64,000 bases of DNA, taken from contig CAWFFN010000007.1 of NCBI GenBank assembly GCA_963815115.1, positions 192,001-256,000 of the forward strand, written 5' to 3'. Numbering within the stretch: position 1 is the stretch's first letter; each line of letters opens with the position of its first letter. The position numbers and the translations under genes were made by a program. This DNA comes from an uncultured delta proteobacterium (GTDB lineage: Bacteria > Desulfobacterota > Binatia > DP-6). The notes below the pieces were generated by a model. That model saw only the letters and a list, made by a program, of their open reading frames with translations, made no database searches and was not told the DNA's origin. Below, piece after piece: positions 1 to 64,000 of the stretch.

Positions 1-2
1 TC

Positions 3-557
3 TATCTCCCGGAGGTGATGCGCGGCGTCGCCGTCACCACGGGTCACTTCGTGCGCAACATGGCCCTGCACACGCTGCATCTCTTCGGGCTGGCGCGGAC
101 GCGCGCGGCGATGGTCACGGTCCAGTACCCCGAGCAGCGCAAGACCTACTCGGAAGGCTACCGGGGAGCGCACCGGCTGACCCTCAAGCCCGACGGCTCG
201 GTGCGCTGCACGTCGTGCTTCCTGTGTGCCACCGCCTGCCCGGCGAAGTGCATCCACATCGAGGCCGGGGAGCACCCCAGTCCAGAGGTCGAGAAGTTCC
301 CCGTGCGCTACGAGATCGACACCTTGCAGTGCATCTACTGCGGGATGTGCGTCGAGGCGTGCCCGTGCGATGCGATCCGGATGGACACCTTCGTGCACCC
401 GCGTATCTGGGGATACCAGCGCGAGGATTTCGTCGAGACCAAGCAGGTGCTGATGGAGCGCTCGCACATCCTCGAAACGCGGGGCCGGGAAGCGCTCATG
501 GACGACATGCTCGGCGGCTATCGCGAGGATGAGTCGCTCGCGGCGGAGGGCCGGTGA
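3..557 (+). CDS. nuoI: NADH-quinone oxidoreductase subunit I (5'-partial, begins before the window)
   Basis: Two CxxCxxCxxxCP motifs (CTSCFLCATACP, CIYCGMCVEACP) and TVQYPE..RGAHRL; frame is open back to the window edge (YLPEVMRG). Confidence 0.9.
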   Translation, partial: YLPEVMRGVAVTTGHFVRNMALHTLHLFGLARTRAAMVTVQYPEQRKTYSEGYRGAHRLTLKPDGSVRCTSCFLCATACPAKCIHIEAGEHPSPEVEKFPVRYEIDTLQCIYCGMCVEACPCDAIRMDTFVHPRIWGYQREDFVETKQVLMERSHILETRGREALMDDMLGGYREDESLAAEGR

Positions 558-778
558 TCCTGCTCGCGCTCTGGCGGCGGGGCCTGCTGCGGCGAGCCGA
601 CCGGGAGAAGATCGAGCTCTTCCTCGGCCGCGCGCGCGACCCGCTCCAGCTCTCCCGGCGCTACCCCCTGTGGCGCAGCCTGGGGCTCTTCCGGCTCCTC
701 GTCTCGCCGGCGTACGCGGCCGGCGTTGCGCGCTGGCTCGAGTACCGCATGAACCTCTTTGACGGCATCGAGGGATGA
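554..778 (+). CDS. small hypothetical protein (74 aa)
   Basis: GTGA overlap with nuoI stop and ATGA overlap with the next gene, i.e. coupled on both sides. Confidence 0.6.
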   Translation: MILLALWRRGLLRRADREKIELFLGRARDPLQLSRRYPLWRSLGLFRLLVSPAYAAGVARWLEYRMNLFDGIEG

Positions 779-1977
779 CGATGGCGAAGACGTATCAGCA
801 GATCATGACGGAGGCGAAGCAGATCGTCCCGGAGATCTCGCCCGACGAGGTCAAGACACGCCTCGCCAGCGCGAAGAAGCCGGTCGTGCTCGACGTGCGC
901 GAGCGCGAGGAGGTTCGCCAGGGCTACGTACCCGGTGCGCTGGCGATCCCGCGTGGCTTCTTGGAGATGCGTGTCGAGGAGTCGCTGCCGGACAAGAGCA
1001 CGCCGATCGTGGCCTACTGCGCCGGCGGCACGCGCTCGCTGCTCGCGGGCCGCATCCTGAAGGAGCTCGGCTACCAGGACGTGGCGTCCATGCGCGGCGG
1101 CTTCACGGCGTGGAAGAACCAGGGGCTTCCGGTCACCGAGGACCGGCAGTTCACCGCCGAGCAGCAGATCCGCTACAGCCGCCACTTCCTGCTTCCGGAG
1201 GTGGGCGAGGCGGGCCAGGCGAAGCTGCTCGACGCCAAGGTGCTGTGCATCGGCGCCGGCGGGCTCGGCTCGCCGGCGGCGTTCTACCTGGCCGCCGCCG
1301 GCGTCGGGACCATCGGCATCGTCGACATGGACGTGGTCGATCTCTCCAACCTGCAGCGCCAGATCCTGCACACCAACGATCGAATCGGCATGCCGAAGGC
1401 GGAGTCGGCCCGTCTCACGCTCCAGGCCCTCAACCCCGACGTCCGCGTGCTCGAGTTCCGCGAGCGCCTGTCGTCGGAGAACGCCTTCCGGCTCTTCGAG
1501 CAGTTCGACATCATCGTGAACGGCTGCGACAACTTCCCCACCCGCTACCTGGCGAACGACGCCTGCGTCATGCTGCACAAGCCGCTCGTCGACGGTGCCA
1601 TCTGGCAGTTCGAGGGCCAGGCGACGGTGTTCGATCCGCCGGAGGGTCCGTGCTACCGCTGCCTCTTCCCGGAGCCGCCGCCGCCCGGCGCGGTGCCGTC
1701 GTGCGCCGAGGCGGGCGTCCTCGGCGTGCTGCCGGGCATCGTGGGCTCCGTGCAGGCGCTCGAGGCGATCAAGCTGATCCTCGGCATCGGCAAGCCGTTG
1801 CTCGGGCGCATGATGCACTTCGACACGCTGGCGGGCGACGTCCGCTTCCTGAAGCTGCGGCGCGATCCCAAGTGCGTGGTGTGCGGCGAGAACCCGACGG
1901 TCAAGAAGCTGATCGACTACGAGGTGTTCTGCGGCCTCGCCGACCCGGGCCAGCCGGCGCGCCACCACGCGGCGTGA
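775..1977 (+). CDS. moeB: MoeB/ThiF adenylyltransferase with N-terminal rhodanese domain
   Basis: Rhodanese LDVRE and CAGGTRS loop; RYSRH, GAGGLGS, SNLQRQ, CYRC and CVVC zinc motifs. Confidence 0.92.
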   Translation: MTMAKTYQQIMTEAKQIVPEISPDEVKTRLASAKKPVVLDVREREEVRQGYVPGALAIPRGFLEMRVEESLPDKSTPIVAYCAGGTRSLLAGRILKELGYQDVASMRGGFTAWKNQGLPVTEDRQFTAEQQIRYSRHFLLPEVGEAGQAKLLDAKVLCIGAGGLGSPAAFYLAAAGVGTIGIVDMDVVDLSNLQRQILHTNDRIGMPKAESARLTLQALNPDVRVLEFRERLSSENAFRLFEQFDIIVNGCDNFPTRYLANDACVMLHKPLVDGAIWQFEGQATVFDPPEGPCYRCLFPEPPPPGAVPSCAEAGVLGVLPGIVGSVQALEAIKLILGIGKPLLGRMMHFDTLAGDVRFLKLRRDPKCVVCGENPTVKKLIDYEVFCGLADPGQPARHHAA

Positions 1978-2003
1978 GCCTCGGCCGCGGCTGAGACCGA
2001 GCG

Positions 2004-3347
2004 CTACGCCTCCGCGGGCTCGATGTTCTGATTGAGCCGGAAGAGGTTGGTCGGGTCGTAGGCTCGCTTGACGACGCGCAGCCGCTCGTACGCCGATCCG
2101 TATGCCGCCCGCACGCGGGCATCCTCGCCGTCCGCCAGGTAGTTCGAGTACACACCGCTCCCGAAGTACGGCGCCATGGCATCGGAGAAGCCGCGTGCCC
2201 ACGCCCCCGATGCGTCGGCGTGTTCCGGCTCCATCCAGATCGCGAGGGCCGCGAAGTTGTACGCCTCGGCCCGGTGGCTGAACGCGGCATCCCGGGCCCG
2301 CGTCGCGGCGCCGTGGAAGTGTTCCACGAAGAACGCCCCGAGCATGGGCGGCACGGCGGCGCCGTAGTCCACCATCGCCCCGATGGCGTCGTCGCCGAGC
2401 CCGCGCAGGAAGCTGCTGCGAGCATACGCCGCGGTGCGAATCGGTGGCGGGCTCAGGAGCTGCTGCATCTCGAGGTAGGGCATCGTCCGGAGATCGACGG
2501 TGTGGGGGCTGCCGAAGGTGGCGAGGGGTGCGAGGGCGGTCTCACCCCGCGCCGGATCGCCGCACCAGCACGCCGCGACCGAGAAGGCCGGACCGGCGGC
2601 GAGGGGGAGGACCCCCGCGAAGGCGGTGAGCTCGTCGGGCGCTTCCGAGGTGAACTCGCGATAGGCGCGAAGGACCTGGGCGGCCTCCGGGAACGGATAG
2701 CTGACGAAGCCGCCGTGGACGGTCGCGATCGGGTGGAGGCGGAACTCGAAGCCGGTGACGACGCCGAAGTTGCCGCCGCCGCCGCGCAGTCCCCACAGCA
2801 GATCGGGATGCTCCTCGCCGGACGCCCGCAGCAGCCGGCCGTCCGCGGTGACCACGTCGGCGCCGAGCAGGTTGTCGCAGGCCAGTCCGTACTTCCCCAT
2901 GAGCCAGCCGAGCCCGCCGCCGAGGGTGAGGCCGGCGACCCCGGTCGGCGGCGCCGTGCCCATCGGGGTGGCGAGGCCGTGGAGGTGCGTCGCCTGGTCG
3001 AGATCCCCGAGGGTGCAGCCGGCACCCACCTGGACGACTCGCCGCACCGGGTCGACCACCACGTCCCGCATCGGAGAGCAGTCGATCACGAGGCCGCCGT
3101 CGCAGGTCGCGTGACCCGAGAAGCCGTGGCCGCCTCCGCGGACCGCGATCGAGAGGTCGTGGCTGCGCGCGAACTCGATCGCACGCTGCACGTCGCCGGG
3201 ATCCGCGCAGCGCACGACGGCCGCCGGTCGCCGATCGATGCCCGCGTTCCACACGGCACGCGCGTCGTCGTAGCCGGCGTCTTCGGGGAGGACGACGTGC
3301 CCCCCGAGCGAGGCGGCGAACCGTCGAACCGTCGCGTCGTCGAGCAT
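2004..3347 (-). CDS. FAD-binding oxidoreductase, berberine-bridge/VAO family
   Basis: RGGGH flavinylation motif, GLTLGGGLG, RGGGGNFGVVT, C-terminal YDPTNLFRLNQNI. Confidence 0.92.
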   Translation of the reverse strand: MLDDATVRRFAASLGGHVVLPEDAGYDDARAVWNAGIDRRPAAVVRCADPGDVQRAIEFARSHDLSIAVRGGGHGFSGHATCDGGLVIDCSPMRDVVVDPVRRVVQVGAGCTLGDLDQATHLHGLATPMGTAPPTGVAGLTLGGGLGWLMGKYGLACDNLLGADVVTADGRLLRASGEEHPDLLWGLRGGGGNFGVVTGFEFRLHPIATVHGGFVSYPFPEAAQVLRAYREFTSEAPDELTAFAGVLPLAAGPAFSVAACWCGDPARGETALAPLATFGSPHTVDLRTMPYLEMQQLLSPPPIRTAAYARSSFLRGLGDDAIGAMVDYGAAVPPMLGAFFVEHFHGAATRARDAAFSHRAEAYNFAALAIWMEPEHADASGAWARGFSDAMAPYFGSGVYSNYLADGEDARVRAAYGSAYERLRVVKRAYDPTNLFRLNQNIEPAEA

Positions 3348-3409
3348 GTCGTCTCATCCCGCACTCGCGAAGACGGGTCAAATCTTCGACCGTGGACGGC
3401 GACACTCGG

Positions 3410-3952
3410 TCAACCGGCCTTGATGAACGTCGCGGCGTGGGTGCCGGCGACCGCGTACTTCCGCTCGAACTTGGAGAGCGGCCGCATCGGCGGCGCCGTG
3501 CCGGGCGTCAGACCGGCGGCGGCGAGCTGCCGGCTCATGCGCTCGTGCAGCAATGGCAGGTCGGTCGCGATGTGCACCAGACCTCCCGGGACGAGCGCGC
3601 GGGCCATCGCGCGGGCGAGCTGCGCATCGTCGAAGAGGCGACGGTGCCGGTGGCGCGTCTTCGGCCAGGGGTCCGGGAAGTAGACGTGGAAGGCTGCCAC
3701 CGACCCCGGGGGAACGAGCCGGCCGACGATGCACCGGGCATCGCCCGCGACCACACGGACGTTCGACAGCCGGCGCCCCACGGCCCGGGCGTCGAGGGCG
3801 CCGGCCAGGCCGACCGAGTGCTCGACGGCGAAGAAGTTGATGTCCCGCCGGGTGGCGGCGAAGGCGAGCAGCACCTCGCCGCGTCCCGGACCGATCTCGA
3901 TCTCGACCGCACGGGCGTTGCCGAACACGCCCAGCCAGAGGTCGGTCTCCAC
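3410..3952 (-). CDS. trmB: tRNA (guanine-N7)-methyltransferase
   Basis: EIGPGRG SAM motif, YFPDPWPKTRHRHRR, ATD, SKFERK. Confidence 0.88.
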   Translation of the reverse strand: METDLWLGVFGNARAVEIEIGPGRGEVLLAFAATRRDINFFAVEHSVGLAGALDARAVGRRLSNVRVVAGDARCIVGRLVPPGSVAAFHVYFPDPWPKTRHRHRRLFDDAQLARAMARALVPGGLVHIATDLPLLHERMSRQLAAAGLTPGTAPPMRPLSKFERKYAVAGTHAATFIKAG

Positions 3953-3963
3953 GAGCCATGCCC

Positions 3964-5730
3964 TCAGCGGCGGACCCCGGCCCGGCTCGATGCCGGCGTC
4001 CGAGGGCGCACGTTCCCGCCCTTCAGGCCGGCCAGGAACTGGGGGAGCGGCCTGGTGTTCAGCACGTCCGCCGCGGCCACCCAGCCGCGGCGGGCCTGGT
4101 CGATGCCGTAGCGCTCGCCGAACGCGAGCTGCGCGACGCTGTGCGCGTCGGAGTCGATGACCAGCTTGATGCCCGCCGCGACCGCCCGGCGGAGATGCTC
4201 GTCGCGCAGGTCGAGCCGCTCCGGGTAGGCGTCCAGCTCGAGCACGGTGCCGGTCTCGTGCGCCGTGGCGATGATCGCGTCGAGGTCGACGTCGTACGGC
4301 TCGCGCTTCTGGAGGATTCGCCCGGTGGGGTGGAAGAGGATGTCCGCGTTCGGATTCCGCATGGCGCGCAGGATGCGCGCCGTCTGCTCCGCGCGCGGGA
4401 GATGGAAGTGCGAATGGACGGCGATGCCGACGACGTCGAGTGCCGCCAGGGTCTCGTCGTCGATGTCGAGCGTGCCGTCCCGGGTGATGTTCACCTCGGC
4501 GCCGGCGAGTATCCGGATGCCGTCGAGGCCCTCATTCAGACGCGCGATCTCGCGCATCTGGCGCCGGAGCTTGGCGGCATCGGAGCCGCCGGTCATGGCG
4601 AGGCTGACGGTGTGATCGGTGATGGCGATGTACTCCATGCCGAGGTCACGCGCGCCTCGCGCCATCGCCTCGAGTGAATCGGCACCGTCGGTCCAGTCGG
4701 TCTGCGTCTGCAGGTCGCCGTGCAGCGTGCCGTGCTCGATGAGCTGCGGCAGGCGGCCGGCGAGCGCGGCCTGGATCTCGCCCTGATCCTCACGCAGCTC
4801 GGGCGGCACGAACGGGAGCCCGAGACGCTCGTAGACCTCGCGCTCGGTCCGTCCGGCCACCCGGCGCGTCCCGCGGAAGAGACCGTACTCGTTCAGCTTG
4901 AGGCCCTGCTGGATGGCGAGCTGGCGGAGGCCGACGTTGTGCGCCTTGCTCCCCGTGAAGTAGAGCAGGGCGGCGCCGAGGCTCTCGGCGAGGACGACCC
5001 GGAGGTCGACCTGGAACCCCGAGCGCAGCCGGACGCTGGAGCGCGTGCCGCCCCTGCCGAGGACGCGCTCGACCTCGGGCAAGCCGACGAAGGCGTCCAT
5101 CACCGCGGCGGGACGGCGCGCGACCGCGAGCAGATCGGCGTCCCCGATGGTCTCGCGGCGACGACGGATCGATCCGGCGATGACCAGCTGCGCGACACCG
5201 GGTACCGCCGCGAGGCGGCGGGCGAGGTCATCGACCACCGGCAGCACGGCAGACAGCGGATGCCGACCGGCGGCGGCCGCTCCGGACAGCGCCCGCAGGA
5301 TGTTCTGCTCGCTGCGCTCGCCGAAGTGGGACAGGGCCCGGACCTTGCCGGCGCGGGCGGCGGCTGCCAGATCGTCCACGGTTCGCACGCCGAGCGTCTC
5401 GTAGAGCGTGCGGACCGCCTTGGGTCCGATGCCCTCGAGCGCGGTGAGCCCTGCGATGTCGACCGGGAGGCGCTGGCGGTACTCCTCGTGGAGTGCGCAC
5501 CGCCCGGTGGTGAGCAGCTCCTCGAGCTTCTGCGCCATCGAGGCTCCGATGCCGGGGATGGCGCGCAGGACTTTCGGGCCGCGTTCGCGGAGGACGTCGG
5601 CGAGCGGACGGTCCTGTGACTCGATCGCCTGCGCCGCCTTCTCGTATGCCCGAGGCTTGAACTGGATGCCGTCCATCTCGAGGTAGGCGGCGAGGTCGCG
5701 GAAGACACGAGCCAGTCGGACGTTCTCCAT
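3964..5730 (-). CDS. polX: DNA polymerase/3'-5' exonuclease PolX (PolX core plus PHP domain)
   Basis: HhH motifs, GSIRR..ETIGDADLL, VDLRV, YFTGSKAHN, PPELRE; PHP motifs TDH, HPTG, SDAH. Confidence 0.95.
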   Translation of the reverse strand: MENVRLARVFRDLAAYLEMDGIQFKPRAYEKAAQAIESQDRPLADVLRERGPKVLRAIPGIGASMAQKLEELLTTGRCALHEEYRQRLPVDIAGLTALEGIGPKAVRTLYETLGVRTVDDLAAAARAGKVRALSHFGERSEQNILRALSGAAAAGRHPLSAVLPVVDDLARRLAAVPGVAQLVIAGSIRRRRETIGDADLLAVARRPAAVMDAFVGLPEVERVLGRGGTRSSVRLRSGFQVDLRVVLAESLGAALLYFTGSKAHNVGLRQLAIQQGLKLNEYGLFRGTRRVAGRTEREVYERLGLPFVPPELREDQGEIQAALAGRLPQLIEHGTLHGDLQTQTDWTDGADSLEAMARGARDLGMEYIAITDHTVSLAMTGGSDAAKLRRQMREIARLNEGLDGIRILAGAEVNITRDGTLDIDDETLAALDVVGIAVHSHFHLPRAEQTARILRAMRNPNADILFHPTGRILQKREPYDVDLDAIIATAHETGTVLELDAYPERLDLRDEHLRRAVAAGIKLVIDSDAHSVAQLAFGERYGIDQARRGWVAAADVLNTRPLPQFLAGLKGGNVRPRTPASSRAGVRR

Positions 5731-5757
5731 CGCAGCGAGCGGGCGGGACGCGATCCC

Positions 5758-6672
5758 CTAGCCGAGGAACTCGAGGAGCCAGCGGTTCACCAGCTCGGGC
5801 TGCTCCTGCTGCACCCAGTGACCGGAGTCGGCGATGTAGCGCACCTCGAAGGGGCCGCTGAAGAGCGGCTCCATGCCGACGGTCAGCTCCTTCCCCAGCG
5901 CGACGTCCTGCTCGCCCCAGACGAGGAGCGTGGGAGCCGCGATGGTCGGCCAGTCGGCGAGGGCACGCCGCGGCGGCGCCATCGGTCGTTCGCCGTAGAG
6001 GAAGTGGCGGGCGGGCTCGGGCAGGTTGGCGGGATCGCGGAAGGCGGCACGATAGTAGTTGATCGCGCTGTGGAGCGCCCCCGAGTGCATCGCCGCATCG
6101 CGCAGCCGCCGCAGGTCGTCCTCGCTGATCGCGTCGGTGCGCACGGTCGAGCGCCGGATGGCGCGGCCGATCGCCCGGGCGTGCCCGAGGCGGAGGAGGA
6201 ACTCGGGGAGCCAGGGAATCTGGAAGAAGAACATGTACCAGCTACGCGCGAGCTGGCGCGGACTGCCCCGCAGGTGCTGCACCATCATCGCGGGATGCGG
6301 GCAGTTCAGGACGGCGAGCTTGCGGACCACCGCCGGCCGCTCCATGGCGACGGACCAGGCGACCGCGCCGCCCCAGTCGTGCCCGACGATCGCCGCGTCG
6401 CGCTCGCCCAGGGCGTGGATCAGGCCTTCCACGTCGGCGATCAGCTCGGGCATGGCGTAGGCCGCCACGCCGGCAGGCTTCTCGCTCTCGTTGTAGCCGC
6501 GCAGATCCGGTGCCACGACCCGGAAGCGCGTCGCCAGCGCCGGAATCTGGTGGCGCCACGAGTACCAGAACTCGGGAAAGCCGTGGAGCAGGATCACGAG
6601 CGGTCCGTCACCGTCGACGACGCAGTGCAGGCGCACGCCGTTCGTGCGTATCTGTCGGTGCTGGAGGGGCAT
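5758..6672 (-). CDS. alpha/beta hydrolase, epoxide hydrolase-like
   Basis: HGFPE, GHDWGG (Asp nucleophile), SWYMFFFQ, GHWVQQE. Confidence 0.92.
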   Translation of the reverse strand: MPLQHRQIRTNGVRLHCVVDGDGPLVILLHGFPEFWYSWRHQIPALATRFRVVAPDLRGYNESEKPAGVAAYAMPELIADVEGLIHALGERDAAIVGHDWGGAVAWSVAMERPAVVRKLAVLNCPHPAMMVQHLRGSPRQLARSWYMFFFQIPWLPEFLLRLGHARAIGRAIRRSTVRTDAISEDDLRRLRDAAMHSGALHSAINYYRAAFRDPANLPEPARHFLYGERPMAPPRRALADWPTIAAPTLLVWGEQDVALGKELTVGMEPLFSGPFEVRYIADSGHWVQQEQPELVNRWLLEFLG

Positions 6673-6678
6673 GGGGGC

Positions 6679-6707
6679 TCGATAGGAAGCGGGTCGCGGC
6701 CTGTCAA
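6679..6707 (-). promoter_or_regulatory. sigma70-like promoter, probably leaderless
   Basis: TTGACA-17nt-TATCGA, then 6 nt to the ATG at 6672; no SD. Confidence 0.55.
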
Positions 6708-6736
6708 ACGGTTGCGGGCTGGGCTATGAGCCCGAC

Positions 6737-7510
6737 ATGGCCTTCGAGTTCATCCGCTACGAGACCCACGATCACGTCGCCCGCGTCACCATCGACCGAC
6801 CGCAGGTCATGAACGCCCTGCACCCGGCAGCGAACGACGAGCTGGCCAGGGCGTGGGACGACTTCGCGGCCGACCCCGAGGCGTGGGTGGCCATCCTCAC
6901 CGGCGCGGGCGAGAAAGCGTTCTCCGCGGGGAACGATCTCAAGTGGACGGCGGAGCACGGCATGCCGCGCATGCCGGCGACCGGATTCGGCGGCATCACG
7001 GCGCGCTTCGATCTCTGGAAGCCGGTCATCGCCGCCGTGAACGGCTTCGCCCTCGGCGGCGGGCTCGAGATCGCCCTGGCGTGCGACGTCATCGTCGCCG
7101 CCGAGCACGCCACGCTCGGCCTGCCCGAGCCGCGCGTCGGGCTGATGGCGGCGGCCGGCGGCGTCCACCGGCTGCCCCGGCACATCCCCCTCAAGGTGGC
7201 CATGGGCATGATGCTCACCGGGAAGCCCATCACGGCCCCGGAGGCGCTCCGGCTCGGGCTCGTCAACGAGGTGGTCCCATCGGCGAAGCTCATGGAGGTG
7301 GCCGAGCGCTGGGCGCGCGAGATCGCCGAGTGCTCGCCGCTGTGCGTGCAGGCGACGAAACAGGCCGCGCTCCAGGGTCTGGGCAAGCCCCTGCAGGAGG
7401 CGCTCACGACGGCGTACGAAGCAGTGGGACGCCTGTGGGCCAGCGAGGACTCGAAGGAAGGACCGCTCGCCTTCGCCCAGAAGCGCAAGCCTCGCTGGAC
7501 AGGGGCCTAG
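6737..7510 (+). CDS. enoyl-CoA hydratase/crotonase family protein
   Basis: FSAGNDL, AAVNGFALGGGLE, LPEPRVG, FAQKRKP. Confidence 0.93.
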   Translation: MAFEFIRYETHDHVARVTIDRPQVMNALHPAANDELARAWDDFAADPEAWVAILTGAGEKAFSAGNDLKWTAEHGMPRMPATGFGGITARFDLWKPVIAAVNGFALGGGLEIALACDVIVAAEHATLGLPEPRVGLMAAAGGVHRLPRHIPLKVAMGMMLTGKPITAPEALRLGLVNEVVPSAKLMEVAERWAREIAECSPLCVQATKQAALQGLGKPLQEALTTAYEAVGRLWASEDSKEGPLAFAQKRKPRWTGA

Positions 7511-7515
7511 CAGAG

Positions 7516-7800
7516 CGACCCGAGACTCCGTCTCGGGTCGAGAGTGAAGGCGAACGTGTGGCGTTCGGTGGATTGGGCGGACGCCGTGCCGCGGCCGGCG
7601 AAGCCGGCGCGGCAAAACGTGACACGCCCGACGTTCCAGCCCAATCCGTCGTGTGCCCCCCGCACCGTGCCGTCTTGGCTATCCGGTCGTGCTCCGGTCG
7701 CTCTGCTGCGGCGGCTTCGCCGCCCGCGGCATGACGGCCGCAGTGTTCATCACGTCTCACCCTCGCTTTCCGTCTCGACCCGAGACGGAGTCTCGGGTCG
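7516..7800. repeat. ~285-bp symmetric four-hairpin REP/MITE-like element, copy 1
   Basis: Terminal CGACCCGAGAC-TCC-GTCTCGGGTCG (7516-7540) and its exact reverse complement (7776-7800); inner hairpin pair at 7587-7614 and 7704-7731; homologous to 54720-55005. Confidence 0.85.
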
Positions 7801-7805
7801 CGCTC

Positions 7806-8375
7806 CTACTCGCCCTTGGCGCGCGACAGGTACGCCCCCGTCTCCGTGTCGACGCGGATCAGGTCGCCCTCGTTGACGAAGTTGGGCACCTGGACGATGA
7901 GGCCGGTCTCGAGGGTGGCGGGCTTGAGGGCGTTGGTGACCGTGGCGCTCTTGAGCCCCGGGGCGGTCTCGACGATCTTCAGATCGACGGTCTTCGGCAG
8001 GCTCACGCCGATCGGAGTGGTGTCGAAGAACTCGATCTGGATGCGCGAGTTCGGCGTGAGGTAGTTGACCGCGTCGCCCAGCGCCTCGCGGTCGAGCGCG
8101 ATCTGGTCGTAGGTCTCGGTGTTCATGAAGTGGTAGTGCCCGTCCTCGTAGAGGAATTCCATCTCCTGCTGGTCGAGGGTGGCGCGATCGACGCGATCCT
8201 CCGAGCGGAAGCGGTGCTCGGTCTGGGTGCCGGTCTTCAGGTTGCGCAGCTTGCTCTGCACCATGCCGCGCCAGTTGCCCGGCGTGACGTGTGTGATGCT
8301 CATGACGCGCCAGAGCGCGTTCTCGTGCTGAATGGTCATGCCCGCGCGGAGCTGCGTGGCGGGAATCAACGGCAT
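7806..8375 (-). CDS. efp: translation elongation factor P
   Basis: HVTPGNWRG loop, KPATLETG, VPNFVNEGD, YLSRA. Confidence 0.96.
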   Translation of the reverse strand: MPLIPATQLRAGMTIQHENALWRVMSITHVTPGNWRGMVQSKLRNLKTGTQTEHRFRSEDRVDRATLDQQEMEFLYEDGHYHFMNTETYDQIALDREALGDAVNYLTPNSRIQIEFFDTTPIGVSLPKTVDLKIVETAPGLKSATVTNALKPATLETGLIVQVPNFVNEGDLIRVDTETGAYLSRAKGE

Positions 8376-8438
8376 CGGGAAATCCTCCGGGGGGAATTGC
8401 GGTGAGCCGAGCTTCCTAGCACCGGCGAGCGCCGGGAT

Positions 8439-8762
8439 TCAACCCGGCTTGGGTGCCATCATCACGAGCAGCACCAGCCGTTCCGGCCCCGGGTTGTGCA
8501 CGCCGTGGTCCTCGCCGGCGGGCGCACACACGAGGTCGCCGGGTGCGACCGGGCGCTCCTCGCCGCCCACTCGGATGCGACCGGCGCCGGAGAGCACGTA
8601 GTAGAGCTTGTCGCCGACGGCGTGCTTGTGCCCGGCTTGCTCCTGGCCGGGCTCGAAGCAGTAGACGTCGCAGAAGAGGCTCGCGGTGTCGACGAGGCCG
8701 ACCTTCTTCATCTTCTCGGCGGCGAACGCGAGACGGTCGGGGACGCGGATGAAGCGCTCCAT
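8439..8762 (-). CDS. cupin domain protein
   Basis: ATG at 8762 after GGGAGG; cupin motifs GHKH..DKLYYVLSGAG and PGDLVCAPAGEDHG. Confidence 0.85.
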   Translation of the reverse strand: MERFIRVPDRLAFAAEKMKKVGLVDTASLFCDVYCFEPGQEQAGHKHAVGDKLYYVLSGAGRIRVGGEERPVAPGDLVCAPAGEDHGVHNPGPERLVLLVMMAPKPG

Positions 8763-8803
8763 CGTGTCGTCCTCCCAAGGCGGCGCCGCCGACGCAAGCC
8801 CGC

Positions 8804-9283
8804 TCAGCGGCCGAGGCCGAGACCGACCCAGGTCGTCCACACGGCCAGCGCGATCGCCAGCCATCCGCCGGCAGCCAGGCGCTTCAGCATCGACCGCTGG
8901 AGGTCGGGCTCGACCGGCAGGCCGCCGAGCTCCGCGCGCACGAGGCGGTGGGCCAGCCCGAACGACAGCCACGTGCCGACCATGGTGAGGAGGAAGGTCA
9001 GGGTCAGCTTGCCAGCGAGTGGCCAGACCAGGCGCGCGTACGCCGGACCGAGCGCCTGCTTCCACTCGGTGAGCGACGACGCACCCGACAGGATGAGGAC
9101 GCCGAGGGCGCCGACGCTGAGGACGTTGTACGGCCGCAGTCCGCGCGCGAGGACCCGGCGCTGCAACGCCGGGTCCTCGCCCAGGATGCGCGTGGCGGGC
9201 AGGAACACGACCACCAGAGCGAGGGTGCTTCCCAGGTAGGTAGCGAGCGCGAGAATGTGGAGGAGGCGGGCGAGGAAATTCAT
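8804..9283 (-). CDS. four-helix membrane protein (CopD-like)
   Basis: Four hydrophobic segments, N-terminal LHILA. Confidence 0.65.
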   Translation of the reverse strand: MNFLARLLHILALATYLGSTLALVVVFLPATRILGEDPALQRRVLARGLRPYNVLSVGALGVLILSGASSLTEWKQALGPAYARLVWPLAGKLTLTFLLTMVGTWLSFGLAHRLVRAELGGLPVEPDLQRSMLKRLAAGGWLAIALAVWTTWVGLGLGR

Positions 9284-9326
9284 GGCAGGCGGGTAGCGTG
9301 CGCGTTCGCGCCCTGCAAACCCGACT

Positions 9327-9355
9327 TTGACACGCGGATGCTCCAGGGCTACTTG
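9327..9355 (+). promoter_or_regulatory. sigma70-like promoter of nuoB, probably leaderless
   Basis: TTGACA-17nt-TACTTG, then 6 nt to the ATG at 9362. Confidence 0.6.
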
Positions 9356-9361
9356 AGCGAC

Positions 9362-9907
9362 ATGCCCAAGCCGCTCCCGCCGCCGCGCCTCCAGCGCGCC
9401 ACCTCGGGCGAGGAGTCGCTGATCGCGGAGTCGGTGGTCGTCACCCGCATCGATCGCGCGATCGGCTGGGCGCGCAAGTACTCGATCTTCCCGTATCCGT
9501 TCGCGACCGCATGCTGCGCCATGGAGTACATGTCGCTCTCCATGTCGCCCTACGACATCGACCGCTTCGGTGCGCTGCTGCCGCGCTTCACCCCCCGACA
9601 GGCGGATCTGCTCATGGTGATCGGCACCGTGACCATGCGGCAGGCGCCGATCCTGCGGCGGGTCTACGAGCAGATGGGCGATCCCAAGTGGGTGATGGCG
9701 TTCGGCGCCTGCGCGTCCAGCGGAGGCTTCTACGACAACTACGCCACGCTGCCGGGCATCGACCGCGTCGTGCCGGTCGACGTGTACGTGCCGGGCTGCC
9801 CGCCGCGTCCGGAGGGCGTGCTCGACGGCCTGATGGCGCTGCAGCGCAAGATCCAGCGCCAGAAGCAGTCGTTGCGGGCCAACGACCCGGCCGCGGCCGC
9901 CAGCTGA
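9362..9907 (+). CDS. nuoB: NADH-quinone oxidoreductase subunit B
   Basis: ACCAME, RFTPRQAD, GACASSGG, VDVYVPGCPPRPE. Confidence 0.96.
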   Translation: MPKPLPPPRLQRATSGEESLIAESVVVTRIDRAIGWARKYSIFPYPFATACCAMEYMSLSMSPYDIDRFGALLPRFTPRQADLLMVIGTVTMRQAPILRRVYEQMGDPKWVMAFGACASSGGFYDNYATLPGIDRVVPVDVYVPGCPPRPEGVLDGLMALQRKIQRQKQSLRANDPAAAAS

Positions 9908-9915
9908 CCCTCGGC

Positions 9916-11203
<1,288 letters not shown>

Positions 11204-11217
<14 letters not shown>

Positions 11218-12787
11218 GATCGACGGCCGGACGATCGAGGTCGAGGACGGCGTCACCGTCATCCAGGCGGCCGACCGCCTCGGCATCGAGATTCCCCACT
11301 ACTGCTGGCATCCCGGACTCTCGATCGCGGGCAACTGCCGCATGTGTCTGGTGGAGATCGAGAAGTCGCCCAAGCTGCAGATCGCCTGCAACACGCGGGT
11401 GACCGACGGCATGGTCGTGCACACGGAGAGCGACAAGACCAAGACGGCGCAGAAGGCCGTCCTCGAGTTCCTGCTCATCAACCACCCGATCGACTGTCCG
11501 GTGTGCGATCAGGCGGGCGAGTGCAAGCTGCAAGAGTACTACATGGACTACGACCGCCAGAAGAGCCGGGTGCCGCTCGCTGGCAAGGTCCACAAGGCGA
11601 AAGCGCTCACGCTCGGTCCCCACATCATGCTCGATCAGGAGCGCTGCGTGCTCTGCTCGCGCTGCGTCCGGTTCCTCGACGAGGTGACGAAGACCCACGA
11701 GCTGGGCTTCTACGAGCGCGGCGACCACACCGTGCTGGCCCCGGCGCCCGGCAAGACGCTCGACAATCCCTACTCGACGAACGTCGCCGACATCTGTCCC
11801 GTCGGCGCCCTCACCAACCGCGACTTCCGCTTCCGCGCCCGCGTCTGGTACCTGGAGCGCACCGACTCCCTCTGCGCGGGCTGCGCCAACGGGTGCAACA
11901 TCGAGATCTATCACCGCGAGGGGCGAATCTTCCGGTACATGCCGCGCTTCAATCCGGAGGTGAACCAGTACTGGATGTGCGACGACGGGCGCATGACGGC
12001 CTACGCCCTGCAGCGCGAGGGCCGGCTGGCGCAGCCGCTGGTGCGGGGCGACAGCGCCTTCGCGGCGGCCGGGTGGAACGTTGCGCTCGGCGGAGCCGCG
12101 GAGCGCCTGGCGGCGCTGTCGCGCGGGGACGGACGGGATGCGATCGGCGTCATCGTCTCCGCGCAGGCCTCGAACGAAGAGATCGTGCTGCTGCGGCGGA
12201 TCGGGCAGACGCTCGGCGCGACCGTCGCCGGCATCTTCTGGTCGCCACCGGGTGCCTACCACGACGATCTCCTCATCAAGGCCGACAAGAACCCGAACAC
12301 GCGTGGTCTCGCGCTCCAGGGTGTGCCGCTCGACGGCACGGCCGACGGGCTGCTCGAGGCGGCCGCGGCGGGTACGCTGCAGGCGCTCGTTCTCTACCGT
12401 AGCGATCTGACCGCGTGGCGCGACGGGGCCCGGGTGCGGGCCGCGCTGGAGCGGGTGCCGTACCTGGTGGTGCTCGACACCGAGCAGCGAGAGGCGGTCG
12501 AGTTCGCGAGCGTCGTGCTGCCGGTAGGGACCCACGCGGAGAGCGACGGTACGTTCACGAATCACGCCGGACGCGTGCAGCGCTTCCGGGCCGCGGTGTC
12601 CCCGCCCGGCGAGGCGCGGCCGGGCTGGACCGTGCTCGCCGACCTGCTCGCGCGGCTCACGGGGTCGCTGCCCCTCCCGAGCGTGGAGGCGGCCTTCGCG
12701 CTCCTCGCCGAGGAGGCCGGTGCGTTCCGCGACCTCGGTTACGCGCGCCTCGGCGATCAGGGGCTCGCGACGGCCGGCTCTTCCTGA
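11204..12787 (+). CDS. nuoG: NADH-quinone oxidoreductase subunit G (short, 527 aa)
   Basis: GNCRMC, NHPIDCPVCDQAGECKLQ, CVLCSRC, CAGCANGC..C Fe-S motifs. Confidence 0.9.
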
Positions 12788-13712
12788 GCGCGGCTCCGTT
12801 CGACACCGGACCGGAACGCGCTCGCGCGTCGAGCACCTGACCGCACCAGAGCGCGAGACCGCCCCACGGCCGTCGGCGTGCGACCCAGGCCTCCAGGGTG
12901 GAAGCCGCCAGGCCTCCCGGGCCGAACGCGCGCGCGGCGAAGCGGAGGGCGGCGCGGTCGAGCACGGGGCGCTCGTGCTTGCCGAGCAGCAGGAGGAGCC
13001 AGGCGAGGGTGAGCCGTCCCACACCCGGGATGCGGGCGAGCCGCGCGGCCAGGCGCGCCTCCGGCAGTCGCTCGACCGCGTCGAGATCGAGCCGCGCGGC
13101 GTCGACGTTCCGGGCGAGAGCCGAAACCCATGCCGCTCGGTGCCCGAGGCCGGTCCGGCTGGCAAGCTTCCGGACGTCCAGCCGCGCGAGTGCTCGCGGG
13201 CTCGGGAAGGCACGCAGGTCCGGCCTCACCGGGCAGCGGCGGCCGAGCGCGGTGAGAGCGGCCGCCGGGCGGAGGCCGCTGATCCCCGTCGCGCGCGCAC
13301 ACGCGATCGATCGCACGAGGTCCTCGAACAGCGAGGTCCCACGGAGCAATCGTCCCAGGCCGAGCGGGACCGCGGACCGGAGCAGCGGGTCGCCCCGGCA
13401 GAGACGGTGGAAGGGCGCGAGGTCGAGGTCGAGGTCGAGCGACCGTCGAACCCGTGCCGCCAGGGGGGCCAGTGCCTCGATCTCGCTCGCGTCCTCGCCG
13501 GTCACCCGCAGCACGACGCCGCCCGGGGCGGGCCGGATCGCGAGGTGGTAGACCACGCCGCCCGGCAGCTCCTCGGCACGCTCCAGGAGCGGGCGGGCGC
13601 CATCGTGCCACCGGAAGGGCGCCAGCTCGCCGTGACCATGCGAGAGCACGGTCGCCCGCAGGTCGAAGCGACCCCGAGCCGGCAGGACGATCTCGGCACG
13701 CTCCACCTCCAC
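12657..13712 (-). CDS. HhH-GPD DNA glycosylase (AlkA/3-methyladenine glycosylase-like)
   Basis: FDLRATVLSHG, FEDLVRSI, FPSPRALA, HhH LARIPGVGR, PVLD; start estimated at GTG 13712; 3' end overlaps nuoG. Confidence 0.7.
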   Translation of the reverse strand: MEVERAEIVLPARGRFDLRATVLSHGHGELAPFRWHDGARPLLERAEELPGGVVYHLAIRPAPGGVVLRVTGEDASEIEALAPLAARVRRSLDLDLDLAPFHRLCRGDPLLRSAVPLGLGRLLRGTSLFEDLVRSIACARATGISGLRPAAALTALGRRCPVRPDLRAFPSPRALARLDVRKLASRTGLGHRAAWVSALARNVDAARLDLDAVERLPEARLAARLARIPGVGRLTLAWLLLLLGKHERPVLDRAALRFAARAFGPGGLAASTLEAWVARRRPWGGLALWCGQVLDARARSGPVSNGAALRKSRPSRAPDRRGARNRGRGTHRPPRRGARRPPPRSGGAATP

Positions 13713-13765
13713 GGCAGTCCCATCGTGCCGCCGGAGGGGTATCTTCGCCAGCGGTCCGGGGCGCG

Positions 13766-13795
13766 TTGACTTCGCGGAAGGCGCGCCCCCATACT
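13766..13795 (+). promoter_or_regulatory. sigma70-like promoter of the sulfite/nitrite reductase gene
   Basis: TTGACT-18nt-CATACT, followed by GAGGG before the ATG at 13812. Confidence 0.45.
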
Positions 13796-13811
13796 CGAGG
13801 GACCCCGTCTC

Positions 13812-15482
13812 ATGCGACCCACCGAGCAGCAGCACCGACAAGCCCTGGCCGGCCACGCGAATCGTCTGGCACGCTTCCTGAAGGGCGAGCTTCCGGCCGA
13901 CTCGTGGCGGCCCGTCCGGCTGTCTTACGGCCTCTACTACCAGCTCGACCACACGAGCCACATGCAGCGCATCAAGATTCCGGGCGGCATGCTCACCGCG
14001 GATCAGATGGACGTCATGGCCGAGGTCGCCGACCGCTATGGCCGGGGGATCGGCCACGTCACCACGCGCCAGGACATCCAGATCCACTGGGTGCCCGTCG
14101 AGCAGATCGTCGACATGTACGAGCGGCTGCTCGCGGTCGACATCACCACGCGCGGGGCCTGCTCGGACAGCGTGCGCAACGTCACGGCCTGCCCCTATGC
14201 GGGCGTAGCTCCGGACGAGCCCTTCGACGTCGCGCCGTACTGCATGGCCATCCATGCCTACTTCCTGTTCAACCCGCTGAACCTCACCCTCCCGCGGAAG
14301 TTCAAGATCGCCGTCGAGGGGTGCCCCGAGGACTGCGCCCAGGGACCGGTGAACGACATCGGGTTCTACGCCAAGCTGCGCGACGGCGTGCGCGGGTTCT
14401 CGGTGTATGCAGGCGGTGGCCTCGGTGCCCAGCCCTTCCTCGCCAAGCACCTCGCCGACTTCGTTCCTGCCGACGACGCGCTCATCTGGTGCGAGGCGAT
14501 CGTGCGCGTGCAGCATCGCCACGGGGAGCGCAAGAACCGCAGCCGGGCGCGAATGAAGTACGTCGTCAAGAAGCTCGGTATCGATGGCTTCCGGCGCCTG
14601 GTCGAGGAGGAGGTGCGGCGGGTCGAGGCGGAGCGCGGCGAGGAGCTGCGGGCGGAAGTGCGCGAGGAGGTGGCAGCGTATGCCGTGCCGCCGCCCATGA
14701 CTGCGAGCGCTCGCTCGGCGCCAGTGAGCCCGGGTCCGGGCTTCGAGCACTGGCGCCGCACCAACGCCCGGCCTCAGCGCCAGCAGGGCTTCACCGCCGC
14801 GCTCGTTCAGCTCCCCCTGGGTGACATCACGAGCGATCAGATGCGGGCCGTGGCGCAGCTTGCGCGCGAGCTCGGCAACGGCACGCTGCGCACCACCAAC
14901 GACCAGAATCTGGTCGTGCCCTGGGTCGCCGAGGCGGAGCTGGCGGCCTTCCATGCCGCACTGCTCGAGATGGGGCTCGGCAATCCGGACGTCGGGACGC
15001 TGGTCGACGTGGTCTCCTGCCCCGGCATGGACTACTGCTCGCTGGCCATCACCCGATCAATGGGCGTGGCGGAGCGCATCCGTGCTCAGCTTCTCGACGA
15101 TCCCGACACGTCCAACGGCTTCGCGGCGCGGCTGGGGCGATTCGGCATCAAGATCAGCGGCTGCCCGAACTCCTGCGGGCAGCATCACGTCGGCGACATC
15201 GGGCTCACCGGGCACTCGGTCAAGGAGGACGACGGGGCCGAGCATCCCTACTACTCGATCCTCGTCGGCGGCAGCGTCGGTGAGGGGCAGGGTCGCGTCG
15301 GTCATCGACTCGGCCGTTTCCGCGAGGACGACACTCCCGTCGCGATCGCGGCGCTGGCCCGCTTCTTCGAGGCGCGGCGCGAGGCCCGTGAGACGTTCCC
15401 GACCTTCGTCGAGCGGATCGGCATCAAGGAGCTGGCCAAGGTGGCCGATGGAGCCATCGCCGCCGGCACCGGACATGACTGA
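13812..15482 (+). CDS. ferredoxin-type sulfite/nitrite reductase (siroheme, 4Fe-4S)
   Basis: TTRQDIQ, LPRKFKI, CPGMDYC and SGCPNSCGQH. Confidence 0.93.
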   Translation: MRPTEQQHRQALAGHANRLARFLKGELPADSWRPVRLSYGLYYQLDHTSHMQRIKIPGGMLTADQMDVMAEVADRYGRGIGHVTTRQDIQIHWVPVEQIVDMYERLLAVDITTRGACSDSVRNVTACPYAGVAPDEPFDVAPYCMAIHAYFLFNPLNLTLPRKFKIAVEGCPEDCAQGPVNDIGFYAKLRDGVRGFSVYAGGGLGAQPFLAKHLADFVPADDALIWCEAIVRVQHRHGERKNRSRARMKYVVKKLGIDGFRRLVEEEVRRVEAERGEELRAEVREEVAAYAVPPPMTASARSAPVSPGPGFEHWRRTNARPQRQQGFTAALVQLPLGDITSDQMRAVAQLARELGNGTLRTTNDQNLVVPWVAEAELAAFHAALLEMGLGNPDVGTLVDVVSCPGMDYCSLAITRSMGVAERIRAQLLDDPDTSNGFAARLGRFGIKISGCPNSCGQHHVGDIGLTGHSVKEDDGAEHPYYSILVGGSVGEGQGRVGHRLGRFREDDTPVAIAALARFFEARREARETFPTFVERIGIKELAKVADGAIAAGTGHD

Positions 15483-15753
15483 CGACCCGGGCGAGGGCGA
15501 GGTCGCCGCCGGCCTGGACGAGGCGCGGGACCTCTACTACCGCGGTGTGATCACCCGGGTCTACTACGGGAGCGAGAGCGGCACGCTGCGCAGCGAGGGA
15601 AGCGGCCGCGAGTACCGTTTCCGCTATCCGTTCGTGGAGATCCGGGGAGCCATCCCTCGCATCGACGGCCTGCGCGAAGGCATGACCGTCGGCTTCGACC
15701 TGGGATGGACGTCGCGCGGCCGCCGCGTGACGGTCATCCGGGTCTACGACTGA
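15475..15753 (+). CDS. small OB-fold/cold-shock-domain-like protein (92 aa)
   Basis: ATG overlaps the reductase 3' end; pattern G-V-I..G-T-L..LREGMTVGFD..G..V. Confidence 0.6.
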   Translation: MTDDPGEGEVAAGLDEARDLYYRGVITRVYYGSESGTLRSEGSGREYRFRYPFVEIRGAIPRIDGLREGMTVGFDLGWTSRGRRVTVIRVYD

Positions 15754-15786
15754 GCGCTCCGCCCAGAGCGGTCCAGCCGGAGCGGC

Positions 15787-16608
15787 CTAGAGCGGTAGGG
15801 ACGTGCGGAAGAGGATGAGCCGTCCCAGCAGCTCCCCGACCAGCACGGCCAGGATGGCGACGTAGAACAGGCCGGTCGCGGCCATGGTCTGCGGAATCTG
15901 CAGGCTCCGGTGGATCATGTAGGCGATGGCGAGGGCGGCGAGCGGGCCGAGCACGACACGCAGCGCCAGGAGCGGGGCGTGGTCGTGCCAGAGGCGCGCG
16001 ATGGCGGCCGCGCCATCGCTCGAGGTGAGGCCGAGGACCAGCAGAGTGAACAGCCCGAGAGCCAGCTGGATCAGCAGGACCGCGACGAAGTACCGGAACA
16101 GGCGTCGCAGCGGATCGATCGAGAGCCCGAGGTCGATCAGGTACCAGTGACCAAGGAGCATGCCGCAGGCGACCGCTCCGAGCACGAGCGCACCCGTGAG
16201 GAAGGCGATCGGATAGAGCAGGGTGGCCGGACCCGTCCAGGGGCCGAGGCGAAAGCGGAGCGCGCTGACCGTCAGGGCCACGATCCCGAGAAGCAGGCCG
16301 GCGGCAAAGGCGCGAGCCCGGAGCGCGTTCGAATCGGTCCAGAGCGAGGCGAGATAGGTGCCGAGGGCAGCCGTGAAGGCTACCCAGAGGGCGAGCTCGC
16401 CCACGTCGGCGCTCGTCAGCGCCCCGGAGCGAAACACGAGGGCCACCTTGCCGGCGACGAACAGCACGGCGAAGCCGAGAAAGATGCCGGCGCTCGAGCG
16501 GTAGAAGCCGCGGTCGAGCACGCTGAAGGGTGGGACCGCGAGCCCGGCGAGGCCTCCCACCGCCAGCTGCCCGAAGAGCAGCAGGAAGCAGTCGCTGAAG
16601 CGCGACAC
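15787..16608 (-). CDS. polytopic membrane protein (~8 TM), unknown function
   Basis: Eight hydrophobic segments; GMLLGHWYL and ATGLFYVA motifs. Confidence 0.7.
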   Translation of the reverse strand: MSRFSDCFLLLFGQLAVGGLAGLAVPPFSVLDRGFYRSSAGIFLGFAVLFVAGKVALVFRSGALTSADVGELALWVAFTAALGTYLASLWTDSNALRARAFAAGLLLGIVALTVSALRFRLGPWTGPATLLYPIAFLTGALVLGAVACGMLLGHWYLIDLGLSIDPLRRLFRYFVAVLLIQLALGLFTLLVLGLTSSDGAAAIARLWHDHAPLLALRVVLGPLAALAIAYMIHRSLQIPQTMAATGLFYVAILAVLVGELLGRLILFRTSLPL

Positions 16609-16694
16609 GGCGCGGAGGTCTAGTGGAGGTGGCGCGTGGGAGCAAGCGTCGGGCGGCTACCGTGCGGGTCGCGTCTGCGGGCCTGGTGCCTGGC

Positions 16695-17042
16695 TCAGCC
16701 CCCGCGGCGCTCGGTCGGCGGCGGCGGTGGTGGAGGCGGCGGTGGCGGTGGAGGTGGCGGCGGCGGTGCGGCTTCGCGAATCGGATCGCAGATCACGTGG
16801 CCCAGGAGCGCGCCGAGTCCAGCTCCGACGATCGTGCTGCCGATGATGCCGCCGGCCCGCGCGCCGTCCGATGGGTCGCCGTTGTTGTTCAGCACCACTC
16901 CGGTGGTGATGCCGCCGGCGGCACCGCCGAGGATGGCGCCGCCCACGGCGCACGATCCCCACTCACGATCGGCGAAGTTCGCGCATCCCGAGAGCGTCAG
17001 GACAGCCACCAGCCCCCCAACAACAGCGTGCGGTCTCCGCAT
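16695..17042 (-). CDS. glycine-zipper lipoprotein with polyproline tail
   Basis: Lipobox LSGC, GxxxG zippers, long Pro run; GGAGG SD. Confidence 0.75.
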   Translation of the reverse strand: MRRPHAVVGGLVAVLTLSGCANFADREWGSCAVGGAILGGAAGGITTGVVLNNNGDPSDGARAGGIIGSTIVGAGLGALLGHVICDPIREAAPPPPPPPPPPPPPPPPPTERRGG

Positions 17043-17096
17043 GGTCCCCTCCTCAGGTGTCGTCCGGTCGTGGGCGCAGTAACGGGAACGAGGCGT

Positions 17097-17197
17097 GCGG
17101 TAACCGAAAGGGTCCTGGGAGTCAAGGCGTATGAAGCACGCAGCCGCAGTCCAGGTGTCGTTCGTATCTTGACACGACGGCGGAGCCTCAATTTAAT
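17097..17197. promoter_or_regulatory. divergent sigma70-like promoter pair
   Basis: Plus strand TTGACA-17-TTTAAT (17169-17197); minus strand TTGACT-17-TACCGC (17125-17097). Confidence 0.5.
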
Positions 17198-17220
17198 CCC
17201 GCGCCACGGGAGGTTGGCAC

Positions 17221-17952
17221 ATGCGGACTCGGGTGCGGACGGTGACGCTCGCGCTCCTCCTCGCCTGCTGCGCGTGTGGCGGCAACCCGGCAGACGTCGA
17301 GGACATCAAGAAGGGGCAGAAGGAGATCCTCGACCGCCTCACCGCGCTCGAGAAGTCGGTGCAGCAGGTGAAGCAGGCAGCGCCCGCTCCCGCCCCGGCT
17401 CGCCCGCAGGTCGATCCGGCGAAGGTCTACAACATCCCGCTGGCGAGCTCCCCTGCGCGCGGCCCGAGCGACGCCAAGGTGACGGTCGTCGAGTTTGCCG
17501 ACTACCAGTGTCCGTTCTGTGGCCAGGCCGAAGGTCTGGTGAAGGAGGTACTCGAGACGTACCCCAAGGACGTTCGTCTGGTCTACAAGCAGTTTCCGCT
17601 GCCTTCGATCCATCCGCAGGCGATGGCCGCGGCGAAGGCGGCACTCGCCGCCGGCCGGCAGGGAAAGTTCTGGGAGATGCATGACCTGCTCTTCCAGAAT
17701 CAGCGCGACTTGAGCCCCGAGAAGCTCACCGAGCTGGCCGAGTCCTTGCATCTCGACGTCATGCAGTTCCAGAAGGACCTGGAATCGCCGGAGGTGCTCG
17801 CGCAGATCTCTCGCGAGCAGCAGGAAGGCAAGAGCGTCGACGTCATCGGCACGCCGACGATCTTCGTGAACGGCCGGCGGCTGATGAACCGCTCGCTCGA
17901 CGGCTTCCGGCAGATGATCGACGGCTCCCTCGGGCGACAAACGACGGGGTGA
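17221..17952 (+). CDS. DsbA-family thioredoxin-fold lipoprotein
   Basis: EFADYQCPFC, QFPL..IH, GTPTIFVNG; signal peptide with Cys; coiled coil. Confidence 0.9.
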   Translation: MRTRVRTVTLALLLACCACGGNPADVEDIKKGQKEILDRLTALEKSVQQVKQAAPAPAPARPQVDPAKVYNIPLASSPARGPSDAKVTVVEFADYQCPFCGQAEGLVKEVLETYPKDVRLVYKQFPLPSIHPQAMAAAKAALAAGRQGKFWEMHDLLFQNQRDLSPEKLTELAESLHLDVMQFQKDLESPEVLAQISREQQEGKSVDVIGTPTIFVNGRRLMNRSLDGFRQMIDGSLGRQTTG

Positions 17953-18526
17953 GTCGCCGCGCCGTCCAGGAAGTTTGTCAGCGCCTGGCTACGGTGGCGA
18001 ACCGCCCGGACTTCCAGTGGAACTTCGTGGGTCGACGACGACCAGCGGGTGAATGCGTTCTGTCTTCCCGGCGGCAAGGCGGCGGTCTACACGGGCATCC
18101 CGCCGGTCGCACAGGATCAAGCAGCTCGCCGTCGTGCTCGGCGACGAGACCGCACGCGCGTCGCGCGCCAGAGCACGTTGGCACAAACTCGGCGGCGCGG
18201 CTCTCGCCATCGGACTCGGCAGCAGCGCAGGCGCGTCCGCTATCGGCCTGTAGCCCTATGGTCGCATGCGGGAGCCGGGGCGGATCACATCGGCCTGCTG
18301 CTCATGGCGCAGGCAGGATACGATCCGCGTGCCGAAATTGACTTCTGGCAGCGCATGGAGGAGACGAGGCGGCGATGCGCCACCGGAAGTTCTCTCCACG
18401 CATCCGAGCCGCGGCACGCGCACGGTGCAGCTTCGCGCGTGGATCCCTGAAGCGATGCGGCTTTACGAGGCCGCCGCGCCCGCTCCCACCGCGCCGCTCG
18501 CGCGCGGCGGCGACGTGAAGCGCTGA
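17949..18526 (+). pseudogene. M48 metallopeptidase pseudogene (multiple frameshifts)
   Basis: Fragments in different frames: RPDFQWNF, NAFCLPGGK..VYTGI, LAVVLGDETAR (HExxH lost), ADHIGLLLMAQAGYDP, LSTHPS. Confidence 0.8.
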
Positions 18527-18808
18527 TCACGGACGCGCGCCGCGGAAATCTTCGCGTGCCGGAAAATTTTTTTCCCGAAGATGCGCGCGATGTTACGGCG
18601 TCGCGACAAGATCGCGACGATCTCCCACCTTGCAATACTCGCTGAACCGCGCTAAACGCAGACCCTCCCGCGACATATTGCTTTCTTGAACATGACGGAG
18701 GTTAAGGGTTGGATGCGGTCGCTCCCGGGATGGGAGCGGCGGTGTGGCGGGTGGGTGTCGGAGGCGGCCGCAGTCGTGAACGGCTTGTCCCGCGGGGTGT
18801 TCTGCGAC

Positions 18809-18828
18809 TTCTCCCCACGTGTGGATAA
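18809..18828. promoter_or_regulatory. DnaA box(es) upstream of dnaA
   Basis: Perfect TGTGGATAA (18820-18828) plus an inverted two-mismatch box TTCTCCCCA (18809-18817). Confidence 0.7.
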
Positions 18829-18887
18829 CGCCGCGCGGGGCATCTCGAAGGAACCGATCGGGGATCGGTGCAACGAGGGGTCGGTGG

Positions 18888-20210
18888 ATGCTCGACGCCG
18901 TGTGGGGGGAGATGCGACGGCAGCTCCGTGCTTGCCTGTTCGCGAAGGACTTCGATACCTGGATCGCCCCCCTGCGGGCGACCTGCTTCGAGGCCGGGGA
19001 GCTCACCATTGAAGTTCCGAGCGCCTTCAGCCTCGAGTGGATTCGGGAGCACTATCTGGACGCACTGACACAGGCGACCGAAGGCGCTGCTGGGCACGGA
19101 ACGCGCCTGAGATTCGTCGTGAACCGGGCGCTCGAGGCCGGACCGCCGCCTCGACGACCGCTGCGGCGAGCCGAGGCGCTTCCGGTCGAGAGCACTCCGT
19201 CACCGGCACCGCGCTGCACGTTCGAGAGCTTCGTCGTCGGGCGGAGCAACGAGGTGGCGTGGCGGGGTGCACGCGCCGTGGTCGATGAACCGGGCAAGCG
19301 CTTCAACCCGCTGTTCATCTACGGCGGCACCGGACTCGGCAAGACTCATCTGCTCAACGCGACGGCCCATGCGATGCACCAGCGGCGCACGCTCTCGGGC
19401 GTCGCGTGCCTGACCGCCGAGTCCTTCGTGAACGAGATGATCGCCGCTCTCAGACGCCATCAGATGGATCAGTTCCGTCAGCGCTTCCGGGGCATCGGCA
19501 CGCTGATCCTCGACGACATCCAGTTCCTCGCCGACAAGAAGCGGTCGCAGGAGGAGTTCACGCACACCTTCAACGCGTTGCACGACGGCCGGAAGCAGAT
19601 CGTGATCGCCTCGGACCGGGCGCCGCACGAGCTGCCGGGCTTCGAGGACACGCTGCGGAGCCGCCTGGCAGCCGGCCTCCTGGCCGACATCCAGCCGCCC
19701 GATCCCGAGCTGCGATTGGCCCTCGTGCGTCGCAAGGCGGCCGAGGCCGGCCTCGAGCTGGACGACGAGGTGGCGAGCCACCTTGCCGAGCACTGGTGCC
19801 GCAACGGGCGTGAGCTCGAAGGGGTCCTGAAGCGCATCGAAGCATTCGCCACGCACGCGCAGCGGCCCGTGACGCTCACCCTGGTGCGCGAGGCGCTGGC
19901 GCCATACCGGCGTCCCGACGACGCGCGCAAATCGCTTGCCCGCATCGTCGGGGAGGTCTGCCGCCAGTATCAGGTGACTCGCGCCGAGCTGGCGTCCTCC
20001 CGTCGGACGGCACGTGTCGTGCTTCCCCGACACGTCGCGATGTATCTCTGCCGCCGGCACACCGACGCGCCGCTCGGCGTGATCGGCAAGGAGCTGGGCG
20101 GCCGAGACCATTCCACGGTGGTGCACGCCCTGGGCGCCATCGAGGAGCGGCTTCGTACCGATGCGGAGCTGCGAGCCGTCGTGTCCACGCTGGAGGCACG
20201 ACTCGCCTAG
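18888..20210 (+). CDS. dnaA: chromosomal replication initiator DnaA (possibly a paralog)
   Basis: FDTWI domain I, TFESFVVGRSN, GGTGLGKTHL, DDIQFL, NGRELEG, GGRDHSTVVHA. Confidence 0.93.
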   Translation: MLDAVWGEMRRQLRACLFAKDFDTWIAPLRATCFEAGELTIEVPSAFSLEWIREHYLDALTQATEGAAGHGTRLRFVVNRALEAGPPPRRPLRRAEALPVESTPSPAPRCTFESFVVGRSNEVAWRGARAVVDEPGKRFNPLFIYGGTGLGKTHLLNATAHAMHQRRTLSGVACLTAESFVNEMIAALRRHQMDQFRQRFRGIGTLILDDIQFLADKKRSQEEFTHTFNALHDGRKQIVIASDRAPHELPGFEDTLRSRLAAGLLADIQPPDPELRLALVRRKAAEAGLELDDEVASHLAEHWCRNGRELEGVLKRIEAFATHAQRPVTLTLVREALAPYRRPDDARKSLARIVGEVCRQYQVTRAELASSRRTARVVLPRHVAMYLCRRHTDAPLGVIGKELGGRDHSTVVHALGAIEERLRTDAELRAVVSTLEARLA

Positions 20211-20287
20211 CCGGGGTGGTGGGGTAGAGGAGGCGCGCCAGGGATGGCGCCGCGAGGTGCCCGCGGCACGATGAGTGCCGCGGGCAC

Positions 20288-21061
20288 CTACGCGCACGCC
20301 GCTGGGACACCCGCGTGCCGGAGGGCACGAAGCAGGTCGTCACGGTATCGGACCTGATCGAACGAGATCTCGCCGACCTCGTCCGGGTCGAGCGACTCGG
20401 CCACCAGGACCTCGAACGGTGCCGTGAGCAGGCGGACGTGGACGAGATGATCGCCGCTGTCGACCAGGCGGAACACCGCCGGCGGTAGCGCGTCGGGCGC
20501 GAACCGCAGGCTGACCGGGTCCCCCGCCGGCCGCTGGTCGAGGAGCGGCACCGCCGGGAGCCCCGTAGCCATTCCCCGTGCCAGGGCGTCGCTCTCCGCC
20601 TCGATGCCGTCGTGTCGGAGCCGCGCGATCTCGCCGGCGACGTCTGCCGGCGGCCGCGGCCGATTGCGTCGTAGCCACGGGATGGCGTGGAAGAGCGGTG
20701 GCGGAGCGGGCACGAGCTCGAGTCCCTCGAACAGATCGGGCAGCAGCGCGGCGAGCGTGGCATGGTCGCCTGCGCCGTGCGCGGCGGTCGCGGCCCGAAA
20801 GGCGGGCGAATCCCGCAGCTCCCGCAGGCGCGTCCGGAAGCGCTCGACCAGCAGGCTGCCCTCCTGCAGCAGCGGTCCGGTCGCGTCCGCCAGGAGGTGC
20901 TCGCGATGCAGACGGCGTGCCCGGTCGCCCAGGGCGAGGGCGTCCGCCCGCAGCGTCGCGAGGTCGCCACGGCTCCCGGCGCGAAACTTCTCGAGCTCGA
21001 CCAGCAGTCCGCCCGCCTCGGCGACCGCCTGCTCCAGCGCATCGGCAGCCCCGTCGTCCAT
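20288..21061 (-). CDS. hypothetical protein (257 aa)
   Basis: Best ORF of the interval with typical composition; helical N-terminal half, alpha/beta C-terminal half. Confidence 0.65.
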   Translation of the reverse strand: MDDGAADALEQAVAEAGGLLVELEKFRAGSRGDLATLRADALALGDRARRLHREHLLADATGPLLQEGSLLVERFRTRLRELRDSPAFRAATAAHGAGDHATLAALLPDLFEGLELVPAPPPLFHAIPWLRRNRPRPPADVAGEIARLRHDGIEAESDALARGMATGLPAVPLLDQRPAGDPVSLRFAPDALPPAVFRLVDSGDHLVHVRLLTAPFEVLVAESLDPDEVGEISFDQVRYRDDLLRALRHAGVPAACA

Positions 21062-21108
21062 GATCCGGCTTCTTACAACCGGGCGCGGCCTTTGCTAAGA
21101 AGGGGGCG

Positions 21109-21720
21109 ATGCCCCTCCGGTCGCGGACTCGGAGAGCGCGCCGCGCGACCATCCGCGAGGTGCTCGACATCGCCATCGAGCTCGAGAAGAAGACGATGGC
21201 GCTGTACGTCGCCTTCGTCCAGGGCTTCCCGCGGCCCGAGGAAGTGCGCAACTTCTGGTTCTCGATGGCGCGTCACGAGGCGGGGCACTGCGGCGCGCTC
21301 GCCCTGGTCGAGAGCATCGTGGAATCCGATCCGAGCCGCGCGGCGGCGGCACGGGTGTGGTTCGACGAGCATACCGTGGCACGGCTGCGGGCGCTCCTCA
21401 CCGCCTATCTGCGCGAGGTGCGGAGCGGCAGCGTGTCGCTCGAGCGGGCCTTCGAGATGGCCATCGACGTCGAGGGATCGGAGCTCGAGGACGTCGTGGT
21501 CGACATGCTGAGCGTGGTGCGAAGCCCGCGGTGGCGCGAGCGCGCCATCCAGCTCCTGCTCCACGACCTGGGTGATCTCTCCTACATGGTCGAGCGCTAC
21601 ACCAAGAACGAGGGGTTGCTGACACGGGCCGACGCGCTCCTCGAGCGCCACCTGGGAGGCCTCAAGCGGCGCCGGTCAGCGACGGCGCGGGCCGCCGGGG
21701 GGCCGCGGGCGGCGGGGTAG
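21109..21720 (+). CDS. ferritin-like/rubrerythrin-family four-helix protein
   Basis: AIELE..ALY, RHEAGH (ExxH), AFEMAIDVE. Confidence 0.75.
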   Translation: MPLRSRTRRARRATIREVLDIAIELEKKTMALYVAFVQGFPRPEEVRNFWFSMARHEAGHCGALALVESIVESDPSRAAAARVWFDEHTVARLRALLTAYLREVRSGSVSLERAFEMAIDVEGSELEDVVVDMLSVVRSPRWRERAIQLLLHDLGDLSYMVERYTKNEGLLTRADALLERHLGGLKRRRSATARAAGGPRAAG

Positions 21721-21722
21721 CG

Positions 21723-22118
21723 ATGGCCGGGGCCACGACCACGCGCCGGAACGGCCGCTCCGAGGGCGGGGCGTTCGTCACCGTGCCGATCTACCTCGAG
21801 GCGGTCGGGCGCTTGCATGGCGTGGGGCCGGGTGAGATGGCCCGCGCGTTGCGCGTCAGCCCCTCGGTCTTGCGGCGCTGGGCGCGCGGCACGCTGGTGC
21901 CATCGTGGCGGCGGCTCCGCGTGATGACCGACCTGTGGGGCGGCAGCGCGGAGCTTCTCGCCCTGGGCGCAGCGTTGCAGCGCTACTCGCGCTCCACCGG
22001 CATCTCCATCGAGGACGCGGTGCGGATGGTTCGCAGCGGCCGCCGCAACGCCCCGGAGCGCCGCACGGCCGGGCGGCGCCGCGACCGCCGGCAGCTTTCG
22101 CTGCCCATCGGAGGCTGA
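21723..22118 (+). CDS. XRE-type helix-turn-helix protein with C-terminal QLSLPI motif
   Basis: EMARALRVSPSVLRRWARGTLVPS HTH; starts 2 nt after the upstream stop. Confidence 0.75.
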   Translation: MAGATTTRRNGRSEGGAFVTVPIYLEAVGRLHGVGPGEMARALRVSPSVLRRWARGTLVPSWRRLRVMTDLWGGSAELLALGAALQRYSRSTGISIEDAVRMVRSGRRNAPERRTAGRRRDRRQLSLPIGG

Positions 22119-22121
22119 GAC

Positions 22122-22607
22122 GTGACGGGCGAGGGCATCGGTGAGGGCATCACGGAGCGCGGGCTGGCGGCGACCTCCCACGTCGAGACGGCCGAGGGTC
22201 CGGTGCGCATGTCGGAGACGCCCAACAAGGGCTTCGCCGTGCTGACGCGGCTGCCCTCGGGGCAGCTCGGCTTCCGCCAGCTGATCAAGCTCGTCTCGCG
22301 TGGTCCGGTGCCGCTGGTCCGGGTCGTCCTGAGCACGGGGCACGAGGTCCTGGCGGCACGCGGACATCCCTTCTATCGCGCCGGAATGGAGGCCGTCGCC
22401 GCGGAGCGGCTCATGCCCGGCGATCCCCTCGAGACCGCCTTCCGCTATCCCGAAGGCTACACGCCTCCGGACCTGCCGGATGCCGAGTCGAGCGCCCCGA
22501 TCCGTGTCGTGCGGGTGGAAGCGGCGGGGGAGGGCGAGGTGATGACGGGCACGGTGCGGGACACGCATGCGCTCTTCATCACGGCTGGCGTCCTCTGTGG
22601 CGAGTGA
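22122..22607 (+). CDS. stand-alone Hint (intein-fold) domain protein lacking splicing residues
   Basis: Aligns by eye with intein blocks A (GLAATSHVETAEG), B (VVLSTGHEVLAARGHPF), F (RVVRVEAAGEGEVMTGTV) and G ([10 protein letters not shown]). Confidence 0.75.
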   Translation: MTGEGIGEGITERGLAATSHVETAEGPVRMSETPNKGFAVLTRLPSGQLGFRQLIKLVSRGPVPLVRVVLSTGHEVLAARGHPFYRAGMEAVAAERLMPGDPLETAFRYPEGYTPPDLPDAESSAPIRVVRVEAAGEGEVMTGTVRDTHALFITAGVLCGE

Positions 22608-23313
22608 CGGGCTGGCGCGCCTCGAGGCCCGCCTCGTCCGCTGCCGGCGCTGCCCGCGGCTGGTCGCCTACCGCCAGCGCGTCGCGACGGAGCGCGTCGC
22701 GCGCTTCCGAAGCTGGCACTACTGGGGGCGGCCCGTCCCGGGGTTCGGCGATCCGGCGGCCCGCGTCCTGGTCGTCGGCCTTGCGCCCGCGGCGCACGGT
22801 GGCAACCGGACGGGCCGCATCTTCACGGGCGACGAGAGCGGCAACTGGCTCTTCGCTGGACTGCATCGCGCCGGGTTCGCGAATCAGCCGGCCTCCGTGC
22901 ATCGGGACGACGGGCTGGCGCTGCGCGGCGCCTGGGTGACGGCGGCGGCGCGCTGCGCGCCGCCAGCCAACCGGCCGACGCCGCAGGAGCTCGAGACCTG
23001 CCGGAGCTGGCTGCTCGCCGAGCTGGCGCTCCTGGAACGCCTGCGGGTCGTCGTCGTGCTTGGCCGCGTCGCGCACGACGCCTTCCTGGCGGCGGAGGCC
23101 GCCCGCGGCCGGATGGTGCCACGCCCGCGGCCGGCGTTCGCGCATGGAGCGGAGCATCGGCTGCCGTCGGGACTCGTGCTGCTCTGCTCCTACCACCCGA
23201 GCCAGCAGAACACCTTCACCGGCAGGTTGACGCGGCCGATGCTCGACCGCGTGCTCGGACGGGCGGCCGCGCTCGCCGAGGCGCGAGTTCCTCGTCCGGC
23301 CGAAGGGTGGTAA
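22597..23313 (+). CDS. uracil-DNA glycosylase family 5 (UDGb)
   Basis: [40 protein letters not shown]. Confidence 0.93.
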
Positions 23314-23329
23314 CGAGGGCCCGCGGCGC

Positions 23330-24205
23330 ATGAAGGGGATCATCCTTGCCGGCGGAGCAGGCACGCGGTTGCATCCGCTCACCCTCGCGGTGAGCAAGCA
23401 GCTCCTGCCGGTCTACGACAAGCCGATGATCTACTATCCGTTGTCGTCGCTCATGCTCGCGGGCATCCGCGACATCCTGGTCATCACGACGCCGCACGAG
23501 CAGGAGCCTTTCCGGCGGCTCCTGGGTGACGGCGCCCCGCTCGGTCTCTCCATCAGCTATGCCGTCCAGCCGCGGCCCGAGGGGCTCGCCCAGGCCTTCG
23601 TCGTCGGACGGCAGTTCATCGACGGCGGCTCGGTCGCCCTCGCGCTCGGCGACAACATCTTCTACGGACACGGGTTCCCGGAGAGCCTGCGGCGCGCCGC
23701 CACGCGCACGCGCGGCGCAACCGTGTTCGCCTATCACGTCCGCGATCCGGAGCGGTACGGCGTGGTCGAGTTCGACGCGGCCGGACAGGCGGTCTCGCTG
23801 GAGGAGAAACCCGCGCTGCCGCGTTCGTCGTACGCGGTGACCGGGCTCTATTTCTACGACGCCCGCATCACCGACATCGCCGCCGGTCTGCGGCCGTCAG
23901 CCCGGGGCGAGCTGGAGATCACCGACGTGAATCTGCACTATCTGCGCCTCGGCGACCTCCAGGTCGAGAAGCTCGGCCGCGGCGTCGCGTGGCTGGACAC
24001 CGGAACGCACGAAGCGCTGGCCCAGGCCTCGAGCTTCATCCAGGTCATCGAGGAGCGGCAGGGCCTCAAGGTGGCCTGCCTCGAGGAGATCGCGCTGCGC
24101 ATGGCCTACATCGGGCCGGAGGAGGTGCGTCGCGCGGCCCACGGCATGCAGCAGACGGGCTACGGACAGTACCTGCTCCGGCTGCTCGAGCAGTGGCCGA
24201 CGTAG
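23330..24205 (+). CDS. rfbA: glucose-1-phosphate thymidylyltransferase
   Basis: [42 protein letters not shown]. Confidence 0.96.
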
Positions 24206-24528
24206 ACCTGGCACGGAATCGAGTGCCCGCTGGCGACCACCGTGACCGCGCGGCGCAGGTAGAGCCGCCCCTCGTCCTCGTACACGTCCAGGGCGTGCAG
24301 CGCGTCGGAATCGAGGTCGTCGAGGACGACGCCATCGACCGCGGCGCCAGGCGAGGGATGGATCACCGGATAGCCGTGCGTGCCGACGGCGCGGATCCAG
24401 CCGTGCAGCGTCGCCGCCCGGCGCGCGAATTGGCGACCCGTGACGCGCTCGACGGACGCCGGCTCCGTGAGCGTTCCGTAGACGAACAGACGCGTCGGTC
24501 CGCGCGGCTCAGGCCGCGTTGGGCTGAT
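24160..24528 (-). CDS. gamma-glutamylcyclotransferase (AIG2-like) protein with no canonical start codon
   Basis: Open frame reads [20 protein letters not shown]; no ATG/GTG/TTG between the upstream in-frame TGA (24538-24540) and the motif; ATC at 24528 is a candidate. Confidence 0.65.
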
Positions 24529-25051
24529 GGCCGCCGCTCAGGCTGCGCTCGCGCTGGACGAGCACGTGTACGCCGCGATTCGTGAGCCACCCGAAGGTCT
24601 CACGCACGCGGCGGAGCGCCAGCTCCTCCGCGGGAGCCGGCACCAGCACCTCGAGGCTGGCGCCCGGTCCGCTCCGCAGCACGTCGTCGGCGAGCGTCTC
24701 GGCGAGGTACGGCGTGAGAACGCCGGCGCGCTCGAGCACACCTTCGGTGCCGAGCGTCGGACGCCGGACGCGCACCACCACCGGGATCGGCGGAGCTTGC
24801 GTTTCGAGACGCGCTCGCGCGAGCACGAGCGTGGCTTCGACCAGGTCGCCGTAGGTCCGGACCGGTTCCAGCACATCCTCGGGGACGACGAGGTCGAGCT
24901 CTTCCTCGATGGCGAGCGCGAGCTCGGCGAAATCGAGCGAATCTGCAGCCAGATCCTCGACCAGGGACAGCTCAGGGGACAGGGAATCCTCGGTGACGCC
25001 GAGGTGTTCCGCAACCAGCCGCCGCACTCGCGGCTCCACAAGACTCCACAT
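24509..25051 (-). CDS. acyl carrier protein domain fused to an extra alpha/beta (STAS-like) domain
   Basis: EDLAADSLDFAELALAIEEE phosphopantetheine motif, then a ~95-aa extension. Confidence 0.8.
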   Translation of the reverse strand: MWSLVEPRVRRLVAEHLGVTEDSLSPELSLVEDLAADSLDFAELALAIEEELDLVVPEDVLEPVRTYGDLVEATLVLARARLETQAPPIPVVVRVRRPTLGTEGVLERAGVLTPYLAETLADDVLRSGPGASLEVLVPAPAEELALRRVRETFGWLTNRGVHVLVQRERSLSGGHQPNAA

Positions 25052-25215
25052 ACTCACCTGCCGATCGAATTCGTTGCGTCGAAGGTTGACTCCTAGCATA
25101 CCTCGCGAGCTTCGACAGTACGCGGCGACGAGAATTCACCCGCCCGTAGCAACGCGCTGCGGCGTGCGGCGGTTGCTGGACGCTGCCACGGCGCTTCGGT
25201 ACCTTCGGACGATAC

Positions 25216-25288
25216 GCCCTCGTAGCTCAGTGGATAGAGCACCTGCCTCCTAAGCAGGGGGTCGCAGGTTCGATTCCTGCCGGGGGCA
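25216..25288 (+). tRNA. tRNA-Arg (anticodon CCT)
   Basis: Cloverleaf: GCCCTCG/CGGGGGC acceptor stem, CCTGC-CTCCTAA-GCAGG anticodon arm, GGTTCGATTCC T arm; CCA not encoded. Confidence 0.96.
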
Positions 25289-25477
25289 TCGAGACTTCAA
25301 CGGCTCGCGCACGCACGCCGGCCCCGCAGCGGCGGATGGGCGACAATGTCACCACTTGCGCGCGGTGACACCGGCACCCCTCTCGCGCGTTGCGTTCGAG
25401 CACTCGTGGATCGGGCGCTCAGCCGGCGAGGAGCGACACAGGGCGGGGCACAACCTCGCCCTGTGCGATGCAGACGA

Positions 25478-25768
25478 TCAGAAGCGACGCGAGCCGTTCC
25501 GGCCGCCACCGCCACCGGACGAGCGTTCCTTCGCTTCGCTGACGTTCAGGGTGCGACCCTGGAGATCCGTGCCGTTGAACTGCGAGATCGCCTTCTGCGC
25601 CTCGCCCGACGAGCTCATCTCGACGAACCCGAAGCCGCGCGATTGTCCGGTCTCGCGGTCCGTGATGACCGCGGCCGACTCGCACGTGCCTGCCTGCGCG
25701 AACAGGGTCTCGAGATCCGAACTCCTGGTCTCGAACGACAGATTGCCGACGAACAGCTTCTTACCCAT
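25478..25768 (-). CDS. RRM RNA-binding protein
   Basis: RNP2 LFVGNL, RNP1 RGFGFVEM, Gly-rich tail; AGGAGG SD. Confidence 0.95.
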   Translation of the reverse strand: MGKKLFVGNLSFETRSSDLETLFAQAGTCESAAVITDRETGQSRGFGFVEMSSSGEAQKAISQFNGTDLQGRTLNVSEAKERSSGGGGGRNGSRRF

Positions 25769-26160
25769 TGCTCCTCCTGGGCCCCGCAGGGCCGGTTCGA
25801 CATCGACGCATCGTCTGGGCGGGAAGCCTGTCGTGGCAGAACGGATGGACGCTGATTCACGCACAAACAAGACGACGGTGGACGCATAGACCAATCCGAA
25901 GGCCAGCACAATGCGCCGCCCGCAGATCGCGCCGCATGGCAGAGGCGCCATGACCCAGCATCACCAGCGCCTGCCCAGCATAATCGTAAGACCGCAAGCA
26001 CGGCCCGCGGCGGCATCAGGTACGCGCCACGACGGGTGGACTCACATGCCATGTTCTCCGGGCGCCCGGATCGAAGGCAGAAGGCAAGCACGGCAGGCCA
26101 CGGTCACGACGGACGCCGTGAGCACGGTGCCGGTGTCCTCAACGGAAGGAGGATCCGAGG

Positions 26161-26604
26161 ATGAAGCGGTTCGCGCTGACGACAATGGCGCTGGCAGGCA
26201 CCCTCGCGCTTGGTGCTCTCCCTGCACGGGCCGAGTTTTGCATCGAGCTCCAGGATGGAGGGTCGGCCGTCGCGTTCCTGCGCTTCAAGCAGAAGTACTC
26301 CACCAAGGTCGACAAGTTCACGGCACTGACGGGAAAGATCATCGCTCTCGAGGCGGGAAGCATCGTGGGCATCGGGCCTGCGTTTGGTCAGATGCTCGGC
26401 CTGCCGGAGGCGGACGCCGGGAATTCGCTCGGCGTGACGTTCGCATACGGCGGCGACACCGTCGGGCACGCGTCCATCGTCCTGGATGACAACGCGCTCA
26501 TGTCGGGCTCCGGCACTCTCTTCGTGGAGTCCCCGGCTGCCCTGCCGACCAGCGTCACCGCCGAGATCGTCGGCTGCGCGAACGAGCCGCAGCCCTCACC
26601 GTGA
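26161..26604 (+). CDS. secreted hypothetical protein (147 aa)
   Basis: Signal peptide ending ARA, beta-rich body, two Cys; GGAGG SD. Confidence 0.7.
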   Translation: MKRFALTTMALAGTLALGALPARAEFCIELQDGGSAVAFLRFKQKYSTKVDKFTALTGKIIALEAGSIVGIGPAFGQMLGLPEADAGNSLGVTFAYGGDTVGHASIVLDDNALMSGSGTLFVESPAALPTSVTAEIVGCANEPQPSP

Positions 26605-26802
26605 GCACGGCGGGACCGGGCGCACCGCCGGCGATCGAGAGCCGCCGCTCGACCGCGATGGTCGGCGGCGGCTTCCATACGGGCGTGGCCGTCGGCGGGG
26701 TAGCGCGTGACTTCACCGTCGCCCGCGGTTGGGCAGAGCTTGCGCCGACCTGTTCGGGTTGGTGAGAGCAGGGGACAGAAGACCCGCGCGGCGCGGTCTA
26801 CC

Positions 26803-28068
26803 CTACGCCGTGTGTCCCTGATGGGAATCCTTCCGCAGGGACATGAGCTCCACTTCCAACGCGAGGGCGACTTGCTTGGCCAGCGATTCCAGGAGTGTCA
26901 TTTGCTCGCGGAGCAGAAAGCGTTCGGGCTCCCTGGGCCGCAAGGCCAGAATGCCGGCGGGGGTATCGCCCGCCTGCAGGGGGACGTAGAGAACCTCTGC
27001 CGTCGGTGAGCTCCCGGTACCCCATCCTGCCATCTGGCCACTCTCGTAGGCCGATCGCGCAAAGTGCATTTGTTCCACGAGGTCTTTTTGCATCACCGAC
27101 GACACGTCACCCGCAGCGACGTGCAGCGAGCGCTTCTCATCCGGCAGGAGCGCCAGGACCTCGCAATCGAAGATCTCCGAGATGTACTGTACCGCCACCT
27201 GTAGTATGCTCTCGACCCCCCTGGTGCTGGCGAGTTGCCGGCTGAGACCGTGCATCGCTGCCGCCTGCCGCTCCTGTAAACGGGCAAGCGTGATCTGCTG
27301 GCGCATCCCGGCGGCCAGGTGACTGATCACCAGAGCCACCAGACACATCACCACGAAGGTGACGATGTACTGGGCGTCCTCCACGGTGAACGAGAATCGG
27401 GGAGGTACAAAACAGAAATCAAAGGCCAGGACGCTCAGGAGAGACGATAGGATCGCCGGCCCACGCCCGCAGTCAGTGGCGGTGAGGATCACCCCCAGCA
27501 AGTACACCATGATGAGGTTGCTGAGGTGGAAGTACGGGTACATCGCAAAACAGATCGCGGTGGCCAGGGCGAGGTACAGGACACCCGTGCCATAGTCCGA
27601 CAGCTGGATCCTCTTGGATCGAAGGACGTAGGTCGCTTCTCTTTGTTCTCCCGGCTCGCCGGCAATGACGTAGACGTCGGCCGCTCGGCTGATTCGCACC
27701 AGTTGATCCACGGGGCTTCGTGCAAGGATGCCTCTGGCCGAAGAGCGGCCTGGCTTGCCAACGATGATCCGCGTGATGTTCCGTTGCCTTGCGAAGTTGA
27801 CGATTTCCTCGGCCACGTTGCGGCCGGGTAGGGTGACCGCCTCTCCCCCCGATTCGTCAGCCAACCTCAGATTGTCGGCGGCCTGGCTGCGCGCCGCCTC
27901 GGATAGCATCGCCATTCTGGGTTGCTCGACGTATACGGCGAACCATTTGGCATGGAGGCTGGCGGCCATCCTCTTGGCGGAGGTTATCAGCTGGGCCGAG
28001 GAGGAGCTCGGGCTCACGCACACCAAGAGCCTTTCTTCGGTGGGCTTTGGAATGTCCGCCATCGTCAC
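26803..28068 (-). CDS. KdpD-like sensor fragment (USP + 4TM + GAF) without kinase domain
   Basis: ERLLVCVSPS, FARQRNITRIIVGK, NLIMVYLLGV, FDFCFVPPRFSFTV; stops before the HisKA H-box. Confidence 0.8.
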   Translation of the reverse strand: MTMADIPKPTEERLLVCVSPSSSSAQLITSAKRMAASLHAKWFAVYVEQPRMAMLSEAARSQAADNLRLADESGGEAVTLPGRNVAEEIVNFARQRNITRIIVGKPGRSSARGILARSPVDQLVRISRAADVYVIAGEPGEQREATYVLRSKRIQLSDYGTGVLYLALATAICFAMYPYFHLSNLIMVYLLGVILTATDCGRGPAILSSLLSVLAFDFCFVPPRFSFTVEDAQYIVTFVVMCLVALVISHLAAGMRQQITLARLQERQAAAMHGLSRQLASTRGVESILQVAVQYISEIFDCEVLALLPDEKRSLHVAAGDVSSVMQKDLVEQMHFARSAYESGQMAGWGTGSSPTAEVLYVPLQAGDTPAGILALRPREPERFLLREQMTLLESLAKQVALALEVELMSLRKDSHQGHTA

Positions 28069-28356
28069 GCTCCCTCGGTCATGTGCCGATGTCCAGGTGT
28101 GATTGCGCCTCTACATCAGAGACGACGATCGTGAAACTGGCGCTTGGAGGATCAGGCGGCCGCGCCGCGAAGCTGTCATCGCCCGTCGGGGCCCGCGGTG
28201 CTGCCCGCGGCCAGCGAGGAGGTGTTGCGCTAGACGATCGCCGTCGCTAGCGATGAGCCGGGGAGTTCCACAACCCGTGGACGATGATCAGCGTCGAGCG
28301 GTTGCCCGTGGATGCCCAGGCCGCATGAAGCTGGACGTCCATTCGCGAGGTGCATC

Positions 28357-28605
28357 GTGCGAGAGAAGATCGAAGTCGGGTACCAGGCGTTCGTGGCCGA
28401 TGGGGGCGAGGAGTTCGGCGCGATCCGGGAGGTCTCGGTCGGCGACCTGCTCGTCTACGTAGAGAATGCGGGCGACTTCCGCATCCCGCTGGAGGCGGTC
28501 CAGGCGGTGCATTCCCAGAAGGTCATCTTCCGGTGTGACAGGCTCGACCGTCGCCTGCGGGAGGCGATCGGCCATGCGCACGACGCCGAAGAGCCCGGGC
28601 GGTAG
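28357..28605 (+). CDS. small hypothetical protein, PRC-barrel-like
   Basis: GTG after GAGG; DGGEEFGAIREV..VENAGDFRIPLEAV. Confidence 0.65.
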   Translation: MREKIEVGYQAFVADGGEEFGAIREVSVGDLLVYVENAGDFRIPLEAVQAVHSQKVIFRCDRLDRRLREAIGHAHDAEEPGR

Positions 28606-28641
28606 CAGGGTCCCGAGCCAACCGATTCCCGCCGGCGCGAG

Positions 28642-29025
28642 CTACTGGAGGATGCCGGGGACCTGGAGCGTGAAGCGCGGGATGCGCGCCTGGAAGACCT
28701 GGCCCGTCTCGGTGTGCATCTCGTAGGTGCCTTCCATCGTGCCGAAGGGCGTCGCGAGGACGGCACCGCTGGTGTAGCGATGCACCTCGCCACGCGCGAG
28801 CGTGGGCTGCTGGCCGACGACGCCTGGACCCTCCACCTCCTCGACGTGCCCGTCGCCATCGGTGATGATCCAGTGCCGGCGGCGAAGCTGTGCGCGCGGG
28901 GCGCCCTCGTTCGCGATCGTGACCGTGTATGCGAAGGCGTAGCTCCCCTCGTCGGGCGCCGAGCGATCCGGCAGGTATGTCGACTCCACCGAGATGCGGA
29001 TTCCGTCGGTCAGGGCCGTGGGCAT
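28642..29025 (-). CDS. apaG: ApaG protein
   Basis: FAYTVTI, RHWIITD, GPGVVGQQP, YTSG..TPFGTMEG. Confidence 0.95.
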   Translation of the reverse strand: MPTALTDGIRISVESTYLPDRSAPDEGSYAFAYTVTIANEGAPRAQLRRRHWIITDGDGHVEEVEGPGVVGQQPTLARGEVHRYTSGAVLATPFGTMEGTYEMHTETGQVFQARIPRFTLQVPGILQ

Positions 29026-29091
29026 GGGGCGCTCTTCCTAGGTGGGCGACGGCTCCGCGTCAATGCGCAGATGCGGTATCAGCGGCCGCTT

Positions 29092-29913
29092 CTAGCCGTC
29101 GATGCCGAAGCGCAAGAGCAGATGCGCGTAGGGCTCCGGCTGCTCGAGCCCGATCAGGTGACCGGCATGCGGAATCGTCTCGAGACGCGCGTGTGGAATC
29201 TTCTCCCGGAATATGTTGCCGTACGACGGCGCCACGAAGCGATCGCCAGCGCCCCAGACGACGAGGGTGGGTGCGGTGATGCGGGGCAGCCGCTTCTCCA
29301 GCCCGTGCTCCGGGATCGGGAAGTGAAACTTGGCGGCCGTCCGGAAGCCGCGCACGAGGCTGATCAGGAGCTCGACCTGGTCCTCGGTGCGGTCGTCCTT
29401 CTCGCTGATCAACCCCGTGAGCGCGAGCATCTGCTGGGCCGCGGGGCAGGACTGATCGTGGAAGAGATACGGCACCAGCTCGTGCGTCATGTGCCCGAAG
29501 AGGTCGACGACGGGCGCCTCGTCGCGCCACAGACCGATCGGTGCCGCCAGCGCCAGGCGGCCGACCTCCCGCGGGCGCAGGGCAGCGATCTCGGCCGCCA
29601 GCCAGCCGCCCAGGGACTCGCCGACGACGTACGGGCGCTCGATCTCGAGCGCCTCCATGACGTCGAAGACGTGGAAGAACAGATCCCACTGGTCGTCCAG
29701 CAGCTCGAGGCCCGTCGACCGACCGAAGCCGGGGAGGAGCGGTGCGTAGATGCGGTAGTTGCGCGAGAGCAGGGGCAGGGCGCCCTCCCAGGCCGCGACC
29801 CCGCCGGCGCCGTGCAGGAAGAGGAGCGGGTCTCCGGCTCCGCCCTCGAGCACCTCGATCGTCGGACGGCCCCGTCCGAGGTCGAGCATCCGCGACGACG
29901 GCACATCGCTCAT
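29092..29913 (-). CDS. alpha/beta hydrolase
   Basis: LHGAGG, GESLGG nucleophile elbow, AGH; ATGA-coupled to the LLM gene. Confidence 0.9.
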   Translation of the reverse strand: MSDVPSSRMLDLGRGRPTIEVLEGGAGDPLLFLHGAGGVAAWEGALPLLSRNYRIYAPLLPGFGRSTGLELLDDQWDLFFHVFDVMEALEIERPYVVGESLGGWLAAEIAALRPREVGRLALAAPIGLWRDEAPVVDLFGHMTHELVPYLFHDQSCPAAQQMLALTGLISEKDDRTEDQVELLISLVRGFRTAAKFHFPIPEHGLEKRLPRITAPTLVVWGAGDRFVAPSYGNIFREKIPHARLETIPHAGHLIGLEQPEPYAHLLLRFGIDG

Positions 29914-31169
29914 GCCGCCGCTCCCACGTGCGACGCGCCGTCGACGAACTGGCCCGGCTTGCTGCGCGCGCTCGCGGCGAGCGGCTTCGGCCAGACGACG
30001 TCCTCGTAGTCGGAGAACATCGGGCGCAGGTGCGGCATGACCTGGGTGGCGAAGAGCTCCGTGCTGCGCTTCACCAGATCGACCGGAGCCGAGCCGATGT
30101 GCAGCCCGAGCGCCAGGTGCCCGACGCGCAGCGAGCGGGCCAGCTCCTCGAGCTGCTGGCGTACCGTCTCGGGCGAGCCGGCGACGATGTAGCGCTGCTC
30201 GCACAGCTCCTTCCAGGTCTTGTTCATGCCCATGTTGCCGGTGGTGTTGCCGATCTGGGCGACGACGCCGGCGCGCAGGGACGCCTCGGTGCGATAGCCG
30301 GGCGCTTCCGCCATGCCGGGGTAGAGGTGCAGGCACTTGTTGAAGAAGTAGTCGACGTGCGGCCACCACTCGCGCTCGCAGGCCTCGTCGGTGTCGCTGA
30401 CGCAGACCTGCTGGAAGAACGCGGCGGTGTAGGGATTCTCCGGCTTGTTCCGCTTCGCCATGTGCTCCCAGTAGCCCTCCATCATGCGCTGCGCGCGCTT
30501 GTAGCCGCTGAAGGAGAGGTAGCTGTAGTTGTAGCCGTGCTCGATGCAGAAGTCCCAGGTCTCGATCGAGCCGAGCCCGGGGATCCAGATCGGCGGGTGC
30601 GGCTTCTGGATGGGCTGGGGCCAGAGGTTGACGTAGCGCAGCTTGGTGTACTTCCCGTTCCAGGCGAACGGCTCGCGCTCCGCCCAGGCCTTGATGATCA
30701 GGTCGTGCGCCTCGCGGTACTTGTCGCGCAGCGTGGCCGGGTTCTCGCCGTAGCAGTAGTTGGTGTCCATCGACGTCCCGACCGGGAACCCCGCGATCAG
30801 CCGGCCGCCGGTGATGACGTCCAGCATCGCGAACTCCTCGGCGACGCGGATGGGCGGGTTGTAGAGCGCGATCGAGTTGCCCAGCACCAGGATCATGGCG
30901 TTGGTCGTGCGCCTGGCGAGCGCCCCGGCCATGATGTTGGGCGATGGCATCATGCCGTAGGCGTTCTGGTGGTGCTCGTTCACGCCGATGGCGTCGAAGC
31001 CCACGCGGTCGGCGTACTCGAGGGTGTCGAGGTACTCGTTGTAGAGCTGGTGGCCGCGCTCCGGGTCGTAGAGTCGGTTCGGGACGTCGACCCACACCCC
31101 GTGATAGCGCTCGCGGAAGTCGGCAGGCAGCCAGCGCCACGGCATCAGATGGAACCAGCTGAATTTCAT
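29910..31169 (-). CDS. LLM-class flavin-dependent oxidoreductase
   Basis: NEHH, PIRVAEEFAMLD, GGRLIAG, PIQKPHPPIW; SD before the ATG at 31169. Confidence 0.93.
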   Translation of the reverse strand: MKFSWFHLMPWRWLPADFRERYHGVWVDVPNRLYDPERGHQLYNEYLDTLEYADRVGFDAIGVNEHHQNAYGMMPSPNIMAGALARRTTNAMILVLGNSIALYNPPIRVAEEFAMLDVITGGRLIAGFPVGTSMDTNYCYGENPATLRDKYREAHDLIIKAWAEREPFAWNGKYTKLRYVNLWPQPIQKPHPPIWIPGLGSIETWDFCIEHGYNYSYLSFSGYKRAQRMMEGYWEHMAKRNKPENPYTAAFFQQVCVSDTDEACEREWWPHVDYFFNKCLHLYPGMAEAPGYRTEASLRAGVVAQIGNTTGNMGMNKTWKELCEQRYIVAGSPETVRQQLEELARSLRVGHLALGLHIGSAPVDLVKRSTELFATQVMPHLRPMFSDYEDVVWPKPLAASARSKPGQFVDGASHVGAAA

Positions 31170-31301
31170 GGTCTCCTCCTCGTGCGCCGGGGCGGCGCGG
31201 GCTCGGTCAGGCGTGACATGGCAGATGCGGAAAGGCAAGGGTGATGGTGGACGCGGCGCGTCCTTGGCGGGCGCGGGTGTTTCTGGCTAAGAAGGCGGGC
31301 A

Positions 31302-32996
31302 ATGAGCGACCTGGTCATCCGCGACGCGCTGCTGTGCGACGGCTCGGGGCGCGAGGCTCGGCGGGGCGACCTCGCCGTCGAGGACGGCCGGATCAGGGCC
31401 GTGGGCACGGTGGCGGCGCGCGGGACGATCGAGCTCGACGCCGGTGGTCTCGCCCTCGCGCCGGGCTTCATCGACCTGCACACGCACTACGACTGCCAGC
31501 TCTTCTGGGATCCGTCGGCGAGCCCGTCGCCGTGGCACGGCGTGACGACCGTGGTGATGGGCAACTGCGGCTTCACCGTCGCCCCGTGCCTCCCCGAGCA
31601 CCGCGAGACCCTCATGCGGTTGCTGCAGTTCGTCGAGGGCATGCCGCTCGAGTCGCTGCGCGCGGGGCTGCCGTGGACGTGGGAGGACTATCCCGACTAC
31701 CTGACGGCGCTCGAGACCCGTGGGGTCGGGGTGAACGTTGCCTCGTTCGTCGGCCACTCCGCGATTCGGGTGCGCGTGATGGGCGAGGCCGCCACCGAGC
31801 GCGCGGCCACCGCCGAGGAGCGCGCGGCGATGGCGGCGCTGGTGCGGGAGGCCGTGACGGCCGGCGCGATCGGCTGGTCGACGTCGCTCTCGCCCACGCA
31901 CTTCTTCGCCGACGACGGCAGGCCCGCGCCGAGCCGGGCGGCCGAACGCGGCGAGCTGGTCGAACTCGCCGAGGCGCTGCGGGGCTTCGACCGCGGCGTC
32001 ATCGAGGTGGCGCCGCAAACGGTGATCGGGTCGGTCGAGGACAAGCTCGCCGATCAGGAGTTCTTCGCCGAGCTGGCGCGTGCCAGCGGCAAGATCGTCT
32101 CCTGGGCGCCGCTGCTCGCGAGCCCCTTCCTGCCCGACGTGGGCCCGCGCTGCCTCGATGCGGCGGCGGAGATGCAGCGCGACGGGACCATGGTCGTCCC
32201 GCAGGTAGGCTGCCGGCCTCTGGAGCTGCGCTTCGACTTCGCGACCCCCGGCTTCGGGCTCGACAACAACGGCTTCTGGCGGCCCATCATGGCGAAGCCG
32301 CGCGCCGAGCGGCGGCGGCTGTTCGCCGACCCCGAGTTCCGCGGCGAGCTGGGAGCCATCCGGGGGCCGTTCGTGGCCGCCCTCGCCCAGGGCTGGGAGC
32401 GCCTGGTGCTTCGCATGCCGGGCTCGGAGCGCACGACGCGCTGGCAGGACCGGAGCGTGGTGGAGATTGCGGCGGAGCGCGGCACCAGCGCGCTCGACGC
32501 CTTCTGCGACACCGTGCTGGACGACGATCTCGAAGGCCAGTGGGGCGCCCTGATGCTCAACTTCGACGAAGCGGCGGTGGCGGCGATGCTGCGTCACCCC
32601 GCGGGGGTGATCGCGCTCTCCGACGCGGGCGCGCACATGGACACGCTGTGCGACCAGGGGTTCACGACCTATCTCCTCGGCCACTGGGTACGCGAGCGCG
32701 GTGCGCTCGCGCTCGAGGAGGCCGTGCGGCTCGTCACCAGCGTGCCCGCGGAGCGCTACGGCCTCGTGGGCCGCGGGCGTCTCGCCCCGGGCCTCGCGGC
32801 CGATCTGGTGCTCTTCGATCCCCGTCGCGTCGGCACCAGCCCCACGACGATGGTCTACGATCTCCCGCAGCGCCAGCGCCGCCTGCTCCAGGGCGCGGAG
32901 GGTGTCGAGCACGTGCTGGTGAACGGGGTCGCCGTGGTGGAGCGCGGCGTGCCCACCGGCCGGCGTGGAGGCCGCATCCTGCGCGGCGGGACCTGA
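31302..32996 (+). CDS. N-acyl-D-amino-acid deacylase family amidohydrolase
   Basis: PGFIDLHTHYD, GVTTVVMGNCG, SDAGAH, ADLVLFDP. Confidence 0.92.
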   Translation: MSDLVIRDALLCDGSGREARRGDLAVEDGRIRAVGTVAARGTIELDAGGLALAPGFIDLHTHYDCQLFWDPSASPSPWHGVTTVVMGNCGFTVAPCLPEHRETLMRLLQFVEGMPLESLRAGLPWTWEDYPDYLTALETRGVGVNVASFVGHSAIRVRVMGEAATERAATAEERAAMAALVREAVTAGAIGWSTSLSPTHFFADDGRPAPSRAAERGELVELAEALRGFDRGVIEVAPQTVIGSVEDKLADQEFFAELARASGKIVSWAPLLASPFLPDVGPRCLDAAAEMQRDGTMVVPQVGCRPLELRFDFATPGFGLDNNGFWRPIMAKPRAERRRLFADPEFRGELGAIRGPFVAALAQGWERLVLRMPGSERTTRWQDRSVVEIAAERGTSALDAFCDTVLDDDLEGQWGALMLNFDEAAVAAMLRHPAGVIALSDAGAHMDTLCDQGFTTYLLGHWVRERGALALEEAVRLVTSVPAERYGLVGRGRLAPGLAADLVLFDPRRVGTSPTTMVYDLPQRQRRLLQGAEGVEHVLVNGVAVVERGVPTGRRGGRILRGGT

Positions 32997-33017
32997 GACC
33001 AGCGGTACGGGAGACGC

Positions 33018-33653
33018 ATGAGGACGGACGACGAAGCCCGGCGGCAGATCGTCGAGATCGCGAACGATCTCTTCGCCATGGGCCAGCTCACGCCGACCGG
33101 CGGCAACATCAGCGCCCGGGCAGCCGACGACGACAAGATCTGGATCACGCCGAGCCAGCTCTACAAGGGCAGTCTCGCGGCCGACTCCCTGCTCTGCATC
33201 ATGGCCGATGGCACGCTCGTCGCCGGCGAGGGCAAGCCATCGGTCGAGTACCAGATGCACTGGCAGTCCTACGGGGCGCGGCCGGAAGCGACGGCGGCGG
33301 TACACACCCACGCGCCGTACGTCACCGCCTTCGGCATCACCAACCAGAAGTTCCCGCCCATCAACACCGACGCGATCTTCCTGGCCGACACGCAGATCGT
33401 GCCCTGGCTGATGCCCGGCTCCAGGGAGCTGGCGGACGCGGTCGGCGAGGCGCTCAAGGTGAGCCGCGGCGCCATCCTTCAGTGTCACGGGCTGATGGCC
33501 GTCGGCAAGACCATGCGCGACGCCGCCACCCGGGCGATGATGCTCGAGGAGACGGCGAAGCTGGTCGTCTACTGCAAGCAGTTCGGCGGCGAGCTGGCGT
33601 TGATCCCGCCGGAATGGGTGGAACGCCTGGCCTCGGTGGCGAGTTTCCTCTGA
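33018..33653 (+). CDS. class II aldolase/adducin family protein
   Basis: GGNISAR, ITPS, PSVE..H, VHTH, CHG. Confidence 0.9.
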   Translation: MRTDDEARRQIVEIANDLFAMGQLTPTGGNISARAADDDKIWITPSQLYKGSLAADSLLCIMADGTLVAGEGKPSVEYQMHWQSYGARPEATAAVHTHAPYVTAFGITNQKFPPINTDAIFLADTQIVPWLMPGSRELADAVGEALKVSRGAILQCHGLMAVGKTMRDAATRAMMLEETAKLVVYCKQFGGELALIPPEWVERLASVASFL

Positions 33654-33660
33654 GACGCGC

Positions 33661-34446
33661 TCAGGGCCGTCGCAGGAAGAGCGACGCTGCCATCGCGCAG
33701 CCGACCCCGATCACGAAGGCGCGCACGGCGCTCGCAGGCATGCGTCGCGCCAGCCGGGCGCTCAGCCACGAACCCGCGATCTGACCGGCCGTGAGGACGG
33801 CGGCATCCGGCCAGTCGACCGTGCCGCGCAGGATGAAGTAGACGGCGGCGATCCCGTTGATCCAGATCGCGTAGACGTTGCGGAGCGCGATCATGCGATG
33901 AATGGCGGTGAAGCCGACCAGCGCCAGGCCGGCGAGCATCATGATGCCGATGCCCGCGCCGAAGTAGCCGCCGTAGAGCGAGACGAGGAACTGGTAGAGC
34001 AGCACGCGCCCCCAGCGCGGATGCGAGGGCACGCCGTGGTCGCGTCCGCCCTCGGCGGTCGCGTGACGGCGAGCAAAGCGCGTGATCGGCGCCGAGAGGG
34101 CGAAGAGCGCCGTCGCGAACGCGATCAGCCACGGCACGAGCCCCTCGAAGAGCTGCGACGGCGTCCGCAGCAGCAGCCATCCGCCGGCGTAGCCCCCCAG
34201 GATCGACGGAATGCTGCCCCAGACCACCCAGCGCTCGAGCCCCTCCAGCTCGTGGCGGAAGCCGTGGAGCGCTGCCACCGACCCGGGTGCGAGCGAGACC
34301 GTGTTGGTCGCGTTGGCGAGGATGGGCTCCCGCCCGAGCCAGATCAGGATCGGGAAGGTGATCAGCGAGCCGCCACCGGCAACGGCGTTGACGGCTCCCG
34401 CGACGGTCGACGCGGCGAGGAGGATCAGGGCGTGGGACGAGGGCAG
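33661..34446 (-). CDS. TauE/SafE sulfite exporter family protein (putative CTG start)
   Basis: AGAVNAVAGGGSLITFP, ANATNT, YGGYFGAGIG; first plausible start is CTG at 34446. Confidence 0.85.
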   Translation of the reverse strand: MPSSHALILLAASTVAGAVNAVAGGGSLITFPILIWLGREPILANATNTVSLAPGSVAALHGFRHELEGLERWVVWGSIPSILGGYAGGWLLLRTPSQLFEGLVPWLIAFATALFALSAPITRFARRHATAEGGRDHGVPSHPRWGRVLLYQFLVSLYGGYFGAGIGIMMLAGLALVGFTAIHRMIALRNVYAIWINGIAAVYFILRGTVDWPDAAVLTAGQIAGSWLSARLARRMPASAVRAFVIGVGCAMAASLFLRRP

Positions 34447-34452
34447 GGGACC

Positions 34453-34920
34453 TCAGTAGACGCCTGCACCGAGCTTTGCGTGGTCCCAGCTCGAGATCCG
34501 CTCCGGCCGCACGCGGATGATGCAGCGCTTGCTGGCCTGCCCGCGGAGCGCGTCGCGCAGTCCCTCGGTCACGATGGCGGGATTGTATTTCCGTTGCACC
34601 GCCTCGAGGACGTCGAGGACATGCTCGGTGTCGTCGTCGATCGACGCTCGCCCGCGGATGATCAGTCCCTTCAGCTCGACGTAGGTGCGACCGCTCTCCA
34701 CCAGGAGCGTGCAGCGCGGATCGCGTCGCAGGTCGAGCGCCTTCTGCGACTTCCGGAACGTGGTCATGGCCACTACGCCGTCGGGGTCGACGAGGTACCA
34801 CATCGGCACCGGGAGCGGGAAGCCGTGGCGGCCGTTGCTCACCAGGATGATGGTGTGGGACTGCGCGAGGTACTCGCGTTGCTCCTCCGCCGTGAGGGCG
34901 ATCTGCGCGCGTCGATTCAT
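34453..34920 (-). CDS. PPOX-class (probably F420-dependent) oxidoreductase
   Basis: GFPLPVPMWY, SQKA..LRRDPRCTLLVESG..Y.ELKG, SWDHAKL. Confidence 0.88.
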   Translation of the reverse strand: MNRRAQIALTAEEQREYLAQSHTIILVSNGRHGFPLPVPMWYLVDPDGVVAMTTFRKSQKALDLRRDPRCTLLVESGRTYVELKGLIIRGRASIDDDTEHVLDVLEAVQRKYNPAIVTEGLRDALRGQASKRCIIRVRPERISSWDHAKLGAGVY

Positions 34921-34983
34921 GGCGGCCCTGCGTATCCCGGGCCGCGCTTTTTTTCCAGCCGGCGAGCCGATATGCATCACGGG

Positions 34984-35492
34984 ATGCGACGTGAGATATA
35001 CGCCGGGCGCATCGTCGACCTCGGCATCGAGCGGGTGACGCTGCCGAACGGGGCCGAGGTCGATCTCGAGGTCATCCGCCACAAGGGGGCGGCGGCGGTC
35101 GTCGCCCTGGACGACGCGGAGTGCGTCGTGCTGATCCGCCAGTTCCGCCACGCGGCGGGCGGCTACGTCTGGGAGCTGCCGGCCGGGGTGCTCGACCATC
35201 GGGGCGAGTCGCCGGAGTCGTGCGCGGCGCGAGAGCTTCGCGAGGAGACCGGCCTGTGCGCAGGGCGCCTCGCGCCCCTCGGGGCCATCCTGACGACTCC
35301 GGGCTTCACGGACGAGCGCATCCATCTCTTCGTGGCGCACGACCTGGCGCAGGCGGAAGTCGCGCGCGATCACGATGAGGTGATCGCCGAGATCGCCCGT
35401 GTTCCGCTGGACGAGGCGCTGGCCATGGTCCGGCGGGGCGAGATCGTCGATGCCAAGACCATCTGCGGACTTCACCTCGCGGCGGAGGCGGC

Positions 35493-35496
<4 letters not shown>
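34984..35496 (+). CDS. NUDIX hydrolase (ADP-ribose pyrophosphatase-like)
   Basis: ELPAG..E..CAARELREETG Nudix box, QFRH, DAKT. Confidence 0.92.
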
Positions 35497-36530
<1,034 letters not shown>

Positions 36531-36972
36531 TCAAGGGATTCTCGGGGTTTGACAGCGATGTCACCGCGGCCTCGACCGCGCCGCGGCGGGATTGGACTGC
36601 GCCGCGGCTCGCGTGTTCACGGAGCCGCGCCGTACGATGGGGACGGTTGCCGGCACGTGACCGTACGGAATTCCCCCGGCGGCGTTTCGCGGGGTTGGGA
36701 AAAGACGGCCGTTTCATTCCGACCGATGCGGCTGGGTTGCCGCGTTCCCGGGTGTACTCCCAGGGGAAGGCGGAGGGCATGATCGTTGCTCCGAACGCGC
36801 CCGAGAAGAGGTCAGATGCGCAGATGAAATGAAGAATGACCCAGAAAGGCCCCCGCGAGGTTCCTCCGAGTCAGTCGACTAGCGGGCGGCAACCGTCGAG
36901 CACGTGCACAGGTCGATCGCCGACCTTCCACTCGTCGGCGCGCCAGCGAGGGAAGGTCAAAGGAGAGAGTTG

Positions 36973-38238
36973 ATGAACATGGGTCGTTCCTGGTGTGCCG
37001 CAATCGCACTGGTCCTGTCGGCGCTCGCCGCGAGCGTGCATGCCGACGTTGTCCCCGGCGACAAGATCGACGGGACGAACGTGGCGAAGGCAAAAGACCT
37101 GATCTCGCCGGGACTCGAGTGGTGCATCAAGCGGGGATTCCCGATCACGGTCGGCGAGACCAAGCGGATCGAGTGGCCGAAGGCGTACAAGGAGGCCACC
37201 GAGAAGTACGCGCCGCAGGTAAAGCTGTCGGCGGACGGCCTCACCGTGAGCAACTATGTCGCGGGTCAGCCGTTCCCGAACCTCGATCCCAAGGACCCGC
37301 AGTTCCCTGTCAAGATCATGTGGAACTACGAGTACGGGTTCGCGAACGGGCTGGACGACACCGACCTGCGCAACTTCGACGCCGACACGGGCACGATCCC
37401 GCAGAACGGCCCCATGACGGTCGAGCGGCACTTCCTGCTCGATCACTTGCGCCGCCTGTTCTGGACTGGCCGGCTCTACGTCGATCCCAAGCCCGAAAAG
37501 CCGAACCCGAACGGCTACCGGGTGCAGCAGGGGCTGTATCCCATCCTCGAACCCTTCGACCTGAAGGGGGTGGGCGGGCTCGGCAACCGCTACATCGAGT
37601 CCGGCAAGCAGGACGACTCCTGGCTCTACCTGCCGTCATTGCGGCGCGTGCGGCGGCTGTCGACGGCGCAGCGCTCCGACGCGCTCTTCGGCCAGGACGT
37701 CGACATCGACAGCTACTACGGCTACGCCGGGCAAGTCTCCTGGATGGACTGGAAGTACCTCGGTGAGAAGGAGGTCCTGGGCCCGGTGCACGCAGAACAC
37801 TTCCCGGTGAAGTGGAACTCCAAGATCGACTGGGCCTTCGACGACGTGTGGGAGAAGCGCAAGGTCTACGTCGTCGAGGGCACGTCGAAGCTGCCCCAGT
37901 ATGCGTACTCCAAGCGGGTGCTGTTCATCGACAAGGAGTCCTGGGGCGTCATATTCAGCGACATCTATGACCGCTCCGGAGAGCTGTGGAAGGTCTGGAT
38001 CAACGACGTCAGCTTCCGGAAGTCGGTTCCGGGGAACAATGCGATCGTGTACGAGGATGAGATGCCCTTCGCGCCCGCCATCGTCATGGTCGATCTGCAG
38101 CTCGAGCACGCGACCAAGGCGTCGCTGCCGAGCCCGCGTTTCCCCGGCGAGCAGGGGTGGTACTTCCACCAGGGCGAGAAGGCGGGGGCCACCGACGACT
38201 GGTTCACGGTCGCTGCGCTGGTGGCGGCAGGGCGGTGA
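36973..38238 (+). CDS. DUF1329-family secreted protein
   Basis: Signal peptide, WLYLPSLRRVRR, YSKRVLFIDKE, YDRSGELWK. Confidence 0.85.
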   Translation: MNMGRSWCAAIALVLSALAASVHADVVPGDKIDGTNVAKAKDLISPGLEWCIKRGFPITVGETKRIEWPKAYKEATEKYAPQVKLSADGLTVSNYVAGQPFPNLDPKDPQFPVKIMWNYEYGFANGLDDTDLRNFDADTGTIPQNGPMTVERHFLLDHLRRLFWTGRLYVDPKPEKPNPNGYRVQQGLYPILEPFDLKGVGGLGNRYIESGKQDDSWLYLPSLRRVRRLSTAQRSDALFGQDVDIDSYYGYAGQVSWMDWKYLGEKEVLGPVHAEHFPVKWNSKIDWAFDDVWEKRKVYVVEGTSKLPQYAYSKRVLFIDKESWGVIFSDIYDRSGELWKVWINDVSFRKSVPGNNAIVYEDEMPFAPAIVMVDLQLEHATKASLPSPRFPGEQGWYFHQGEKAGATDDWFTVAALVAAGR

Positions 38239-38412
38239 TCCGAGGTCGGTGAGGGTCCCGAACCCGCTGACGGCCGTGATGCCGCCCCGGGAGAAGCTCA
38301 ACCCGGGACGGCTGGCGGGCGTTCATCCGTCTGTACCGGCCGCACGCGGTTGGAGCGTGGCGTCAGAAGCGCGGACCGACTACTCGACGCCGATGGGCTC
38401 GCTGTTTCTTGC

Positions 38413-39609
38413 ATGGACCGGCATTTCGCTGTGAGCGCATCGGCCGGCTGCCCACCGCCAGTCGGGCCGGAACGCGAGCTCGGCCGGCTACGCGAACTTG
38501 CAGCCGTATTCTTGCGCTTGGGGCTCACCGCGTTCGGCGGTCCCGCCGCGCACATCGCCATGATGGAAGACGAGGCCGTCGTGCGCCGGCAGTGGATCAC
38601 GCGCGAACGATTCCTCGACCTGCTCGGCGTCTCCAACCTCCTCCCCGGTCCGAGCTCCAGTGAGGTGGCGATCTACCTCGGCTACGTGCGCGCCGGCTGG
38701 CCCGGGTTGGTGGTCGGGGGTGCCTGCTTCATCGTGCCGGCCGCGTTGCTGGTTGCCGTACTCGCGTGGATGTACACCCGATTCGGCTCGCTGCCGGAGA
38801 TGGCGGGCGTACTCTACGGCATCAGGCCGGTCGTCGTGGCGATCATCCTTCAGGCGGTCTGGCGGCTCGGCTGGGCGGCGATCAAGGATGGGTTCTCGGT
38901 GGGGGTCGGGGTCGCCGCAGCCACGCTGACCGTTGCCGGGGTGGCACCCGTCACGGTACTCCTCGTCTCGGGCATCGCCATCGCCGGAATGCGTCACGCC
39001 AGACAGGTCGGCCGGGGCGGCGTCGCAGTCGCGTTGCCGCTCGCGTCCTCGGTCGCCGCCGGTGCCGGCGGGAGTCCGGTCGCGCTCACGAGCCTGTTTC
39101 TCGTCTTCGTGAAGATCGGGGCGCTCGTCTTCGGCAGCGGGTATGTGCTGCTGGCGTTCCTGCGGGCCGATCTGGTCGAACGGCTGCAATGGCTCACCGA
39201 GCATCAGTTGCTGGACGCGGTGGCGGTGGGACAGGTGACGCCGGGACCGGTCTTCACGACGGCCACCTTCATCGGCTACCTGCTCGCGGGCTGGGCGGGC
39301 GCGTGCGTCGCCACCCTGGGCATCTTCCTGCCGGCCTTCGTGCTCGTCGGCGCGAGCGGTCCATTCCTGCCGTTCCTCCGCGAATCCCGCCTCGTCGCGT
39401 CGATCCTCGATGGCGTGACGATCGGCGCCCTCGCGCTGATGGCGGTCGTCACCTGGCAACTCGGCCGCGCAGCCGTCGTGGATGTCCATACGGCGGTGCT
39501 CGCAATCGGGAGCGCTGTCCTGCTCGTCCGCTTCCGGCTCAATGCGAGTTGGTTGATCGTCGCCGGCGCGGGGGCCGGGACGATTCTCGGCATCGTGCGG
39601 GCACCGTAG
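38413..39609 (+). CDS. chrA: chromate efflux transporter
   Basis: FGGPAAH, LPGPSS, FGSGY, TPGP; start approximate. Confidence 0.92.
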   Translation: MDRHFAVSASAGCPPPVGPERELGRLRELAAVFLRLGLTAFGGPAAHIAMMEDEAVVRRQWITRERFLDLLGVSNLLPGPSSSEVAIYLGYVRAGWPGLVVGGACFIVPAALLVAVLAWMYTRFGSLPEMAGVLYGIRPVVVAIILQAVWRLGWAAIKDGFSVGVGVAAATLTVAGVAPVTVLLVSGIAIAGMRHARQVGRGGVAVALPLASSVAAGAGGSPVALTSLFLVFVKIGALVFGSGYVLLAFLRADLVERLQWLTEHQLLDAVAVGQVTPGPVFTTATFIGYLLAGWAGACVATLGIFLPAFVLVGASGPFLPFLRESRLVASILDGVTIGALALMAVVTWQLGRAAVVDVHTAVLAIGSAVLLVRFRLNASWLIVAGAGAGTILGIVRAP

Positions 39610-39617
39610 GGTCGACG

Positions 39618-41078
39618 GTGAGCCGCTTGCCTCCGTGGTTGGCAGCGGTGCTGTTGCTGGCGTCGAGCGTCGCCGGGTGCGATCGCCAAACGCCGCGCAA
39701 CCCCGCGATCGGGACCGCGGTGGCGGAGCCGCCGAGCGGCGCGCCGCTCTTCGAGCCCCCCGTCCTCGCGAGCGGCGCCGGGCGGCTGACGGTGGACCTC
39801 GACGCGGCTCCGGGCTCGTTCGTGATCGGCGGCGAGCAGTTCGCCGGGATGCTCTACGACGGCGCGTACATCCCGCCCGTATGGCGCGTCCGCCCGGGCG
39901 ACGTCCTGACCGTCACACTCCATAACCGCTTGCCCGAAATGACCAACCTGCACTTTCACGGCATGGAGGCGCCCCCGAGCGGAAACGGCGACAACATCTT
40001 CGTCCACGTCCAGCCGGGCGCTTCGTTCACGTATTCGTTCACCGTGCCCGAGCATCCCGGCCTGTTCTGGTACCACCCGCATGCGCACGGCCGAACCAGC
40101 CCGCAGATCATCGGCGGTATGTCGGGCGCCATCCTCGTGGACGGCGACGAGCGCTACTACCCGTTCCTCGCGGGGATGCGGGAGCGGCTGCTGCTCCTGA
40201 AGCACATCCCGCATCCGCAGGCAGACTACCAGGAGCTGGTCACGGTGAACGGCCAGCTCGCGCCGGCCATCTCCATCCGGCCGGGCGAGGCACAGCTCTG
40301 GCGGGTTGCGAACATCGGCGCCGATCTGTTCCTGAAGATCGCCGTGGCGGGTATGCCCTTCTACGTGGTGGCCACCGACGGACACTACCTCGGCCACCCG
40401 ACACGCATGGACGAGGTGCTGCTGGGTCCGGGCGGGCGGATCGAGGCCGTGGTGGTCGGAGGACCGAAGGGCCGCTACGCGTTCGAATCGATCCCGTTCG
40501 TGATGGAGCAGGGCCGGCCCCCGCTACCGCGGCATGCGCTCGGAACGGTGCTGTCCGAAGGTCCCGCAGCCGACGTGGACGCGGTCGCATCACGCGTCGA
40601 GGGCGAGACGGTCAACCAGTCGCGCTACATCGACGCGCTGCGGGCGAGCCCCATTGCGCGGCGCCGGACCATGACGTTCTCGCGTACCGCGGATCGCTCC
40701 AAGTTCTTCATCAACCAGCGGCAGTTCGATGAGGCCCGAACCGACGTCACGGTCGAGCTCGGCGACATCGAGGAGTGGACGCTGGTCAACGCGGACAACC
40801 AGCTTCACAACTTCCACATCCACCAGACCGAGTTTCTCGTCACGGAAATCGACGGCGCACCGCAGCGGATGGACAGCCTCTACGACACGTTCGCGTTGCC
40901 CGCCGCGAAGGATGGCAAGCCGAGCAGGGTCAAAGTCGTGATCCCCTTCACCAACCCGGCGATCGTGGGGCGGTTCGTATTCCACTGTCACGTCGTGAAG
41001 CACGAGGACAAGGGCATGATGCAGACCATCGAGGTGGTCGCCCTGTCCCCGCGCCGCCCGCGACGGCGAGCGCGGTGA
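39618..41078 (+). CDS. multicopper oxidase (lipoprotein)
   Basis: HFHG, WYHPHAH, HNFHIH, HCHVVKHEDKGMM; lipobox VAGC. Confidence 0.93.
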   Translation: MSRLPPWLAAVLLLASSVAGCDRQTPRNPAIGTAVAEPPSGAPLFEPPVLASGAGRLTVDLDAAPGSFVIGGEQFAGMLYDGAYIPPVWRVRPGDVLTVTLHNRLPEMTNLHFHGMEAPPSGNGDNIFVHVQPGASFTYSFTVPEHPGLFWYHPHAHGRTSPQIIGGMSGAILVDGDERYYPFLAGMRERLLLLKHIPHPQADYQELVTVNGQLAPAISIRPGEAQLWRVANIGADLFLKIAVAGMPFYVVATDGHYLGHPTRMDEVLLGPGGRIEAVVVGGPKGRYAFESIPFVMEQGRPPLPRHALGTVLSEGPAADVDAVASRVEGETVNQSRYIDALRASPIARRRTMTFSRTADRSKFFINQRQFDEARTDVTVELGDIEEWTLVNADNQLHNFHIHQTEFLVTEIDGAPQRMDSLYDTFALPAAKDGKPSRVKVVIPFTNPAIVGRFVFHCHVVKHEDKGMMQTIEVVALSPRRPRRRAR

Positions 41079-41092
41079 TCACGAAGGGAGCA

Positions 41093-41131
41093 TCCCGGCG
41101 CCGGTCGGGAGGACCGGCGCCGGGAGCTTTT
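41093..41131. terminator. GC-rich hairpin terminator between convergent genes
   Basis: TCCCGGCGCCGGTC-GGGAG-GACCGGCGCCGGGA followed by GCTTTT. Confidence 0.7.
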
Positions 41132-41161
41132 GCTTACGAGCTACTCTACGAAGCGCGTGCC

Positions 41162-43321
41162 CTAGGGCACGACCGTGAACGTCGCATTCCCGGGCAGGCT
41201 GATCGAGCCCGGTCCGGGCAGATCGGCGATGCCGTCGACCGACAGGTTGCCGGTCATCGGGATGCAGAAGATGCTCACCAGGGTCGACGGATGCGGCAGG
41301 CCATCCGAGCCGTCACCCGCGGGCGAGCCCGTCTGGGTGATCTGCTCGGCGGTCGACTGTCCGAAGGCGCCAGCATTGATCTGGCCCGGACAGAAGATGC
41401 CGTCCGCGGCCGTCTGGGTAGCGGAGCCGGTCGTGAGCGGGGTCAGGTCGACCGGCAGCGTGGCGACGAAGCTCCCTGCACCAGGCATGCAGTCGAGGCT
41501 CGTCTGGTTGACGTTGGTGGTGGTGCAGGCCTGGCCCGCGTTCTCGCCGTAGCTGCAGGCGCCGCCGATGCACTGCGGGCAGGCCGTCGGCTGGCCGAGG
41601 CTCAGGAAGACGCGCGAGGCGAGGTTGATGCTGACGGACGACTCGCCCGTGAGGACGTCGAGCGTTCCGCTGCCGTCGGTCGCGAAGGTGTTGACCACGC
41701 AGGTCGAGGGGAAGCCGTTGACCGGCACCGGCGGTCCGAAGAAGCAGGTGGGGTCGAATGCACAGGCGCCCAGGAGCCCGGTGCAGTCGGCGTCGCTGGT
41801 GCACTCCACCGCCGGGTTGTTGACGCAGTGCTGGGTCGGCTGCGGGCCCGTGGTGCAGTCCGCCCGGCTGGTGCCGAGGCTGGCGATCAGGTTCACGTTG
41901 TCCGTCGTCTCGAAGATCGAGGTGGCATTCTCGGGAATGAGCGACGGGGGCTCGCTGGAAGCGCCGCCACCGATGTACAGGCAGCCGAGACCGAGCTGCA
42001 GGACCGGCATCGTGCCACCCGTGTCGGAGGACAGCTGGCCCGAGAAGGGTCCGAGCCCGACGTCCGGGTTGTTCTCATTGGGCTGCTGGCAGTCCGAGCC
42101 CACCACGGTGGTGAAGCTCAGGTGGGTGCCGAGCGGCGGAGGCTCCGTCGTGGTCGTGGTGGACGTCGTCGTCGTGGTCGTGCTCGTGGTCGGCACGGTC
42201 AGGGAGCGCGACAGCGCCTGGGCGAAGATGTCGATCGCCGTCTCGATGGGTGTGAGCTGGTCAGGGGTGCCGCACGTCTTGAGCGCGCCGTTGAAGGACG
42301 AGCCGGCCTTGGGGCCACAGCTCTCGGCCACTGCGAGTCCGGAGCTCGCGGCCTTGGACCAGCACTTCGCGACGGCCTGGGCCTTCTTGCCGACCGCGGC
42401 CATCTTCTTGCCGGCGCAGATGTCCGGGCCCGGCGCGCCGCTGCTGACGATCTGCAGGGTGCTGGCGATCATGTTGTCGACGGCGGCCTCGAACGTGGCC
42501 GGGTCGAGGTTGTCCCCGTGGCGGCCGCCGACCAGGCAATCGCCCTTGTCGCCCGCCTTCGCGAAGCCGCTGTCGAAGGCGTTGACGGCCTTCTGGATGC
42601 AGTTCGCGTCGACCGGGACGCCCTTCTGGAGCGCCTTGGAGTAGCAGGTGGCCTCGGCCTTGGCCTTCTTGCCAGCGGCGTCGATGGCGCCCTGCGCGCA
42701 CTTGCTCGGCGAGCCGGTCCCCACGATCGTGAAGCCCATGTTGTCCACGGTGAGGATCTCGACGGCGGCGAAGAGGCCGGACGTGCCGCACGAGTGTGTC
42801 GTGGTGAGGCTGACCGTCGTTGCGGGAGCGCTGAAGTCGAGGGAGATCGTGAGGCCACCGGCCGGGATGGTCGTGGTGCTGGTCCCGACCAGGGCCTGGC
42901 TCTCGTCGAAGCCCTGGAGCGTCACGGCCATCGTGCCCATGCAGTCGAGGCCGAGCGTGGTGGCGTCGAACTGGAGGTGGGTGATCGGCGGATAGAAGAA
43001 CATGGTCTCGGGCGACTGCGGGATGCCGCCGCTGCCCATCGACACGAAGCTCGCGAAGACCAAGACATTGGGCGGCGAGATACCCGGCTGGCTGCTCCCG
43101 ATGTCGAAGATCGTGCCGCCATTCTCGCCGAAGCCCATGAACTGGACGCCGAGATCGGCTTCCTCGTTGGTCGCGGGAACAGCCGTGGTGATGGACTCGG
43201 GCGAGCCGACGTTGTCGAAGTTCACCAGCACGTCGCTGGGGGAGACCGGCGTGAACTGGGCCGTCGCATTGCGGGCCAGCGCCGCCAGCACGAGGGCGCT
43301 CACGAGGAGGAATCGTTTCAT
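41162..43321 (-). CDS. secreted Cys-rich multidomain protein, tandem paralog A
   Basis: Signal peptide after GGAG SD, beta-rich N-domain, KC..AGKK..C repeats, poly-Thr linker, Cys-rich C-domain. Confidence 0.85.
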   Translation of the reverse strand: MKRFLLVSALVLAALARNATAQFTPVSPSDVLVNFDNVGSPESITTAVPATNEEADLGVQFMGFGENGGTIFDIGSSQPGISPPNVLVFASFVSMGSGGIPQSPETMFFYPPITHLQFDATTLGLDCMGTMAVTLQGFDESQALVGTSTTTIPAGGLTISLDFSAPATTVSLTTTHSCGTSGLFAAVEILTVDNMGFTIVGTGSPSKCAQGAIDAAGKKAKAEATCYSKALQKGVPVDANCIQKAVNAFDSGFAKAGDKGDCLVGGRHGDNLDPATFEAAVDNMIASTLQIVSSGAPGPDICAGKKMAAVGKKAQAVAKCWSKAASSGLAVAESCGPKAGSSFNGALKTCGTPDQLTPIETAIDIFAQALSRSLTVPTTSTTTTTTSTTTTTEPPPLGTHLSFTTVVGSDCQQPNENNPDVGLGPFSGQLSSDTGGTMPVLQLGLGCLYIGGGASSEPPSLIPENATSIFETTDNVNLIASLGTSRADCTTGPQPTQHCVNNPAVECTSDADCTGLLGACAFDPTCFFGPPVPVNGFPSTCVVNTFATDGSGTLDVLTGESSVSINLASRVFLSLGQPTACPQCIGGACSYGENAGQACTTTNVNQTSLDCMPGAGSFVATLPVDLTPLTTGSATQTAADGIFCPGQINAGAFGQSTAEQITQTGSPAGDGSDGLPHPSTLVSIFCIPMTGNLSVDGIADLPGPGSISLPGNATFTVVP

Positions 43322-43650
43322 GTCGCACTCCTTCCGCAGAATGTTCGGTTCGGTCGTTCGTCCGCCGTCGAGCGCGCGCACCGTGGCCGGCAGCGGGGAT
43401 CTGAGGGTCAGGTCAACCGACTCTCATGCATTGCCCTCCCGAAGGGGCCGGTTGCTCGCGAGGTCGGCGAGCGCGTCGAGTGCTTCGATCATCCCCAGAA
43501 CCTCCCGGCGCCTCGCGGGCACTTGGTTCACGAGGCGGCGTGCTGGGCGACCCGGTCCGGAGTGACAGCTTCGGAGTCAGGTCGGTGTGGCCGGTTTGCA
43601 GCTTCTCCGTCTGAAACCTCGTTGCAACGTGTCGCTCATCGAAGAAGACA

Positions 43651-43687
43651 GCTCCCGGCGCCGGTCGGGAGGACCGGCGCCGGGAGC
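43651..43687. terminator. duplicated hairpin terminator
   Basis: GCTCCCGGCGCCGGTC-GGGAG-GACCGGCGCCGGGAGC. Confidence 0.65.
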
Positions 43688-43721
43688 GTTTACTTACGAG
43701 CTATTCTGCGAAACGCGTGCC

Positions 43722-45887
43722 CTAGGGCACGACGGTGAACGTCGCATTCCCGGGCAGGCTGATCGTGCCCGGACCGGGCAGATCGGCGATGCCGTCGACC
43801 GACAGGTTGCCGGTCATCGGGATGCAGAAGATGCTCACCAGGGTCGACGGATGCGGCAGGCCATCCGAGCCGTCACCCGCGGGCGAGCCCGTCTGGGAGA
43901 TGGCCTGGGCGGTGTCCTGTCCGAAGGCGCCGGCATTGATCTGGCCCGGGCAGAAGATGCCGTCCGCGGCCGTCTGGCTGGCGGTGCCGGTCGTGAGCGG
44001 GGTCAGGTTGACCGGCAGCGTGGCGACGAAGCTGCCCGACCCAGGCATGCAGTCGAGGGTCGTCAGGTTGACGTTGGTGGTGGTGCACGGCTGCCCGACC
44101 TGGTCGCCGTCGTTGCAGACGTTGCCGATGCACTGCGGGCAGGCCGACGGCCGGCCGAGGGTCAGGAAGACCCGCGAGGCGAGGTTGATGCTGACCGACG
44201 ACTCGCCCGTGAGGAGATCGAGGGTGCCGCTGCCGTCGGTTGCGAACGAGTTGACCACGCAGGTCGAGGGGAAGCCGTTGACCGGCACCGGCGGCCCGAA
44301 GAAGCAGGTCGGGTCGAAGGCACAGGCGCCCAGGAACCCGGCGCAGTCGCCGTCACTGGTGCACTCGACCGCCGGATTGTTGACGCAGTGCTGGGTCGGC
44401 TGCGGGCCCGTGGTGCAATCCGCGCGGCTCGTGCCGAGGCTGGCGACCAGGTTCACGCTGTCCGGCGACTCGAAGATCGAGGTGGCGTTCTCGGGAATGA
44501 GCGACGGCGGCTCGCTGGAGTTGCCTCCACCGATGTACAGGCAGCCGAGACCGAGCTGCAGGACCGGCATGGTGCCGCCCGTGTCGGAGGAGAGCTGGCC
44601 CGAGAACGGTCCGAGCCCCACTGTCGGGTCGAACTCATTCGGCTGCTTGCAATCCGAGCCCGGCGTGGTGGTGAAGCTCAGGTGGGTGCCGAGCGGCGGG
44701 GGCTGCGTCGTGGTCGTGGTGGACGTCGTCGTCGTGGTCGTGCTCGTCGTCGGCACGGTCAGGGAGCGCGACAGCGTCTGGGCGAAGAAGTCGATCGCCG
44801 TCTCGATGGGTGTGAGCTGGTCAGGGGTGCCGCACGTCTTGAGCGCGCCGTTGAAGGACGAGCCGGCCTTGGGGCCACAGCTCTCGGCCACTGCGAGTCC
44901 GGAGCTCGCCGCCTTGGACCAGCACTTCGCGACTGCCTGGGCCTTCTTGCCCACCGACGCCATCTTCTTGCCGGCGCAGATGTCCGGGCCCGGCGCGCCG
45001 TTGCTGACGATCTGCAGGGTGGTGGCGATCATGTTGTCGACCGCGCCCTCGAACGTGGCCGGGTCGAGGTTGTCCCCGTGCCGGCCGCCGATCAGGCAAT
45101 CGCCCTTGTCGCCGGCCTTCGCAAAGCCGCTGTCGAAGGCGTTGACGGCCTTCTGGATGCAGTTCTGATCGACCTCGACGCCCTTCTGGAGGGCCTTGGA
45201 GTAGCAGCTCGCCAGGGCCTTGGCCTTCTTGCCGGCGGCGTCGATCGCGCCCTGCGCGCACTTGCTCGCGGTGCCGGTGCCCACGATCGTGAAGCCCATG
45301 TTGTCGACGGTGAAGATCTCGACGCCGGCGAACAGGCCCGACAGGCCGCACGCGTGCCCGGAGGTGAGGACCACCGTCGTGGCGGGAGCGGAGAACTCGG
45401 TCGAGATGGTGAGGCCCTCGACCGGGACGTTCGTGGTGCTGCTCCCGACCGGCGCCTGGCTCGCGTCGAAGCCCTGGACGGTCACGTTTGCGGTCCCCTG
45501 ACAGTCGATGCCGAGCGTCGTGGCGTCGAACTGGAGCGAGGTGATCGGCGGGTAGAAGGTCAGGGTTTCGGGCGTCTGCGGGACGCCACCGTTCGCCATC
45601 GAGAAGAAGCTCGCGAAGACCAGCGTGTTGGGCTCCGAGATCCCCGGGGTGTTGGGGCTGCCGAGATCGAAGAGGAACCCGCCGTTCTGGCCGAAGCCGG
45701 CGAACTGGACACCGAGATCGGCGACTTCGTTGGTGAACGGGACAACCGTGGTGATGTCGCCCGTCACGGGGGGCAGGTTGTCGAAATTCACCAGCACGTC
45801 GCTCGGGGATACCGTGACGAACTGCGCCGTCGCGGTCCGAGCAAGTGCCCCGAATACCAGGGCGCTCACGAGCAGCATTCGCTTCAT
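43722..45887 (-). CDS. secreted Cys-rich multidomain protein, tandem paralog B
   Basis: Colinear and highly similar to 41162-43321. Confidence 0.85.
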   Translation of the reverse strand: MKRMLLVSALVFGALARTATAQFVTVSPSDVLVNFDNLPPVTGDITTVVPFTNEVADLGVQFAGFGQNGGFLFDLGSPNTPGISEPNTLVFASFFSMANGGVPQTPETLTFYPPITSLQFDATTLGIDCQGTANVTVQGFDASQAPVGSSTTNVPVEGLTISTEFSAPATTVVLTSGHACGLSGLFAGVEIFTVDNMGFTIVGTGTASKCAQGAIDAAGKKAKALASCYSKALQKGVEVDQNCIQKAVNAFDSGFAKAGDKGDCLIGGRHGDNLDPATFEGAVDNMIATTLQIVSNGAPGPDICAGKKMASVGKKAQAVAKCWSKAASSGLAVAESCGPKAGSSFNGALKTCGTPDQLTPIETAIDFFAQTLSRSLTVPTTSTTTTTTSTTTTTQPPPLGTHLSFTTTPGSDCKQPNEFDPTVGLGPFSGQLSSDTGGTMPVLQLGLGCLYIGGGNSSEPPSLIPENATSIFESPDSVNLVASLGTSRADCTTGPQPTQHCVNNPAVECTSDGDCAGFLGACAFDPTCFFGPPVPVNGFPSTCVVNSFATDGSGTLDLLTGESSVSINLASRVFLTLGRPSACPQCIGNVCNDGDQVGQPCTTTNVNLTTLDCMPGSGSFVATLPVNLTPLTTGTASQTAADGIFCPGQINAGAFGQDTAQAISQTGSPAGDGSDGLPHPSTLVSIFCIPMTGNLSVDGIADLPGPGTISLPGNATFTVVP

Positions 45888-46526
45888 GTCACTCTCCTTC
45901 CGGGTAGTCTGTGTACGGTCCATCTTCATCCGCTGTTGACTGCGAGACCGCGGTCGGCAGCGGGTCTCACGCCTGGGTCAGCCGGCTCTCATGCTTCGCC
46001 CTCCCGAAGGGGCCTATTCCCCGGGCGGTCGGCGGGTGGGTGTATCGGGTTCAGGCTTGGGCCCCGAACCTCCCGGCGCTTCGCGGGCACTTGGTTCGCG
46101 AGGCGGCGTGCTGGGCGACCCGATCGGGAGTGACAGCCCCAGACCATGGTCGGAGTCGATTTTCGCGAGTTTTTTCGGCTACTTTCCGGGGTCAGTGCGC
46201 AAGCTCGGCGGGAGAGTGCTCCAAGCCCGCCTACCGGCGCGAGCGCCGATCGTCGCGAGGCGCCGTCCCGTACCTTCGGGCGCCTAGAGTCATTGCGACA
46301 CGCCGATACTGACATGTCAGTTTACCGAGTGCCTGCTCTAGACGAGGCGCCGGCATTTTGTCAACGAACAATTTTGTAGAGAGTCAGAAAAAATCGTTCA
46401 TCTCGACGTGAATGGGCAGCATCGTCGCTGAGCGGATGACGACGCGCCGTGCCATCCCGACCTCGTGGGCGGCCGGCGGACCGTCGCTGTTGACACGGCC
46501 GGGCGCTCAGGGGGACGAAGGGCATC

Positions 46527-47204
46527 ATGGTCGACCTCTACACCGCCCCCACGCCGAACGGTCACAAGGCCTCGATCACCCTGGAGGAGCTCGGGATTCC
46601 CTACGAGGTACACGTGGTGAATCTGATGGGAGGAGACCAGAGGAAGCCGGAGTTCCTCGCCATCAACCCCAACGGCCGCATCCCCGCCATCGTCGACCGC
46701 GACGAGGGCGACTTCGCGGTCTTCGAATCGGGCGCCCTCATGATCTATCTGGCCGAGAAGGCGGGGCGCCTGCTGCCCTCGGATCGCCGGGGCCGCTCGC
46801 TGGTCATCCAGTGGCTGATGTTCCAGATGGGCGGCATCGGGCCCATGATGGGCCAGGCGAACGTCTTCTATCGCTACTTCCCGGAGAAGATCCAGCCGGC
46901 CATCGATCGCTACCAGCACGAGTGCCGCCGGCTGTTCGAGGTACTCGAAGGGCAGCTCGCCCACGGCGAGTGGCTGGCCGGCGACTACTCGCTCGCCGAC
47001 ATCGCGAACTGGTCATGGGTGCGCACGCACAAGTGGTCGGGCGTCCCCGTGGAGGGACTCGAGCACCTGCAACGCTGGATGGGGCAGATGGCCGCCCGTC
47101 CGGCGTGTCAGCGCGGGATCGACGTGCCGTTCCGGATGCCGGACCTGACGGAAGTGGACGCCGAGCAGTTCGCCAAGGGCGCCCAGTCCATCCTGCAGCG
47201 CTGA
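46527..47204 (+). CDS. glutathione S-transferase, YfcG/YghU (Nu-class)-like
   Basis: [24 protein letters not shown]. Confidence 0.93.
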
Positions 47205-47220
47205 GGAGGCCTCTCCCGCC

Positions 47221-49527
47221 TCAGAGCGTGACGGCGTCCGGGTAGCACCATCCCCAGTCCTCCCCGGGCTCCAACGACTTGATGATGGGATGATGGGAGG
47301 CGTGGTTGTGTGCTGTGGCGTGCTTGTTGGGTGACGAATCGCAGCAGCCGACGTGGCCGCACGTCATGCAGATGCGGAGATGCACCCAGCGATCACCCGT
47401 GCGCAGGCAATCCTCGCAGCCGCGGGCGCTCGGCATCACGCGCTTGATCTGTCCGAGGTGCCCGCAGCGCACCCCTGGCTGAGGGTCGAGCTCGACGGGG
47501 CGTTCGGTGTCCACCACGGTCCGAGTGTCCGCCAGGGCATCGGACATCGCAACCGGGTCGAGCGTGCCGACCCGGAAGAGCGGCGCCGCCTGCGCGAACA
47601 TGTCGGCCGTACCGGCGAGGATCAGCTCGTCGCCGGCCCGGATGGTCTCGCCCGCCGGCGGCGCCGGCTGCTCGAGCGTGCCGCGGCGAAGCCGCTCGAC
47701 CGTGAGCGGGAGGTCTCCGAGCGACAGCCCTTCCACGGGCGCGCCCGCGCGGATCGTTACCGTGCGGCGCGCGAGACAGTCGACTCCCAGGTCGCACTCC
47801 ACGACCGGCGATGCCGGCTGCTGATCGTCGCGCAACGCCGCGTAGCCGCCGCGCCGCACGACCTCCTCGTTGCGGTCGATCTCTTCCGCCGGCAGATCGT
47901 AGCTCCGCATGACGTCGGCGAACAGCTGCACGACGCTCTCGAGCTCGGCGGCGATGACGCGATCGGCCCCGGCTGCGATGAGCGGCTCCACCTCGGCGAT
48001 GTAACGCGTGCGCACGATGATGCGCATGGTCGGATTCGTGATTCGGGCGACCGAGGTCACGCGGTGTGCCATGGCCGGGTCGTCGTCCGGCACCACCAGG
48101 ACCTTGGCGCGGTCGGCGCCCGCCAGCAGCAGCGTGTGCGTGCGGCTCGCATCGCCGAGCAGCACCGGGAGCGACGCCGCGGCCGCCTCGGTCGCACCCT
48201 CGGGGCTGAGGGTCGTGATGACGAACGGAATGTGCGAGCCGTGGAGGACCCGCACGAGGCCGCGGGCGCCCTGGCCATAGCCGGCGACGACCACGTGGTT
48301 CTCGCGCCGTGGCCCCTCGAGAGCCGGCGCGGCGCTGTCGTCCTCCGGGAGGGGCGCCTGACGCGCCACCCGGTGCGCCCCGGCTGCCCCGAGCGCGGTG
48401 AGGAACGGCGTCAACACCATCAGGACGACGGTGGTGGCGATGAACGCCTGCGAGCCGGCGTCGCCGAGGCCGGCGGGTGACAGGCCGGCGACGCGGCCGG
48501 CACGCTCGAGCACGAAGGAGAACTCCCCGACCTGCGCGAGCATGAGCGCGGCGGCGATCGCCACCGGAAGGCGCTCGCGGAGGGCGAGCACGCCGGCACC
48601 GGTCGTGAGGATCTTCACCAGGAGGACCGCCGCGATGCCCGCCGCCACCAGCGGCAGATGGCTCACCAGGAAGCCGAGATCGAGCAGCATGCCCACCGAC
48701 ACGAAGAAGGTCGCGCTGAAGAGTATCTGGAGCGGCAGTATCTCGCCGAGCGCGTGCTGGCTGAAGCGGCTCTCGCTGACCACGAGACCGGCGAGGAAGG
48801 CGCCCAGCGACAGGCTCACACCCGCCAGGTTGGTGAGGAACGCGGTACCGAAGCAGATCGCGATCACGGTGAGCAAAAACAGCTCCGGCGAGCAGGTCCG
48901 CGCGACCTGCTCGAGCACGAGGGGCATGAGCCGGCGGGCGACGAGGAGCACGGCAACGATGATGCCGCCCGCCTTGGCGAGCGCCCACACGATATCGGTG
49001 CTCGAACCGCCGGTGCCCCCGAGCATCGGCACGAGCAGCACCATCACCACGACGGCGAGGTCCTGGAAGATGAGGATGCCGAGGCCGATCCGGCCGTGCG
49101 CCGTGGCGGTTTCGTTCCGGTCGGCGAGCAGCTTGAGGACGATCGCGGTGGAGCTGAGCGAGACGAGGAAGCCCGTGAAGAGACCGCTGCGCCAGTCCAC
49201 ACCGAACGCCAGCAGCAGGGCGAGCGTCCCGAGGGAGGCGAGCGCGACCTGGAGACCGCCGCCCGCGAAGATGGCGGTCTTCATCTCGGCAAGGCGCTCC
49301 AGGCTGAACTCGATGCCGATCGTGAAGAGCAGGAACATGACGCCCACTTCCGCGGCCGCGTCGACCACCGCCTGGTCGTGCACGAGCCCGAGCGCATTGG
49401 GACCGATGACGACTCCTGCGACGAGGAAGCCAACGATCGGCACCAGGCCGATGCGGAAGCAGACGTACGCGATGCTCGCGCCGGCGATGACGAGCGCGAC
49501 CGAGTCGGTGAGGAAGGAGTGCGGCAT
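47221..49527 (-). CDS. CPA2/Kef-type cation:proton antiporter with RCK domains and C-terminal UBP-type zinc finger
   Basis: LLFTIGIEFS, SSTAIV, IFQD, QVGEFSFV, VAGYG; CEDC..WVHLRICMTCGHVGCCD..HATAH. Confidence 0.9.
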   Translation of the reverse strand: MPHSFLTDSVALVIAGASIAYVCFRIGLVPIVGFLVAGVVIGPNALGLVHDQAVVDAAAEVGVMFLLFTIGIEFSLERLAEMKTAIFAGGGLQVALASLGTLALLLAFGVDWRSGLFTGFLVSLSSTAIVLKLLADRNETATAHGRIGLGILIFQDLAVVVMVLLVPMLGGTGGSSTDIVWALAKAGGIIVAVLLVARRLMPLVLEQVARTCSPELFLLTVIAICFGTAFLTNLAGVSLSLGAFLAGLVVSESRFSQHALGEILPLQILFSATFFVSVGMLLDLGFLVSHLPLVAAGIAAVLLVKILTTGAGVLALRERLPVAIAAALMLAQVGEFSFVLERAGRVAGLSPAGLGDAGSQAFIATTVVLMVLTPFLTALGAAGAHRVARQAPLPEDDSAAPALEGPRRENHVVVAGYGQGARGLVRVLHGSHIPFVITTLSPEGATEAAAASLPVLLGDASRTHTLLLAGADRAKVLVVPDDDPAMAHRVTSVARITNPTMRIIVRTRYIAEVEPLIAAGADRVIAAELESVVQLFADVMRSYDLPAEEIDRNEEVVRRGGYAALRDDQQPASPVVECDLGVDCLARRTVTIRAGAPVEGLSLGDLPLTVERLRRGTLEQPAPPAGETIRAGDELILAGTADMFAQAAPLFRVGTLDPVAMSDALADTRTVVDTERPVELDPQPGVRCGHLGQIKRVMPSARGCEDCLRTGDRWVHLRICMTCGHVGCCDSSPNKHATAHNHASHHPIIKSLEPGEDWGWCYPDAVTL

Positions 49528-49590
49528 GCGGCTGCGCAACCATTCCGTGCCGCTGCAGGCGGCACAAGGGGGTTCCTGGCGCGGCGGGGC

Positions 49591-50775
49591 TCAGGGCGTC
49601 GGATGCAGGAGGCCGACGGTGTGGCGCGCGATCATCAGGTTCTCGTCGGTCGGTACCATCCAGGCCGACGCGGGCGAGCCCTGCGGGGACAGGCAGGGCC
49701 CGCCCCGCCGATTTGCCTCCTCGTCGAGCCGGATTCCGAGCCAGGCCGCGTCGCGGCAGATGCGCGCGCGGATCGGCACCGCGTGCTCGCCGATGCCGCC
49801 GGTGAAGACGAGCGCATCGACGCCGCCGAGGGCGGCGGCCATCGAGCCGAGCTCGCGGCCGATCCGGTAGACGAAGAGATCGACCGCCTCGCGCGCGTGC
49901 GGGTCGTCGTTCTCCAAGAGCGCGCGCATGTCGCTCGACACGCCCGAGACGCCGAGCAGCCCGGACTCGTAGTAGAGGAGGTGCTCGAGCGCGCGAGCGT
50001 CCATGCCGTGGTGGTCCATCAGGTAGATCAGGGCACCGGGATCGAGCGCGCCCGGACGCGTCCCCATGACGAGGCCGTCGAGGACGCTGAAGCCCATCGT
50101 CGTCGCCACGCTCTGGCTGGCGCGCATCGCGCACAGGCTGGCGCCGTTCCCGAGATGCGCGACGACCACGCGGGCCGATGCCAGTCCGAGATCCGGAAGG
50201 CGTGACGCGATGAACTCGAAGGACAGGCCGTGAAAGCCGTATCGCCGCACGCCGCCGTCGGTGTACGCGCGCGGAAGGGCGAACGTGCGAGCGAGCCGCG
50301 GCTGGGTGTGATGGAACGCGGTGTCGAAGCAGGCCACCTGCGGCAGGTCCGGGTTGGTGGCGAGCAGGGAGCGGATCGGCGCCAGGTTGTGGGGCTGGTG
50401 CAGGAGAGCGAGCGGGACGAGACGCTCGAGGGCCGCGAGCACGTCCGGGGTCACGCGCACCGGCTCGGTGAAGGTCTCGCCCCCGTGCACGACGCGGTGC
50501 CCGACCGCCGCGAGCGGCCGGCCAGCGAGCTGATCGTCGACACAGGCCCGGATCGCGGCCATGGCACCATCGTGATCGAGCACTTCGGAAGGGCGACAGT
50601 CACGTTCGGCCAACGGCTCGCCCCGCGGCCCCGTGACGTGCAGCCGCGGCCGCACGCCGATACCCTCCAGCTCGCCGTGCGCTTCCGCCGCCAGGTCTCC
50701 GTCTGCCGCCCCGACGTAGAGCGAGAACTTCACGCTCGACGAGCCGGCGTTGACGACCAGGATGCGATCGGTCAC
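49591..50775 (-). CDS. ackA: acetate/propionate kinase
   Basis: NAGSSSVK, GHRVVHGG, FDTAFH, HLGNGAS, FTGGIGE. Confidence 0.95.
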   Translation of the reverse strand: MTDRILVVNAGSSSVKFSLYVGAADGDLAAEAHGELEGIGVRPRLHVTGPRGEPLAERDCRPSEVLDHDGAMAAIRACVDDQLAGRPLAAVGHRVVHGGETFTEPVRVTPDVLAALERLVPLALLHQPHNLAPIRSLLATNPDLPQVACFDTAFHHTQPRLARTFALPRAYTDGGVRRYGFHGLSFEFIASRLPDLGLASARVVVAHLGNGASLCAMRASQSVATTMGFSVLDGLVMGTRPGALDPGALIYLMDHHGMDARALEHLLYYESGLLGVSGVSSDMRALLENDDPHAREAVDLFVYRIGRELGSMAAALGGVDALVFTGGIGEHAVPIRARICRDAAWLGIRLDEEANRRGGPCLSPQGSPASAWMVPTDENLMIARHTVGLLHPTP

Positions 50776-52067
50776 GCGGCCGCCCCCTGTGCCCGCCAGT
50801 GGCTGTACAGCACGGCCACCGCGCAGCTCGCCATCTTGGCGCGCACGCTGTCGGCACGGCTGGTGAGGATGACGGGGGCGCGCGCCCCGAGCACGATCCC
50901 GGCGGCGTCGGCGCGCAGCAGGAAGGTGAGCTCCTTGTAGAGGATGTTGCCGGCTTCGAGGTCGGGGCAGAGCAGGATGTCGGCGTCGCCCGCCACCGGC
51001 GATGCGATGCCCTTGGTCCTGGCAGCCGCCGGGCTGATGGCGTTGTCCAGGGCGAGCGGGCCGTCGATCACCGCACCGGTGATCTGGCCGCGATCGGCCA
51101 TCTTGCAGAGCGCCGCGGCGTCGAGCGTCGAGGGGATGCGGGGCGTCACCGTCTCGACCGCCGAGAGCACGGCGACCTTGGGCGTGGCGATGCCGAGCGC
51201 GTGCGCCAGCTCGACGGCGTTGCGCAGGATGTCGATCTTCTCCTCGATTCCGGGGGCGATGTTCACCGCCGCGTCAGTGACGAAGAGCGGCTTGGGGTAG
51301 GTCGGGACGTCGAGGATGAAGACGTGGCTGATGCGCCGGGTGGTGCGGAGCCCGGTGTCGCGGGCCATGACCTCGTGCATGAGCTCGTCGGTGTGCAGAC
51401 TCCCCTTCATCACCACGTGGGCCCGGCCGCTGCGGACCAGCTCGACGGCGGCCAGCGCGGCCGATTGGCTGTCCGGCCGATCGAGCACCTCGACGCCGGC
51501 GAGGTCGAGGTGGCGGTCGGTGGCGAGCGTACGGATGGTGGCTTCGCGGCCGACCAGAATGGGCCGGATCAGCCCGATCCGGGCGGCGTCGAGGGCCGCC
51601 TCGAGGGAGCTGTCGTCGCACGGATGGGCGACCGCGGCGGTGAGCGTGACCACCTCGGCGACGCCGGCGAGGACCGTTCGCCGGTGCTGGTTCACCACCA
51701 CGCACTCGAGCACGACGGTGCGGTCGGCGGCGCGCTTCTCCGTCACGGTGAGCGTGGCCGTCAGGCTGTCGCCACCCTGGACGGGCTCGAGGAAGCGCAG
51801 GGTCTGCCCGCGATACACCGTGCCCGGTCCGGGGAGTGCCGTGCCGAGCACGACGGGCACGAGCATGGCCGCCAGCGCGGCATACCCGACGGGATAGGTC
51901 GGACCGTCGCGACCCGCGGCGGTCCCCGACACCTCCTCCGACTGGAGGCCGTGCGCCAGGACGGCCAGCATGGCGGCATCCTCGCGGGTGATCGTCCGCG
52001 TGAGGCTCGCCGCATCACCGACGGAGAGCTGGTCGAAGGTGCGGTTCTCGATGCTGTCGTCGGCCAT
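50772..52067 (-). CDS. MaoC-like domain plus phosphate acetyl/butyryltransferase fusion
   Basis: IENRTFD..LPGPGTVY hotdog fold; MKGSLHTD, TDAAVN, DGPLALDNA, LTSRADS. Confidence 0.88.
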   Translation of the reverse strand: MADDSIENRTFDQLSVGDAASLTRTITREDAAMLAVLAHGLQSEEVSGTAAGRDGPTYPVGYAALAAMLVPVVLGTALPGPGTVYRGQTLRFLEPVQGGDSLTATLTVTEKRAADRTVVLECVVVNQHRRTVLAGVAEVVTLTAAVAHPCDDSSLEAALDAARIGLIRPILVGREATIRTLATDRHLDLAGVEVLDRPDSQSAALAAVELVRSGRAHVVMKGSLHTDELMHEVMARDTGLRTTRRISHVFILDVPTYPKPLFVTDAAVNIAPGIEEKIDILRNAVELAHALGIATPKVAVLSAVETVTPRIPSTLDAAALCKMADRGQITGAVIDGPLALDNAISPAAARTKGIASPVAGDADILLCPDLEAGNILYKELTFLLRADAAGIVLGARAPVILTSRADSVRAKMASCAVAVLYSHWRAQGAAA

Positions 52068-52204
52068 CGCCCTGCGCGGCCCGGTCGTCCGGGCAAGTGG
52101 CTCGCACACCCGCGGCGTCGCGACAAGAGGCCCCGCGCGGACGGACGAGCCGGCCGCGCGCGCCGCTTCCGCTGGCGGCACCGCTGCGCTAGGGTCCGCC
52201 CGTC

Positions 52205-53407
52205 ATGGCGCACGTCACCTTCAAGCAGATGATGAACGAGGTGGTGGACTTCGGCAGCTGCTGCGAATGCGGCACCTGCGTCCTCGTGTGCCCCCACAAC
52301 GTCATCGACTACATCGAGGGCAAGCCGAAGCAGGTGGCCAAGGCCACGGCAGCCTTCGACTACTGCGGGATCAGCGAGGGGATCGGCTGCGACGTGTGCG
52401 CGCAGGTCTGTCCCCGCCTGGGCATTCGCGAGTTCGACATGCGCGATGCCGTCCTGCCGGTCGAGGCCGGCGTGTACGATGGACTCTTCGGTCGCTATCG
52501 CCGGGTAGTCGCCGCCCGCTGCAAGGACCCCGCGATCCTCGCCCGCTGCCAGGACGGCGGCGTCGTGACGGCCATCCTGTGCCATGGGCTGCGCGAGGGG
52601 CTGTTCGACGGCGCGTGCGTGTCGGCGGCCGACGAGAGCCTGCCCGCCGCTCCCAAGCCGAAAGTGGTCACCACGGTCGAGGACGCGATCGCCAGCGCCA
52701 GCTCGTGGTACACGTACTGCCCGAACGACCTCGCTCTCGCCGACGCCGAGCGCATGGGTCTGAAGCGCGTCTGCTTCGTCGGCGTGCCCTGCCAGGTGAC
52801 GCCGGTGCGCAAGATCCAGCTCGCGGATCCGGCGTTCCTCACCAACGGCCGCAAGAAGGAGAAGCACATCGAGCGCCAGACGAAGTTCCTGAAAGGCTTC
52901 GGCGAGATCGTCGATTTCACCATAGGCCTCCTGTGCACGGAGGTCTTCACCTACGAGGGCCTGATGGTCCAGAAGATCGAGCAGGAGATGGGCATCCCGC
53001 TCGCCGACGTGAAGAAGTTCAACGTGAAGGGGAAGGTGCTGATCTACCGGAAGGACGGCGAGGTGGTGGAGATGAGCCTCCACAAGGCGCAGGAGTACGC
53101 GCGCCCCGAGTGCCATCACTGCGGCGACTTCACCGCCGAGCTGGCGGACATCTCCTGCGGGGGCGTGGCGTGCATGGACTGGACGATCACCGTACTGCGG
53201 TCGGCCCGGGGCGAGGCGCTGTTCGACGACATGGTACGGCGCGGGCTGCTCGAGACCCGGCCCATGGAGGAGTTCGAGAACTCGATGCAGGTGATGCTGC
53301 GGCTCACGCGCAAGCAGCGCGAGCGCGTCCCGGTGCCGCCAGGCCGCACGCCGCGCGCCGTCCGGCCCGCCGGCTATCCGGCGGTCGCTTCCGATCCGGG
53401 TGCGTGA
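52205..53407 (+). CDS. F420-binding FrhB/FpoF-family subunit with N-terminal ferredoxin domain
   Basis: CCECGTCVLVCP and CDVCAQVCP; QDGGVVT, VGVPCQ, IGLLCTE, CHHCGDFTAELADISCG. Confidence 0.9.
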   Translation: MAHVTFKQMMNEVVDFGSCCECGTCVLVCPHNVIDYIEGKPKQVAKATAAFDYCGISEGIGCDVCAQVCPRLGIREFDMRDAVLPVEAGVYDGLFGRYRRVVAARCKDPAILARCQDGGVVTAILCHGLREGLFDGACVSAADESLPAAPKPKVVTTVEDAIASASSWYTYCPNDLALADAERMGLKRVCFVGVPCQVTPVRKIQLADPAFLTNGRKKEKHIERQTKFLKGFGEIVDFTIGLLCTEVFTYEGLMVQKIEQEMGIPLADVKKFNVKGKVLIYRKDGEVVEMSLHKAQEYARPECHHCGDFTAELADISCGGVACMDWTITVLRSARGEALFDDMVRRGLLETRPMEEFENSMQVMLRLTRKQRERVPVPPGRTPRAVRPAGYPAVASDPGA

Positions 53408-53526
53408 ACGTGCCCGCGTCCGAGGCGGCGCGGGCTTGGCATCACGCGCGCGGCCTGTGCTAGAGTCCTCGCGCCCCTGCGGTCGCGTGCCTCACGCCCC
53501 GCTCATTCCCAGCAAGGAGGTTGTTC

Positions 53527-54714
53527 ATGGCCAAGGCAGTCATCGTGAGCGCGACGCGGACCGCGATCGGGACGCTGGCTGGGGCGCTCGCCCAGCAGCC
53601 CGCCACCAAGCTCGGCGCCGTCGCCGTCCGTGAGGCGGTCAGCCGGGCGAAGCTCTCACCCGAGCAGGTCGACGAGGTCATCCTCGGCCACGTGCTGCCC
53701 GCCGGCCTGGGGCTGAACCCGGGACGCGTGGCAGCCCTCGAGGCGGGGCTGCCGAAGGAAACCACCTCCTTCACCGTGAACAAGGCCTGCGGCTCCGGCC
53801 TGAAGGCGGCCGTGCTCGCCGCGCAGGCGGTCACGCTGGGCGACGCGGACATCATCGTCGCCGGGGGCATGGAGAGCATGAGCGGCGCGCCGTACATCTT
53901 GAAGAAGGCGCGCTTCGGCGTCCGCATGGGCCACGATCAGCTGCTCGACTCGATGATCGCCGACGGGCTCACGTGCCCGATCACGCTCGTACACATGGGC
54001 ATCACGGCGGAGAACATCGCGGCGAAGTACGGCATCAGCCGCGAGGAGCAGGACGAGTTCGCGGCCGAGAGCCAGCAGAAGGCCGCCGCCGCCATCGAGG
54101 GCGGGCACTTCAAGGACGAGATCGTGCCGGTCGAGGTCGCCGGTGCGAAGAAGGGCGAGACCTTCCGGTTCGAGGTCGACGAGCATCCGCGCGCCGGCAC
54201 GACGGCGGAGAAGCTGAAGCCGCTGCGTGCCGCCTTCAAGCCCGACGGGGGCACCGTCACCGCCGGCAACGCCTCGGGCGTCAACGACGGCGGGGCCGCG
54301 GTCGTCATCATGTCCGATCGCAAGGCGAAGGAGCTCGGCCTGACGCCGCTGGCCACGATCCGAAGCTACGCCTCGGCCGGGGTCGACCCGTCGATCATGG
54401 GGATGGGCCCCTGGCCGGCATCGGAGAAAGCCCTCGAGCGTGCCGGCCTGCGCAAAGAGGAGATCGACCTCTGGGAGCTGAACGAGGCCTTCGCCGCGCA
54501 GTCGCTCGGCGTGCAGCGCGAGCTGAAGCTTCCCAAGAACCGAGTCAACGTCAACGGCGGTGCCATCGCGCTCGGGCATCCCATCGGCGCCAGCGGCGCC
54601 CGGGTGCTGGTGACGCTGCTCCACGCCATGGCGGCGCGCGACGCCCGGCTCGGGGTCGCGTCGCTCTGCATCGGTGGCGGCCAGGGCATCGCCATGGTGG
54701 TCGAGCGCGGCTAG
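53527..54714 (+). CDS. acetyl-CoA C-acetyltransferase (thiolase)
   Basis: [26 protein letters not shown]. Confidence 0.95.
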
Positions 54715-54719
54715 TCACT

Positions 54720-55005
54720 CGACCCGAGACTCCGTCTCGGGTCGAAGCGGAGACGAGCGTGTGGCGTTCGGTGGATGAGACACACGTCATGCCGCGGCCG
54801 GCAAAGCCGGCGCGGCAAAACGTGGCACCCTCTCGGCGCCGGCCGAATCCGTCCTGCCCCGCCCGCAAGCGAGCCGTGCCGGCTCGCAGCTCGCGCTCTG
54901 GAACATCTGCCGCGCCGGCTTTGCCGGCCGCGGCACGACGCCCGCACTGTTCCTCGCGCCTCATGCTTGGATCTCCGTCTCGACCCGAGACGAAGTCTCG
55001 GGTCG
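54720..55005. repeat. ~286-bp symmetric four-hairpin REP/MITE-like element, copy 2
   Basis: Terminal hairpins at 54720-54744 and 54981-55005; perfect 28-bp inner inverted pair at 54790-54817 and 54908-54935. Confidence 0.85.
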
Positions 55006-55016
55006 TTGTGTAGGCC

Positions 55017-55709
55017 GTGGCGGTTGCAGCCCTCTTCGACATCGACGGGACGCTGCTCGCGCGTAACACGGCCCACCTCTACATGAATCACCTCCGACGT
55101 ACGGGCCAGGCCCGGCGTCGGGACGTGGCGCGAACCCTCTACTACCTGTTCTGGTACAAGCTCGGGCTGCTCGACGTTCGCTCCGCGCTCGAGGTGTCGA
55201 TGGCCTTCGTGCGTGGGCGTGACGAGGCGGCACTGGCCGCCGACTGCGTCGCCTGGTATCGCGAGGCGGTCCGTCCCTACGTCTTTCCGAGCATGGCAGC
55301 GCTGGTCGAGGCGCATCGCCGTGCCGGTCACCTGACGGTCATCCTGACCAGCGCGACGCGCTACCTGGCCGAGCCCCTGGGCGCCGACCTGGAGATCGGT
55401 CACTTCCTGGTCACGGAGCTGGTGGTGCGCGACGGGCGATTCACCGGCGAGGTGATCGAGCCCGTGTGCTACGGGCGTGGCAAGGTGTACTGGGCCGAGC
55501 GCTTCGCGGCCGAGCATGGAGTCGATCTCGGACGCAGCTACTTCTACACCGATTCGATCACGGATCTGCCGGTGCTCGATCGCGTCGGGCACCCGCGTGT
55601 GGTACATCCCGATCCACGGCTGCGGCGGCTCGCGCAGCGTCGAGGCTGGCAGGTACTGCGGCCCCGACTGGGAGAGTTCGTGGAGGCGTCGGCAACCCGC
55701 GTGGTCTGA
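55017..55709 (+). CDS. HAD-superfamily IB hydrolase
   Basis: FDIDGTL, LTSA, GRGK, YTDSITDLP. Confidence 0.92.
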   Translation: MAVAALFDIDGTLLARNTAHLYMNHLRRTGQARRRDVARTLYYLFWYKLGLLDVRSALEVSMAFVRGRDEAALAADCVAWYREAVRPYVFPSMAALVEAHRRAGHLTVILTSATRYLAEPLGADLEIGHFLVTELVVRDGRFTGEVIEPVCYGRGKVYWAERFAAEHGVDLGRSYFYTDSITDLPVLDRVGHPRVVHPDPRLRRLAQRRGWQVLRPRLGEFVEASATRVV

Positions 55710-55742
55710 CGCACCAGGCGGCGGGGAGAAAGGACGGGCGGC

Positions 55743-55883
55743 ATGGGGCAGTATGGTGGAGGGAAGCAGAGCTCCCCGGCGCGGGCCCTGGTCCGGCCGG
55801 TGCTGATGCTCGTCGTCGGCCTGGCCGCGGGACTCCTCATGTGGCAGGTGCTCATGGCCGACTCCGGCATCCCGCTGCGCTGA
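55743..55883 (+). CDS. 46-aa single-pass membrane protein (below the ORF-track cutoff)
   Basis: AAAGGA SD; MGQYGGGKQSSPARALVRPVLMLVVGLAAGLLMWQVLMADSGIPLR*; ends 7 nt before dnaB. Confidence 0.55.
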   Translation: MGQYGGGKQSSPARALVRPVLMLVVGLAAGLLMWQVLMADSGIPLR

Positions 55884-55890
55884 CGCGCGC

Positions 55891-58527
55891 ATGGCCAGCA
55901 TCGAGGACAGCCTCCGCCGGGTGCCCCCGCAGAGCATCGAGGCCGAGCAGTCGGTACTCGGCGGCATCCTGCTCGAGAACGCGGCGATCGATCGTCTGGC
56001 GGAAGTCCTCCAGGCCGACGACTTCTACCGCGAGGCGCACCGCAAGGTGTTCCGTGCCATGCAGGCCCTCTCGGAGCGCAACGAGCCGGTCGACCTGATC
56101 ACGCTCCCCGAGGAGCTGCGCGCGCGCGGGGAGCTCGCGGCGATCGGAGGCGCCGCCTTCCTCGCCGAGCTCGCCGAGCGCGTGCCGACCGCCGCCAACA
56201 TCGTCAACTACGCCCGCATCGTGCGCGAGAGGGCAATTCTTCGCGGCCTCATCGCGACCGCCACCAGCATTGCCGCGCGCGGCTACGACCCGGGCCAGGA
56301 CGTCAAGGAGCTGGTCGAGCGCGCCGAGCAGGAGATCTTCGCCATCTCCGATCGCGAGGTACGGCCGGCGTTCGTTCGCATCGACCGGCTGCTGGGCGAC
56401 GCGTTCCGCACCATCGACCGGCTGCACGAGGAGCGCCAGCCGGTGACCGGCGTGCCCACGGGGTTCGCCGACCTCGATCGGCTGACGGCCGGGCTCCAGC
56501 GATCCGATCTGGTCATCGTCGCCGGTCGTCCCAGCATGGGGAAGACGGCCTTCTGCCTGAACATCGCCGAGCACGCGGCGCTGCGGGCCGAGGCCGGGGT
56601 CGCCGTATTCTCCCTCGAGATGTCGAAGGAGCAGCTCGCGATGCGCATGCTGTGCTCCGAGGCGCGCGTGGATCTGGCCCGGGTGCGCACCGGCCACCTG
56701 ACCGACCGCGAGTTTCGCGAGCTGGCCGAGGCGGCGGCACGGCTCTCCTACGCGCCGATCTACGTCGACGATACGCCCGCGCTGTCCATCCTCGAGCTGC
56801 GCGCGAAGGCCCGCCGGCTGCATCGCGATCCCGAGGCCAAGCTGAAGCTCGTCATCGTCGACTACCTCCAGCTCATGCGGAGCAGCGAGGGCAAGGACAA
56901 CCGCGAGCAGGAGATCTCCGAGATCTCGCGCTCGCTGAAGGCGCTGGCCAAGGAGCTCAACCTTCCCGTGCTCGCGCTGTCGCAGCTCAACCGCCAGGTC
57001 GAGAACCGCAATCCGCCGAAGCCCCGGCTGGCCGATCTGCGCGAATGTGTCACCGGCGATACGCGCGTCGTGCTCGCCGACGGACGGCGGGTCGCCATCC
57101 GCGAGCTCGTTGGAACGGCGCCCCGGGTGCTTGCCGTGTCGGGCGATCAGAAGATCGTTCGCGCAGCGTCCGACAAGGTCTGGCCCGTGGGTCGCCGGCA
57201 GGTGTTCGACGTTCGACTCGCGAGTGGTCGCTCGCTGCGTGCGACGGGTCGGCACCGGCTCCTCGGCGCAACCGGGTGGGTGCGCGTCGAGACGCTGTCA
57301 CCGGGCGCTCGCCTCGCCCTCGCACGAGGGCTGCCCGAGCCGGAATGCCCGGCACATTGGACCGACGCGCGCGTGGTCCTTCTCGCGCACCTCGTGGGCG
57401 ATGGGAGCTACCTGCCTCGCCAACCGCTCCGCTACACGACGGCGTCCGAGGAGAACAGCCAGGCCGTCCGGCACGCGGCGGAGACGGAATTCGGTGCACG
57501 AGTGAGTCGCCAGCCGGGGCGGGGACGCTGGCACCGGCTGGTGATTGCGGGCAACGGCAACCGCTGGCATCCGGCCGGTGTGGGGCAGTGGCTGCGCGAG
57601 CTGGAAATCCACGGGCAGCGCTCGCATGAAAAGCGGTTGCCGGCCGTGGTATTCACGCTCTGCAGCCGGCAGATTGCCCTGCTCCTCCGACACCTGTGGG
57701 CGACCGACGGGCACATTTCGGTGCGGAGCCCCGGAAGCCGTGGGCCTGGCCGCGTCTACTTCGCGACTTGCGGCCGGGGTCTCGCCGATGACGTCGCAGC
57801 CTTGCTGCTGCGAATCGGTATCGTGGCGCGGATCCGGACGGTGGCACAGCGCGGCCATCGCCCCGTCCATATCGTCGATGTGTCGGGGGCCGAGTTCCAG
57901 AGTCGGTTCCTCGAGGTCGTGGGTGCGTTTGGCCCCCGCGCGATTCCTGCCGCGTGCCTCGCGGAGGTCGTCGCCGAGCGGTGCCCGAACCCCAACGTCG
58001 GTACCCTGCCGCGGGAGGTGTTCGGGCAGGTGAAGGCGGCGATGGCCGCCCGCGGCATCAGCCAGCGGGCGATGGCAGCCGGCCGCGGCACGTCATACGG
58101 CGGGACCTCGCACTTCCGATTTGCGCCCTCCCGCGCGACGGTGTCGAGCTACGCGCGGATTCTCGAGAACGACGGCCTCCGGCAGGCGGCGGAGAGCGAT
58201 CTCTTCTGGGACCGTGTGGTGGAGGTGAGCCCTGCGGGCGAAGAGGATGTCTTCGACCTGACCGTCCCGGGTCCGGCCTGCTGGCTGGCGGACGGAATCG
58301 TCAGCCACAACTCGGGCGCGATCGAGCAGGACGCCGACGTGATCGCGTTCATCTACCGCGAGGAAGCGTACGACGAGGACACCGACAAGCGCGGGGTCGC
58401 GGAGATCATCGTCGCCAAGCAGCGCAACGGCCCCGTCGGCAACGTCGAGCTGACCTTCCTGCGCGAGTACACGCGCTTCGAGAACCGCGAGGTGCTGCAG
58501 GAGGAGGCGGGGCAGGGCCCCGGCTAG
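55891..58527 (+). CDS. dnaB: replicative DNA helicase DnaB, intein-containing
   Basis: PPQSIEAEQSVLG, AGRPSMGKT, VDYLQLM, LSQLNR, LRE/SGAIEQDAD, KQRNGP. Confidence 0.97.
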   Translation: MASIEDSLRRVPPQSIEAEQSVLGGILLENAAIDRLAEVLQADDFYREAHRKVFRAMQALSERNEPVDLITLPEELRARGELAAIGGAAFLAELAERVPTAANIVNYARIVRERAILRGLIATATSIAARGYDPGQDVKELVERAEQEIFAISDREVRPAFVRIDRLLGDAFRTIDRLHEERQPVTGVPTGFADLDRLTAGLQRSDLVIVAGRPSMGKTAFCLNIAEHAALRAEAGVAVFSLEMSKEQLAMRMLCSEARVDLARVRTGHLTDREFRELAEAAARLSYAPIYVDDTPALSILELRAKARRLHRDPEAKLKLVIVDYLQLMRSSEGKDNREQEISEISRSLKALAKELNLPVLALSQLNRQVENRNPPKPRLADLRECVTGDTRVVLADGRRVAIRELVGTAPRVLAVSGDQKIVRAASDKVWPVGRRQVFDVRLASGRSLRATGRHRLLGATGWVRVETLSPGARLALARGLPEPECPAHWTDARVVLLAHLVGDGSYLPRQPLRYTTASEENSQAVRHAAETEFGARVSRQPGRGRWHRLVIAGNGNRWHPAGVGQWLRELEIHGQRSHEKRLPAVVFTLCSRQIALLLRHLWATDGHISVRSPGSRGPGRVYFATCGRGLADDVAALLLRIGIVARIRTVAQRGHRPVHIVDVSGAEFQSRFLEVVGAFGPRAIPAACLAEVVAERCPNPNVGTLPREVFGQVKAAMAARGISQRAMAAGRGTSYGGTSHFRFAPSRATVSSYARILENDGLRQAAESDLFWDRVVEVSPAGEEDVFDLTVPGPACWLADGIVSHNSGAIEQDADVIAFIYREEAYDEDTDKRGVAEIIVAKQRNGPVGNVELTFLREYTRFENREVLQEEAGQGPG
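57046..58311 (+). mobile_element. intein with LAGLIDADG homing endonuclease (422 aa)
   Basis: Starts CVTGDT, block B ATGRH, LLAHLVGDG and LLRHLWATDG, ends VSHN followed by Ser; inserted in LRE^SG. Confidence 0.95.
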
Positions 58528-58615
58528 GCTCCCCCAGGCCCGCGAGGGTGCGGCGCGACGTCGGGGGATTGGACGAGCTGATAGTGGGATCTGATTCGGC
58601 TCCTCGGCCCAGGCG

Positions 58616-61336
58616 TCAGTACCTTGCTGCTACCACAGTAGCGCCGTGCGGAAAGACAACGTACGAGCCGGCCACTGCCCCGGCGGCCGTGCTCGGACCG
58701 CTCCATACGACCTCACCGCTTCCAATATCATAGATTGCGTTCGTGTCTCGAGAGTACAAGCGCACTCCCGATATCAGTTGCAAGTTTGCAATTGCTGGCA
58801 GCGGAGACTGGGAGACGAAATTCCCCGAGGAATCGTAGATCATCCCGGGAGTAACGCCATCGGCTGTAACTTCGCCACCAACGAGCAAGCGGTCGTCGGC
58901 AAGCCACCCCACCGCACTACCGGCTACCGCAGTGACAAAAACACCATCGTCATAGATCCGGGTTATTTCTCCGCCCATTAGCTCAGGAAGTGCAACCAAA
59001 TGGCTATTCGGGGAGATGAGAATGACCGGCAAAGTGCCCGGTCCCTCGTCAACCAGAACGGTGACGCTTCCCGTCAAATCTGTCACCAGGCGCCTGTACT
59101 GCCAGAACGGCGCGTTGAACGTGCCAAATACCTGACCCAACCGTGTGCCACCTCTGGAGAGCACAAAGTCGAAGAAGAGGGAAGGATATGTGGACCAGCT
59201 GTAGGGCCAAGTTACAACCTCAGCGGCGGTTGGAAGCGAGAACACCTTGAGGGACCGATCTGCCCAATATTGGGAGTCAACGGTATTTCCCGATGCCGCA
59301 AGGATCATCGCATCTGCTGACATCTCAACGTGGGCGCTCGCGAACGGAATCTCCGTAGACAGCTTCGCGGGGCCCGATGAGAGATCGAAAAGCACTATCC
59401 TTCCGCTCGCCGTGGCAATCGCGCCCATGCCTGTGCCCGAGCCGGCGACGCTAAACGCCGCTCCGTAGCTGAGGGAGCGCGGGCCTCCCGGCAGCGCGAT
59501 GTTGGCGCTGTCAAACACGACACCATGGACATTGCCTACGGACCAGTTGCCCTGGAAATCTCCGGCGAAGGCTGTAAGGTAGGCGACGGGCACAGAGATC
59601 GGCGTCTGCGTTACCTCTGTGAGATCCAGGTCCACAATATTGATACTGCCCTGGCCAAACGGAATGAGGCCGAGCAGTCTACCCGCCGGAATCGCAAGGC
59701 CGTCTACACCAGGCGAGAAGGTCGCGACCGGTACGGCACCGAGGCTGCGCATGGCGTAGATGTCAACGGGGTATCCGGGCGTCCTTTCCCGGTAAGTCCA
59801 GACGTAGCCCGCTTGGCCCGTCAGGTTCTCGATGGTCGGAAGGACTCCGGTCGCCTCTTGAACGCCGTCCTTTGAGTATATCCAGACTCTGGTGGACAAG
59901 TTGCTGATGAATCGCTGCCCGTCGACGAACCAGGAGTGAAAACTTCCCGAGAAGGGAGGTGTTAGCGTGTCAGAGCCGTCCGAGATCGATACAAGTTCGA
60001 CCCGATCAGCCCCTGCAGGACCGCGAGCAATGCGAAGCTCCCCCGAAGCACCGAAGATACTTGCAGCGCCATAGTTGCCCCCTCTGACAACGAGGAGGTC
60101 GCCACTCGCTGCGGCCCATACGGAAAGGCCTTCGGCAGTGGCAGTCCACAGATAGCTACCATCAATTGCGAGACGAACTGCCCCGGACACGTCCGTGATG
60201 GTCGACCGCAACGACCCGTCGGATGCGTTCCTGACTTCTACAAGACCTCCGTGCTGGACTATGATCGTGTCCCCTGCCAGTGCGGCGTAGGCCGAACCAT
60301 CCAGGACCTTCGTACGACCCGTGGTCTCCCACAGCACCCAGTGACCCGTAGAGTCCGTGCTGAGAACACGAGTGCCGGAGTGCGTGAGGGACGCTATGGG
60401 TGTGGCGTGTCCGAGATCGAGGACTTCGATCCCGAGGGTGGTCGTAGTCGTGCCACTACTGGTCGATGTGCTGGTCGCGCTTGTGCTTGTTGTCGATGAC
60501 GTGCTCGTACTGGTCGAACTTGACGTGGTCGTTGTCGGCACCGTGTCCTTGAACGCCGGCACGCACAGCTCGGTCACCGCGTGAGCGACGAGCACTGTCG
60601 GCCCGAAGTTCGTGTTGTTTACGGACACGGTCTGTGAGTGGAACGTTACCTGTGGCGCCTGCTTCGCGAGCTTCGCCTCGTAGCAGACGAGGTAGCCGAG
60701 ATGATGGGGAGCGGTGGGGTCCTCGTTGCTCTTGTTGGTTGGCGCACAGAGCTTGGTGATCTTCTTCAGATCGTAGACGGCAGCGCCGAAGTGGTCCGCC
60801 ACTGTTACGTTCGGGATCATTCCGAACTTCGGCGTCTTCTTCAATGTGCCGACTCGGTAGCACGCGAAGTGATCGATACCCGCGCTGTTGACGAGCCCGG
60901 CGCCGCCCGGCCCGAGGGCCATCGCCGAAGGCACCAGCAGAGCCACGGGCTTCACGACGGTCAGGGGATGCTGGCCAAACTGGTCGATCGCCGTGTGGGC
61001 GCTCTTCACGAACTTTGCCTGCCCCTTCGCAACGTTCAAGCGGTAGTCGACCTGGTGAACGTCGGACCGGACCCCAGACGGCTCCGTGTTCTCCTGCGCA
61101 GGATTACACATCTCGTCGGGCTTCTTTACCGTCACCAAGCGCGTGCCGAACTGGTCTTCAAGAGTCTTCCGCGATGGTATGAAATTCGGCTGGCCCCGCA
61201 CGGTCCCAGCCTTGTAGCAGAGGTAGCGATCGCCAGGCGGGACGCTCTGCTGGCCCGTCGCCCATAGCGGACCCAAGGCGACCGCCATTGCCAGGATCCT
61301 GGCGAGGAGCACGCTCAATCTGGCGACGTTCCTCAC
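58616..61336 (-). CDS. large secreted protein: Cys-repeat N-domain, Ser/Thr linker, beta-propeller-like C-domain
   Basis: Signal peptide; repeated CY..DQFG..KP..C.P modules; TTTTSSST linker; visibly lower GC3. Confidence 0.75.
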   Translation of the reverse strand: MRNVARLSVLLARILAMAVALGPLWATGQQSVPPGDRYLCYKAGTVRGQPNFIPSRKTLEDQFGTRLVTVKKPDEMCNPAQENTEPSGVRSDVHQVDYRLNVAKGQAKFVKSAHTAIDQFGQHPLTVVKPVALLVPSAMALGPGGAGLVNSAGIDHFACYRVGTLKKTPKFGMIPNVTVADHFGAAVYDLKKITKLCAPTNKSNEDPTAPHHLGYLVCYEAKLAKQAPQVTFHSQTVSVNNTNFGPTVLVAHAVTELCVPAFKDTVPTTTTSSSTSTSTSSTTSTSATSTSTSSGTTTTTLGIEVLDLGHATPIASLTHSGTRVLSTDSTGHWVLWETTGRTKVLDGSAYAALAGDTIIVQHGGLVEVRNASDGSLRSTITDVSGAVRLAIDGSYLWTATAEGLSVWAAASGDLLVVRGGNYGAASIFGASGELRIARGPAGADRVELVSISDGSDTLTPPFSGSFHSWFVDGQRFISNLSTRVWIYSKDGVQEATGVLPTIENLTGQAGYVWTYRERTPGYPVDIYAMRSLGAVPVATFSPGVDGLAIPAGRLLGLIPFGQGSINIVDLDLTEVTQTPISVPVAYLTAFAGDFQGNWSVGNVHGVVFDSANIALPGGPRSLSYGAAFSVAGSGTGMGAIATASGRIVLFDLSSGPAKLSTEIPFASAHVEMSADAMILAASGNTVDSQYWADRSLKVFSLPTAAEVVTWPYSWSTYPSLFFDFVLSRGGTRLGQVFGTFNAPFWQYRRLVTDLTGSVTVLVDEGPGTLPVILISPNSHLVALPELMGGEITRIYDDGVFVTAVAGSAVGWLADDRLLVGGEVTADGVTPGMIYDSSGNFVSQSPLPAIANLQLISGVRLYSRDTNAIYDIGSGEVVWSGPSTAAGAVAGSYVVFPHGATVVAARY

Positions 61337-61746
61337 CTTCCAGCCATCCTTCCGTGACTCATCCCCCGATCCCTTCTGGGTGCCCGGCTTCGTTGGCCCA
61401 ATACCGGGAAAACGGGGGCGGTCTGCATGCTCGTATCGACGCAGCAGAAGTCGTGCCGAGAGCCCGGCGCAGCGGACGGGATGAGAGTGCGAGGTTTGCC
61501 CGCAGATCTTGTCACGGACAGGAAGCGTGCGGGGGGCGGTTTCTCATGAGAAAGAACTCAGGCCCGGATCACGACCGCTCCGTCTCTGTAGGACAGGTCC
61601 GAAAAGCTCGGCAGCGCGGCCGCCGAGGTTCCAGCGGCGTCAGCGGCGCCCTCGCGATCAGCAGACCATGATGCAGCATGACGCGGCGGTGAAACCATTT
61701 GAGCGGCCGCAGCGCGTAGGCCAGGAGATCGCGATCGGAGGGAGCG

Positions 61747-61983
61747 ATCACGCCGAGCAGGAACGATGACACAACGGTCTACAAGCTGGACGTGAAGGAT
61801 GACATCACCGCTAAGAAAGCCGGCGACGGCTCAGTCGCCATCCAGTTCGGCGGTTGCGACGGGAAGATCCCGAACTGCCTGCCGATCACGAAGGGCTGGA
61901 ACTACATGGTGCGCCTCTACCGCCCGCGCGCCGAGGTTTTGAATGGGAGTTGGCACTTCCCCGAAGCGCAGGCGGCGAGTTGA
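61747..61983 (+). pseudogene. C-terminal relic of a DUF1254/DUF1214-type gene
   Basis: TPSRNDDTTVYKLDVKD joined to ITAKK..GSVAIQFGGC..GWNYMVRLYRPR; N-terminus absent. Confidence 0.65.
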
Positions 61984-62278
61984 GAAAGAGGTGCCCGATG
62001 GTCAGCGGCACGCCAGCGCGCCGCGTTAGATCGCTCGATTGGCGCAGTTCGGGATGAAAGGGCGCAAGAGCCGGCGAGCCGGCTCCTGCACGCGACGCCC
62101 GGGACTCCATTGACAATACCTTGTTTCATGAGTGGATCCGGACATTTTGCTCAGGCGACTCGACCTTGCACGGGCACGCCCGACGTACCAAGGCCGGTTT
62201 GACTGTGGCGCGCAGCGCGGAGAGTGCAGCATCGCTCCGTAGAGCTCAGGCCGCTACGTCTCCGCGTGTGTGCTTCAG

Positions 62279-63871
62279 TCAGCCGAATGCCGCAGCGCCT
62301 CCGACGACCGCGAGAGAGACGCCGAGGAGGGCAAGGATGAGCGGCCAGACGAACCGCAGGTACCTGTCGTAGTCGACCTTTGCGATGGCGAGCCCGCCGA
62401 CCAGGACCACGGAGGTCGGCGACACCAGGAGAGTGAGGCCATGGCCCATGATCCAGGCGGTGATGGTGGTCGGGCGGTTGACTCCGGCAAAGTCGGCGAG
62501 CGGAGCGAGCAGCGGCATGGCCAGGGTGGCGTGGCCAGAGCTGGAGGGGATGAGGAACGCCAGCGGGATGTTGATCAGCTCGATGGCGGCCGCGAAGACT
62601 GCGGCGGATGATCCGCTGACCAGGTGCTCCATCGAATTGAGGATGGTGTCGAGCGTCTGGGTGTTGGTCATGATGACCGACACGCCGCCCGCGAGGAGCA
62701 CCACGAGGGCCGGTCCCATCATGTCGGAGGCGCCGGCGGCGATCAGCCGGACGATCTCCTTCTCGTTGAAGCGCGCAACCAGCCCGACGACGACCGCGGC
62801 GATGATGAACAGCATCGACAGCTGGGGGAACCACCAGCTGAGCTCGAACCAGAAGGGCGCCGCAGCGGTCTTGTGCAGGTACAGGTCGTCGGCCGGCCCG
62901 GTGGTGGCTCCCAGGATGCTCGACCACGGGACCACGGAGAAGATCATCAGGCCGAACGTCAGCGCGGTGATGGCGAGTACCCAGTTCTGCGTTCTCGTCA
63001 GCGTGAGCGCACTGACCGGCGGCTGGCGTTCGAGGTCAGCGGTCATCCGGTTGGCGGCGGTCGCCTGGTCCCCGTCGGGGCCGTCCCAGCCGACGAGCGA
63101 CGCGCTCGGGTCACGGCGGACCTTCGCGGCGTACCGCAGCACCCAGGCCACCGCGATCGTGGTGAGCACGGCCCAGAGGGCGACCCGCAGCGCGATCCCG
63201 TCGCCGATGGAGACGGCAGTCTCTCCGGCCGCGACGCCGATCGAGAACGGGTTCACCGTGGCGCCCATGACGCCGACGAGAGCGCCGATGATGATCATTG
63301 CGGCGGTGACGAGACGGTCGTAGCCGAGCGCGGCCATCAGCGGAAGGAACAACGCGTAGAAGCCGAGGGTCTCCACCGAGAAGCCCATCGTCGAGCCGAG
63401 CAGGGAGAAGAGCACCATCACGGCGGTGATGAGCAGCCAGCCCTTGGACCGCAGCCGGTTCGCCAGCGCCGCCACCGCGACCTCCAGGCTCTTGGTGGCG
63501 AAGGAGACGGAGATGAACGCGCCGATCGACATGATGAAGACGATCACGCCGATCTGGCCGAAGATCCTACCGACGGTCTCGGTGCTGACGAAGGTCGTGT
63601 CGGGGTTGCGGAGCCCGTACACGCCGTTGACCGGAGCCAGGACCAGCTGTTGCAGCGTCTCCCCGAAGTCGAGCGGAGAAGGCACGTGGTGGAAGCTTCC
63701 AGGGATCGGGGAGCCGTCCGCCGCAGTCTTGTACTGGCCGGCGGGGAGGAACAGTGCGGCGATCCAGACCAGTAGCGTAACGATGGCCAGCGTCGTGACG
63801 GCGGACGGGAACTGGAACGACCGCCTCGCGCTGGGTCTGGGCTCGGCTTTCGAGGCCGCCTCGGTGGCCAC
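62279..63871 (-). CDS. YfcC-family (DcuC/ArcD-like) transporter
   Basis: LPAGQY, TVNPFSIGVA, IPSSSGHA..MP..APLAD, SPTS; many TM helices. Confidence 0.9.
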   Translation of the reverse strand: MATEAASKAEPRPSARRSFQFPSAVTTLAIVTLLVWIAALFLPAGQYKTAADGSPIPGSFHHVPSPLDFGETLQQLVLAPVNGVYGLRNPDTTFVSTETVGRIFGQIGVIVFIMSIGAFISVSFATKSLEVAVAALANRLRSKGWLLITAVMVLFSLLGSTMGFSVETLGFYALFLPLMAALGYDRLVTAAMIIIGALVGVMGATVNPFSIGVAAGETAVSIGDGIALRVALWAVLTTIAVAWVLRYAAKVRRDPSASLVGWDGPDGDQATAANRMTADLERQPPVSALTLTRTQNWVLAITALTFGLMIFSVVPWSSILGATTGPADDLYLHKTAAAPFWFELSWWFPQLSMLFIIAAVVVGLVARFNEKEIVRLIAAGASDMMGPALVVLLAGGVSVIMTNTQTLDTILNSMEHLVSGSSAAVFAAAIELINIPLAFLIPSSSGHATLAMPLLAPLADFAGVNRPTTITAWIMGHGLTLLVSPTSVVLVGGLAIAKVDYDRYLRFVWPLILALLGVSLAVVGGAAAFG

Positions 63872-64000
63872 GGCTGGGAGTTTCGCTCCGGAACTCGATG
63901 AGTCGCTGATCCTAGAACTCGACGGGAACGACGATCGGCGGGCAGATCATGCAGTGCCCTCCGCCGTCTCGCTCCAGCTGCGGGTGTCTGCCGGCGTGAG

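Follow-up and report, generated by a model that had tools for sequence, protein, structure and literature searches.

A conserved Binatia gene set near dnaA encodes a predicted family-5 uracil-DNA glycosylase, a Hint domain without splice-junction residues, a clamp-motif helix-turn-helix protein and a putative rubrerythrin-like protein

Family-5 uracil-DNA glycosylase (UDGb) acts in base-excision repair and carries a 4Fe-4S cluster. In eukaryotes, UNG2 is tethered to PCNA; we know of no comparable clamp tethering of bacterial uracil-DNA glycosylases, nor of any Hint-domain or clamp-motif partners of the UDGb from Thermus. Inteins are usually regarded as selfish; it is rare for their descendants to stand alone, remain conserved, and yet have lost splicing. 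The yeast HO endonuclease is one domesticated intein derivative that is free-standing and no longer splices. Ferritin-like folds, the remaining theme of the locus described here, bind metal. The family 5 glycosylases are described as enzymes of broad specificity (PMC9796141). QLSLPL, the peptide of Hda, is presented as a tight, sub-micromolar binder of the sliding clamp in PMC12309361, which also supplied the clamp-motif consensus used here (QL[SD]LF/QLSLPL type). PMC3196547 describes the Arth_1007 intein of Arthrobacter sp. FB24, which has only 66 extein residues and was shown to be an inactive pseudogene.

Four + strand genes, g1 to g4, form a close run within the 64-kb stretch of DNA analyzed here (the window), and their ORF coordinates agree with the packing given in the first-pass annotation (Table 1). 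Two nucleotides separate g1 from g2 and three separate g2 from g3, while g3 and g4 overlap by 11 nt if g4 starts at the GTG at 22597, or by 41 nt if it starts at the ATG at 22567. The shorter overlap is plausible, since the match to g4 begins only at query residue 14–20 in seven of 15 compared loci. GC3 values of 0.88–0.93 in the tabulated frames, like those of dnaA and rmlA, indicate that all four genes are coding. The run lies 898 nt from the dnaA stop (20210) to the g1 start, in keeping with the ~0.9 kb noted earlier, and orfM occupies this gap on the opposite strand. Translation of dnaA probably begins further downstream than the GTG listed for it. The rmlA gene starts 16 nt past g4 on the same strand and is possibly co-transcribed with the run.

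Table 1. Coordinates of the genes and sequence elements at the locus, numbered from the first letter of the window
Feature	Position	Strand	Description
dnaA	18819..20210	+	TIGR00362 at 444 bits, match from residue 29
orfM	20288..21061	-	257 aa, conserved, divergent, between dnaA and g1
orfM/g1 control region	21069..21102	none	core, conserved in a 13-locus alignment, of the 47-bp divergent control region
g1	21109..21720	+	203 aa, possibly rubrerythrin/ferritin-like, putative dimetal-carboxylate protein
g2	21723..22118	+	131 aa, XRE-type helix-turn-helix protein, pI 12
QLSLPI codons	22092..22109	+	beta-clamp-binding-type motif of g2; two residues remain before the C-terminus
g3	22122..22607	+	161 aa, GTG start, free-standing Hint (intein-fold) domain
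g4	22597..23313 (GTG, 238 aa) or from ATG 22567 (248 aa)	+	predicted family-5 uracil-DNA glycosylase (UDGb)
rmlA	23330..24205	+	glucose-1-phosphate thymidylyltransferase, TIGR01207 at 473.6 bits

The sequence of g4 firmly places it in family 5 of the uracil-DNA glycosylases, as the first-pass annotation had it, and would predict glycosylase activity on U, hypoxanthine, or xanthine. It matches PF03167 at 92.6 bits (E=3e-26), and it aligns with the family-5 chain 2d3y at E=2e-64 over residues 22–237, whereas 1ui0, a family-4 chain, gives E=3e-8; the family-4 model TIGR00758 reaches 52 bits, below its cut-off of 125. The stretches GLAPAAHG and SYHPSQQN, of the GLAPA and HPS types that we take to be UDG motifs A and B, are invariant in 13 sequences. 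Also invariant are C16, C19, C120, and C135 (GTG-start numbering), the predicted 4Fe-4S ligands. The UDGb of Thermus thermophilus (PDB 2d3y/2ddg/2dem/2dp6) shares with g4 the GLAPxAHG stretch, the HPS-type motif, and the four cysteines. Unlike the Thermus enzyme, for which we know of no such partners, g4 overlaps a Hint-domain gene and has a clamp-motif protein in the same run.

The gene that g4 overlaps, g3, firmly belongs to the Hint fold and has lost the splice-junction residues of a class 1 intein. Its AF2 model (pLDDT 78) was matched by Foldseek with mini-inteins and a BIL domain on top (TM 0.67–0.84, E down to 3e-8); at E<=0.001 the PDB yielded 61 matches, and those listed were without exception intein, BIL, or Hedgehog Hint domains. 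A PDB search with the g3 sequence returned no match. G14 of g3 aligns with intein Cys1 in all six profile alignments that cover the position, and it is an invariant glycine in the Binatia family, the Cys/Ser/Thr nucleophile being absent. The block-B histidine is H82, invariant in the Binatia family and often Gln in distant stand-alone homologues; T148 and H149 are invariant as well. The last residues of g3 are ...GVLCGE, and it lacks both a terminal Asn and a C-extein; at this place 29 aligned inteins read ...V[HSKG]N/[SCT] (here and below, the slash in an intein motif marks the junction). The sole cysteine of g3, C159, is off the class-3 block-F position. With Hint fold matches, an invariant Gly at position 1, and no terminal Asn, the earlier description of g3 as a dead Hint protein stands. 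Two other assignments were rejected. S19 was considered as the intein nucleophile, but the profile alignments put it at block-A position 6, with G14 at position 1; its column in the 120 homologues listed holds Cys 84 times, Ser 19, Ala 10, and Thr 4. A BIL domain is a Hint domain that has Cys1, sits within a larger and often secreted protein, and yields cleavage products; the BIL structure 2lwy is among the many fold matches, but g3 has neither Cys1 nor a host protein.

The g3 protein has no host, with ~13 residues ahead of the domain and none behind, and its 448 detected homologues include 120 listed ones that span 129–169 aa; three longer matches (P0241, P0255, and P0271) have the look of read-through after a frameshift. 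As judged by sequence, its nearest embedded relatives are the inteins of ribonucleotide reductases, which make up 24 of the 63 long matches scanned (out of 65), both best ones included. The N/CGE junction occurs in 13 of the 14 examined, and the terminal CGE of g3 equals the first three C-extein residues of intein-bearing ribonucleotide reductases. The active-site inteins of these enzymes (NP/C...N/CGE) and mini-inteins share with g3 the fold, the block-A register, the block-B His, and the hydrophobic pattern of blocks F and G. Unlike the ribonucleotide-reductase inteins, g3 has Gly for Cys1, Glu (or nothing) for the terminal Asn, and a place in a separate stand-alone clade; in a tree, a branch with support 1.0 divides 22 stand-alone Hint proteins and 31 embedded inteins. 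Comparison of g3 with the DnaB intein in the same window was not significant (E=0.29), and tblastn of g3 against plasmid and phage collections gave no match.

Other intein derivatives offer partial parallels. HO endonuclease keeps and uses its homing-endonuclease domain, whereas g3 lacks a nuclease and consists of a mini-Hint domain alone. The Arth_1007 intein is described in terms that resemble g3, as an intein-type domain nearly without exteins that is missing essential catalytic residues (PMC3196547). Arth_1007 is, however, a single decaying gene, whereas the g3 family numbers 448 detected proteins, shows a dN/dS of 0.32, and has a fixed genomic partner. An entire Hint family with a constant place next to a glycosylase of DNA repair would clearly exemplify the domestication of inteins in bacteria; our literature search found no paper joining 'Hint domain' with 'uracil-DNA glycosylase', and none on domesticated inteins beside repair genes.

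The product of g2 looks like an XRE-type helix-turn-helix (HTH) protein and firmly carries a clamp-binding-type motif, so that the first-pass identification holds at the level of sequence. PF13560 (HTH_31) scores 24.8 bits on g2 against a gathering threshold of 27, and many close homologues, within a family of 340 detected proteins, carry PF13560. Near the C-terminus is the peptide RDRRQLSLPIGG. The pattern Q-L-x-[LF]-P-[ILMV] follows a variable linker in 15 of 15 g2 sequences (14 loci and the window) and in 116 of the 120 homologues listed, and of the 47 proteins of the window no other has a strict match to it. Shuffling reproduced such a match in 3 of 200000 trials. Only the last hydrophobic residue differs from QLSLPL of E. 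coli Hda. The placement differs as well: Hda, an AAA+ protein, has the motif at its N-terminus, whereas g2, a small HTH protein, has it at the C-terminus. Family-model searches with g2 matched only HTH families and no AAA+ or DnaA-binding domain. In the literature, clamp-binding motif, helix-turn-helix, and DnaN were found together in one review. With its near-perfect Hda-type peptide, a small HTH protein of this kind would extend the clients of the sliding clamp by a new class.

The relationship of g1 to the rubrerythrins and ferritins, also proposed in the first-pass annotation, is weaker. Alignments with encapsulated ferritin and TM1526 have E~0.04, many g1 homologues carry the JGI label 'rubrerythrin', and PF02915 occurs in 15–30% of the members of the g1 Atlas clusters. 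PF02915 is also the top family in nine of 12 g1 orthologues, but sub-threshold (best E=0.0021), and on g1 of the window it scores 13.3 bits, below the cut-off of 22.8. A Foldseek search with the helical AF2 model of g1 gave nothing at E<=0.001, the best ferritin-type match being Dps (TM 0.38, E=0.28). The sequence has a weak internal repeat, and E26, E57, H60, E122, D153, and D156 are invariant. The first three align with residues of encapsulated ferritin, and an E...ExxH hairpin of g1 aligns with the sequences of encapsulated ferritin and TM1526. Whereas the dimetal ligands of rubrerythrin and ferritin-like four-helix bundles are E/ExxH/E/ExxH, the second half of g1 has E122 and D153xxD156 (HDxxD instead of ExxH), and its scores fall under curated cut-offs.

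In the loci compared, homologues of the four genes are not scattered; relatives of g1 and g2 also occur in Nitrospirota and Acidobacteriota. Among 15 Binatia-type genome loci, all close relatives from one lineage, g3 adjoins g4 in 15 of 15, g2 adjoins g3 in 13 of 14, and g1 adjoins g2 in 13 of 13, with the order g1-g2-g3-g4 kept in 13 loci. The exception is locus L012, in which a reverse-strand dlt-like cluster of ~5.6 kb parts g2 from g3, so that g1–g4 need not be a single transcription unit; the g3/g4 overlap is present in all 15 loci, L012 included. Identity to the window is 71–88% for g1, 59–83% for g2, 63–83% for g3, and 68–86% for g4, and 54–76% for dnaA and 43–59% for orfM. The dN/dS values of 0.23–0.32 indicate purifying selection on g1–g4. 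Conservation extends further, to a syntenic block of ~9 kb from orf15787 to an ACP-like gene. Gene order therefore does not set g1–g4 apart, and with all loci from one lineage their proximity may reflect nothing more than common descent. In the 12 loci that reach that far, dnaA adjoins in every one, while rmlA is at the place after g4 in only eight.

The four genes constitute a real, lineage-specific, and undescribed gene set, consistent with the earlier remark that they match no named system; the joint working of their products is a proposal. We favor, tentatively and with somewhat less than even confidence, a vertically inherited and presumably co-transcribed Binatia-specific operon that combines UDGb, a Hint partner or regulator, a clamp-docking HTH protein, and g1. 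Its known enzyme would be UDGb, translated in tight coupling with g3. The g3 protein would have descended from an intein lineage, lost both splice-junction residues, and been kept by purifying selection, and would now be non-catalytic, most plausibly contacting UDGb as a partner or regulator. The small and very basic g2 protein would most plausibly dock on the beta sliding clamp through its Hda-like C-terminal hexapeptide. Docking would link freshly replicated DNA to the products of the operon, perhaps by contact of g2 with UDGb, or to control of the operon itself, by analogy with the clamp or PCNA motifs that recruit repair glycosylases elsewhere. The putative dimetal protein g1 would sit alongside. 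Counting against the operon reading, the window has no dnaN and no GC-skew switch and only one DnaA box, within chance, a consensus scan matched neither promoter nor terminator, and g1 falls below the Pfam cut-off and has no significant structural match. The first-pass annotation had imagined a metal/redox- or damage-responsive module acting at the replisome. The replisome link is suggested by the conserved QLSLPI of g2, the one feature in the set that points there, and the responsive part finds a hint in the ligand-like residues of g1 and no further support. A clamp-linked UDGb module, if true, would be a testable parallel to UNG2-PCNA. A bolder version, in which the dead intein g3 is a stoichiometric subunit of a UDGb complex, g2 tethers the complex to the clamp, and g1 protects or senses the Fe-S state, seems improbable to us; were it true, Binatia would have a replication-coupled machine for repair of deaminated bases next to dnaA.

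The operon reading has to be weighed against an ordinary syntenic neighborhood, that is, four unrelated lineage-specific housekeeping genes, possibly co-transcribed, with no common pathway or complex. Conservation of the entire ~9-kb block beyond g1–g4 is what such a neighborhood predicts, as are the presence of the unrelated rmlA in the same tight run (8 loci) and the parting of g2 from g3 in L012. Tight spacing is also frequent in the window, where nine of 26 same-strand neighbor pairs, counted on a crude gene list, are <=20 nt apart, four of the nine in the g1–g4 run. Yet the g3/g4 overlap survives the L012 split, g1–g4 are more conserved than DnaA, and the families of g2 and g3 are similar in size (340 and 448 proteins) and appear Binatia-restricted. 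We consider a mere neighborhood somewhat less likely than the operon. If the genes are merely syntenic, the outcome is a corrected annotation of four 'hypothetical' Binatia genes. Alternatively, g2 may chiefly regulate replication initiation or replication-coupled transcription, as a functional analogue of Hda, YabA, and other clamp-binding DnaA regulators or as a repressor released or degraded when it binds the clamp, with a link to dnaA and with UDGb, g3, and g1 as its regulon or as bystanders. Its hexapeptide and HTH domain would suit this role, the adjacency of dnaA agrees with it, and the conserved region before g1 could be an operator. However, g2 is without an AAA+ or DnaA-binding domain, the dnaA adjacency belongs to the general synteny, and the window shows no origin signature (no GC-skew switch, a single DnaA box within chance expectation); we regard a chiefly regulatory g2 as a rather poor bet.

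Two further alternatives have less to recommend them. The g3 protein might still process itself, its Hint domain cleaving off or transferring its own short N-terminal peptide: H82 and T148/H149 are invariant, many distant stand-alone homologues have Cys at -1 or Ser/Cys at 1, and class 2 and class 3 inteins are described as working without an N-terminal nucleophile (PMC7664689). The invariant Gly at position 1 in the Binatia family, the missing terminal Asn and C-extein, the location of C159 away from the class-3 block-F position, and the frequent Gln for the block-B His in distant homologues make such activity very unlikely. A mobile-element, toxin-antitoxin, or anti-phage cassette, pairing an XRE antitoxin-like HTH with a pretoxin-type Hint domain, is largely refuted and has the smallest probability we assign. 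It was suggested by a weak resemblance of the g2 HTH to the HigA antitoxin (E=0.7), a PADLOC mad1 match (E=0.0045), and PT-HINT proteins among the distant Hint matches of g3. But the position of the genes is constant in all loci, their composition is like that of their neighbors, no toxin domain is present, phage and plasmid collections gave no match to g3, and PADLOC and PHROGs gave nothing significant.

Upstream of g1, orfM (GC3 of 0.86) is found in 12 of 12 loci reaching that far, and it had no usable match in Pfam, NCBIfam, Atlas, PADLOC, or PHROGs. A consensus scan for promoters and terminators gave no match. The orfM/g1 spacer, aligned across 13 loci with the window included, has inverted TAAGAAG elements 6–7 nt before each start codon, flanking TTACAAC...TTTGCTAAG. 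A single copy of TTACAAC-N10-15-TTTGSTAAG is present in the window, where zero would be expected. TTACAA-17 nt-TAAGAA was considered as a leaderless promoter and dropped, as TAAGAAG stands symmetrically before both divergent starts and is replaced by TAAGGAG in one spacer (L010). The TAAGAAG elements are more simply read as putative ribosome-binding sites of Shine-Dalgarno-like sequence.

The four plus-strand ORFs described in the first-pass annotation (a ferritin-like candidate, g1; an XRE-type HTH protein, g2; a free-standing Hint protein, g3; and a UDGb, g4) are present with the spacing claimed: gaps of 2 nt (g1/g2) and 3 nt (g2/g3), and an 11-nt overlap of g3 and g4 if g4 starts at GTG (41 nt if at ATG). 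In the window, which has ~70% G+C, the GC3 of g1–g4 is 0.88–0.93 in these frames, equal to that of dnaA and rmlA (the gene after g4), indicating genuine genes rather than ORFs arising by chance. The dnaA stop (20210) does lie 898 nt upstream of g1, but the annotation overlooked the divergent gene orfM between them, and rmlA, which starts 16 nt beyond g4. Close packing is common in the window: 9 of 26 pairs of same-strand neighbours in a crude 48-gene list are spaced ≤20 nt, with four of these nine pairs within the g1–rmlA run.

Coordinates of g1–g4, orfM, and the orfM/g1 spacer in the window.
Feature	Position	Strand	Description
g1	21109–21720	+	ORF
g2	21723–22118	+	ORF
g3	22122–22607	+	ORF
g4	22567 or 22597 to 23313	+	ORF; alternative starts ATG 22567, GTG 22597
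orfM	20288–21061	−	257 aa, divergent from g1; fills dnaA–g1 gap
orfM/g1 spacer	21062–21108		47 bp, divergent

The product of g4 is a family-5 UDGb, as had been assigned. It matches the Pfam UDG family (E=3e-26), and its closest solved structure is Thermus thermophilus 2d3y (E=2e-64), which we take to be a family-5 enzyme; family-4 chains match no better than 3e-8, and the NCBIfam family-4 model scores far under its cut-off. The motifs GLAPAAHG and SYHPSQQN and four cysteines are unchanged across 13 g4 orthologues.

Sequence searches of Pfam, NCBIfam, and PDB with g3 gave no match. Its AlphaFold2 model (pLDDT 78, 26-sequence alignment) resembles mini-inteins and Hedgehog Hint as well as a bacterial intein-like domain; the top ten matches have TM-scores of 0.67–0.84. 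A database search returned 448 homologues, almost all 150–160 amino acids in length; identity is 66–92% among the 120 listed, and those bearing names among the matches listed are Candidatus Binatia. With a median NG86 dN/dS of 0.32, the family is by this estimate under purifying selection, in contrast to the Arthrobacter Arth_1007 intein, which the abstract of PMC3196547 describes as a pseudogene. A g3 family profile run against 1.84 billion cluster representatives (E≤0.001) produced 142 matches, among them fragments, ~17 remoter stand-alone proteins (150–175 amino acids), and 65 proteins longer than 400 amino acids. Profile alignments to the long proteins place S19 at block-A position 6, ruling it out as the g3 nucleophile; position 1 is held by invariant G14, which lies opposite intein Cys1 in all six alignments covering it. 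The g3 end (...AGVLCGE) coincides with ...GV[FL]V[HS]N plus Ser/Cys/Thr in 29 aligned inteins. In this register g3 therefore lacks Cys1, the terminal Asn, and a C-extein (the host part after an intein), and its earlier description as a dead Hint protein is correct.

Ribonucleotide reductases account for 24 of the 63 long matches scanned with Pfam (two of the 65 were dropped for size), including the best two. The intein end is N/CGE in 13 of 14 reductases examined and the start is NP/C in nine, the slash marking the junction. The last three residues of g3 are CGE, which may be a relic of a reductase C-extein after three-residue loss or may be coincidence; remote stand-alone homologues retain GVLC alone. 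In a Hint tree built on 97 profile columns, all 22 stand-alone proteins are apart from the 31 embedded inteins (support 1.0), and their neighbour is an all-reductase clade of 18 (support 0.77). The window also contains a DnaB helicase (55891–58527, + strand) whose genuine intein includes a homing-endonuclease domain of the LAGLIDADG type (Pfam matches to DnaB, DnaB_C, Intein_splicing, and LAGLIDADG_3); g3 has no significant sequence similarity to this intein (E=0.29).

HTH_31 scores 24.8 bits on the window copy of g2, slightly under the 27-bit threshold, and is annotated on many of 340 g2 relatives. The C-terminus of g2 is RDRRQLSLPIGG. A hexapeptide of the form Q-L-x-[LF]-P-[ILMV] occurs in all 15 g2 sequences (14 loci and the window) and in 116 of the 120 database homologues listed, typically two residues short of the C-terminal end and behind a variable linker. 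Only g2 among 47 window proteins matches it strictly, and 3 of 200000 shuffles of g2 yield it. In PMC12309361, QL[SD]LF is stated as the general consensus for clamp binding, and the peptide by which E. coli Hda binds the clamp tightly is QLSLPL. The label of clamp-motif HTH protein is thus well founded at the sequence level, and clamp binding is predicted.

A ferritin-like g1 is plausible. It has weak matches to ferritin-like TM1526 and encapsulated ferritin (E about 0.04), in which its invariant E26, E57, and H60 are aligned, and in a weak internal repeat E26 and E57xxH60 have E122 and D153xxD156 as their counterparts. PF02915 occurs in 15–30% of members of its Atlas neighbours and as a sub-threshold match in 9 of 12 orthologues, and many of 703 relatives carry the JGI label 'rubrerythrin'. 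However, g1 of the window scores under the Pfam cut-off, and a structure search with its AF2 model (pLDDT 79) gave no match at E≤0.001.

orfM has no match in Pfam, NCBIfam, Atlas, PADLOC, or PHROGs. In the spacer, inverted TAAGAAG copies lie 6–7 nt ahead of both start codons, and the conserved motif TTACAAC-N11-TTTGCTAAG occurs once in the window and in 13 of 13 aligned loci; ribosome-binding sites may lie in the spacer, together with a promoter or operator. Nearness to dnaA does not demonstrate a location at the origin, since the 64-kb window has no dnaN, no sign change in GC skew, and one DnaA box, within chance expectation. A perfect DnaA box (TTATCCACA; 18820–18828, − strand) overlaps the first GTG listed for the dnaA ORF; in this ORF the TIGR00362 match starts at residue 29, so the actual start is probably further downstream.

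A genome scan with peptide patterns specific to close relatives retrieved 15 loci, all from Binatia-type MAGs. An overlapping g4 follows g3 in all 15; g2 adjoins g3 in 13 of 14, g1 adjoins g2 in 13 of 13, and dnaA, orfM, and g1 keep this order in all 12 loci extending that far. The exception is a Candidatus Binatus MAG (L012:348–5976), in which a reverse-strand, dlt-like cluster of ~5.6 kb (DltD, AMP-binding enzyme, MBOAT, and DUF4124 protein) separates g2 from g3; an ACP-like gene is directly downstream of g4 there, as in the window. Frame-shifted pieces of g4 (L002:6413–7109) and of g1 and rmlA (L005:4971–5566 and 7184–8048) are probably assembly errors, not pseudogenes. Identity to the window is 71–88% for g1, 59–83% for g2, 63–83% for g3, and 68–86% for g4, as compared with 54–76% for DnaA and 43–59% for orfM. 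The conserved block extends from orf15787 to the ACP-like gene, taking in successively a lipoprotein gene, a dsbA-like gene, dnaA, orfM, and g1–g4; rmlA is behind g4 in eight loci only. In 12 loci, g4 or rmlA is followed by a conserved gene (24509–25099, − strand, in the window) for a 196-aa protein with an acyl-carrier (PP-binding) domain in the first 90 residues and no domain assigned to the C-terminal half.

We tentatively interpret g1–g4 as a Binatia-specific base-excision repair operon. UDGb would be produced together with an intein-derived, non-catalytic partner (g3), and the putative clamp-binding protein g2 would tie the operon products or operon regulation to replication. Mere synteny is a somewhat unlikely alternative, to which the width of the conserved block and the frequency of close spacing lend weight. 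Because this block exceeds g1–g4, synteny within the lineage alone does not mark a four-gene unit, and the module proposed earlier is upheld in part: its gene order is kept across Binatia-type loci, but the surrounding block is equally syntenic and one locus is split. Against mere synteny, g1–g4 stand out as more conserved than DnaA, and the universal g3/g4 overlap sets them apart; the strongly conserved spacer stands out as well.

A replication regulator centred on g2 is improbable. Residual autoprocessing by g3 is very improbable given Gly at position 1 and the missing terminal Asn and C-extein, and a mobile or defence cassette is hardly credible, with no phage, plasmid, or defence signatures found. 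We relate the genes to types already described: a repair operon built around UDGb, a candidate clamp client with the binding motif, and a protein derived from an intein. The open-access literature searched yielded no report of a Hint domain linked to uracil-DNA glycosylase or of domesticated inteins beside repair genes; for HTH proteins that carry a clamp-binding motif it yielded one general review only.

Another repair gene, ~15 kb upstream (3964–5730, − strand), encodes a DNA polymerase of family X with pol-beta thumb, HHH, and PHP domains. Two neighbouring ORFs of ~735 amino acids each (41162–43381 and 43722–45929, − strand; GC3 0.93) have no Pfam match at E≤1e-5. The sole Rfam gathering-level match in the window is a tRNA-Arg (CCT) at 25216–25288 (+ strand). 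The gene at 47221–49539 (− strand) encodes a Na+/H+ exchanger that includes a TrkA-N domain and has a zf-UBP zinc finger fused at its C-terminus, a domain unusual in a bacterial transporter.
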